Part shown: in pieces, positions 1 through 64,000 of the stretch
Layout of the letters: each line of letters opens with the position of its first letter
Numbering within the stretch: position 1 is the first letter of the stretch
Assembly (NCBI GenBank): GCA_002269645.1
Contig: NIVC01000001.1
Span: forward strand, 1,860,001 to 1,924,000
DNA: 64,000 nucleotides
Reading direction: 5' to 3'
From: Macrostomum lignano
Taxonomy: Eukaryota
Program-made: the position numbers and the translations under genes
Notes under the pieces: model-generated
What the model saw: the letters and a program-made list of their open reading frames with translations, nothing else
Database searches by the model: none
What the model was told of the DNA's origin: nothing

Positions 1-2
1 AC

Positions 3-3000
3 CTGGCTGTACCAGGGCAGCGGCAGCGCGGCCTGCAAGTCGCCGCTCTGACAGGCAATCAGTACAATATGAGACAGCGAGCCGCAGCGGGCAAATTCTC
101 GAGCCAAAGCCAACGACAGGCCGCCATTGACGCTGTGCGTTTGCACCTGCTGTCGCTCGTAGTGCAGACCGCTGTGCACGGTTAGAAATTCGTCGTTTAA
201 ACTCAGCACGTATGGCGAGGCGCAGGCCAAGGCCAGGGTGTTGGAGTCCAGCTGCAGAGGCGGCCGGCGAGAGCTGCCGTCTTTGGCGCTGACAAATATT
301 CCCAGATTGTTCATGCCGGTCACTAGGAATTCGCCCTGCGCGGAGTGAACATTTTCTCATCAGTACTACTGTAAGTAGGGTGAATAAAACTCAGGATATT
401 TTCTAGTCAATTTTTGTGCCTAATGTGCCACTTGTGGTGCTCAATGTAGGCATTAGCGCTTATTGTGGCGCTCCATTACTGCTAGATATGGCGCTCATTG
501 TGGAGCTCCATTACCGCTAGATGTGGCGCTCCATTACCGCTAGATGTGGTGCTTATTGTGGAGCTCCATTACCGCTAGATGTGGCGCTTATTGTGGAGCT
601 CCATTACCTCTAGATGTGGCGCTTATTGTGGAGCTCCATTACCGCTAGATGTGGCACTTATTGTGGAGCTCCATTACCTCTAGATGTGGCGCTTATTGTG
701 GAGCTCCATTACCGCTAGATGTGGCGCTTATTGTGGAGCTCCATTAACGCTAGATATGGCGCTCCATTACCACGAGATGTGGTCCTTATTGTAACGCTTT
801 AGTTACCGCTTGGTTTGCGCAACGCCTTTTAAATTTGTTGCTCAATAAGCCCAGCTGAATATATACTAGTCTATGACATAATAGTGCCACGAAAAATGTA
901 CATAAAATAGTCTCGCAGTACGTCGCCTATCAAACATAAACGTACAGGACGGCACGAAGCCACCACCTGCTGCAGGAATTCAATGTCAAAAAATTACTAT
1001 TGGAGAAAATAAACTAAATATGCAGCTGATGCACGTCGCATTTGCCGAAGAGAGCAAAAACTGCTATTTATTTCTGGAGTTTGGAATACAATAATAACTA
1101 AGAATGGCTCAGACTTCACCTTTCATGAATAAAAGTTTGTCAACTTTTGGAATTGTTTCTCTTTTTCAATTATGTTTATGTCTTGATGCCGCTGTTTCGA
1201 ATACTCGTAAAATCTCTAAATTTCTGTTCGAAGCAGCCGATATGCAATTTTCGTTCACTAACAAAATCAATAAAAAATCAAAGCCCAGCAACTGAGGATC
1301 TGGGAGGCTGGCCTAGCAACTGCGGATCTGGGAGGCTGGCCTAGCAACTGCGGATCTGGGAGGCTGGCCTAGCAACTGAGGATCTGGGAGGCTGGCCCAG
1401 AAACTGAGGATCTGGGAGGCTGGCCCAGCAACTGCGGATCTGGGAGGCTGGCCCAGCAACTGAGGATCTGGGAGGCTGGCCCAGAAACTGAGGATCTGGG
1501 AGGCTGGCCTAGCAACTGCGGATCTGGGAGGCTGGCCTAGCAACTGCGGATCTGGGAGGCTGGCCTAGCAACTGAGGATCTGGGAGGCTGGCCCAGAAAC
1601 TGAGGATCTGGGAGGCTGGCCAAGCAACAGAGGATCTGGGAGGCTGGCCCAGAAACTGAGGATCTGGGAGGCTGGCCCAGCAACTGAGGATCTGGGAGGC
1701 TGGCCCAGAAACTGAGGATCTGGGAGGCTGGCCTAGCAACTGAGGATCTGGGAGGCTGGCCCAGAAACTGAGGATCTGGGAGGCTGGCCCAGCAACTGAG
1801 GATCTGGGAGGCTGGCCTAGCAACTGCGGATCTGGGAGGCTGGCCCAGCAACTGAGGATCTGGGAGGCTGGCCCAGCAACTGAGGATCTGGGAGGCTGGC
1901 CCAGCAACTGAGGATCTGGGAGGCTGGCCCAGAAACTGAGGATCTGGGAGGCTGGCCCAGCAACTGACACTCTGGGAGGCTGGCCACAAGACCAGATAGC
2001 AACACACACAAAGCAGTATAACTAAACCAACCTTCTCAACCAGCTCCACCAGCGGAGTCACCCGCTGTCCATCGTCAAGGGAGAACAGCTCCTGCTGCTG
2101 CTGGGTGCCGTCAGGAGCGCAATTCACAAGCAGGTAGCGGCTCCACAGGCCTACGCATAGCGCGTCACCGTCAACGCGCTGTTGCCATGGAAACGGAAAG
2201 TAAAGATGATCTTTAAATATCATTTCAGCATACGGCTCAAGCAGATACAAAGCAGGCATTTGCAGAGTTACAGTCAGCACTCACAAAACTCAGCGGCACT
2301 TCGGGCAGAGAAATTTCCCGAATCAGCTGCGGCTTTGAGTCGCCAAGTTGAAGCAGCACGATTGTCTTCTTTTTCGTGCCAATGTACAGCTGCGGGTTTA
2401 GCAGTATGAATGAAAGCGTTTGTAGTGATACGAAAAGACAAGGGATCAGCGATGCAACATCAGAAATAAGTTCAAAGTAGTGGTAAATTTCTGGATTGAT
2501 ATTTTAGAGTGACTAGAGTTCCGCGTGACAATAGTTCGGAGTGACTATATTTTAGAGTGCCTATGGTTTGGCGTGACAATGGTTCGGAGTGGCATGGCTC
2601 GGAGTGACATGACCCGGAGTGACAATAGTTCAGAGTGACAATGCTCGGTCGGAGTGGCAATAGTTCAGAGTGACAATGCTCGGTCGGAGTGACAAGAATT
2701 CGGAGTGGCAATAGTTCGGAGTGACAATGCTCGGTCGGAGTGACAAGAATTCGGAGTGGCAATAGTTCGGAGTGACAATGCTCGGTCGGAGTGACAAGAA
2801 TTCGGAGTGACAATAGTTCAGAGTGACAATGCTCGGTCGGAGTGACAAGAATTCGGAGTGGCAATAGTTCGGAGTGACAATGCTCGGTCGGAGTGACAAG
2901 AATTCGGAGTGGCAATAGTTCGGAGTGACAATGGTTAGTATTTGGAAAACAAAAGCTACCGTACAAAACCTAATGATTAAATGACAAGAATTACTGCTCA

Positions 3001-6000
3001 TAAACAATATAATATGCTTTACCTCTAAAGATTTTTCATACAGAGCATTGTGAACCTGGAAGCTGGTCACATTCTTCAGTTTAGTGGCATTATAAGAGAC
3101 CTCGAGGCTAGGTATAGATAGCACTTGAAGCAGATTGTCGCACAATACAACCAACTTTTTGTTGTCGCAAATTTCCAGCTGAACAATTGGCTTTTTCTGA
3201 AAGGCATGTCATTTAAAAGGAATATTCAGTTAATAGCAAATATAAATAATTATTAAATAGAAGTTATAATAAACACGCCTTACCAATCCAAGACTCTTTT
3301 GCTGAACAGGTCCAATAGAAAATTCTACACTGGTTCCAACCTCAATCAGCTCGAAGGTGAACAGGTAAATACAGGAGCTGTTTGTTCCCAATGCTAGCGA
3401 CTTGCGAAGCACATCCAATGCTGTCAGCTAAACAAATAATAAAAATAGAAATTGTAAATGCTAGTTTGTCATAAATCATATTTTGCATTTAAGTTAATAC
3501 AAATATCACCCAGACTTAATAAATAAAAACATTATCACCAAGAGCATCAGCATTTATTGCTTCTATACTAATCTTTTTTGTAAATAAAAAATCAAGTACA
3601 AGTTGTACATACGAGTATATTATATTAGTACTCTATTGAATAATTTTAATGCCTGGTGCAATATAGCTTTACTCTGTCTATAATTTAAATCTTTTCTCTT
3701 TTTGGCTTTGACTACTTTGCTTTATTTTACTTTATTTTTCATGCTTTGTTGTTTGTCACCTATCACTTAGCTAAATTGGCTAGGTTATCTAGATGTTATA
3801 AATTGTATAGCTAATTAGTTATTAGTTATTAATGTACTATACATCGGAGGTCAACAAACTCTTATTATCTAACAATGCCTGCAGACCAGATCTAGTTCAC
3901 AACACTTTCAAGTCTAGCTTGCAAATCAATATTGTGATGAAGCATTCAATTTTACAAGTAAAATTAGCTTTGATCCTATCATTCTTATATCAGTTTTTAA
4001 TTGTTGGTTCTATTTGGTCTAATTATCTAAAATTGTCATTAATAGCCACAATTTGTTGTATATTTTTCTAGCCTATTGCCTATTAGCTAGTTAGTTTTCC
4101 AATCCAGCCCACACTGAAAAAAGTTTTCTGACCCTTATTATACACTGTCATTACATAGCCTTTCATGGTGCTTCCCACATGGCAAAATGACTAAAAAAAT
4201 TGCCCAAGAAAATGGGTACTCATGTTGCAAACTAGAGTGCCTCAGCTATCTAAAACATATTTCAAAAGAATCACAAGTGCTTGGCTTGTCATGATATAGC
4301 CAATTTAACACTTCTACTATTTTAGGTGTCTTTAATACATTGTATAAATGTAGAACTTCAAGCATAATTGTTTATGAGACAAAGCATAGTCAATAATTTC
4401 AAAGTGAGGGACTAGTTGAACTCAACTCACTGCCTCAAATTAAGCAATGAATGATATCACAACTATTGAGCAGTATGTCCTTCCAAACTATTCATCTGTG
4501 TGGCATCTTCTGCCAATTGGAGTCTGCAAGGGCTGCTATTAAATTATTTCTTCACTTGGAGGCCTAGCACCTTGTCCTTTGCCGCCCAGACTCAACTACA
4601 AGCAAATGTTAGCAGATCTAAGCAGCATTCCAATGATTCAAAGATCACAACCAAACTGCCTATGCAAGATCTACAGGATTGCCCGTAGCAACCTGCATAA
4701 AAATGCAGATCCACGTAGCATTTATGCAACTGGTATACTAAACTGTACCAGAGGCCAACTTTTGACTAGTGCAGATGCAGCCCAGGCTCCTGTGTGGTTC
4801 TGCTCTGGCTACCACTCGGCTATTGGCAAAAGCAAGCTGCATTGCTACAAATAAAACAACCTGGCTAGCAAATCTAAGCAGCTTGATCAGCCCTGGAACA
4901 GTGGAGCAAGTTCCTAGCACCACAGTTGCTGCCAAGCTATAGGTCACTGGGGCAAGCACTGTTGCTCTGAAGAGTGCAAGGAGGCAAGCCTCTAGCCATC
5001 ACTGTGGCCAACACAGCCTGCAGCACAAGATAGCTGGCTCCAACAATAGCAAACACGATGCTGCAGCTAAAAGTTGCATTAAATCTCAGCAACCAACAAA
5101 CTCTGAAAGTGGGCAGCATTCTGCGAAAAGGAGCTAGCTTATGGAAGGCTGTGCAGTTGAACTTGGATACAAGCCTTATTGTTAGAAGCTGGCATTTGAA
5201 GGACTTTTTTGTGAACAAGCTGCTTAAAGTTGGCAGCATAGTGGCTACTAAAAATGCTATAATCTGCAGCAATGTGCAAGGCTTGATTGAGAAGGTTGTT
5301 TCTGAGAGGGGCTACAGGGATGTCGACATAAAGATTGGTCTTGTTGGAGGTGGTGGATTTTTTTAAAATTTGTGCCAGCCTACTGCATCAAGATAAGAGC
5401 CAAGAAAGTCAGTCGACAAAGGACCAGAAGTTTGCTGGTTCTGGAGTGAAAAAGCTGTTGATTCTAGCAGCTTTGCCAGACATGAGCGAGTACTACAATA
5501 GTATCAAAGTTCTATTTTAGCATTTGAGCCTCAGAGGAATAACAGTAATTGCAGTGGCAGCCGACATGGAGGTTGTGAACCTCATTTGTGGCCTCTAGGC
5601 ATATGAATCTAGGCATTCATGTTGCTATTGCGAGGCTCCTATACCACTGAACACCTGTGGCCCAATGAGAACTGTTGGAAGAATATGGCAGATGGCCTTG
5701 GACTTTGCTAGCAGTGGCAAAGAGAGAAGCAGTGCAAAGGATTTCTACAACTGCATTGAGGCCCCTTTGCATCAGGCAGATGATGAAGCCAAGATTCTAT
5801 TTGTTCTGCCTCCACCAGAGCTGCATCTGATGCTTGGCATCACGAACCACATCTTTTGGTATGGGGCACTGACTGTGTATATCGGTGGGCATACAACGAT
5901 AGCATTGTGCAAATCAGATACCATGGTGGCAGCATAGAAGGAAACACCTGCCACACTGCTTCACAAATCTGCAGAGCTTCATGATTATCTGCTGCAAAAC

Positions 6001-7224
6001 CTGAAGCCTTACAGTTTCTGTTTGATGAGTTTAGATGCCGTTGTCAGTAGCTGCTTTATTCCCAGCTGTATGTTGATTTCTAGCAGCAAATTTTGCACTT
6101 TGCATTTTAAGACTATATTTGAGCTGCCTGGTCTGCCACTTTTCCCAAAAGTGCATATGCTACTACACTATGTCGGAACCTTCTACAGCATCACTAGTAA
6201 CACTCTAGGCATATTTAGCAAGTAAGCCTTTGAGAGTGTGTACTGCAATTTTGCCCAAACTTAGTAGAGATATGGTGTGCCCATGCAGCACAGCAAATTC
6301 CTAGATGCATTGCTTTTAGCTGTTGTTGCATACAATAGCTTTCACATTTGACAATTTTGCTTAGTTTCAAATTCTCTTTGTCTTTATTGAACAAACTATA
6401 CTAGGATAACTAGGATACATATATATATCAATGATATTCCTATATAGGGGCAGCGGTCAGCGGAGTCAAATATTTTAGGAGGGCACAGGGCAAGGAGGGC
6501 ATAGGTACCTAAGTTGCTAATTGGGGCCTGAAATAAGAAAAAGCACTAAAAATTGCCACATGGACTCATTTTCTAGGGGGCATATTCCCCAGTGCCGCAA
6601 GCTCTTATTGCCCTTGCTCCTACAACCAAAAATATATATATTTGAGATGTCCAACCTCTAACTTTCCATTAGATTCATAATTTTGCTGCCTGGGTTATAT
6701 CATATGTTGCCTTTTAACTCATCTTTAATATTAATAGGGATTTTAAAAACAAAACAAAGTTTGAATCAATTTGGAGATTATAATAGGAAAAAAATATCAA
6801 TATCATATAGTACCCCAATGGCAATGACTAGGCCCTAGTGATAGGATAAGAAAAGTTTTTAGTGCAATATTAGTTATTAGATTAGATTAGATATATTATA
6901 TATTATATATTAGAATGGATTAGATTCTTACATTTGGACTAAGCCAAAGGATAAACTATAAAATGAATGGCTTTTAATATGTTTTGTAAAACATTGATGA
7001 AAAATTATTCATTTTTACATTGTTTTCTTTATGGCTAGACTTAGGCATTTCATCTGGATACTTTAGAGGTAGGGCTAGGCCAAAATACTTGTTTAATTTT
7101 TTTAAATATAGCTTCTAAAGATAACTACTGGCAAATTGATGCATCATTATATCAATGACATACAAACCTTGTCAGGTGAAGGAATAAGATTGTCAGAGAA
7201 GAACAAGAATTCATATGCATTCAT
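3..7224 (-). CDS. TGFBRAP1: TGF-beta receptor-associated protein 1 / Vps3-Vps39 family (CORVET subunit), N-terminal CNH domain; 5' six exons, gene continues past the left edge
   Basis: Minus-strand exons 7224-7168 (MNAYEFLFFSDNLIPSPDK, tentative), 3427-3284 (LTALDVLRKSLALGTNSSCIYLF...SLGL), 3196-3023 (KKPIVQLEICDNKKLVVLCDNLL...), 2389-2285 (LYIGTKKKTIVLL...IREISLPEVPLSF), 2178-2032 (RVDGDALCVGLWSRYLLVN...ELF...LVEK), 335-3 (GEFLVTGMNNLGIFV...PYVLSLNDEFLTVHS...PLPWYSQ). All junctions are phase-0 GT-AG. Motifs match my recollection of TGFBRAP1 (LLVLCDN, VDGHFLCLAL, EFLLAGPGGLGMF, PYVIALDDEFITVHS). The first exon and the last donor (at the window edge) are the least certain. Confidence 0.88.
470..785. 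repeat. 35-nt minisatellite (GTGGCGCTTATTGTGGAGCTCCATTACCGCTAGAT) in TGFBRAP1 intron
   Basis: Period 35 read directly (TAGAT at 541 and 576). Confidence 0.9.
1283..1990. repeat. 28-nt minisatellite (TGAGGATCTGGGAGGCTGGCCCAGCAAC) in TGFBRAP1 intron
   Basis: Period 28, about 25 copies; source of the spurious QPPRSSVAGPASQILS ORFs. Confidence 0.95.
2500..2935. repeat. 51-nt higher-order minisatellite built from CGGAGTGACAA-core subunits, in TGFBRAP1 intron
   Basis: CGGAGTGGC at 2701 and 2752; each unit has three related subunits. Confidence 0.9.
4112..6864 (+). mobile_element. Degenerate Chapaev/Transib-like (RAG1-related DDE) DNA transposon inside TGFBRAP1 intron 1, opposite strand
   Basis: Interrupted reading: LPNYSS..LPIGVCKGC* and CLCKIYRIAR (about 4465-4690); DIKIGLVGGGGFF with frameshift to KICASL (about 5320-5390); GVKKLLILAALPDMSEYY; AADMEVVNLICGL*AYESRHSCCYCE; LRTVG-like segment; PPPELHLMLG (about 5810); PKVHMLLHYV and GIFSK*AFESV (about 6145-6240). 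Possible degenerate TIRs CACTGAAAAAAGTTTTCT (4112) and reverse complement CACTAAAAACTTTTCT (6864). No TSD found, so the ends are tentative. Confidence 0.7.
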
Positions 7225-8169
7225 TTCGTCGATTGTTTCTTCTTAGCTATTCCTATAGCCCAAGTTTTAGGTTAGGCTTACTCTTATCTGGTAAAATTAA
7301 TTCTAGGCCTTTGGATATGTTAATAGGCCTACGGAATTAGCGTAACTGCTGAAGACTGAGGCGGATACGACCTACAACGCGGCGACGCCAAATAATGATC
7401 GTTTAAAATTTGCTTTATTAGGATCTTCTCTAGTAGACAAGACAAATTATGTTTCTAGATGGAAACAAAAACTTTTGTTATTTTCGTACGCTGCAAGCCT
7501 GCAATACTTTATACAATCGTGAGTTGTGACAAACGGCTGTGCTGTGGTCCTGTGGTGTATCGTCGGGTGCGACGACCGCGTATATGGAATATTTCATAGC
7601 TAATTTTTTATTTCTGCGAAACGATTTTTTGTGTTAGTAGCGGCATGTCAACTGTATTTATAACAGCATTATATATTATTCCAATGGTGTATTCTGGTTT
7701 CATTACTTTTTAAGGAATCTTACATTAAAATATTAAAAACTATTCCTCTGAGCAATTTTTTTAGAAAATATCACTAACAGTGCAAGATAAACGATGCTGA
7801 AGTGTACAGTCACCTCCCACATACAAGTGTGGTAACTTGAGGCTGAAGTAAGTTAAGTCAAATTAACTTCAGTTATAGTCCTCGCTCGCTACAACGCTAC
7901 AGTGATCTATGTGTAGCTAATGCATGTGCAGTTCGATGCCGTAGTAATGAAGATTTCCATCGCATACATGCTATAACCCGCGGTTCTATGCTAGTTCTTC
8001 GGTTCTAAGTGGAATATAAATGCATGCATGCACATGCACTTCCGTTAATTATCAAAAAGTCTCGAACTCTAACCTGCTGTACGTTTCCTATAACCTAAAT
8101 GGTCATTGTAGTAAATTCATCGATTAATATTTATAACACACAACAAGCGGTTACATGTACATCATGCAG

Positions 8170-8310
8170 TAGTAGTGCTAATCTGGAGGGAGCAGTGCTA
8201 ATCTGGAGGGAGCAGTGCTAATCTGGAGGGAGTAGTGCTAATCTGGAGGGAGTAGTGCTAATCTGGAGGGAGCAGTGCTAATCTGGAGGGAGTGTTGCTA
8301 ATCTGGAGGA
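8170..8310. repeat. 20-nt minisatellite (AGTAGTGCTAATCTGGAGGG)
   Basis: About 7 tandem copies, period 20. Confidence 0.9.
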
Positions 8311-8329
8311 TATATGCAGAATATTATAC

Positions 8330-8366
8330 CAAGGACTTCTAGACTAGACTAGTCTAGAAGTCCTTG
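8330..8366. repeat. Perfect 37-bp palindrome CAAGGACTTCTAGACTAG-A-CTAGTCTAGAAGTCCTTG
   Basis: 18-bp arms are exact reverse complements with a 1-nt spacer. Confidence 0.9.
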
Positions 8367-9117
8367 TATTACACATGTAGTTGTAAAAAGCTAAGTGGGC
8401 TTTTTTCATGCAACCTATAATTAAAGCCCATCCATCTATCTGTGTGTACAACAAGCAATTGCAATGTGTCGCAATCATTTACTGATGGCAGGTAGGCCTA
8501 AGCGAATTTATAAAAGCAAATTTCTCCATTTAATTATGGCTAACCTCAATCTCGTGGAGCCGACTCATACACTGTACATGTATATATTAGTAGTAATTTT
8601 CTTCTAACAGCTAAGACTTATGTACATCTACATGTACATGCATGAAATTCGGGAAAATGCAACTGCAGCGATTATTTGATATGCTATAAAATGCAAAGAC
8701 TTTGGTAAAGATGTTAATTAACTTGACAGTACTCGAATTTTTTATCTCTCGAATGTAAAAATATTGTCCCATGCATCTTCCACAATTGGTTATTGTCGAA
8801 TGCAACAGCAGCTGGAACGCATGGTTTTTTTGAAAGGCATGCCCCGAATTATCACAATGGCAGTTCACGACAGGTGTTGTATGAGCGAATTCTATACTAG
8901 TAGAGACGGCGCATGACATGACTCGGCGTAAATTTTCTTCCCAATCTGCTTAATTGTCCCTCTGCATGCGTCATTCATCTCAACCAATGATCGAGCAGTG
9001 GCCATGGCATACATGTACATGCAGCAGTTAATCATAAAAGACTGATAACGGCTGCATAAGTCTGACATTTCACAGACCACGGATCAGTTCAATTCAACGC
9101 ACAGGAATCAATCAAAA

Positions 9118-10586
9118 ATGTCCAACGAATTTACTCAATCCGACCGCAACAAGTCAGAGGCTGTCGATTTTCTTGATGAAGACTTAACGCAGTACTTTGG
9201 AGCTCCTCTGCTGATTGGATCCGGCGTTGCCATGGTGATCCTGGCAGTCTGTCAATATCTGCTACGACGTCGACAATTTAACGTTTTGACGTCGGCGCCG
9301 TACAATCTCGGCTGCCTGCTGCTCGTGCGCTGGAGCTGCGCGATCGATCTGGCCAATCTGGCCTGCCGAGCGGCGCTGATCCTTGCCGATTTGGCCATTT
9401 TCAGCCAGCCGACGGCCGAGCAGCAACAGGACAATGCCGAGACTGGCTGGTCAGCGGCGGCTTGGCTGTGCAAGCTGCGTCAGCTGAGCGAAAGCTGCAT
9501 CAACACTGCTCAGGTTTGTTGCAGCACCTTTGTACTGCTTTGCCCTTTGCTAGTCTTTGATTCAATGCTTTAAAACTGATTTTGATGAGATTAGATCAGA
9601 TTAGCTGCGGAAAGGGATCTTTCTGGGCCCCGAGCAGCGGAATGGGCAGTGCAGGCCTTCCAAATGCTTGGACTTCCGAGATCAAATACGCAGGATACAT
9701 ACGGAGGTACGCATTCATCTAGTGTGTACAGCAGGTTAGGATAGTACGAGCTATATGTACGGGACTATTAATCGACCTTCCTTAACTCTTTCAAACCCCT
9801 TTTCTGCCTTAACAACCAAGGTGTGGATTCTAACAGCTTTCGCGGCCGAGCGCGCCGCCACCCTGGCGCCCAATGCCATCACCTGGCGCCGGCGCTTCAG
9901 CCCGCGCAACATCCGCATGGCGGCCTACGCGTCTGCAGCCGTTGCCGGGGCGGCCTATCTCAATCTGCTCTGGGTGTACCACGTCAGCAGAGTCCAGCCA
10001 GCCGGGCATCTCGTCCTTCCACTCCATCTATAAATTGGCTGTGTACCTGGATTTGCTACTGAATGCGTACCTGCCAGGCGCCACTTGCGGTCTCTGCATC
10101 GCCTACAGCATGTGGCGCCTCGCCTTCCAAGGCTGCCGGCTGCCGAATCTGCCGCTGCCCGCGCCGGTCGGTGATGTCTTTGCCAGTCGGCGACTTGCGC
10201 GTCGACTGGACGCCTGGGCCACGCCGGTGCACCTGTGCTTAGTGGCGATCTGCTATCCACCACTGGCGCTTGCCGGGCTGGTCAAGACTCAGTCTGTGTT
10301 GGCGAGGACTCCCGTGTCACCACAGCAGAATTATCTACTGAGCTTCCTGCTCATACCGCTGAGAATTGTGCTCAGCTCGCTGGTTTTTGCCAGCTATGTT
10401 GCAGCTTAAATCTTTGCCGATGGAGTTGTGAATAATTGTTTTCGTTGGCAGAGGCGTCAGGAGGAGCCGCTGGAGATGCTGGAGATGCAGCAGATGCAAG
10501 TGGCTCAGCCGAAATCAGATGTCAGTGGTGATGATCGGCTGGTTGCTGAAGTTTCTGATGCTACGGCGGAGATTCATGAGATCTGA
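9118..10586 (+). pseudogene. Class A (rhodopsin-like) 7TM GPCR, probably pseudogenised (frameshift plus premature TAA)
   Basis: Exon 1 9118-9513 (TM1-TM3 start; CAG|GTTTGT), exon 2 from 9821 (VWILTAFAAERAATL, DRY-like ER motif, then TM4). TM5-7 (YLDLLLNAYLP, HLCLVAICYPP, FLLIPLRIVLSSLVF) lie in the +1 frame from about 9985-10030. In-frame TAA at 10407-10409 is followed by 58 more sense codons (IFADGVVNNCFRWQRRQEE...EI, stop 10584-10586). Confidence 0.7.
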
Positions 10587-10714
10587 GAGGATGACCTTCA
10601 CTGCATATTGGAGTGGATACTTCAACTCTGCGAGGCTGACACTAAAGATTTAGGAGAGCCTGTGTTATTTAAGTCTGATCAAGTTTGTCAAGCTTTTAAG
10701 TTTTTCAATTCGAG

Positions 10715-11120
10715 GAGTGACAATTCTATGAAGTTTGGAGTGACTTCTATGATCTGTGGAGTGACAATTCTATGACCTGTGGAGTGACAATTCTATGACG
10801 TTTGGAGTGGCTTCTATGATCTGTGTAGTGACTTCTATGACGTGTGGAGTGACTTCTATAACCTGTGGAGTGACTTCTATGACCTGTCAAGTGACAATTC
10901 TATGACCTGTCAAGTGACAATTCTATGACCTGTGGAGTGACAATTCTATGACGTTTGGAGTGGCTTCTATGATCTGTGTAGTGACTTCTATGACGTGTGG
11001 AGTGACTTCTATAACCTGTGGAGTGACTTCTATGATCTGTGGAGTGACTTCTATGATCTGTGGAATGACTTCTGTGATCCGAAGAGTGACTCTTATGATC
11101 AGAGGAGTGACTTCTAGGAT
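10715..11120. repeat. 21-23-nt minisatellite (GGAGTGAC(AA)TTCTATGACCTGT)
   Basis: Tandem units read directly; shares the GGAGTGACAA core with the 2500-2935 array. Confidence 0.9.
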
Positions 11121-12004
11121 CTGCGAGCAGAGTCTACTGTAGGTTAGGTAGGCTTTTACACAAATATATTTGGAAAGTAAAAGCTAAAGTGCTATAGTGA
11201 ATCTTGGTCTTTTGTAAAATGTCAAACGATATGCGTTACTAGCGCCCAGTAAAAAAATCAGTCGTAACTATCAAGTCGTCAGTCGTTCTCATCTGATATA
11301 ATTCCACTTTTTTAATGTTTGCCCGCCTAGCTCGTGTATTATTGATTTCAGCGAAGAATTAAAATGCATCGTAGCTTGCTGAAATGTATTCCTTCGCAAT
11401 GTCCCATGCAGTTGCCGCCGTCTTTAAATCAAATATTTTTCTCTGTTCGTTGCAAAAACAGAAATTCATGAATTCGGTTGTTATTTTCAGAATTTTTAGA
11501 TTTGTTTTTAGATTTAGATTTGACGCACAGACGTTCGACTCTCGCCATCTGTCGGCATAATGCGAAAGTCTAGGAATGTCGAGTACTTTTGCGAACATCA
11601 TAATGATGCACAGGATTCGTTCATTCTGTAACATTTTTGGTTTAAATTTCGCTACATAGCTTTTTGATCTGTGCTTTTCACATGTACAGCTTGAATTGTT
11701 GCTATAGAAACCACGCGATGTTTTAATACTCGGCTGATATTGACACCAACTCAAGGCCAGTTCAATGGCCAGTCAGAAGTTAAAGACGGAAACCTTAAGG
11801 GCCTACAGATTTTCAAGAAGCTCGACATGAGGGCGGCAAGCACAAATTAGCTAATTGAAAATAGAAGCATGCGGGCTGCGGGTCACCTGACACTTCCTGG
11901 GAGCGAAAGAAGCATGTTGGCAAAATTGATCTTGCGATCACCAAATTAACGCCTCCTGTAGTTGTCTAACATTTTTTATAAACAACTCCAAACGCCGGCA
12001 CTAT

Positions 12005-12960
12005 CTGATACCCGCCTTCAAGACTGCTGTCTTCCTCACAAGCAGACTCTTTGAGACCCGCCTTCAAGACTGCTGTCTTCCTCACAAGCAGACTCTTTCA
12101 GACCCACCTTCAAGACTGCTGTCTTCCTCACAAGCAGACTCTTTGAGACCCGCCTTCAAGACTGCTGTCTTCATCACAGGCAGACTCTTTGAGACCCGCC
12201 TTCAAGACTGCTGTCTTCCTCACAGGCAGACTCTTTCAGACCCGCCTTCAATACTGTGTTGTCCTCACAAGCAGACTCTTTGAGACCCGCCTTCAAGACT
12301 GTGTTGTCCTCACAAGCAGACTCTTTGAGACCCGCCTTCAAGACCGCTGTCTTCATCACAGGCAGACTCTTTCAGATCCGCCTTCAAGACTGCTGTCTTC
12401 CTCACAAGCAGACTCTTTCAGATCCGCCTTCAAGACTGTCTTCCTCACAAGCAGACTCTTTCAGACCCGCCTTCAAGACTGCTGTCTTCCTCACAAGCAG
12501 ACTCTTTCAGACCCGCCTTCAAGACTGCTGTCTTCCTCACAAGCAGACTCTTTCAGATCCGCCTTCAAGACTGCTGTCTTCCTCACAAGCAGACTCTTTC
12601 AGATCCGCCTTCAAGACTGCTGTCTTCCTCACAAGCAGACTCTTTCAGATCCGCCTTCAAGACTGCTGTCTTCCTCACAAGCAGACTCTTTCAGATCCGC
12701 ATTCAAGACTGCTGTCTTCCTCACAAGCAGACTCTTTCAGATCCGCCTTCAAGACTGCTGTCTTCCTCACAAGCAGACTCTTTCAGATCCGCCTTCAAGA
12801 CTGTGTACTCTTCACAAGAACACTCTTTAAGACCCCGCTTTCAAGACTGTGTCTTCATCATATGCACACTCCACGCTTTGAGCCCTTATTAAAGGACCGA
12901 GTCATCACTCTTAATCACAAGCGCAATCTTTGAGCTCCGCTTTCAGGGGCCGTACTCATA
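12005..12960. repeat. 46-nt minisatellite (CCCGCCTTCAAGACTGCTGTCTTCCTCACAAGCAGACTCTTTCAGA)
   Basis: Period 46 (CCCG at 12011 and 12057), about 20 copies, degenerate at the right end. Confidence 0.95.
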
Positions 12961-13525
12961 GATTGCAAGCCAATTCTGTCCGCAAATCGCGAGTTTGGGA
13001 ATTCATGTAAAAGCGAGATACAGGGGTCTCTACGAGCATAAGACCAATAACGAGTGCAAGCAGCTTCTCACAGAGCCCGCAGTGGCAGAGCAGCACGGTT
13101 GTCAAAGCAAACACAGAATCTGGCGCATTACTTTACTCACTTTAAGAAGTGGGTGTTGGTCGGAGATGGGTGACTGCATCTGCCCGCACAGTTGCCATGC
13201 TATAGTATAGTGTAGAGGTGGCGTGAGCTGCCTGTCTCGAGATGGAAATAATTGTGTGCTAAAAGAAGAAAGACAGCCAGAAAAGAAGTAAGTACAGTCG
13301 TAGTACATTGTGGAGTCGACCACACTGTTCATTGTTGAGAGCATCTGAGTGGGCCAGATTAAACTCCCGCTCTGCACATAGCTTTCTATTTATGCCATGC
13401 AGCAACTTGTTCCATTGCATGCTATCCTTGCACTGAGCATCTTGCTTGTATAATATGAGCATATATGTTGGTTGTTTAATAACTCTTGTGGCTTAAAAGA
13501 ATCTTACTAATCCACGCGGCCTCTA

Positions 13526-16500
13526 ATGGCCACTATCAGATTCAATGACCAGGATTACAGGGTAAGCAGCTTTAGCTATTGTAGTACATATAAATCACCA
13601 TCTTGATTGCCGACTTCATCATGTGCGATAGCGTCTTTGCGTGCACTTTTGGGTTAGTTATAGCTAGCTTGGAAATTCTGTGCTAGAAGAAGAAAGTTCA
13701 CTCCCTCACAAATATACTTTAGGGTTTGATTCCGCAGTAGTTTGGGGGCCAACCCTAAAATGTACAGAATGTGTACACTGACTGCAACAATGAGAAAGTC
13801 AGGGCACCCGCTGTACAGCATGTGTGAGCCCATGCTCAGGAGTCAGCAGAACGGGCATCACTGAATGCATTTGCCTCCTCACTCGCTACCCAATGCCAAA
13901 GCTAAAACTGCTCGTTTCACTCAACAGCGGCTGCACCGCGAGCTGATCCGCGAGCAGCGCAAGTTCGTCGACCCCACATTTCCGCCGGAAGCGTCCAGTC
14001 TGGACGCCAACAACCGCGGCTCAGACATCGAGTGGCGCCGTCCGACCGAGCTGGTCAGCAATCCACACCTGGTGGTTGACGGTGTCAGTGGCTCCGACGT
14101 GATGCAGGGCGAACGCGGCAACGCATGGTTCGTGACGGCCTCGGCCGCGCTGACCTCGAGGCCCGGGCAGCTCAACAGCGTGCTGCCCAACTGGACTCAG
14201 CAAGACTACGGCGATGATTTTCATCCGGGAATATTTCGCTTCTTGTTCAGCAGGCATGGCGGCCTCTACGAGGTTGTCATTGATGACCTGCTGCCGACGC
14301 GGAAAGGCCGTCTGGTCTACGCGCATTCCTGCGAGGAGAACGAGTTCTGGAGCGCTCTACTTGAGAAAGCCTACGCTAAGTCAGTTTTTGTTTAATGATC
14401 AAGGCGTTGCTTTTTATTGTCTGGAAATTCTACGCCCTCGAAACCCCACTAGCCCCAGCCCCTCTCAAACCCCACTAGCCCCAGCCCCTCTCAAACCCCA
14501 CTAGCCCCAGCCCCCTCTCAAACCCTACTAGCCCCAGCCCCCTCTCAAACCCCACTAGCCCCAGCCCCTCTCAAACCCCACTAGCCCCAGCCCCCTCTCA
14601 AACCCCACTAGCCCCAGCCCCCTCTCAAACCCCACTAGTCCCAGCCCCCTCTCAAACCCCACTAGTCCCAGCCCCCTCTCAAACCGCACTAGTCCCAGCC
14701 CCCTTTCAAACCCCACTAGCCCCAGTCCCCTCTCAAACCCCACTAGTCCCAGCCCCCTCTCAAACCACACTAGTCCCAGCCCCTCTCAAACCCCACTAGC
14801 CCCAGCCCCCTCTCAAACCCCACTAGCCCCAGCCCCCTCTCAAACCCTACTAGCCCCAGCCCCTCTCAAACCCCACTAGCCCCAGCCCCTCTCAAACCCC
14901 ACTAGCCCCAGCCCCCTCTCAAACCCCACTAGCCCCAGCCCCCTCTCAAACCCCACTAGCCCCAGCCCCCTCTCAAACCCCACTAGCCCCAGCCCCCTCT
15001 CAAACCCCACTAGTCCCAGCCCCCTCTCAAACCACACTAGTCCCAGCCCCCTTTCAAACCCCACTAGCCCCAGCCCCCTCTCAAACCTTACTAGCACCAT
15101 ACAGCCCCCCTCCCTCCCAAACCCTTACCAGCCGCAGCCACCTCAAGCACCTCCGGCCATTATTTTCCCAACACACCGCAATGCAACAGGATGCACGGAG
15201 ACTATGCCAGTCTCAGTCGAGGCCGCGTCGTAGACGCCCTGGCCAGTTTTGTTCGGGGCATCCCCGAGCACTGGGACTTGCGGAAGATGCGACAGCCTGG
15301 CGCTGAGAATGGGATAAATCCAGACAGTCCCGACGATCAGGCGCAGCTGGCTAAGCAATTTTACACTCATCTGAGCAGACGCTCTCTGATATTGTTCAGC
15401 TTGCAGGTAGGGGGACTGCGTAAATTATTCTCCTTCTCCATTGCCGCTACTATCTACTAACAGTAACAAACAAGTAACAAGAACAAATAACAGTAACAAA
15501 TAGTCTCTGGCCAAGTTCCGAGTACTCATACTCATACTCATAATCATAATCATAATCATAATCATAATCATAATCATAATCATACCCAAAATCGTAATCA
15601 TAATCATAATCATAATCATAATCATACTCATAATCACAGTCATAATCATATAATCATAATCATATTTCCGTAAGGACTGAGTCATCATTCTCAAACGCTC
15701 TAAAATTGAGAATTTTTGACCCCCCCCCCAAACAGCCAGACAACCGAACCACTCGCATGGGTGACTGGACCAAGGAGAGTCTCGTATACGGCCGAGGCTA
15801 CATCCTCACAGACATCCAGCAGACCAAGCTGAAGGACGGCAAGACCCCCGTGACGCTAATGAAGTTCCAGAATGCCTGGTTCGACATGGAGTGGACCGGA
15901 GCCTGGAGTGACGGGTATAAATAACTGTTCTCAACTTATTCCAGCTGACATATCCTGGTTGGCAACCAAACAAACTCTCATTTCAGCTCGCCAGAGTGGC
16001 GATCCGTTACTCTGGAGTTTAAGGACAAAATCGGGCTGGTGGACAGTAAAGACGGTATTTTCTGGTGAGCTTAACGACGAAATGACTAAAAAACTGCTCA
16101 CAAAGGGTTTTTGATATCTCTGGTTGGTGATATTTTGGGTTTGTAGTATTTCAGGTTTCTGATATTTCAGGTTTGTGATATTTTGGGTTGGTGATATTTC
16201 GGGTTGGTGATATTTCGGGTTGGTGATATTTCGGGTTTGTAGTATTTCAGGTTTGTGATATTTTGGGTTGGTGATATTTCGGGTTGGTGATATTTCAGGA
16301 TTTTGATATTTCGGGTTGGTGATATTTCAGGATTTTGATATTTCGGGTTAATGATATTTCGGGTTGGTGATATTTCGGGCTTGTGATATTTTGGGCTTGT
16401 GATATTTCGGGTCTGCTGTCTCTGACCCAAAGCCAAAGGATTTTGCTGTCAGAAGATCAACTCTTTAGGTCAAATGATTATCTGAAGGTCAACGCACCAT

Positions 16501-18772
16501 GACTACGATTGTATCGCGCCTGGAACTTCTCCCAGGATGAGCATCGGTGACGTCCTCAAGCAGTTCACGGATGTCGACATCTGCGTGGTCACCGCCGTTG
16601 GTAGCATCCGGTCTTGGCTAATTTACACCTTCCACAACGAGTGGACCGCCGAGCAGGTCGAAGGCGGCGGCGGCGGTGGCAGGCGGCGCAGCGTAGACTA
16701 CTCAGCTGGCGGCAGCTACGAGTACAAGGACACCTACGCCTCAAATCCGCAGTACCTGCTGAGCATACCCGGAGAAAATCCCAACAACGTGTCCTTCTAC
16801 CTGGAACAGGGCGACCCGTCAACCGCCTGCTTCGAGGACAGCCAGCTGGAGATCGGCATGGACCTGTTTCACATTGAAGTCAATCGGAAAAGTCGCATCA
16901 AAGCTGCGCCCCGCGAGGCCTGGCTGGCGCTTCGAGTCAAGCCGGAGAGGCAGCCGGGCGTGCTGATGAAGGCCAGACTCGAGCCTGGCAACTATTTGAT
17001 GATGCCGTGCACTAAGGAGCCTGGGCAGCAGCAGAACTTCACGCTTAGAGCATTCAGCCAGGACGACTATTCGATGACGTGAGGATAGAGAGAGGGATAA
17101 TAAAAGTGGGATAGAGAGTGGGATAGGAAATGGGGATAGGATTTGATTTAGATAGGGAGTGGGTTCGGGAGTATAATAAGCAGTGGGAGTGGAATAAGGA
17201 GTGGGATAGGGAGTGGGATAAGGTGGGATAAGGAGGGAATCGGAAAAGGACTGGGATAGGGAGTGGGATAGAAAATCTTACTTAATAAAGTTTTCTGCGA
17301 TACATATCGGCGCCATGAAACCCGCAGACTACTGCCAGATTTGGTGCCCCAACCCACGGGCACCTGCTCCTGCTGCGAATGGAATTTATTTGGCGTTACT
17401 CGCCTCATCGTCACCAAGGTGAAAGGCGTCAATTCCTACTTGAGAACGCAAGGTAGGGTGGTCATTGGGAATTCGTTCATTCAGACTTCTCCTAAATTTA
17501 TACTTTATGCGCATGATTAGCTACTTAATAAGTAGGGCTGAAAGAATATGATAAAATTCACACATACAGGCCTGCTCGCCAGTGTCCGGATTGACTGCGA
17601 AGCCTCAGACCTGGTGAACGCCCAGAGCGGATTCGTGTACGAAGACAAGAAAGAGAAGGACACGTTCTACGTGGACTTCAAAGTGCTGCTGTATAGACAC
17701 CAGCTGCTTGACCCCATAGATATTGAGGTGAGGACTGCGGTATTTTGTACACATTGTAGAGTGATGTAGTGCCACCTGTTAGATAGGTTAGTGTCACCTG
17801 TTAGATAGGGTAGTGTCACCTGTTAGATAGGGTAGTGTCACCTGTTAGATAGGGTAGTGTCACCTGTTAGATAGGGTAGTGTCACCTGTTAGATAGGGTA
17901 GTGTCACCTGTTAGATAGGGTAGTGTCACCTGTTAGATAGGGTAGTGTCACCTGTTAGATAGGTTAGTGTCACCTGTTAGATAGGATAGTGTCACCTGTT
18001 AGATATGGTAGTGTCACCTGTTAGATAGGGTAGTGTCACCTGTTAGATAGGGCAGTGTCACCTGTTAGATAGGGTAGTGTCACCTGTTAGATAGGGTAGT
18101 GTCACCTGCTATAGATAGCGTAGTGTCACCTGTTAGATAGGGTAGTGTCACCTGTTAGATAGGGTAGTGTCACCTGCTATAGATAGGGTAGTGTCACCTG
18201 TTAGATAGGGTAGTGTCACCTGTTAGATAGGGTAGTGTCACCTGCTATAGATAGGGTAGTGTCACCTGTTAGATAGGGTAGTGTCACCTGTTAGATAGGG
18301 TAGTGTCACCTGCTATAGATAGGGTAGTGTCACCTGTTAGATAGGGTAGTGTCACCTGTTAGATAGGGTAGTGTCACCTGCTATAGATAGGGTAGTGTCA
18401 CCTGTTAGATAGGGTAGTGTCACCTGTTAGATAGGGTAGTGTCACCTGTTAGATAGGGTAGTGTCACCTGCTATAGATAGGGTAGTGTCACCTGTTAGAT
18501 AGGGTAGTGTCACCTGGTTAGTCAGGTTTTAGCCAGTCTCAACAGAATGTGAGAATCAGAATGTCAGAACGTCAGAACTCAATCCGATCCCGCAGGTGTA
18601 CAGCCAATCGGCAATTTCGTTCACCAAAAAATTTGTGGGCACAGCGGCCATCATAGACAAAGACTGCGTTGAAGAGACCCCCAAGGAGGCGCTGCTGTCA
18701 CGCAACGGTAAACAGGTGCCTGTGAAGCTCTACTGCACTGTGCAGTCGGCCAGAGATATCGATTTCTTCTGA
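13526..18772 (+). CDS. CAPN5: Calpain-5/6 (Tra-3-type) family protein with CysPc, calpain domain III and C-terminal C2 domain; predicted catalytically inactive; 654 aa
   Basis: Nine exons: 13526-13561, 13928-14379, 15190-15406, 15736-15914, 15987-16064, 16536-17078, 17328-17452, 17570-17727, 18596-18772 (1965 nt, phases consistent, all GT-AG). Motifs FVDPTFPP, WRRP, QGERGNAWF, VVIDDLLP, EFWSALLEKAYAK, EWTGAWSD, DGIFWM, NPQY. The symbol denotes the family; orthology was not tested. Confidence 0.9.
14445..15100. repeat. 27-nt minisatellite (CCCCACTAGCCCCAGCCCCCTCTCAAA), calpain intron 2
   Basis: Tandem units; the GLGLVGFER 9-aa periodicity in the ORF track confirms period 27. Confidence 0.95.
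15520..15665. repeat. (ATCATA)n, calpain intron 3
   Basis: Direct reading. Confidence 0.9.
16100..16410. repeat. 16-nt minisatellite (GGGTTGGTGATATTTC), calpain intron 5
   Basis: Period 16 (16201, 16217). Confidence 0.9.
17085..17272. repeat. Degenerate purine-rich GGGATAGG(A)GT repeat, calpain intron 6
   Basis: Recurring GGGATA about every 10-20 nt. Confidence 0.7.
17770..18515. repeat. 22-nt minisatellite (GTGTCACCTGTTAGATAGGGTA), calpain intron 8
   Basis: Period 22, about 33 copies. Confidence 0.95.
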
Positions 18773-18954
18773 TTAAACGGACTGATGATGGAAACTTCTG
18801 CGCTGTGGCATTGATTTTATTTTTTATTTGGATAAACCTTAATAGGAACTTTATGAGCCGTAGAAACGAGAAAATACCAGGCAGCGCTGGTGCAATCTAC
18901 TTTTGCAATTTGGAAGGCATCATACCTTTGTTACCTTATTATTGTAAGGAACCT

Positions 18955-20540
18955 AGGGATAGACTTGTCAGACACCCATGGATAGACTTGTCAGACACCC
19001 AGGGATAGACTTGTCAGACACCCAGGGATAGACTTTTCAGACACCCAGGGATAGACTTGTCAGACACCCAGGGATAGACTTGTCAGACACCCAGGGATAG
19101 ACTTGTCAGACACCCAGGGGTAGACTGGTTAGATACCCAGGGATAGATTGGTCAGACACCCAGGGATAGATTTGTCAGACACCCAGGGATAGACTTGTCA
19201 GATACCCAAAGATAAACTGGTCAGGCACCCAAAGAGAAACTGGTCAGGCACACAAAGATAAACTGGTCAGGCACCCAAAGATAAACTGGTCAGGCACCCA
19301 AGAATAGACTGGTCAGACACCCAAGGGGTAGACTTGTCAGACACCCAGGGATAGACTTGTCAGACACCCAGGGGTAGACTGGTCAGACACCCAGGGATAG
19401 ACTTGTCAGACACCCAGGGGTAGACTGGTCAGACACCCAGGGATAGATTTGTCAGACACCCAGGGATAGACTTGTCAGATACCAAAAGATAAACTGGTCA
19501 GACACCCAGGGATAGACTTGTCAGACACCCAGGGATAGATTTGTCAGACACCCAGGGATAGACTTGTCAGACACCCTGGAATAAATTGGTCAGACTCTCA
19601 GGGATAGACTGGTCAGACACCCAGGGATAGACTTGTCAGACACACAGGGATAGATTGGTCAGACACCCAGGGATAGACTGGTCAGACACCCAAAGATAAA
19701 CTGGTCAGACACCCAAGAATAGACTGGTCAGACACCCAGGGATAGACTTGGTAGACTTGTCAGACACCCAGGGATAGACTTGTCAGACACCCAGGGATAG
19801 ACTTGTCAGACACCCAGGGATAGACTTTTCAGACACCCAGGGATAGACTGGTCAGACACCCAGGGATAGACTGGTCAGACACCCAGGGATAGACTTGTCA
19901 GACACCCAGGGGTTGACTGGTCAGACACCCAGGGATAGACTTGTCAGACACCCAGGGATAGACTTGTCAGACACCCAGGGATAGACTTGTCAGACACCCA
20001 GGGATAGACTTGTCAGACACCCAGGGATAGACTTGTCAGACACCCTGAAATAGATTGGTCAGACACCCAGGGATAGACTTGTCAGACACCCAGGGATAGA
20101 CTTGTCAGACACCCAGGGATAGACTTTTCAGACACCCAGGGATAGACTGGTCAGACACCCAGGGATAGACTGGTCAGACACCCAGGGATAGACTTGTCAG
20201 ACACCCAGGGATAGACTGGTCAGACACCCAGGGATAGACTTGTCAGACACCCAGGGATAGACTTGTCAGACACACAGGGATAGACTTGTCAGACACCCAG
20301 GGATAGACTTGTCAGACACCCTGGAATAGATTGGTCAGACACCCAGGGATAGACTTGTCAGACACCCAGGGATAGACTTGTCAGACACCCAGGGATAGAC
20401 TTGTCAGACACCCAGGGACAGACTGGTCAGACACCCTGGAATAGACTGGTCAGACACTCAGTGATAGACTGGTCAGACACCCAGGGATAGACTGGTCAGA
20501 CACCCAGGGATAGATTGGTCAGACACCCAGGGATAGATAG
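18955..20540. repeat. 23-nt minisatellite (CCCAGGGATAGACTTGTCAGACA) downstream of the calpain stop
   Basis: Period 23 (19021, 19044), about 1.6 kb long. Confidence 0.95.
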
Positions 20541-20804
20541 CCACAAATACAAGTTACCGCACGCATTAAAAATCACTAAACTTAACCGTCGCGTTTTTTG
20601 GCTTTAATTCCCCAGATTACACATACGTGTACGCGCTTGTATGATAGAAATGGAAAATATACCGCAATTTTCTTTGAGTGCTTTCACACAAGGACCATTA
20701 AAAGAAATGTACCTTCTAGTGGTCCTTGAGTGCACAGCTACTCTTTATATTGATTTTAAAATGTGTTCACCAGTGAACCCTAAATTAAATTCTAGAAAAG
20801 CAGA

Positions 20805-21012
<208 letters not shown>

Positions 21013-21260
21013 TTGGCAAGCAGATGGGCAGCCAGAAATTCATTATCTTCCCCAACCAATAGCAGGAGGCTCTGGTAAGGCCCTGTGGAACGAGTGATGA
21101 GGCCCGTCGCCCAGTGAAAACTTAAGCTACAGTTGAAGCAATGAAAGCTGGGCTGGCGTACTGCAGTCCATCATAAATCAGACTTGGCTCTCCTCCATGC
21201 CGTCCCCTCTGAGGTTGATCGAGGATTAAAGCGGGTTGGATCCCTGGCCCAGCCTCTAGC

Positions 21261-28351
<7,091 letters not shown>

Positions 28352-29257
28352 CGAAAAATTGCGTTTTACAATCATTCTCGTCAGTAGCTTTGTCGCCCGC
28401 CTGAATGTAGTGTGCGATTGTTCGGGCTGCCCATTTCGCTGACTCCAGAGTGATACAAGAACGCCTCAAATGAATGTGTGAGAGGCTATGGACGCGTTTA
28501 CCGAAGTTTGGGGAAGAGAACTTCGATTAGGGGTAATATATTCATGGTCACTATACAGGACTTTCTTAGAAATGAGCTTAGGCCGGTAAGGAACGGATAT
28601 GTTAATTGCCGTATTGCACATCGTCTCGTTTATGGCGAGACCTCATTCAGAGCAATGCATTCTCTCCAGCGATCATTTCTTAGAAAATCGAGTGTAACGT
28701 TCTTTGTACTCTAGTTATCCATGGTCGCCGTTCTGTGCTGTTATTTGTCATTTCGATGATGATTGTCTCAGTCGAAAGAATGTTTACTTATTTTTTATCA
28801 AAATGTCACAAATCATTCCTAAATTAATATCTTCTGTCTAGTGATGATTGCTCTGTAATTCTTGCTAGAGTATTTTAATTTGCTATGTACTAACAATGGA
28901 AATGTCATTCTGTCATTGTCTCTTCACGTGTTGTCCTATTTTCTATGATGGCAATGACGCTGTACGTATTTGTGTATGTTTTACATCAAAATACAGGCCT
29001 GTTTGTTCATAGCCTTTCAGTGTTACCATACAACAACAAAGTACTTCACCCGCCAGCCACGCAGTGGCCAGAAAGGGGGGAGAAGTCAGAGAGCGCGTCT
29101 CTGGGCCATAGCCCTCAGAAAGTCACACCCCCAGCTTCGTCCGGGGCGCCAGCATCGGTCAAAAGCCTGTCAGGATATCTCGCCGTTCGCCCCTTGGCCT
29201 CGCCTGCGCACCTGCAGGCTCAGGGCAGCGAGCCTCCGACCGGATGACGTGGCCAGC

Positions 29258-32200
29258 TGTAATTGCCTCGCAATATTATTATCAATTTGTTCTAAATAGG
29301 CGAGTGAGTTATATTATAAATGTACATCTTGTGTCGCATGAGTCATGTACGCCGTACGCGTAAAACCTCAAATATATATATCGCTAACCTGGCCAGTTAG
29401 GGCCCCATGCTTGATTTTCTCGCTCAGCTTAACACGCGGCCTTGAGACTTTACAGTGGCGTCGCAAGCAAGCCCACTTTGTCCAGTCACTCATGGCTCAA
29501 TTCATCTCACTGCCACCCCCTGAGCAATTCAGCACTAGTGCAGATCAACAGAATGCCGGTAAACGCTGGAACAAATGGTCCGATCATTTTTGTGACTTTA
29601 TCGAAGCGTCAGGCATCAAAGACGAAACTCAGAAGTGCAAGCTCCTGGCCTACACGGCCGGCAGAGAAATCGCGCAAATCATTAAAGACCTGCCAGATGA
29701 CAAGAAAGACAGCCTCGAAACTCTGCTCGCAGCAATAAAAGAGCACTTCAAGGAGCGCAACAACATCGTATTTGCCCGCTATCAGTTTCGTCTATGCGTT
29801 CAGCAAACCGGAGAGCCAGTGGACTCCTGGTACTCCCGACTCAACTCAGCGGCCGAGACATGCGAGTTCTCAGCACTCAAGGACTCCCTAATCAGAGATC
29901 AGATAGTGGCGACATGCTGCTCCGATAAACTTCGGCGAAGATTGCTGCAGGAGTCCAACATCTCTCTCGGCGATGCGTTGAGACAAGCGCGCGCGTTTGA
30001 AGCAGCAGAAGAGCAGGCCACGGCCATTGAGAACTCCAGTAGCATCGCAGCAGTGCACAGAGCGGCACCGAAGCAGTTCAGAGACAGCGGAACGCGCCCG
30101 AACAGTCAGCGGGTCCCTGGCGGCCAAGCAAACAGCGGCCCAACCAGCTGCTATCGATGCGGCGAACGCGGGCACAGCTCATGCAACGCGGCAAAAGGCA
30201 AAACCTGCCTGGCATGCGGCAAGCCAAACCATCTCGTCAAAGCATGCAGACAACGCAGGCCTCAAACAAGCTCCAGCATCAACGCCGTAGCGGACAAAGA
30301 AGCTGAGGAGGTCTTCATCGATCACGATTCGCTAAATGAGGAGGCCTTCACTATCCAGTCGCAAAAAACGGCACCTAGACGCAACTCCGCCAACACTAAT
30401 CTGAGGATCGAGGGCAAGGACTTCATCGTACTCGTGGATAGTGGAGCCAGTTGCAACGTCATGAGCGAGGAGAACTTCCGGCGGCTAAGAAATGTTCGAC
30501 TGCGCAGCGCCATCCATCCAATTTTCAGCTACGGGTCCACAACGCCTCTCCAAGTCCTGGGTGTCGCTGACCTCAACGTGAGCACCGCAGCTAGCAGACA
30601 ACTAGCTTCATTCTACATCACCAAAGGCTGTGGAACCACACTACTCGGTCGAGAAACCGCTTTCAACATGGGAATTCTGCACATCCAACATCCAACAGTT
30701 GAAGTCAACTCGGTGCAGCCCACGGAAAATCTAGCCGCATCAGGTATTCAAGAGCTGTTCTCCAAGTACAGAGATGTCGACCAAGATCTTCCAACCGAAC
30801 TCCGCATCAGCAGCATCCTTGGTGAGTTTCAGTCAATCTTCGAAGGCCTTGGCTGCGTTAAGGGCGTCGAGGTCGACGTTCGTCTTCGACCAGAAGCTGT
30901 CCCAGTCTGTCACCCACCCTCCAGAGTTCCCGTCCACCAGCGGTCGGCGGTCATCGCGGAACTTCAGGCTCTGCTCGACCAAGGAATCATCGAGCGCGTC
31001 AACGGCCCGTCACCGTGGGTCTCCCGCATGGTTGTCGTCCCGAAAGAAGGCGGTGGCATCCGCATCTGCCAAGACCTGCGCGACGTCAACTCATTTGCCG
31101 TGCCAGAAAAGCAGCCCATCCCAACCTTTGAAGAGATCACGGACGAAATGGCGGGTTCCACGGTATTCAGCGAGCTCGACATCGTAAAGGCTTTCCACCA
31201 AATTCTTGTCAAACCGGAATCCCGTCACGTCTTCACCTTCAGCACCCCACTGGGTCTCATGCGACTGACCAGACTCAGCATGGGATTCACCAACGCATCC
31301 GAGATATTGCAAAGGGTTATGACAGGCGTCCTGAGCGGCCTTGACGGTGTCCGATGGGCACACGATGACATCACCGTCTTTGCGAGCACGATGGAAGAGC
31401 ACAACATCCGACTAAAACAGTGCTTCAAGCGCCTACAAGACCATGGAATCACACTCAACCCGAACAAGTGTCGCCTGGCACAGCCTTTCATCGATTTTCT
31501 TGGTATGCGCATCAGCGCACGAGGCGTTCAGCCTGCAGCCGAGAAGATCAAGGCCGTCAAAGACTTTAAGGAGCCAACAAATGTGTCAGAGCTGCGCTCA
31601 TTCCTCGGTTTGGCCACCTACCTGTCCAGGTTCGTTCCGAACTTCTCAGATCTGACGCAGCCAATGCGAGAACTGTTAAAAAAAGGTCATAAATGGTGCT
31701 GGTCAGAAAGGCAACAAGAAGCATTCCTGCAAACAAGAGCAGCGATCTGCAAGGAGAGCGTCCTGGCCTTCTTTGACGTGAATCTCCCAACAGAAGTTCA
31801 TGTGGACGCCTCACCAGTCGGCCTGGGTGCCATTCTCAGCCAGGTGGATGAGAAAGGCGTTCGCAAACCGGTCGCCTTCGCCAGCAGGTCGCTCACGCCA
31901 GTTGAGCAGCGATACGCCCAAATTGAACGCGAGGCGCTTGCGGTGAAATTCGGGTGCCTACGTTTCGAGCACTACCTCAGCGGCTGCCCAGATCTCACAG
32001 TCATCACGGATCACCGCCCATTAGTCCCGCTTTTTCAACCTGGTTCCAGGCCTCCACCAAGGATTGAACGGATGGCTTTAAGAGTGCAGCACCTCAAATT
32101 CAAGCTCATCTATCAGCCGGGGCCACAGAATCCAGCGGATGTCCTCAGTAGACAACCTGAAATGCAGACAAAGGACAACCCCGGGGAACTCCTGGACAGA

Positions 32201-33823
32201 CGCTTCATCAACGCAGTCGCCATCGGCTCTACTCCGAAAGGACTGAACTTTGCAACAATTCAGGAGGCTTCAAAGTCAGACGGCACGATCCAAGCAGCTC
32301 TATCAGCTCTACGAACTGGCCAATGGGACAAGCAGAACAGAGAACTGCGAGCCTTGTCCTGCCTGCAGCAGGAGCTTTCAGAACATGACGGCGTGCTACT
32401 ACGGAGCTCGTTGATCGTGATCCCGAGCAGCTTACGTCGGACGGTGCTCCAGCTGGCACATGCAGGCCACCAATGCTGCCGAAAAACTATGGACAGACTG
32501 CAAACCAAAGTCTGGTGGCCAGCGATGAGAAGCGACTGCCAGGCGTTCGTCCAGTCTTGCCTTCCCTGTCAAGCGACATCGCCGAAGAGCCTCGCACCGC
32601 CACCACTCTCACCGTCGCAACTTCCGGACGGAGCATGGCTGGTTCTTGGAATGGACTTTTACGGCCCAGTCCAAGGGAAAATGCTCCTGGTGACAACCGA
32701 TCTGTTTTCAAAATTTCCCGAGGTCGACATAGTCAGCTCAACATCAGCAGAGGCAGTGCTTCCGCATCTCCGGACTCTGTTTAGCAGATACGGCATCCCG
32801 TTGGAAATCGTCAGCGACAATGGACCTCCGTTTAACTCGGCAGAATTCACAAACTTCCTCTCAGAGTTCGGCATCAAGCATCGCCGGATCTGTCCGCTGC
32901 ACCCCGAGGCGAACGGAGCGACCGAGCGAGTCAACAGGTGTATCAACAAGGTCATCAGAGCGGCCATCGCAGAAGGACGCAACTGGCGCACCGCACTCGA
33001 CGACTGGCTGCTCGCTCATCGCGTCACTCCGCACTCGGCAACCGGCGTGGCACCAGCCGAACTGCTCATGGGCCGAGCTCTCAACGACGGCCTCCCGTCA
33101 ATCCAACCATCGCAGCCTGTGCAGCACGACCGCGCCGAACTCGCAAAGCGCCACGAGGCCTACAACAACCAGATGGCAGCAGGTTTCAACCGCTCCAGGA
33201 GGGCCAAGGCAGCCAATGTCAAGCCGGGTTCGGCGGTTCTTCGCAAGCGGACGAGACGCACGAAAATTCAAACGCCTTTCGAGCTCGAACCCTGGACCGT
33301 CACCGACAGGCGAGGCGATTCCTACGTCCTGCGGCAAGGCGACTGGACATGCACTCGCCACCTGACGCACATCCGGCCTCTGACAGCGACCGAGGACCCA
33401 CCACCAGAAGCGGACGCCGGCGCCGCCTCGCCGGAGCGCGGCATTGCTGAGAGGCCGCACCCGAGAGCGGCCAAGGACAAGCCTATCAGCTACAGAGTTT
33501 GACGGGTTTTGACGGGTAACTGGTGCTAAGGGCTGAGACAAGTGTTTTTTTACCCTTAATGTTTTATTCCTTTTTCCTTATCTTTTTAATCCGCATTTTT
33601 GAGCTTTTTCGTTTTTTGGGGAGAAGTGTAATTGCCTCGCAATATTATTATCAATTTGTTCTAAATAGGCGAGTGAGTTATATTATAAATGTACATCTTG
33701 TGTCGCATGAGTCATGTACGCCGTACGCGTAAAACCTCAAATATATATATCGCTAACCTGGCCAGTTAGGGCCCCATGCTTGATTTTCTCGCTCAGCTTA
33801 ACACGCGGCCTTGAGACTTTACA
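29258..33823 (+). mobile_element. Full-length Ty3/Gypsy LTR retrotransposon (Mag-like), 4566 bp, with identical LTRs
   Basis: LTRs 29258-29454 and 33627-33823 (197 bp, TGT...ACA, identical by eye); 5-bp TSD CCAGC (29253-29257 and 33824-33828); PBS-like TGGCGTCGC at 29456; PPT GGGGAGAAG 33618-33626; one intact gag-pol ORF. Confidence 0.97.
29492..33502 (+). CDS. Gag-Pol polyprotein (Gag with Cys/His knuckle, aspartic protease, RT, RNase H, integrase), 1336 aa
   Basis: First ATG outside the LTR is at 29492. Motifs: CYRCG..H...C..CGKPNHLVKAC, LVDSGAS, RICQDLRDVN, AHDD, VDASPVGLG, YAQIEREAL, HAGH..C..C, GMDF, SDNGPPF, PEANGATER. Domain order PR-RT-RH-IN is that of Gypsy. Confidence 0.95.
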   Translation: MAQFISLPPPEQFSTSADQQNAGKRWNKWSDHFCDFIEASGIKDETQKCKLLAYTAGREIAQIIKDLPDDKKDSLETLLAAIKEHFKERNNIVFARYQFRLCVQQTGEPVDSWYSRLNSAAETCEFSALKDSLIRDQIVATCCSDKLRRRLLQESNISLGDALRQARAFEAAEEQATAIENSSSIAAVHRAAPKQFRDSGTRPNSQRVPGGQANSGPTSCYRCGERGHSSCNAAKGKTCLACGKPNHLVKACRQRRPQTSSSINAVADKEAEEVFIDHDSLNEEAFTIQSQKTAPRRNSANTNLRIEGKDFIVLVDSGASCNVMSEENFRRLRNVRLRSAIHPIFSYGSTTPLQVLGVADLNVSTAASRQLASFYITKGCGTTLLGRETAFNMGILHIQHPTVEVNSVQPTENLAASGIQELFSKYRDVDQDLPTELRISSILGEFQSIFEGLGCVKGVEVDVRLRPEAVPVCHPPSRVPVHQRSAVIAELQALLDQGIIERVNGPSPWVSRMVVVPKEGGGIRICQDLRDVNSFAVPEKQPIPTFEEITDEMAGSTVFSELDIVKAFHQILVKPESRHVFTFSTPLGLMRLTRLSMGFTNASEILQRVMTGVLSGLDGVRWAHDDITVFASTMEEHNIRLKQCFKRLQDHGITLNPNKCRLAQPFIDFLGMRISARGVQPAAEKIKAVKDFKEPTNVSELRSFLGLATYLSRFVPNFSDLTQPMRELLKKGHKWCWSERQQEAFLQTRAAICKESVLAFFDVNLPTEVHVDASPVGLGAILSQVDEKGVRKPVAFASRSLTPVEQRYAQIEREALAVKFGCLRFEHYLSGCPDLTVITDHRPLVPLFQPGSRPPPRIERMALRVQHLKFKLIYQPGPQNPADVLSRQPEMQTKDNPGELLDRRFINAVAIGSTPKGLNFATIQEASKSDGTIQAALSALRTGQWDKQNRELRALSCLQQELSEHDGVLLRSSLIVIPSSLRRTVLQLAHAGHQCCRKTMDRLQTKVWWPAMRSDCQAFVQSCLPCQATSPKSLAPPPLSPSQLPDGAWLVLGMDFYGPVQGKMLLVTTDLFSKFPEVDIVSSTSAEAVLPHLRTLFSRYGIPLEIVSDNGPPFNSAEFTNFLSEFGIKHRRICPLHPEANGATERVNRCINKVIRAAIAEGRNWRTALDDWLLAHRVTPHSATGVAPAELLMGRALNDGLPSIQPSQPVQHDRAELAKRHEAYNNQMAAGFNRSRRAKAANVKPGSAVLRKRTRRTKIQTPFELEPWTVTDRRGDSYVLRQGDWTCTRHLTHIRPLTATEDPPPEADAGAASPERGIAERPHPRAAKDKPISYRV

Positions 33824-34329
33824 CCAGCCAGTCGAAGTCGCCGCCCGCGCAGCAGGCCAGAAGACCGCATCAGGCGTGCCCTCGTGTAGAGCGCGGCGTT
33901 GGTCTCCGTTGGCGTTGGCCTCGAGCCCGTCATCCAAGGCCTCAGAATGTAGCACGGAGAGCATAGAACGAAACGCGGCCCAGGCCAGTCCTCGTTGTCT
34001 TAACAGGTCGTCGGCAACGTCCGGCACGAGGCCACCGATGTACAGGAACCGCTGGCAACGGGTAAGCATGATTGCCTCCCCGGCAGCGTCTCGGTAGTTG
34101 ATCTCGGCAGGCAGGTCGGAGGGCACCGTGAAGACCACTGTCTTCCGCGCGTCCAGCATGAGGCCGACTCGCCATACCATTGACCAAGCCATTTAAAGGC
34201 TAAGGCATCCTAAAATTGGCAAATATTTATAATTATTTATTGCATAGTCATTAATTACTGATACTTTACAGACACAGTATTGGACGAAACAGATGGACAC
34301 ATTCATGTACATGGATGAACAAACAAGAC

Positions 34330-35015
34330 TAGCTACAGATCAGAAACCAAACAGCAAACACAGCACATAATAACACCATCAACAACATTACCGACAACAC
34401 CACCAAAAACGAAAACAACACCAACAACAACACCAATGGCAACAACAACAACAACAAAACCAACAGCAAGCAACAACAATAACACTAACAGCAAAAACAA
34501 CAACAACAACAAAACCAACAATGCTAACAGAAGCAACAACAACAACAACAAAAACAACAACAACAACAACAGCAGCAAAAACAACAACAACAACAAAACC
34601 AACAATGCTAACAGAAGCAACAACAACAACAACAAAAACAACAACAACAACAACAGCAGCAAAAACAACAACAACAACAAAAACAACAACAACAACAACA
34701 GCAGCAAAAATAACAACAACAACAATAACAACAACAACAACAGCAGCAGCAAAAATAACAACAACAACAATAACAAAAACAAAAACAAAAACAACAACAA
34801 CAACAGCACGTGGGACATGGTGTCCGATTTACGGCGCTCTTCGACCTCCCCCGAAGGAAGAGGGTCCCCTCCGCGACGAAAACGCGGCGCCCTAAGCTCG
34901 AAGCTAATCGGCGCAACATCGGCGTCACTAGTCTGAGTGACTTTGCACGTGGTGACTTGGTGGCGCAGCTCCTGGGAGCCGTCGACTGGCGGCCCCTGTG
35001 AGTTGCTCACCGCAG

Positions 35016-35046
<31 letters not shown>

Positions 35047-35200
35047 AACCAACAGCAAGCAACAACAATAACACTAACAGCAGAAACAACACCACCAACA
35101 CCAACGAAACCAACAATGCTAACAGAAGCAACAACAACAATAAAACCATCAACAACAACAACAAAAACGACAACAACAAACAGAGAAAAAGCAGCAATTA
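34330..35200. repeat. Compound (AAC)n microsatellite with a GC-rich island of about 210 bp at 34808-35015
   Basis: Direct reading; explains the poly-N/T/L/C ORFs in the track. Confidence 0.9.
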
Positions 35201-38017
35201 AAAGCAGTTGACAGCGAGAGTAAGAATTGTTGACTTGGACTTTAGAGTGACTGCATGGGCGTGGGTATGCATGCAATGAAACCCGCGTGTTGAACCAAAT
35301 ATTAATTAGCTGACCGTTTCAAATTTCATCAAATGTCCTCAATTCCTGTCTTGATCCCTCTTAAAAAAGGATTGAGTTGAGAAGCTTTTTACAGTTCACC
35401 AAGCACCTTTCCCAACACTTAGGGGAATTCTCCCACAATACAAACTGAATTGAACCATCTATTGAAGAAGTACAACTCACATAATGTGGTCTCAACTGTA
35501 TACATGCAGCGCTTCGGTCGCATTTTTAATTAATTATGCATGCAGATTGGGTGAACACTTTTTGCGTAAAAATACGCAGATTAGGAAAGGTGTATCTACC
35601 TTGTATTTTAGCTCTGTAAATGTATATTAAATTAATGTGGTCTTTGAGGACATGCATGTACAAGAAAATGAAGGAAATGTATACTGTGTAATGTACGCAC
35701 CAAGGACTATACTTTATTAGAAGGACTTAACTATTTAATTGGTTTTGTATTTACATTATCCTACATATAAATATTGAGGGCCTAAAAATCTAAAAAATGG
35801 CACGGCTCGACGCCTTCGTTTCAAGAATCTGTTTTATCATTGTGTTACACATTTTGTCACACAGCCATAAGCTGAGATTTTGTGCTGAAAAAAACGGAAA
35901 AAACTGCTATCTCTGTAATGTATTCTTTTCTGTAAAACCTGCTTCCTTAAATTTCCAAGAAACTTACGGGCTCTAAAATTTTCCAAGAAACCTCGGCGCG
36001 CACGCGTACATACAATATATACACGCATAGTGTAACTCGGTCTAGGCCTATGTAGCTTACATTTACAACTACTTCTCTCAGCTGATAGTTGGGCAAAGCT
36101 TGTGATGTGACTGAGTGACCAAGGTAATGTTCCCTCGGTCTTAACCTGCGTCCCCTGGGTGCTTATTATACAGGTACACGCCAAAGGCGTGACAGCCATG
36201 CACTAGCCTCCTGCGTAAGAAAGTATACCCGGGAAAACTTTCGCTAATGAGACGGGGATCCAAGCCTGCTACGGGCAACGAATTTGGAGCCATATTTTCA
36301 AGTCGTAGTGCCGGCTGATCTAAGGGACTGCGAGGTGCCAATAAAGTAGCAATAGGCCAGGGGATTCTTATGACCTTGGATTGATCAGTGCGGTTGAGCA
36401 GGGCGGCTATATGCTATTCCTTGGTTTTCCAGGGTTCTGATTCTTCTGAGACAGATGCAGCGCTAAACTGAGATTTCCTCGTCAACTGGCCATTCATTTT
36501 CGATTGGCCAGTTAATTCATACATTTTCGATTAAGTATGAGCTATCCAGACTCCACAGTGATTCACGGTTGTCTCAGAGCTGTTTCTGTTAATTTCAGTT
36601 CGACACTGCACCGACACGACACTACATTGATATCCAATGATTATTCGTCAAAACGATGGCCAATAAGTTTGGAAACAAATGAGTTAAAAAGCACATGTTA
36701 AAAGCATAGAATGATTGCAAGCAACTTACCAGTAATTAGGTCTCTAGACCGACAGGTGAACTCTCGATGTGTTTGTGGCGGTACGGGCAATTCAAGGCGG
36801 CTTAGCCGCATGGGCACTGGCGTCGCTTGTTGTCGCGGAGGCGAGTCGAACTGATGTTTGGGATTGAGAGGCTGTTGTGGGGGTGGGTGATAAAGAAGGT
36901 CATATTGAGGACAACGAACTGCTTATATTCATGTAAAGAGCTGGAATCACGTCCCATGCGCGTGACTCATATGATGCATATTAGACCTTGAACTGCCCTG
37001 GGTCGGCGTCGCCAAGCAACCGAGTGACATCATTGCCCAGCCGTAACGTGATTGGCTATAAAAAGATAGGGTGGTGGGTGCGCGGTTTAGATAGGGAAAA
37101 TTAGGACATCATTATATGATTCACATGACTTGGGAAAAATGGATTGCAGGAGAGGGAGTTTATTGATGCGTTCCAGTTCAATGATTTTGAACAAAGAAGC
37201 GAAGGATTAGGTGGCCCGAAAGGGGAGTCATCCGATGAGCACCTGTGGAAGGGGCCTAGATATCTAGGGTTAGGATCGCGTTGGGCCGTGCAGGGGAAAA
37301 TATCAAAAGTATCACGAAAGTTTAATAGGGGCCTAGCACCGCTGTTGCACGGTCACATGTAACGTGTTTACGTTCAAATTTCAAGCGCACTTACGGGTGT
37401 CCTGATTGGCTAGAGGGTCCTGTCAGCATAAAACTCCATGGCCTGCCTTTTACATGTATACATGTAACTGTAGGCAGGGGGATTAATTTGGAGTTTGTTG
37501 AGTTTTGTACTACAATGTAGGACTTGTTGGTTTTATTAGTGTTGTATGTTTCTTTTTAGACGACATTATAATTTTATATTATAGAGAGTGTTAATTTTAG
37601 GAACAGAGAGACTTACACCATCAAAGTACTGGGTCGGCGTGGGCATCTATAACGCCATATTATCTGTGGACTCAAAGCTGTCCAATATTTCTTGACTGTG
37701 TTGCAGCAACTGCTGAGCAGTCTCTTTAGTTCTGCGGACATGCGTATGAGAAGACAGTTACTTAAGAATTTTTACGCAGTCTACATATTTGTGTGCTTTA
37801 GCGGTTTGATCAAATGTTTTAGTAGTCAAGTTAACTTTTGTTATGTTAAATGCTAAAGCGCATACACTATACTAATGTATATACTCGTACTAAAAAAGTC
37901 CTCGTTTGGATAAATTAATTTTTTTTAAAACTAATAAAAAACCAGCATTAAAAATGTAGTATTGCCATTTAGCTGGAGCATCCGTTCAAATTTATGCTTT
38001 ATAATATGTAGTACATC

Positions 38018-40209
38018 CCCAGTGAAAAAAATGATATGGATTCCATGTGGATTTTTCATATGAAATCCATATGTGCATTTGTCTCCGTCCATCCATGTGG
38101 AATCAAGATATGGATTCCACATCGAAGATCCACATGGAAGTAATTATGTATTTCACATAGAATCCACATTGTCATTGAGTAGCAGCCATTATACTGGTTG
38201 CCATAATAAATTGTTGCATCTTAAATTGCAAAATAATACCAGATCTCAAAATTTCATACAAACCCCAGATCTCAATACCATATAAAAAAACTGAAACACA
38301 GATAAAACACCAAAGCCAAAAAATATTTATGCACAAAAATATATTCAAAAAAGGATGTCAATAAGTAAGGTGTATTTATGTACAGTAGTAAGTCACTGGC
38401 ACACAAAGAATAAACACACTGATGTAGATATTGATACCTTTAGAGTTGCGCATATGATATAATATATAATTTGAAACTGACATTGTCAATAGCATTAATT
38501 AACAATATTATAATGCACCAGAATTAGAATGCTCAGAAACAAGCTGCTGCCAATTGCCAGAATGCTGCTTCTTCAGGTCAGGTGAGAAACCTTAGAAAAG
38601 AAATGAGTTAAAATACAGAATTTTATTAGTATCTGTGAATAACAGATAAATGTACATTTTGATGACAGAAAAAAATCAGTTTGTAACTAAAACTTACCAC
38701 TGCTTCACAAAAGGTAGCATTCTGGATATTAAATTCAAATTCCAAGTAGCTCTGCATGCTTCTTCAAAGGCAAGACCAAGGTGATACTCAAGTTTTAGGA
38801 TAAGCCACATGATGTTAGGCTGAAATGAAACAAAAAAATAGTTGTTGCCAATTAAGATTGATAGATTATATTAGTATACTTTTAAGGATGAATACTTAAT
38901 AAAGACTATTTCAAAAGTAACAAGGCCTAAGTCAATAAATAGAAATACCAATAAAATAATGAGTATAGAAATTATTATTATATTTGTTTATAGATTTAAT
39001 TTTTTTATTTTAAAATTGGCTCTAGACCATATAGTTTTTAGGCAAAACAATGCAAGTGTCATTTATTTGCTAGTATGATAAAACATTAGGCCTAAGTCTA
39101 AATAGGCATTATGCCCCATGGCTATTAAATTCTAGACTTGGCCTAGCCCTACATTTGATCAAATTTACAATAATCATTATTTATTCATAATAACAACCTT
39201 AGTTGCTAGGCTAGTTATGCCAAAAGCAAGTTGCAAGCATAATTGCAAAGAATTTAATTATTAGATCTAATAACATTGTTTTTAAAAATGCAACAAGTCC
39301 AAAAGATGCTAACAGGCTTTCTTGCAGAAAATCATAATTTATAGATTTAACTGAATAGCTAGATTGACTACTCAATTCACAAAGTCAAGCTAGTCCTAAC
39401 CTTAATTAAAATAGAACTAGACATAACTTGATAGTTATGGCTTAAAATAGGCTTAATAAGCATACATATAAACAGATAGGTAGGACTAAGAGGAAATGAG
39501 CTTCTGTAGGCCTATTGAAGTTAAAAATGAGTATCTAAACTATGCTATGGGCATGGCCATAGGATTCCTAGAAATTGGATAAATAATTTTATCATGGATT
39601 TTACCAAAAGTAGGCCTATCTATGAAAAAATACTGATTTATCTAATTTCGAATCCCATGGAGGCCATGGCCTTATAAGTGTTGCCTATAGGTAAGGCCTA
39701 CTAAAATTTATAAGGTGCTTAAATAGCCATAAACAAGGCAATTTATCTTTCAAGGCCTTGAACCAAGACATTGACGAATAAAAATAAAATAAATTCAATT
39801 TAAAAAAGCACGAAACATTTTTTACTGTCCACTTCTATTTTGTCTATTATAACAAACAGCGTCTAATTTTTCGATTATAATTTAGCTTAAAGTTATTAAG
39901 TTTTACTTAAAAGCACATAAATATAATAATTAATTTAATTAATTTTATAAAAACATCTGAATGTAGTATGTCTCTGTTTTTTATCGAAGTGGATTCCATG
40001 TTGAATCAATATTCGCGTATTTCTGATGAATTCCTTGTAAAATCCACATCTACATTAGGATAGTAAAAATAGAAAATGAATGCATAAAAAATACTTTGCG
40101 TACCATTATGTAATCTTTAATTCATTAATTTGCAAAAATAAAAGAAACATTTAAATTCCACATGGCCACGTGGAACCCACGTGGAATCCATAAATCATTT
40201 TTCACTGGG
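38018..40209. mobile_element. Non-autonomous EnSpm/CACTA-like DNA transposon (CCCAGTG TIRs, 2-bp TSD)
   Basis: Left end CCCAGTGAAAAAAATGATATGGATTCCATGTGG; right end reverse complement CCCAGTGAAAAATGATTTATGGATTCCACGTGG; TC on both flanks (38016-38017, 40210-40211); subterminal repeats of TGGATTCCA/ATCCAC. No intact transposase seen. Confidence 0.75.
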
Positions 40210-41878
40210 TCACAACTACAAGGTCAGCCAAAGGCCTTATTAGTTACGATGCATGTATTTACTCCGCATGCTAGCCTAACTCTTGCATTACATAGTTTTA
40301 TAAATTTATACTTACAATTTCAATCCCATTCCGATTTAAATGTAACGGATTGTTTAAATGTGCTTTGGATTTAATAACAAATTGTTATCCTATTTGGGGG
40401 TTAACCTATTTGCTTTCTGTAATCATTTGGGCCATCAAAATATGTAATTTAACATCTTGCGATGCTGAAGAAAAGTTTGTAAGTAGCGTAGTAACTTGGC
40501 TGATATTTGTTTAATACCAATAAAGGGTTGCGTTTAAATATAATACAATTTGAATCGGGTTTCTTTCCAAGCGTGTCTGAGTGCTGCGGAGCTCAGAGCA
40601 GAGTGTTTAATCGTTGTCATATCTCATATGTTAGACTCGATAGATCGATATTCATATATCTGCATAGGTCAGTGTGAATATATATACATTGATTATAATT
40701 AGCTCATTAGAAGTTAGATTCAAACTCATTTTATCAATCTGAGTCACTAATCACAATATATAGGCAGTGCTTATCCCCACGGTGCCGTAGGAATAATTTG
40801 TCTTATTAGTGCACTCAATGAGAGGTTCGGTGATTACGAGTAAAATTATACTCTGCCCGGTAATCGCGCTGCTATCCCGTCTACGACTCCGAATTCTTTA
40901 GGCCGCGTGATACGCTGAAATTAATTAAAGAACCACCTAGAAAATATGATGAATGCATGTAAGGTTTTATATAGTACAAGTAAATGAGGGCACTATTACA
41001 TATATACATTTATGAGGGGCGCAATTAAATGGCTGCTGCAAAATAAAAGGGGCGCCTAATTGCATGATCCTCTGTCCAATCGTTCTTGGTTCCCGTCTAT
41101 TTTTTATACAAGACAAACAATGTTATGTATGTCATGCACATGTTATAGCACGCAATAATAGCACACCATGAGTTATACAATGTAAACGTGATGGCCCATG
41201 CTGCACGATAGGCAGTCAGTTTCCGGATGAGGGCAAAGCTATAGTATATCCGGATACCGGCCCTTTGATACACTGCTGTCATTAATTTACACTTTGAACC
41301 ACGTACACCTATGAACTACGTATTATCAGGTTTTCTTTGCCTGTTGCAACTGCAAAATACACCGTAGTAATTAACTGTCAGCGGTATAGTAGTGTATAGC
41401 GTTAGCCATCTGCCAATTTTAAATAAAGAATCTAACTAAGCAGCAGGCTTATAGATACTTCAAAATAAAAAGCAATGATGCTATGCTCGACCGAAGCTTT
41501 AGGAAAATGTCCTAAAGTTCATGTTTCGTTGTTAAATTGTGTAGAACGTGTGAAAATACGTACCAATTCAAAGTGCTTTTCCAAGAAAAACTTTAAATAT
41601 TGATCAAATTTTAATTCAATACTATTCCAACTGTACGATATTTCAACAACACTAGGGTAGGGCTTAATAACAACAAGCACAAACAAAAGTTGCTTAGTTG
41701 TCTCTTTGCGTCAGATAAATGCTTTTCGTTTCTTCATAAAAATCGAATGAATTTTTAATGACGAACATAAATAAAAGTTACAACAGCATTCTGCCGTGAA
41801 CAGCTCTTATACTTAAATTATTATAAATTTCAATTCAACTGAAGCATTCTTTAACTTGTATTCGATTGAACAGAAATA

Positions 41879-58466
<16,588 letters not shown>

Positions 58467-58475
<9 letters not shown>

Positions 58476-58960
58476 CTAATCTGTAGCTAATCTGTAGCTA
58501 ATCTGTAGCTAATCTATAGCTAATCTATAGCTAATCTATAGCTAATCTATAGCTAATCTGTAGCTAATCTATAGCTAATCTATAGCTAATCTGTAGCTAA
58601 TCTGTAGCTAATCTATAGCTAATCTATAGCTAATCTGTAGCTAATCTATAGCTAATCTATAGCTAATCTGTAGCTAATCTATAGCTAATCTATAGCTAAT
58701 CTATAGCTAATCTGTAGATAATCTATAGCTAATCTGTAGCTAATCTGTAGCTAATCTATAGCTAATCTATAGCTAATCTGTAGCTAATCTATAGCTAATC
58801 TATAGCTAATCTGTAGAATCACCAGCAATCTATAGCTAATCTATAACTAATCTGTAGAATCACCAGCAATCAATAGCTAATTCTATTACTAATCTGTAAA
58901 AACACCAGCAATCTATAGCTAATCTGTATAATGGCCACCCATCTATAGCTAATCTGTAGA
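58467..58960. repeat. 11-nt repeat (AATCTATAGCT) starting at the OSBPL9 stop codon
   Basis: The first unit contains the TAG at 58473-58475. Confidence 0.95.
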
Positions 58961-60149
58961 ATCACCCAATTAACCCAGAAGCTGAATCGCAGTTATTGTT
59001 AATGCAATTTCCCTAAATTTTATCCTGTTCAGCTCTAGCCTATATTCAGTGTAAAATGTTAAATGCAAACCTAGATGTTTAATTACTGTTTATTATATTT
59101 TGCTTTAGAGTGGGTAATTTGGTGTCTACTCTATCCCTTACTGGTAATTTTGAATTGTAATCCTTCTTAAAGAACATTAATTTTAATTCCTGAACTGTTC
59201 GCATGATGCTACTTGTCAGTAGACCGATAAGTTAATAGTATGATGCGAATATTCTTTGATGATTTTGTTTAGCTTCAAAGTTATTATATTTTGAAGTAAT
59301 CAACACAAACGATTAATTCTGGTCAATAATTTGTTTTGTGTGTAAATTTGTTACAATAATGATTATAATATTATAAATCATTAGTGAGTTGCAATGCTCA
59401 AAAGGATTACATATTTTTGTTGACTAATCTTATAAAAATATCAGTACATTATACTACTTAGTTAGTAAGTAGTTCTAATGCTGCAGTTGCTGATTTTCCA
59501 TACACAGACGAGGCAATATCTATGTGCATATATTCACCAGCACTCAGTAGTACTATTGATGGCCATATCTCTGTTCTGTGACTTTGATTACAGTGTTGCT
59601 TCTATCCTATCATAGCTGTAAATATCCCTTCCCTGCAGTTCATCAATTTACTTCAACTATCTAATAACAGACCGATACACACACAACGCCGCTTTCAAGG
59701 TTATGATGATGCTCTATTGATTGTATTAAAATTATTTATTCTGTTTAGTAATTGTTCTTTTATGTTGTTTATGATGCCTGAATATTGACACATAATTAAC
59801 TGCAATAGTACTTTTGATGATTTTTATTGCTTATTAACATTTTGCTTAACAATTGCAGTAAATATCTATCTGGCAAATTTATATATCCTTTTATCTTTTC
59901 TGGCCTCGCTTTCATTCTGTGCATGCGTCAGACTGTCTCTGCTGCGTGAGTACTGTGCGCGACATATGTGATCGAGAAAATGAGTCAATGGATTGATGAT
60001 GCTTAATAATAATATATTGATTATTATTATTATTATTATTATACTGTGACACTGAACTGAATCCAACCCATGTCTAGTTAATGTCAGTTCTGTCTCTTCT
60101 CTTTTTTTAATATCTATGTTATTTGCTGTTGATCCCAGCTAACCCCCTA

Positions 60150-60735
60150 CAAATCTCAGCTAGTCCCGGACAGATCTCAGCTAGTCATGGACAGATCTCA
60201 GCAAGTCCCGGACAGATCTCAGCTAGACATGGACAGATCTCAGCTAGTCATGGACAGATCTCAGCTAGTCATGGACAGATCTCAACTAGTCATGGACAGA
60301 TCTAAGCTAGTCCCGGACAGATCTAAGCTAGTCCCGGACGGATCTCAGCTAGTCCCGGACAGATCTCAGCTAGTCCCGTACAGATCTCAGCTAGTCCCAG
60401 ACAAATCTCAGCTAGTCCCAGACAAATCTCAGCTAGTCCCAGACATATCTCAGCTAGTCCCAGACATATATCTCAGCTAGTCCCGTACAGATCTCAGCTA
60501 GTCCCAGACATATCTCAGCTAGTCCCGGGCAGATCTCAGCTAGTCCCGGACAGATCTCAGCTAGTCCCGGGCAGATCTCAGCTAGTCCCGGACAGATCTC
60601 AGCTAGTCCCGGACAGATCTCAGCTAGTCCCGGACAGATCTCAGCTAGTCCCGGACAGATCTCAGCTAGTCCCGAACAGATCTCAGCTAGTCCCGGACAG
60701 ATCTCAGCTAGTCCCGGACAGATCTCAGCTAGTCC
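60150..60735. repeat. 21-nt minisatellite (AGCTAGTCCCGGACAGATCTC) upstream of CDKAL1
   Basis: Period 21 (60601, 60622). Confidence 0.95.
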
Positions 60736-60868
60736 AGTCCCCAGTCTAAAAGAGTCCAGAGTCCTTAATTATTCTTAATGTGGTCCCAAATCAGTTCTTA
60801 GTTAGTCCTTAATGTGTCATAATATAGTCCCAAAGTTAATCCTCAATTTCCCATCCCGGAGTTTGCAG

Positions 60869-61009
60869 GCCGAGCCAGTAGAGGCGGACATCGAGGATCT
60901 TCTGAAGTTGGCGTCAGCTGACGATGATGCCGCAGTAGGCGAGTTCCAGCTTCGCCAGAGTCGCCGATCGAACGTCGTGGTGGCCCGGCCGAAGAGACTT
61001 CGACAGCAA

Positions 61010-61041
<32 letters not shown>

Positions 61042-63759
61042 ACAGCAATCGGACGCCTGCACCAACGGGCTCGCTAGCAAAGTCCCCGGCACCGAATGCG
61101 TCTATATTCGCACCTGGGGCTGCGCTCACAACACGTCGGACGGGGAATACATGGCCGGCTTGTTGTCCGCCTACGGCTATTCGGTCACCACCGACCAGCC
61201 CGACCAGGCCGACCTGTGGCTGCTCAACTCCTGCACGGTGAAGACTCCCGCTGAGCATCACGCCAGGAATGAGATCCAGGCCGCCAGGCAGGCCGGCAAG
61301 GCCATTGTGGTGGCCGGCTGCGTGCCGCAGGGCCAGCCGGATGCCGCTTTCCTTCGCGGCGTCAGCCTGCTAGGCGTTGGTCAAGTTGGCCGAGTTGTCG
61401 AAGTTGTCGAAGAGACTCTGCGCGGCAACTCGGTGCGCCTGCTGGGCAAGGAGAAGTCGGCGACTAACGGCGGCAGGCTGCCGGGTTGGTGCCGGGGCGC
61501 GCATGTACACTTTTGGGAGGCGCATTGGCTATCGCTTGTTGCTGTGGCCGCCTCACTCAGCATCTCTTTTCTCACTCCTGTGCTCACCATCTTCCCCCCC
61601 CTACCGTCTCCCCTCCTCTCACCTACCTCTCACATGTTTCTTCCTCTTTTTCGCTACCTACCCTCCTCTTACTCTCTACCTACCCTCCTCTTACTCTCTA
61701 CCTACCCTCATATTACTCTCTACCTATCCTCCTCTTACTCTCTACCTACCCTCCTCTTACTCTCTACCTACCCTCCTCTTACTCTCTACCTACCCTCCTC
61801 TTACTCTCTACCTACCCTCCTCTTACTCTACCTACCCTCCTCTTACTCTCTACCTACCCTCCTCTTACTCTCTACCTACCCTCCTCTTACTCTCTACCTA
61901 CCCTCCTCTTACTCTCTACCTACCCTCCTCTTACTCTACCTACCCTCCTCTTACTCTCTACCTACCCTCCTCTTACTCTCTACCTACCCTCCTCTTACTC
62001 TCTACCTACCCTCCTCTTACTCTCTACCTACCCTCATCTTACTCTCTACCTACCTTCCTCTTACTCTCTACCTACCCTCCTCTTACTCTCTACCTACCCT
62101 CCTCTTACTCTCTACCTACCCTCCTCTTACTCTCTACCTACCCTCCTCTCACTCTCTACCTACCCTCCTCTTACTCTCTACCTACCCTCCTCTCACTCTC
62201 TACCTACCCTCCTCTTACTCTCTACCTACCCTCATCTTACTCTCTACCTACCCTCCTCTTACTCTCTACCTACCCTCCTCTCACTCTCTACCTACCCTCA
62301 TCTTACTCTCTACCTACCCTCCTCTTACTCTCTACCTACCCTCCTCTTACTCTCTACCTATCCTCATCTTACTCTCTACCTACCCTCCTCTTACTCTCTA
62401 CCTACCCTCCTCTTGCTCTCTACCTACTCTCCTCTTCTCTACCTACCCTCCTCTTTCTCATTACTGTCTCATTACACTTCTGCGTAATATTTCTTAATCT
62501 TACTTCATCTCTTACCCTTCTGTCACTACCTGTTACTGAATGACCTTCCATCGTCCCCTATATATTTGTGTTTTGCCAGTCCCCACAGCCGCACTCATCT
62601 CTGCGCTTGACTGCTTGATTGCAGGCCCCCCGCTGGACATGCCAAAGATTCGCCGCAATCCCCTAATAGAAATTGTGCCAATCAACTCTGGCTGCCTGAA
62701 CAGCTGCACCTATTGCAAAACTAAGCACGCCAGGGGCCAGCTGTCCAGCTATCAGCCCGATCAGATTGTACATCGGGTAGCAACCGCCTTCGCCGAGACC
62801 CCGGACTGTGGCGGCGGGGCGCGCGAAGTTTGGCTAACTAGCGAAGACACGGGCGCCTACGGCATCGACATCGGTGTCGACCTGCCCAGCCTGCTAGACG
62901 CCGTTGTCGACGCCATCCCCAGCGGCGGCATGCTGCGGCTGGGCATGACCAATCCGCCTTACATACTGCGCCACCTGCCCGCCGTGGCCCGCCTGCTGGC
63001 GCACCCCCGCGTGTACTCCTTCCTGCACGTGCCCGTCCAGTCCGGCTCGGACGCTGTGCTGGGCGAGATGCGCCGGGAGTACACTCTGGCCGACTTTTGC
63101 ACTGTTGTTGACTATCTGCGCGACCGGGTGCCCGGCGGGGTTACCATAGCAACTGATGTTATTGCCGGCTTCCCTACGGAAACTGAGGACGACTTTGAGG
63201 CCACGTGTAGGCTTATTGAGAAGTGAGTTATCCAGGATAGTTCTCTGCTCCTGTTCGCGTCTTTTAGTGGGTTGCAGTGCAGTGCTTCTGTCTCCTAGTG
63301 GGTTGTCTGTGCTGTGCTTCTGTCTCCTAGTGGGTTGTCTGTGCTGTGCTTCTGTCTCCTAGTGGGTTGCCTGTGCTGTGCTTCTGTCTCCTAGTGGGTT
63401 GTCTGTGCTGTGCTTCTGTCTCCTAGTGGGTTGCCAGTGCTGTGCTTCTGTCTCCTAGTGGGTTGCCTGTGCTGTGCTTCTGTCTCCTAGTGGGTTGCCA
63501 GTGCTGTGCTTCTGTCTCCTAGTGGATGGCCTCTCCGCTAACCCTTCAGTCTGACATTAATCCACATGCACACTGCCGCCAATGCCGCAGGTACAAATTC
63601 CCTGTGCTGTTCATCAACCAGTTCTTCCCCCGGCCGGGCACCCCGGCGGCCCGGATGCACCGAGAGGCAACGCCGGCCGAAGTGAAAGACCGAACCCGGC
63701 GATTAAACCAGCTGTTCCGCTCCTACACCAGCTATGACGATCAGCTGGGCAGCGTGCAG
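60869..63759 (+). CDS. CDKAL1: Threonylcarbamoyladenosine tRNA methylthiotransferase (radical SAM, MtaB/CDKAL1); start codon absent from the first visible exon, 3' end beyond the window
   Basis: Exons 60869-61484 (DIEDL...[17 protein letters not shown]...[10 protein letters not shown]...VAGCVPQ), 62625-63222 ([64 protein letters not shown]), 63591-63759 ([20 protein letters not shown]). Phases 1, 2 and 0 are consistent. Confidence 0.95.
61660..62450. repeat. 22-nt pyrimidine minisatellite (TCTACCTACCCTCCTCTTACTC), CDKAL1 intron
   Basis: Period 22 (61741, 61763). Confidence 0.95.
63280..63525. repeat. 32-nt minisatellite (GGTTGTCTGTGCTGTGCTTCTGTCTCCTAGTG), CDKAL1 intron
   Basis: Period 32 (63301, 63333). 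Confidence 0.95.
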
Positions 63760-64000
63760 GTCAGTTTTATTACTAATTTGCTTCTACTGCCACTGTTAGT
63801 AGTCTATAGAGTAAGCATTGAATGGAAGCGTATTAGATTGAATTTTACACATGGGGCTTGGTGCTGGCGCCCCTTGGTGCTGGCGCTCCCATAGACGCCC
63901 CCTGATAAAAAATCCTGACTACATCCCGATGATTCAATACTTCAGAGCGTAGATATTGCTTAGTTAAAACATTAGTTATTAGTTTTGCAATTTCGCCTAT

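What the first reader, a model, noticed from the sequence alone, without database searches (positions are those of the whole stretch)
13526..18772. Intact but catalytically dead calpain-5-type gene (Cys>Ala and His>Arg)
Seen: the nucleophile motif QGxxGNCWF reads QGERGNAWF (GCA at 14123-14125) and the GHAY motif reads GRGY (CGA at 15793-15795). The Asn is kept (QNAW, 15871-15873). All nine exons are open and in phase, giving 654 aa with domain III and C2. Established: calpains need the Cys-His-Asn triad, and vertebrate CAPN6 is a C2-type calpain that lost the Cys and works as a microtubule/cytoskeletal regulator. Inference: a probably independent invertebrate pseudo-calpain with a scaffold or dominant-negative role.
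Basis: partly seen in the sequence, partly recalled or inferred. Interest (0 to 1): 0.7.

Follow-up and report, generated by a model that had tools for sequence, protein, structure and literature searches.

The report
Catalytically dead calpain-5-type gene, flatworm
This is an intact, transcribed and selectively maintained gene of the flatworm Macrostomum lignano for a calpain-5/TRA-3-type protein that has lost its protease active site; inactive calpains are already known from many animals, so it is a new example of a known kind.

Summary
Nine GT-AG exons (13526-18772, + strand) give a 654-aa protein with Ala78 (GCA 14123-14125) for the nucleophile Cys, Arg255 (CGA 15793-15795) for the His, and Asn281 kept. 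The protein is identical to GenBank PAA94846.1 (BOX15_Mlig012140g1, "hypothetical protein") of Macrostomum lignano, whose annotation is RNA-seq derived.

It is not a decaying copy. Against a collinear paralogous locus, dN/dS is 0.083 overall and 0.032 in the dead protease core. A second M. lignano paralogue, only 41% identical, carries the same Ala and Arg, so the loss is old.

Assignment to the CAPN5/TRA-3 (C2-tail) subfamily rests on full-length best hits, a subfamily-specific HMM for the tail, an AlphaFold model, and 7 of 8 introns at subfamily-conserved positions and phases. Pfam's C2 model does not detect the tail, and the subfamily's long PC2L2 loop is missing.

The loss is independent of mammalian CAPN6. 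Other spiralians also have dead CAPN5-like paralogues. Whether the flatworm gene belongs to that clade is unresolved.

The best-supported mechanism is a non-cleaving, probably still Ca2+-responsive binding protein. This is inferred, not shown. Dead calpains are common, so interest is modest.

The parts
13526..13561 (+). Exon 1 (ATG; aa 1-12)
   Evidence: Donor GT follows. N-terminus matches PAA94846.1.
13928..14379 (+). Exon 2 (aa 13-163, phase-2 end): PC1 half of the protease core with QGERGNAWF
   Evidence: The intron after it (163/phase 2) lies at a position conserved in CAPN5-type genes.
14123..14125 (+). GCA = Ala78, in place of the nucleophile Cys (Cys115 of human calpain-1)
14096..14098 (+). 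GAC = Asp69, equivalent of Ca2+-site-1 ligand Asp106 (kept). Glu151 (14342-14344) is equivalent to Glu185 (kept).
   Evidence: Ligand identities are from established knowledge of the calpain-1 core structure.
15190..15406 (+). Exon 3 (aa 163-235)
   Evidence: The intron after it, 236/phase 0, is conserved.
15736..15914 (+). Exon 4 (aa 236-295): PC2 part with GRGY and QNAW
   Evidence: The intron after it, 295/phase 2, is conserved, including in Trichoplax.
15793..15795 (+). CGA = Arg255, in place of the catalytic His (His272 of calpain-1)
15871..15873 (+). AAT = Asn281, the retained third triad residue. Trp283 is also retained.
15889..15912 (+). Glu287 (15889-15891) and Asp294 (15910-15912), equivalents of Ca2+-site-2 ligands Glu302 and Asp309 (kept)
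15987..16064 (+). Exon 5 (aa 295-321). Asp317 (16051-16053) is kept. Ile319 (16057-16059) replaces the Ca2+/switch residue Glu333.
16536..17078 (+). Exon 6 (aa 321-502): end of the core, a Gly-rich disordered linker (aa 363-373) and the CBSW/domain III (Pfam aa 376-494 = 16699-17055)
   Evidence: pLDDT <50 at 363-373. Three-codon indel versus L001.
17328..17452 (+). Exon 7 (aa 502-544): start of the C2-like tail
17570..17727 (+). Exon 8 (aa 544-596): C2-like tail
18596..18772 (+). Exon 9 (aa 597-654 and TGA at 18770-18772): end of the C2-like tail with the subfamily's C-terminal motif (..VQSARDIDFF)
14441..15099 (.). 27-bp minisatellite (24.6 copies) filling most of intron 2. Similar arrays lie in introns 5 (16106-16412) and 8 (17766-18521).
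   Evidence: Copy number differs from the paralogous locus.

Best explanation
The window carries Mlig012140.g1 of Macrostomum lignano. It is one of three near-identical copies of a calpain of the CAPN5/CAPN6/TRA-3 architecture (protease core PC1-PC2, CBSW beta-sandwich, C-terminal C2-type beta-sandwich, no EF-hand domain). The nucleophile Cys is Ala and the general-base His is Arg, so it cannot act as a cysteine protease. It is a pseudo-protease, not a pseudogene: it is transcribed, spliced as modelled, and under strong purifying selection, strongest in the dead core itself. The catalytic loss predates the split from a second M. lignano paralogue that is only 41% identical, and it is independent of the loss in mammalian CAPN6. 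The most likely mode of action is inferred, not shown. The protein keeps the calpain fold. It keeps five of six acidic Ca2+-ligand positions of the core, the oxyanion Gln and the active-site Trp. It would therefore still bind Ca2+ and partner or substrate-like proteins in the former cleft without cutting them, acting as a Ca2+-responsive adaptor or scaffold in the manner of CAPN6, or possibly as a competitor of active calpains. My confidence is about 0.9 for 'maintained dead CAPN5-type calpain' and about 0.5 for the Ca2+-responsive binding mechanism. The figure given is a blend of the two.
For: Gene model and codons. Triad equivalence. Identity to PAA94846.1. That annotation derives only from RNA-seq/transcriptome assemblies (PMC5730564). 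Selection against the collinear paralogous locus L001 (~90% nt identity in the non-coding flanks; 87.5-97% in the introns): 27 synonymous versus 8 non-synonymous differences, dS 0.064, omega 0.083, binomial P = 1e-11. By domain, omega is 0.032 in the core, 0.048 in C2 and 0.35 in CBSW. Old paralogue P0005 with ..ERGASAWF.. and ..VYGRGY... Architecture: Pfam; the tail HMM at 34.7 bits; AlphaFold pLDDT 85 and pTM 0.84; Foldseek match to the CAPN5 core 6p3q with TM 0.90 and rmsd 2.1 A, plus C2 domains at E~1e-4. Seven of 8 introns share alignment column and phase with CAPN5-type genes of an annelid and two gastropods, including three at the start of or inside the C2 tail (502/2, 544/1, 597/0); the partly resolved second annelid gene (Owenia A) shares the four core ones. 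Best database hits are all CAPN5-like over 93-100% of the length. Ca2+-ligand equivalents D69, E151, E287, D294 and D317 are kept in both divergent paralogues. Functional precedents for dead calpains: PMC3315469, PMC11387712.
Against: No experiment or expression pattern for this gene was found. The Glu333 equivalent is Ile (Val in the paralogue), so Ca2+ site 2 may be weakened. The C2 tail lacks the D-P-[YF] Ca2+-loop motif of its relatives and escapes Pfam C2. The PC2L2 loop shared by CAPN5 and CAPN6 is absent: His-to-Asn spacing is 26, against 31-41 in all but one of the CAPN5-type proteins compared (the dead Tubulanus protein has 28) and 24 in classical calpains. Neighbour-joining groups the flatworm clade with the classical outgroup at 86%, most likely long-branch attraction. 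The dN/dS estimate rests on 35 substitutions between recent paralogues, and gene conversion cannot be excluded.
Confidence: 0.65

Rival explanations
1. Dominant-negative or substrate-trap regulator. The dead cleft binds the same substrates, or the same partners, as active calpains and shields them from cleavage. This is a special case of the non-catalytic reading, not a contradiction of it.
For: The protease core is the most constrained part of the protein (omega 0.032). The oxyanion Gln72, Trp79, Asn281 and Trp283 are retained. The literature suggests Drosophila CalpC may control active calpains or act as a scaffold (PMC11387712).
Against: No active CAPN5-type partner of M. lignano was identified in any search. 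Arg255 and the Macrostomum-specific E74-R75 in the Cys loop change the cleft. Nothing here tests binding.
Confidence: 0.2
2. A decaying duplicate (unprocessed pseudogene) that happens still to be open.
For: The catalytic residues are lost. The lineage sits on a long branch (stem about 1 substitution per site). The genome is a recent polyploid with many redundant copies (PMC5730564).
Against: All nine exons are open in at least two independent loci, with identical splice sites. Omega is 0.083, P = 1e-11 against neutrality. The same Ala/Arg state is kept in a 41%-identical paralogue that is also open. The model is RNA-derived.
Confidence: 0.03
3. Sequencing or assembly error at the two codons; the real gene is active.
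For: None found.
Against: Cys to Ala (TGY to GCA) needs at least two base changes, and His to Arg one more. The same codons occur in L001. The same residues occur in P0165 and P0005, which come from other contigs or another assembly.
Confidence: 0.01
4. Not a CAPN5/TRA-3-type gene. Instead, a derivative of a classical or other calpain whose C-terminal domain only resembles C2.
For: The NJ tree joins it to the classical outgroup at 86%. The His-to-Asn spacing of 26 resembles classical calpains at 24. Pfam C2 is not detected. With core plus CBSW only and 71 backbone taxa, 24.5% of RELL replicates fall on non-Tra branches.
Against: The tail matches a Tra-C2 HMM end to end. No EF-hand or second Calpain_III hit appears. 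Intron positions and phases at the start of and inside the tail (502/2, 544/1, 597/0) coincide with CAPN5-type genes. ML placement on the full alignment puts 1.9% of RELL replicates on the classical-outgroup branch, and all six most frequent other placements lie inside the CAPN5-type set. The top full-length hits are all CAPN5-like.
Confidence: 0.07
5. Still an enzyme, using a different nucleophile or a different chemistry.
For: Reviews of pseudoenzymes (abstract of PMC10211241, listed) note that some have migrated catalytic residues.
Against: Position 78 is Ala, with no Cys or Ser nearby in the loop (GERGNAWF). The general base is also gone. Nothing in the alignment suggests a replacement pair.
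Confidence: 0.03

Closest known systems
Mammalian (eutherian) CAPN6
   Same: Same domain architecture (PC1-PC2, CBSW, C2 tail, no PEF domain). The nucleophile Cys is lost yet the gene is maintained. A non-proteolytic role in microtubule stability is cited in PMC3315469.
   Different: Independent event: vertebrate CAPN5 and CAPN6 form their own clade at 100% bootstrap. The platypus, bird, reptile, amphibian and fish CAPN6 proteins seen here still have Cys-His-Asn. From my own knowledge, CAPN6 has Lys at the Cys position and keeps His; here the residues are Ala and Arg. The PC2L2 loop shared by CAPN5 and CAPN6 (PMC7001764) is missing here.
CAPN5 / C. elegans TRA-3 (active C2-tail calpains)
   Same: Best full-length sequence matches at 30-35% identity over 93-100% of the protein. 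The core superposes on the CAPN5 core 6p3q at TM 0.90. Intron positions are shared.
   Different: Those proteins are active Ca2+-dependent proteases with Cys81/His252 (human CAPN5, PMC7001764). This protein has neither residue, and its C2 tail is much more divergent.
Dead CAPN5-like paralogues of other Spiralia ('clade B' in this report): Paralvinella and Dimorphilus (annelids), Haliotis, Babylonia, Batillaria, Nucella, Bradybaena and Physella (gastropods), Solemya (bivalve), Tubulanus (nemertean)
   Same: Same architecture. The Cys is replaced by a small residue (T, S, G or V, against A here). The His is often replaced by Q, L, R, Y or F. 'G-x-G-Y' stands in place of 'G-H-A-Y'. Tubulanus shares His to Arg. 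ML placement puts the flatworm clade in or next to this group, with RELL 0.72-0.94.
   Different: The flatworm protein lacks the clade's signature residues: the oxyanion Gln changed to E/P/T/N, the Asp331 equivalent changed to Glu, and Cys at position 104. It also lacks their PC2L2 loop. With more taxa it is drawn to a dead tunicate CAPN5-like protein, which shows that dead and long branches attract one another. The Owenia member of the clade keeps Cys and His, so the losses inside the clade are themselves multiple.
[quoted passage not shown]
   Same: Invertebrate calpains lacking triad residues that are retained. At least Rp-CalpA/B2 has a demonstrated developmental function (PMC11387712, PMC3315469).
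   Different: They belong to classical or nematode-specific calpain families, not to the C2-tail family.

Membership tests
Calpain superfamily (peptidase C2 / CysPc fold) | CysPc protease-core domain followed by a CBSW (domain III) beta-sandwich | tested here: met
   Pfam Peptidase_C2 E 4.6e-79 and Calpain_III E 4.6e-14. PDB calpains E 1e-66. AlphaFold/Foldseek TM 0.88-0.90 to calpain cores.
Active calpain proteases | Cys-His-Asn catalytic triad | tested here: not met
   Ala78, Arg255, Asn281.
CAPN5/CAPN6/TRA-3 ('Tra') subfamily | C-terminal C2 domain after CBSW; no penta-EF-hand domain | tested here: met
   No EF-hand hit. The tail matches a subfamily C2 HMM at 34.7 bits, E 6e-12. The AlphaFold model shows an eight-strand beta domain. 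Caveat: the generic Pfam C2 model gives no hit.
CAPN5/CAPN6/TRA-3 ('Tra') subfamily | Gene structure: subfamily-conserved intron positions and phases, including in the C2 region | tested here: met
   Seven of 8 introns coincide in alignment column and phase with Paralvinella, Batillaria and Babylonia genes, and four of them also with the partly resolved Owenia A gene. Classical calpain genes were not mapped, so the core introns may be older than the subfamily.
CAPN5/CAPN6/TRA-3 ('Tra') subfamily | Extended PC2L2 loop between the catalytic His and Asn (shared by CAPN5 and CAPN6, PMC7001764) | tested here: not met
   Spacing is 26 residues, against 31-41 in 26 of the 27 Tra-type proteins compared (the dead Tubulanus protein has 28) and 24 in classical calpains. 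I read this as a secondary deletion, because the dead Tubulanus protein is also shortened.
CAPN5/CAPN6/TRA-3 ('Tra') subfamily | Phylogenetic placement inside the subfamily | tested here: inconclusive
   NJ places it with the classical outgroup at 86%. My own ML placement puts it inside the subfamily: 1.9% of RELL replicates fall on the outgroup branch with the full alignment, and RELL on Tra-only branches is 0.755 with core plus CBSW only and 71 taxa. Long-branch effects are evident.
Vertebrate CAPN6 orthologue group | Membership of the vertebrate CAPN5/6 clade | tested here: not met
   The vertebrate clade has 100% bootstrap without it, and no ML placement falls there.
Spiralian dead CAPN5-like 'clade B' (defined in this report) | Signature residues (oxyanion Gln changed to E/P/T/N; Asp331 equivalent changed to Glu; Cys at position 104; G after the His position) | tested here: not met
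   Only the Gly after the His position (G256) and G244 are shared. Q72, D317 and G67 are not clade-B-like.
Spiralian dead CAPN5-like 'clade B' (defined in this report) | Phylogenetic placement in or at the stem of the clade | tested here: inconclusive
   RELL is 0.72-0.94 with 29 backbone taxa, including after removing +-6 residues around C, H and N. With 71 taxa, about 0.30 falls in or at the stem of the clade and about 0.69 if the two branches next to the dead tunicate sequence are added; that sequence is the best single placement.
Non-functional pseudogene | Disrupted frame or neutral evolution (dN/dS about 1) | tested here: not met
   The frame is open in all copies. Omega is 0.083.

The most novel reading that the evidence does not exclude
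Spiralian animals share an old second CAPN5-type paralogue. Its active site was already altered in the common ancestor: the oxyanion Gln is lost even in the Owenia copy that keeps Cys and His. It has since lost the Cys and/or His repeatedly and in different ways in annelids, molluscs, a nemertean and flatworms. The Macrostomum genes would be its most derived members. This would make it a spiralian counterpart of vertebrate CAPN6, a calpain paralogue whose main job was non-proteolytic before catalysis was lost.
Probability: 0.35. Interest if true: 0.45.

Novelty: new member of a known kind. Interest (0 to 1): 0.3.

Why it matters
Pseudo-proteases are a recognised but poorly understood class. 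CAPN6 is the only C2-tail calpain with a described non-proteolytic role. M. lignano has established RNAi and transgenesis. A dead CAPN5-type protein whose inactive core is under the strongest constraint is therefore a tractable way to ask what a calpain fold does when it cannot cut. The side observation may interest people who study calpain evolution: dead CAPN5-like paralogues recur across Spiralia with different replacement residues. Neither point overturns current understanding, because dead calpains are already known to be numerous and to have arisen many times.

Tried and rejected
- The first exon boundaries were off by one base and gave stop codons; corrected.
- The first alignment for a profile search used only exon 1 by mistake; redone as A2.
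- The NJ tree grouped the flatworm clade with the classical outgroup. I judged this long-branch attraction after ML placement, but it is kept as a rival.
- Diagnostic-column counting between clade B and other Tra calpains gave only 3-6 usable columns, too few to decide.
- The expanded ML placement drew the flatworm clade to a dead tunicate sequence. So I withdrew the initial idea that membership of spiralian clade B was established.
- Intron positions were mapped in the hope of separating clade A from clade B. Both share all 11 positions, so the test is uninformative for that question, though it supports subfamily membership.
- The Owenia B locus was truncated, and the Tubulanus and Babylonia B proteins were not on record.
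- The organism of the closest non-Macrostomum hit P0006 (Logan SRR24204647) could not be identified.
- Searches for expression data under Mlig012140 or Mlig011844 found nothing, in full texts and in the supplements of four M. lignano papers.
- Three profile or sequence searches and one exhaustive search found no close relative in any other flatworm.

Full report
**Observation.** The region 13526-18772 on the + strand holds nine exons: 13526-13561, 13928-14379, 15190-15406, 15736-15914, 15987-16064, 16536-17078, 17328-17452, 17570-17727 and 18596-18772. Each is bounded by AG and GT, and together they join in frame to 654 codons plus TGA. The motif QGERGNAWF has GCA (Ala78) at 14123-14125. GRGY has CGA (Arg255) at 15793-15795. 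QNAW has AAT (Asn281) at 15871-15873. In the HMMER alignment to full-length human calpain-1 (7x79_A), these residues face Cys115, His272 and Asn296. Pfam finds Peptidase_C2 (aa 25-337, E 4.6e-79) and Calpain_III (aa 376-494, E 4.6e-14) and nothing else.

**Whose gene it is.** The protein is identical to GenBank PAA94846.1, 'hypothetical protein BOX15_Mlig012140g1' of the flatworm Macrostomum lignano. Two further copies, Mlig011844g1 and g2 (651 aa, 98% identical), lie on other contigs. The deposited annotation of that assembly was built only from RNA-seq and transcriptome assemblies (PMC5730564). My independently derived nine-exon model equals the deposited one. That agreement is evidence that the gene is transcribed and spliced this way. 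I found no expression pattern or functional study for it.

**Not a decaying copy.** Locus L001 (NIVC01000583.1, Mlig011844g2) is collinear with window 8.5-28 kb. It is about 90% identical in the non-coding flanks and 87.5-97% identical in the introns. It has the same nine exons and splice sites. Between the two coding sequences there are 27 synonymous and 8 non-synonymous differences: dS 0.064, dN 0.0053, omega 0.083. The binomial probability of so few replacements under neutrality is 1e-11. By domain, omega is 0.032 in the protease core (2 versus 17 differences), 0.048 in the C-terminal domain (1 versus 6) and 0.35 in CBSW (5 versus 4). These counts are small. Codons 78, 255 and 281 are identical in both loci.

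A much older paralogue, UniProt A0A1I8IUE1 (P0005), is only 41% identical. It also reads ..SERGASAWF.. and ..LVYGRGY... The Ala/Arg state therefore long predates the recent polyploidy and has been kept in two diverging lineages. Sequencing error and recent pseudogenisation are both excluded for practical purposes.

**Which kind of calpain.** The best matches in 5.8 billion proteins are CAPN5-like or CAPN6-like proteins, at 30-35% identity over 93-100% of the length. An exhaustive HMMER scan of 1.84 billion representatives found nothing closer outside M. lignano.

The tail needs sensitive methods:
- Pfam's generic C2 model does not see aa 503-654.
- An HMM built from the tails of 27 non-Macrostomum CAPN5-type proteins matches it end to end, at 34.7 bits and E 6e-12, with shuffles at or below 0.4 bits.
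- AlphaFold2 with a 57-sequence alignment gives pLDDT 85 and pTM 0.84, with an eight-strand beta domain in the tail.
- Foldseek superposes the core on the human CAPN5 core 6p3q (TM 0.90, rmsd 2.1 A) and also finds C2 domains at E~1e-4.

Gene structure gives independent support. Seven of the eight introns fall in the same alignment column and phase as introns of CAPN5-type genes of Paralvinella, Batillaria and Babylonia, and four of them also in the partly resolved Owenia gene. These include 502/2, 544/1 and 597/0, at the start of and inside the C2 region.

Two features speak against a typical member. The long PC2L2 loop shared by CAPN5 and CAPN6 (PMC7001764) is absent: His-to-Asn spacing is 26, against 31-41 in all but one of the CAPN5-type proteins compared (the dead Tubulanus protein has 28) and 24 in classical calpains. 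The tail also lacks the D-P-[YF] loop motif of its relatives. I file the gene as a divergent CAPN5/TRA-3-type calpain.

**Relation to other dead calpains.** Among the 120 best hits of the first search, 110 have Cys-His-Asn. That group includes every non-eutherian 'calpain-6' in the list, from birds, a lizard, caecilians, fish and platypus. The vertebrate CAPN5/6 clade has 100% bootstrap and excludes the flatworm clade.

The gene is not alone, however. CAPN5-like proteins in several spiralians have T, S, G or V at the Cys position, and H, Q, L, R, Y or F at the His position, always in a 'GxGY' context. These come from Paralvinella and Dimorphilus (annelids), Haliotis, Babylonia, Batillaria, Nucella, Bradybaena and Physella (gastropods) and Tubulanus (nemertean). 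Solemya (bivalve) keeps Cys but has Tyr for His. Eight of them, together with an Owenia protein that keeps Cys and His, form a clade with 100% bootstrap. Even the Owenia member has lost the oxyanion Gln.

**Does the flatworm gene belong to that clade?** The evidence points both ways.
- For: my ML placement (BLOSUM62-derived rate matrix, gamma rates, fixed NJ backbone) puts it in or at the stem of the clade. RELL is about 0.9 with all columns, 0.74 without the active-site neighbourhoods, 0.72 for the core alone and 0.94 for CBSW plus C2.
- Against: it lacks the clade's signature residues.
- Against: with 71 backbone taxa, its best position becomes sister to a dead CAPN5-like protein of the tunicate Clavelina. 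That is a clear sign that dead, fast-evolving sequences attract each other.

I leave this open, at about 35-40% for membership.

**How it probably works.** Without a nucleophile and a general base, the protein cannot be a cysteine protease. This follows from established knowledge of papain-fold and calpain catalysis; Cys-to-Ser/Ala calpains are inactive (cited in PMC11387712 and PMC7001764). Several things are conserved instead:
- The fold.
- The oxyanion Gln72, Trp79, Asn281 and Trp283.
- The acidic residues equivalent to the Ca2+ ligands Asp106, Glu185, Glu302, Asp309 and Asp331 of calpain-1, which are kept in both divergent M. lignano paralogues. Glu333 is replaced by Ile or Val.

Purifying selection is strongest on the dead core. 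The most economical reading is a non-cleaving protein that still undergoes a Ca2+-dependent change and binds partners through the former substrate cleft and the C2 tail. That would be an adaptor or scaffold in the sense of CAPN6, or a competitor of active calpains. This step is inference by analogy, not demonstration.

**Comparison with what is known, and novelty.** Inactive calpains are well documented. A census of UniProt listed 344 calpain-like proteins lacking a triad residue, including CAPN6, CalpC, CLP-3 and CLPR-1..4 (PMC3315469). Dead calpains arose at least three times in insects, and one patterns the Rhodnius embryo. The same paper mentions several schistosome and nematode examples (PMC11387712). 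In my own scan, about 20 of the 145 nearest 50%-identity clusters have non-canonical triads.

The Aplysia calpain survey lists two Tra-type genes but does not comment on a dead one (PMC5650170). I found no description of the recurrent death of a spiralian CAPN5-like paralogue in the papers I searched, though that is a limited library.

**Verdict.** The finding is real and correctly described, but it is a new member of a known kind. Interest is 0.3.

Noticed in passing
window 29345-33502 (+): One uninterrupted 1385-aa Gag-Pol reading frame of an LTR (Ty3/gypsy-type) retrotransposon. It has aspartic protease, RVT_1, RNase H and integrase domains and a PNMA-like gag. It looks intact and potentially active.
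   Followed up: partly
window 14441-15099, 15520-15660, 16106-16412, 17766-18521, 18951-20537, 20801-21012, 21453-21854: Dense minisatellite and microsatellite arrays (units of 27, 6, 16/48, 22, 23, 4 and 34 bp) fill the calpain introns and the downstream spacer. Their copy numbers differ strongly from the paralogous locus L001: intron 2 is 810 versus 1200 bp, intron 5 is 471 versus 727 bp, and intron 8 is 868 versus 416 bp.
   Followed up: partly
window 27470-28351 (+): A long open exon with an Arrestin_C domain (E 3.5e-10). It is probably part of an arrestin-domain gene downstream of the calpain.
   Followed up: partly
window 55030-55584 and 56982-58475 (+): Exons of an oxysterol-binding-protein (OSBP/ORP) gene (Pfam Oxysterol_BP, E 1e-21 to 1e-27). 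The second exon's reading frame runs on into a repeat array.
   Followed up: partly
window 60812-63226 (+): Exons of a CDKAL1/MiaB-like radical-SAM methylthiotransferase (UPF0004 and Radical_SAM domains), interrupted by a proline/leucine/serine-coding repeat array.
   Followed up: partly
window 48600-50550 and 38000-48000: A ~2-kb low-complexity tract, open in three frames on the + strand (CT-rich by its translation, e.g. SVCLSVCL...), lies at 48.6-50.5 kb within a 48-52 kb stretch of AT skew about -0.65. Before it lies a 10-kb block of only ~30% G+C, in contrast with ~50% around the calpain gene.
   Followed up: no
L003 (Owenia fusiformis CAIIXF020000007.1): The gene caller lists two 624-residue calpain genes head to tail. 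tblastn shows exon 2 of P0089 lying in the 'second gene' at 7419-7553. So either the first intron is ~6.8 kb long or there is a tandem pair with mixed models.
   Followed up: no
P0004 (Prochilodus magdalenae, 974 aa): This high-scoring hit is a head-to-tail fusion of two classical calpain cores plus CBSW domains in one annotated fish protein. It is probably a merged tandem gene model, and its score is inflated by the duplication.
   Followed up: partly

What the first reader, a model, noticed from the sequence alone, without database searches (positions are those of the whole stretch)
60840..60910. CDKAL1 may get its start codon from a trans-spliced leader ending in AUG
Seen: the first recognisable CDKAL1 exon begins right after an acceptor (TTTGCAG, AG at 60867-60868) in phase 0 with GCC GAG CCA GTA GAG GCG GAC ATC GAG GAT. 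That is only about 6 codons before the conserved N-terminal DIED motif, and no ATG precedes it. I found no convincing phase-0 ATG exon in the 2.4 kb back to the OSBPL9 stop. Established: flatworm spliced-leader RNAs end in AUG, which can act as the initiator Met. Inference: SL-AUG joined here yields [12 protein letters not shown] with G at +4, so translation of this tRNA-modifying enzyme would depend on trans-splicing. The close same-strand OSBPL9-CDKAL1 arrangement would fit an operon.
Basis: partly seen in the sequence, partly recalled or inferred. Interest (0 to 1): 0.75.

Follow-up and report, generated by a model that had tools for sequence, protein, structure and literature searches.

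The report
Spliced-leader start codon for flatworm CDKAL1
In this Macrostomum lignano (flatworm) DNA the CDKAL1 gene most likely takes its start codon from the AUG at the end of the trans-spliced leader, an ordinary example of a mechanism known in flatworms since 2006 and not yet shown by RNA data at this locus.

Summary
The window is Macrostomum lignano DNA or a very close relative. The CDKAL1 protein matches UniProt A0A1I8INS3 exactly over aa 1-22, and 382 of 387 residues match over aa 75-461. The observation mostly holds. Exon 1 starts at 60869, right after TTGCAG (60863-60868), in phase 0, six codons before DIED. TTGCAG fits the published M. lignano trans-splice acceptor motif [T/C]TNCAG. 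The published M. lignano gene model also starts at this residue with no Met. One claim is wrong: an in-frame ATG at 60812-60814 lies 19 codons upstream with no stop between. That stretch looks non-coding: GC 0.40 versus 0.63 in the exon, and codon log-likelihood -7.6 bits against at least +4.2 for every exon-1 window. An ATG before a stop arises by chance in 10-20% of cases. The M. lignano leader ends in ATG. Joined at 60869, it is the first AUG of the mRNA and is in frame. The next in-frame AUG, at aa 96, would remove a conserved cluster cysteine. So an SL-donated start is the best explanation (about 0.75), but no transcript data could be reached. The operon idea is borderline. The mechanism is already known (Cheng et al. 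2006), so interest is low.

The parts
60863..60868 (+). 3' splice acceptor TTGCAG, the proposed SL trans-splice site (AG at 60867-60868)
   Evidence: Sequence read. It matches the published M. lignano trans-splice acceptor motif [T/C]TNCAG (PMC8629364). It is the only such motif in 60000-60900 on the + strand.
60842..60858 (+). Pyrimidine-rich tract upstream of the acceptor (CTCAATTTCCCATCCCG)
   Evidence: Positions -25 to -4 are 64% pyrimidine. The confirmed cis acceptor of exon 2 has the same value; exon 3 has 55%.
60869..61484 (+). CDKAL1 coding exon 1: [11 protein letters not shown]..., a polyQ linker, then the UPF0004 domain. The donor is G|GTTGGT.
   Evidence: The first 22 aa are identical to UniProt A0A1I8INS3, which starts at this residue without Met. 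GC is 0.63.
62625..63222 (+). CDKAL1 exon 2 (radical SAM core, CLNSCTYC)
   Evidence: Splice junctions and continuous frame; Pfam PF04055.
63591..63759 (+). CDKAL1 exon 3. The gene continues beyond the end of the window.
   Evidence: alignment to P0121.
60812..60814 (+). Genomic in-frame ATG in the presumed outron, 19 codons upstream of exon 1. This is the rival start codon. Its context is weak (T at -3, T at +4).
   Evidence: The 19 codons score -7.6 bits in the codon LLR, against at least +4.2 for every exon-1 window. GC is 0.40. The chance of an ATG before a stop is 0.10-0.20.
60803..60805 (+). In-frame TAG that closes the frame just upstream of the 60812 ATG
   Evidence: translation.
61151..61153 (+). 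Next in-frame ATG (aa 96 of the SL-initiated protein). It lies downstream of the first conserved cluster cysteine (C86 in TWGC).
58476..60868 (+). Intergenic stretch or presumed outron between the OSBP-like stop codon and the acceptor. It holds tandem arrays at 58467-58966 and 60131-60735 and a single ATTAAA at 59725.
58005..58475 (+). Last coding exon of the upstream oxysterol-binding-protein gene (stop TAG at 58473-58475)

Best explanation
The CDKAL1 pre-mRNA of this Macrostomum lignano locus is SL trans-spliced at the TTGCAG acceptor (AG at 60867-60868). The 35-nt leader ends in AUG and is joined directly to GCC at 60869. That AUG becomes the first AUG of the mature mRNA and is in frame, so translation starts there and gives [13 protein letters not shown].... 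The genomic in-frame ATG at 60812 lies in the outron and is discarded.

Shown here:
- the identity of the organism and of the gene;
- the acceptor, its phase and its match to the motif;
- the open frame from 60869;
- the absence of any other usable AUG.

Inferred, not shown:
- that trans-splicing actually occurs at this site;
- that ribosomes start at the leader's AUG.
For: 1. Organism. The best hit is M. lignano CDKAL1. Against UniProt A0A1I8INS3 the window protein is identical over aa 1-22 and differs at 5 of 387 positions over aa 75-461.
2. Leader. The M. lignano SL is CGGTCTCTTACTGCGAAGACTCAATTTATTGCATG and about 30% of genes are trans-spliced (PMC8629364). The Fig. 2c legend of PMC10468722 calls the final ATG of the Macrostomum SL a translation start codon.
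3. Acceptor. TTGCAG fits the species' trans-splice motif [T/C]TNCAG, which sits at the junction. It is the only such motif in 900 nt.
4. Independent model. The UniProt model P0121 begins [12 protein letters not shown] with no Met, at the base after the AG. This is what is expected if transcript evidence ended at a trans-splice site.
5. Composition switches at the junction. GC is 0.40 upstream and 0.63 in the exon. The codon LLR is -7.6 bits for the 19 upstream codons, +14.8 for the first 19 exon codons, and at least +4.2 for every exon-1 window.
6. AUG positions in the modelled mRNA. The SL AUG is the first AUG and is open for all 462 codons in the window. The next three AUGs are out of frame. 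The next in-frame AUG is aa 96, after the conserved Cys86 of the N-terminal cluster.
7. Orthologues place the Met 0-14 residues before DIED. The SL start gives 7 and the 60812 ATG would give 26.
8. No ATG-initiated phase-0 exon with a decent donor exists in the 2.4 kb upstream.
9. Use of the flatworm SL 3'-terminal AUG as initiator Met is established (Cheng et al. 2006 J Biol Chem 281:733, as cited in PMC9851317 and PMC12582326).
Against: - No SL-containing read, cDNA or peptide was available. The N-terminal protein search, the SL-junction DNA scan and the exact-protein look-ups all returned nothing. The exon-only control scan was also empty, so these negatives carry no information.
- An in-frame genomic ATG at 60812 with an open frame into the exon offers a trans-splicing-independent start.
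- Only about 30% of M. lignano genes are trans-spliced, so the prior is moderate.
- A consensus donor (GTGAGT at 59946) exists upstream, so cis-splicing of a non-coding 5' exon to this acceptor is not excluded.
- The Met-less UniProt model could in principle be a truncated prediction.
Confidence: 0.75

Rival explanations
1. The mRNA is not trans-spliced. Transcription starts upstream of 60812, the AG at 60868 is not used, and translation starts at the genomic ATG 60812. The product is CDKAL1 with a 19-aa N-terminal extension ([19 protein letters not shown]).
For: The ATG at 60812 is in frame with no stop before the exon. About 70% of M. lignano genes are not trans-spliced (PMC8629364).
Against: - The extension has non-coding composition and codon usage. 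GC is 0.40 and the LLR is -7.6 bits, lower than every exon-1 window and typical of stop-free non-coding windows.
- An ATG before a stop arises by chance in 10-20% of positions.
- The context is weak (T at -3, T at +4).
- An out-of-frame ATG at 60778 lies upstream of it.
- The published model does not include the extension.
- Orthologues have 0-14 residues before DIED, not 26.
- A motif-perfect acceptor with a pyrimidine-rich tract at exactly the composition boundary would be a coincidence.
Confidence: 0.12
2. An unrecognised cis-spliced upstream exon, in the intergenic DNA or further away, supplies the ATG and a few N-terminal codons to the acceptor at 60868.
For: The acceptor would serve cis-splicing just as well. 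Parasitic flatworms share acceptors extensively between cis- and trans-splicing (PMC12582326). A GC-richer island at 59900-59990 carries a perfect GTGAGT donor at 59946.
Against: - Of the 67 ATG-to-phase-0-GT segments in 58476-60868, the best are AT-rich and hydrophobic with GTAATT or GTCAGT donors.
- The ATG at 59923 before the GTGAGT donor is out of phase. Joined to 60869 it would stop after 11 codons.
- The family's N-terminus is short, which leaves little room for an extra coding exon.
- The UniProt model has no such exon.
Confidence: 0.08
3. This copy is a silent or decaying duplicate in the polyploid M. lignano genome and has no functional start at all.
For: M. lignano is a hidden polyploid with many duplicated genes (PMC10468722). 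The other copy or model (P0121) differs by a frame-shifted 50-residue stretch.
Against: The window copy is open across three exons with canonical splice sites. It keeps all the catalytic cysteines. It also keeps the conserved basic VVxRxxRxR-like motif that the frame-shifted P0121 segment lacks.
Confidence: 0.04

Closest known systems
Flatworm mRNAs whose initiator methionine is the 3'-terminal AUG of the spliced leader (Cheng, Cohen, Ndegwa & Davis 2006, J Biol Chem 281:733; Schistosoma mansoni)
   Same: The leader ends in AUG. The acceptor lies directly in front of the second codon of a conserved ORF. The SL AUG is in frame and is the only usable start. [quoted passage not shown]
   Different: The species is different (free-living Macrostomum lignano) and so is the gene (CDKAL1). 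Here there is no cDNA or translation evidence. An in-frame genomic ATG also lies 57 nt upstream in the presumed outron.
Macrostomum lignano SL trans-spliced genes and operons (Wudarski et al. 2017, PMC5730564; Ustyantsev & Berezikov 2021, PMC8629364)
   Same: The acceptor has the [T/C]TNCAG motif. The gene is evolutionarily conserved, and that class is enriched among trans-spliced genes. A same-strand upstream gene lies across repeat-rich intergenic DNA.
   Different: The trans-spliced status of this gene was not retrievable. The repeat-adjusted distance measured from the stop codon (1270 nt) exceeds their 1 kb operon threshold unless the upstream 3' UTR has at least about 270 nt of non-repeat sequence.
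CDKAL1 / eukaryotic-archaeal MtaB-type tRNA t6A37 methylthiotransferase
   Same: It has the N-terminal DIED motif, a basic stretch, the UPF0004 domain with three cysteines, and the radical SAM CxxxCxxC. It is 57-66% identical to animal orthologues.
   Different: It has a polyQ linker (19 Q). Its start codon is probably not encoded at the locus. The C-terminal TRAM domain and membrane anchor lie outside the window.

Membership tests
SL-AUG-initiated flatworm mRNA (Cheng et al. 2006 class) | The organism has an SL RNA whose exon ends in AUG | tested here: met
   The window protein is 382/387 identical to M. lignano CDKAL1 outside one frame-shifted stretch. The M. lignano SL ends ...TTGCATG (PMC8629364). 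No SL gene lies in the window itself.
SL-AUG-initiated flatworm mRNA (Cheng et al. 2006 class) | [quoted passage not shown] | not testable with these tools
   No M. lignano transcript data were reachable (empty; the control scan was also empty). CDKAL1 is not listed in the held supplements. Indirect support: UniProt A0A1I8INS3 starts Met-less at this base, and the acceptor matches [T/C]TNCAG.
SL-AUG-initiated flatworm mRNA (Cheng et al. 2006 class) | The SL AUG is in frame with the conserved ORF, and the trans-spliced mRNA has no other usable in-frame AUG | tested here: met
   In the modelled SL + exon mRNA, the AUG at nt 33 is the first AUG and is open for 462 codons. The next in-frame AUG is aa 96, after the conserved Cys86.
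SL-AUG-initiated flatworm mRNA (Cheng et al. 2006 class) | The protein actually starts at the SL-derived Met | not testable with these tools
   This needs N-terminal proteomics, ribosome profiling or a reporter assay.
CDKAL1 / e-MtaB methylthiotransferase | N-terminal UPF0004 (MTTase) domain with three conserved cysteines | tested here: met
   PF00919, 6.3e-21. Cysteines at aa 86, 123 and 152.
CDKAL1 / e-MtaB methylthiotransferase | Radical SAM core with CxxxCxxC | tested here: met
   PF04055, 4e-16. CLNSCTYC at aa 230.
CDKAL1 / e-MtaB methylthiotransferase | C-terminal TRAM domain and tail anchor | not tested
   The gene runs off the window at 64000. The near-identical P0121 continues for 114 more residues and has a hydrophobic stretch near its C-terminus.
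M. lignano operon (criteria of PMC8629364) | Adjacent genes on the same strand with no opposite-strand gene between them | tested here: met
   The OSBP-like gene ends at 58475 (+) and CDKAL1 starts at 60869 (+). Only short spurious ORFs lie between them.
M. lignano operon (criteria of PMC8629364) | Repeat-adjusted distance of 1 kb or less between the upstream 3' end and the downstream trans-splice site | tested here: inconclusive
   The distance from the stop codon is 2393 nt, of which 1123 nt are tandem repeats, leaving 1270 nt. The poly(A) site is unknown. There is no AATAAA and one ATTAAA at 59725, which would give about 490 nt.
M. lignano operon (criteria of PMC8629364) | The downstream gene is SL trans-spliced, or polycistronic precursor reads exist | not testable with these tools
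   No RNA data were available.

The most novel reading that the evidence does not exclude
The locus keeps two alternative starts. Trans-spliced mRNA would use the SL AUG and give the canonical short N-terminus. Non-trans-spliced (or outron-retaining) mRNA would use the in-frame genomic ATG at 60812 and give a 19-residue, partly hydrophobic N-terminal extension. Trans-splicing would then switch the CDKAL1 isoform or its localisation, rather than merely supplying a start.
Probability: 0.06. Interest if true: 0.35.

Novelty: new member of a known kind. Interest (0 to 1): 0.15.

Why it matters
The practical value is for annotation. Gene finders that need a genomic ATG will mis-start or truncate this gene. 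The UniProt models for it are either Met-less (A0A1I8INS3) or start at the internal Met (A0A1I8IMF7). In Macrostomum genomes the leader's ATG has to be added when coding sequences are built for trans-spliced genes.

Biologically, production of a conserved tRNA-modifying enzyme would be tied to SL trans-splicing. That mechanism has been known in flatworms for about 20 years and probably applies to many genes, so confirming it here would answer no open question.

Tried and rejected
1. Protein search with the first 48 residues, to find transcript-derived proteins starting [12 protein letters not shown] or carrying the SL-encoded peptide. No candidate was found. The database indexes only cluster representatives, and the representative (P0001) lacks the N-terminus.
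2. Exact scan of the metagenome contigs for the SL-exon junction (TTATTGCATG+GCCGAGCCAGTAGAGG). Zero hits. The control scan with exon sequence alone also gave zero hits, so that collection does not hold this organism and the negative means nothing.
3. Exact-protein contig look-ups for P0001 and for two genomic ORFs of the locus. None is on record.
4. Search for CDKAL1 and OSBPL9 in the supplementary tables of PMC5816591 and PMC5173321, and a full-text search for 'Macrostomum lignano' + 'CDKAL1'. Nothing was found. Wasik et al. 2015 is not held.
5. Search for the SL sequence in the window with up to 3 mismatches, and an Rfam scan. No SL RNA gene or other known RNA was found.
6. A cis-spliced ATG exon in the intergenic DNA. 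All candidates were listed and rejected for lack of a convincing one. The only consensus donor (GTGAGT at 59946) is out of phase.
7. The in-frame ATG at 60812 as the true start. It was considered and ranked low on composition, codon usage, chance expectation and orthologue N-terminal lengths.

Full report
**What is in the sequence.** I read 58000-64000. gagTTTGCAG ends with AG at 60867-60868. GCC GAG CCA GTA GAG GCG GAC ATC GAG GAT follows from 60869 and reads [10 protein letters not shown], six codons before DIED. Three exons join in one open frame through canonical GT...AG introns: 60869-61484, 62625-63222 and 63591-63759. The 461-residue product has a UPF0004 domain (6.3e-21) and a Radical_SAM domain (4e-16). 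Its homologues are threonylcarbamoyladenosine tRNA methylthiotransferases, that is CDKAL1, from across animals. The gene runs off the end of the window.

**Organism.** The best hit by far is Macrostomum lignano CDKAL1 (P0001, UniProt A0A1I8IMF7). Its cluster-mate P0121 (A0A1I8INS3, 575 aa) is identical to the window protein over residues 1-22. Over residues 75-461 it differs at only 5 of 387 positions. Residues 24-73 of P0121 equal the window read in the +1 frame, which implies a pair of compensating indels in that copy or assembly. The window's own frame carries the basic ...[11 protein letters not shown]... stretch, which matches ...VVPRVRRR... in orthologues. The window frame is therefore the biologically sensible one. 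The window is M. lignano or a very close relative.

The statement that no ATG precedes the exon is wrong. In the same frame there is an ATG at 60812-60814 and no stop up to 60869. It reads [19 protein letters not shown]|[11 protein letters not shown]. The closing in-frame stop is TAG at 60803-60805.

I tested whether this stretch looks coding:
- GC is 0.40, against 0.63 for exon 1. The 30-nt GC profile steps from about 0.3 to about 0.6 across 60830-60869.
- I trained a codon log-likelihood model on other exons of the window against non-coding trinucleotide frequencies. It gives -7.6 bits for the 19 upstream codons and +14.8 for the first 19 exon codons. No exon-1 window scores below +4.2. Of stop-free non-coding windows, 16% score at least as high as the extension.
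- Walking upstream in frame from arbitrary positions in the AT-rich DNA of this window meets an ATG before a stop in 20% of cases, and in 10% at AG| positions. The figure is 19% in shuffles of the local sequence.
- The context of this ATG is weak (T at -3, T at +4).

The ATG is real, but it is what chance would give and it sits in non-coding-like sequence.

**Is 60868/60869 a trans-splice site?** Ustyantsev & Berezikov (PMC8629364) give three relevant facts:
- The M. lignano SL is CGGTCTCTTACTGCGAAGACTCAATTTATTGCATG.
- About 30% of genes are trans-spliced, with enrichment for conserved genes.
- The top motif at trans-splice junctions is [T/C]TNCAG.

TTGCAG at 60863-60868 fits that motif. It is the only instance on the + strand in 60000-60900, against about 2.4 per kb in the window. 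A pyrimidine-rich tract precedes it, comparable to those of the two confirmed cis acceptors. The UniProt model P0121 starts without methionine at the residue encoded by 60869-60871. That is expected if the transcript evidence behind the model ended at a trans-splice junction, and it is hard to explain otherwise. This evidence is indirect, and I could not obtain direct evidence. An N-terminal protein search found nothing. A junction scan of the metagenome contigs and its exon-only control were both empty. Exact-protein look-ups found nothing. CDKAL1 does not appear in the held supplements or in any held paper on M. lignano.

**What the SL AUG would do.** I modelled the SL joined to the exons. 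The leader's AUG at nt 33-35 is the first AUG of the mRNA. It is in frame and open through all 462 codons available, with G at +4. The next AUGs (window positions 60924, 60927, 61096) are out of frame and have short ORFs. The next in-frame AUG is residue 96 (61151). It lies downstream of Cys86 in TWGC, the first of the three cysteines of the N-terminal MTTase domain, so starting there would give a defective enzyme. Orthologues place their Met 0-14 residues before DIED. The SL start gives 7 and the 60812 ATG would give 26.

**Alternative cis exons.** I listed every ATG-initiated open segment in 58476-60868 that ends at a phase-0 GT. There are 67, and none has both a good donor and coding-like sequence. 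The one consensus donor in the region (GTGAGT at 59946, inside a GC-richer island) follows an ATG at 59923 in the wrong phase. Joined to 60869 it would stop after 11 codons. A non-coding 5' exon cis-spliced to the same acceptor cannot be excluded, but it would not supply a start.

**Operon remark.** The upstream same-strand gene is an oxysterol-binding-protein family member (PF01237, 3e-62). I did not test whether it belongs to the OSBPL9 subfamily. The distance from its stop codon to the acceptor is 2393 nt. Tandem arrays take up 1123 nt of that, leaving 1270 nt. The published operon criterion is 1 kb or less after subtracting repeats, measured from the 3' end of the upstream transcript. The poly(A) site is unknown here. 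There is no AATAAA and one ATTAAA at 59725. If that one is used, the adjusted distance is about 490 nt. The operon idea is possible but undecided.

**Comparison with what is known.** Use of the flatworm SL 3'-terminal AUG as initiator methionine was shown in Schistosoma mansoni by Cheng et al. (2006). According to PMC9851317 it is in frame in 28% of trans-spliced transcripts and required by more than 40 cDNAs. PMC12582326 notes that all reported flatworm SLs end in ATG. The Macrostomum genome paper PMC10468722 calls the final ATG of the SL a translation start codon and kept it on reads for that reason. This locus is therefore a further, plausible, unverified example of a known mechanism in a species where trans-splicing is common. 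I rate the SL-AUG explanation at about 0.75. The rivals are the 60812 genomic start at about 0.12, a hidden cis exon at about 0.08, and a dead duplicate at about 0.04.

**Verdict.** I class it as a new member of a known kind, with low interest (0.15). Its main value is as an annotation caveat. The decisive test is simple: map SL-containing RNA-seq reads to 60869.

Noticed in passing
window 29345-33502 (+), with the same ORF start repeated at 33714: An LTR retrotransposon with a long open gag-pol frame of 1385 aa. Pfam on two pieces found RVT_1, RT_RNaseH, Integrase_H2C2 and rve. The identical 36-residue ORF starts at 29345 and 33714 suggest two LTR copies. I did not extract or assemble the element.
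   Followed up: partly
window 60932-61090, compared with UniProt A0A1I8INS3 (P0121) aa 24-73: The published M. lignano CDKAL1 model reads about 50 residues in the +1 frame of the window sequence ([22 protein letters not shown]...[13 protein letters not shown]). This implies two compensating indels in that copy or assembly. The window frame keeps the conserved basic motif, so the UniProt segment is probably an assembly or annotation error, or a divergent duplicate.
   Followed up: partly
window 56000-56771, 57387-57963, 58467-58966, 60131-60735, 61642-62459, 63265-63532: Nearly every intron and intergenic stretch near these genes holds a long, well-conserved minisatellite, with periods of 11-32 nt, 8-40 copies and 89-96% matches. 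The 22-mer array in CDKAL1 intron 1 keeps the exon-1 frame open, which produces a spurious 561-aa genomic ORF.
   Followed up: no
window 59900-59990 (+): A GC-richer island in AT-rich intergenic DNA holds an ATG at 59923 followed 23 nt later by a perfect GTGAGT donor at 59946. It is out of phase with CDKAL1 exon 1. It may be a non-coding 5' exon or transcription start region, or it may be chance. Unexplained.
   Followed up: partly
window 61004-61048 (+): A CAG/CAA repeat encodes 19 consecutive glutamines in the linker between the DIED/basic N-terminus and the UPF0004 domain of CDKAL1. The listed orthologues lack it.
   Followed up: no
window 13865-17082 (+) and 26565-28351 (+): Other genes in the window: a calpain (Peptidase_C2 2e-42, Calpain_III 3e-15) and an arrestin-domain protein (Arrestin_N 6e-12, Arrestin_C 3.5e-10). 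I did not examine their 5' ends for SL-type starts.
   Followed up: partly
window 48630-51050: About 2.4 kb of CT/GT-rich low-complexity DNA (CTGTCTGTCT-like units) with extreme AT skew (about -0.65). It gives long spurious ORFs in three frames.
   Followed up: no
window 38000-48000: A 10-kb block with about 30% GC and no ORF of 110 aa or more. It contrasts with the 45-55% GC elsewhere. It is either a large intron of the OSBP-like gene or intergenic DNA.
   Followed up: no
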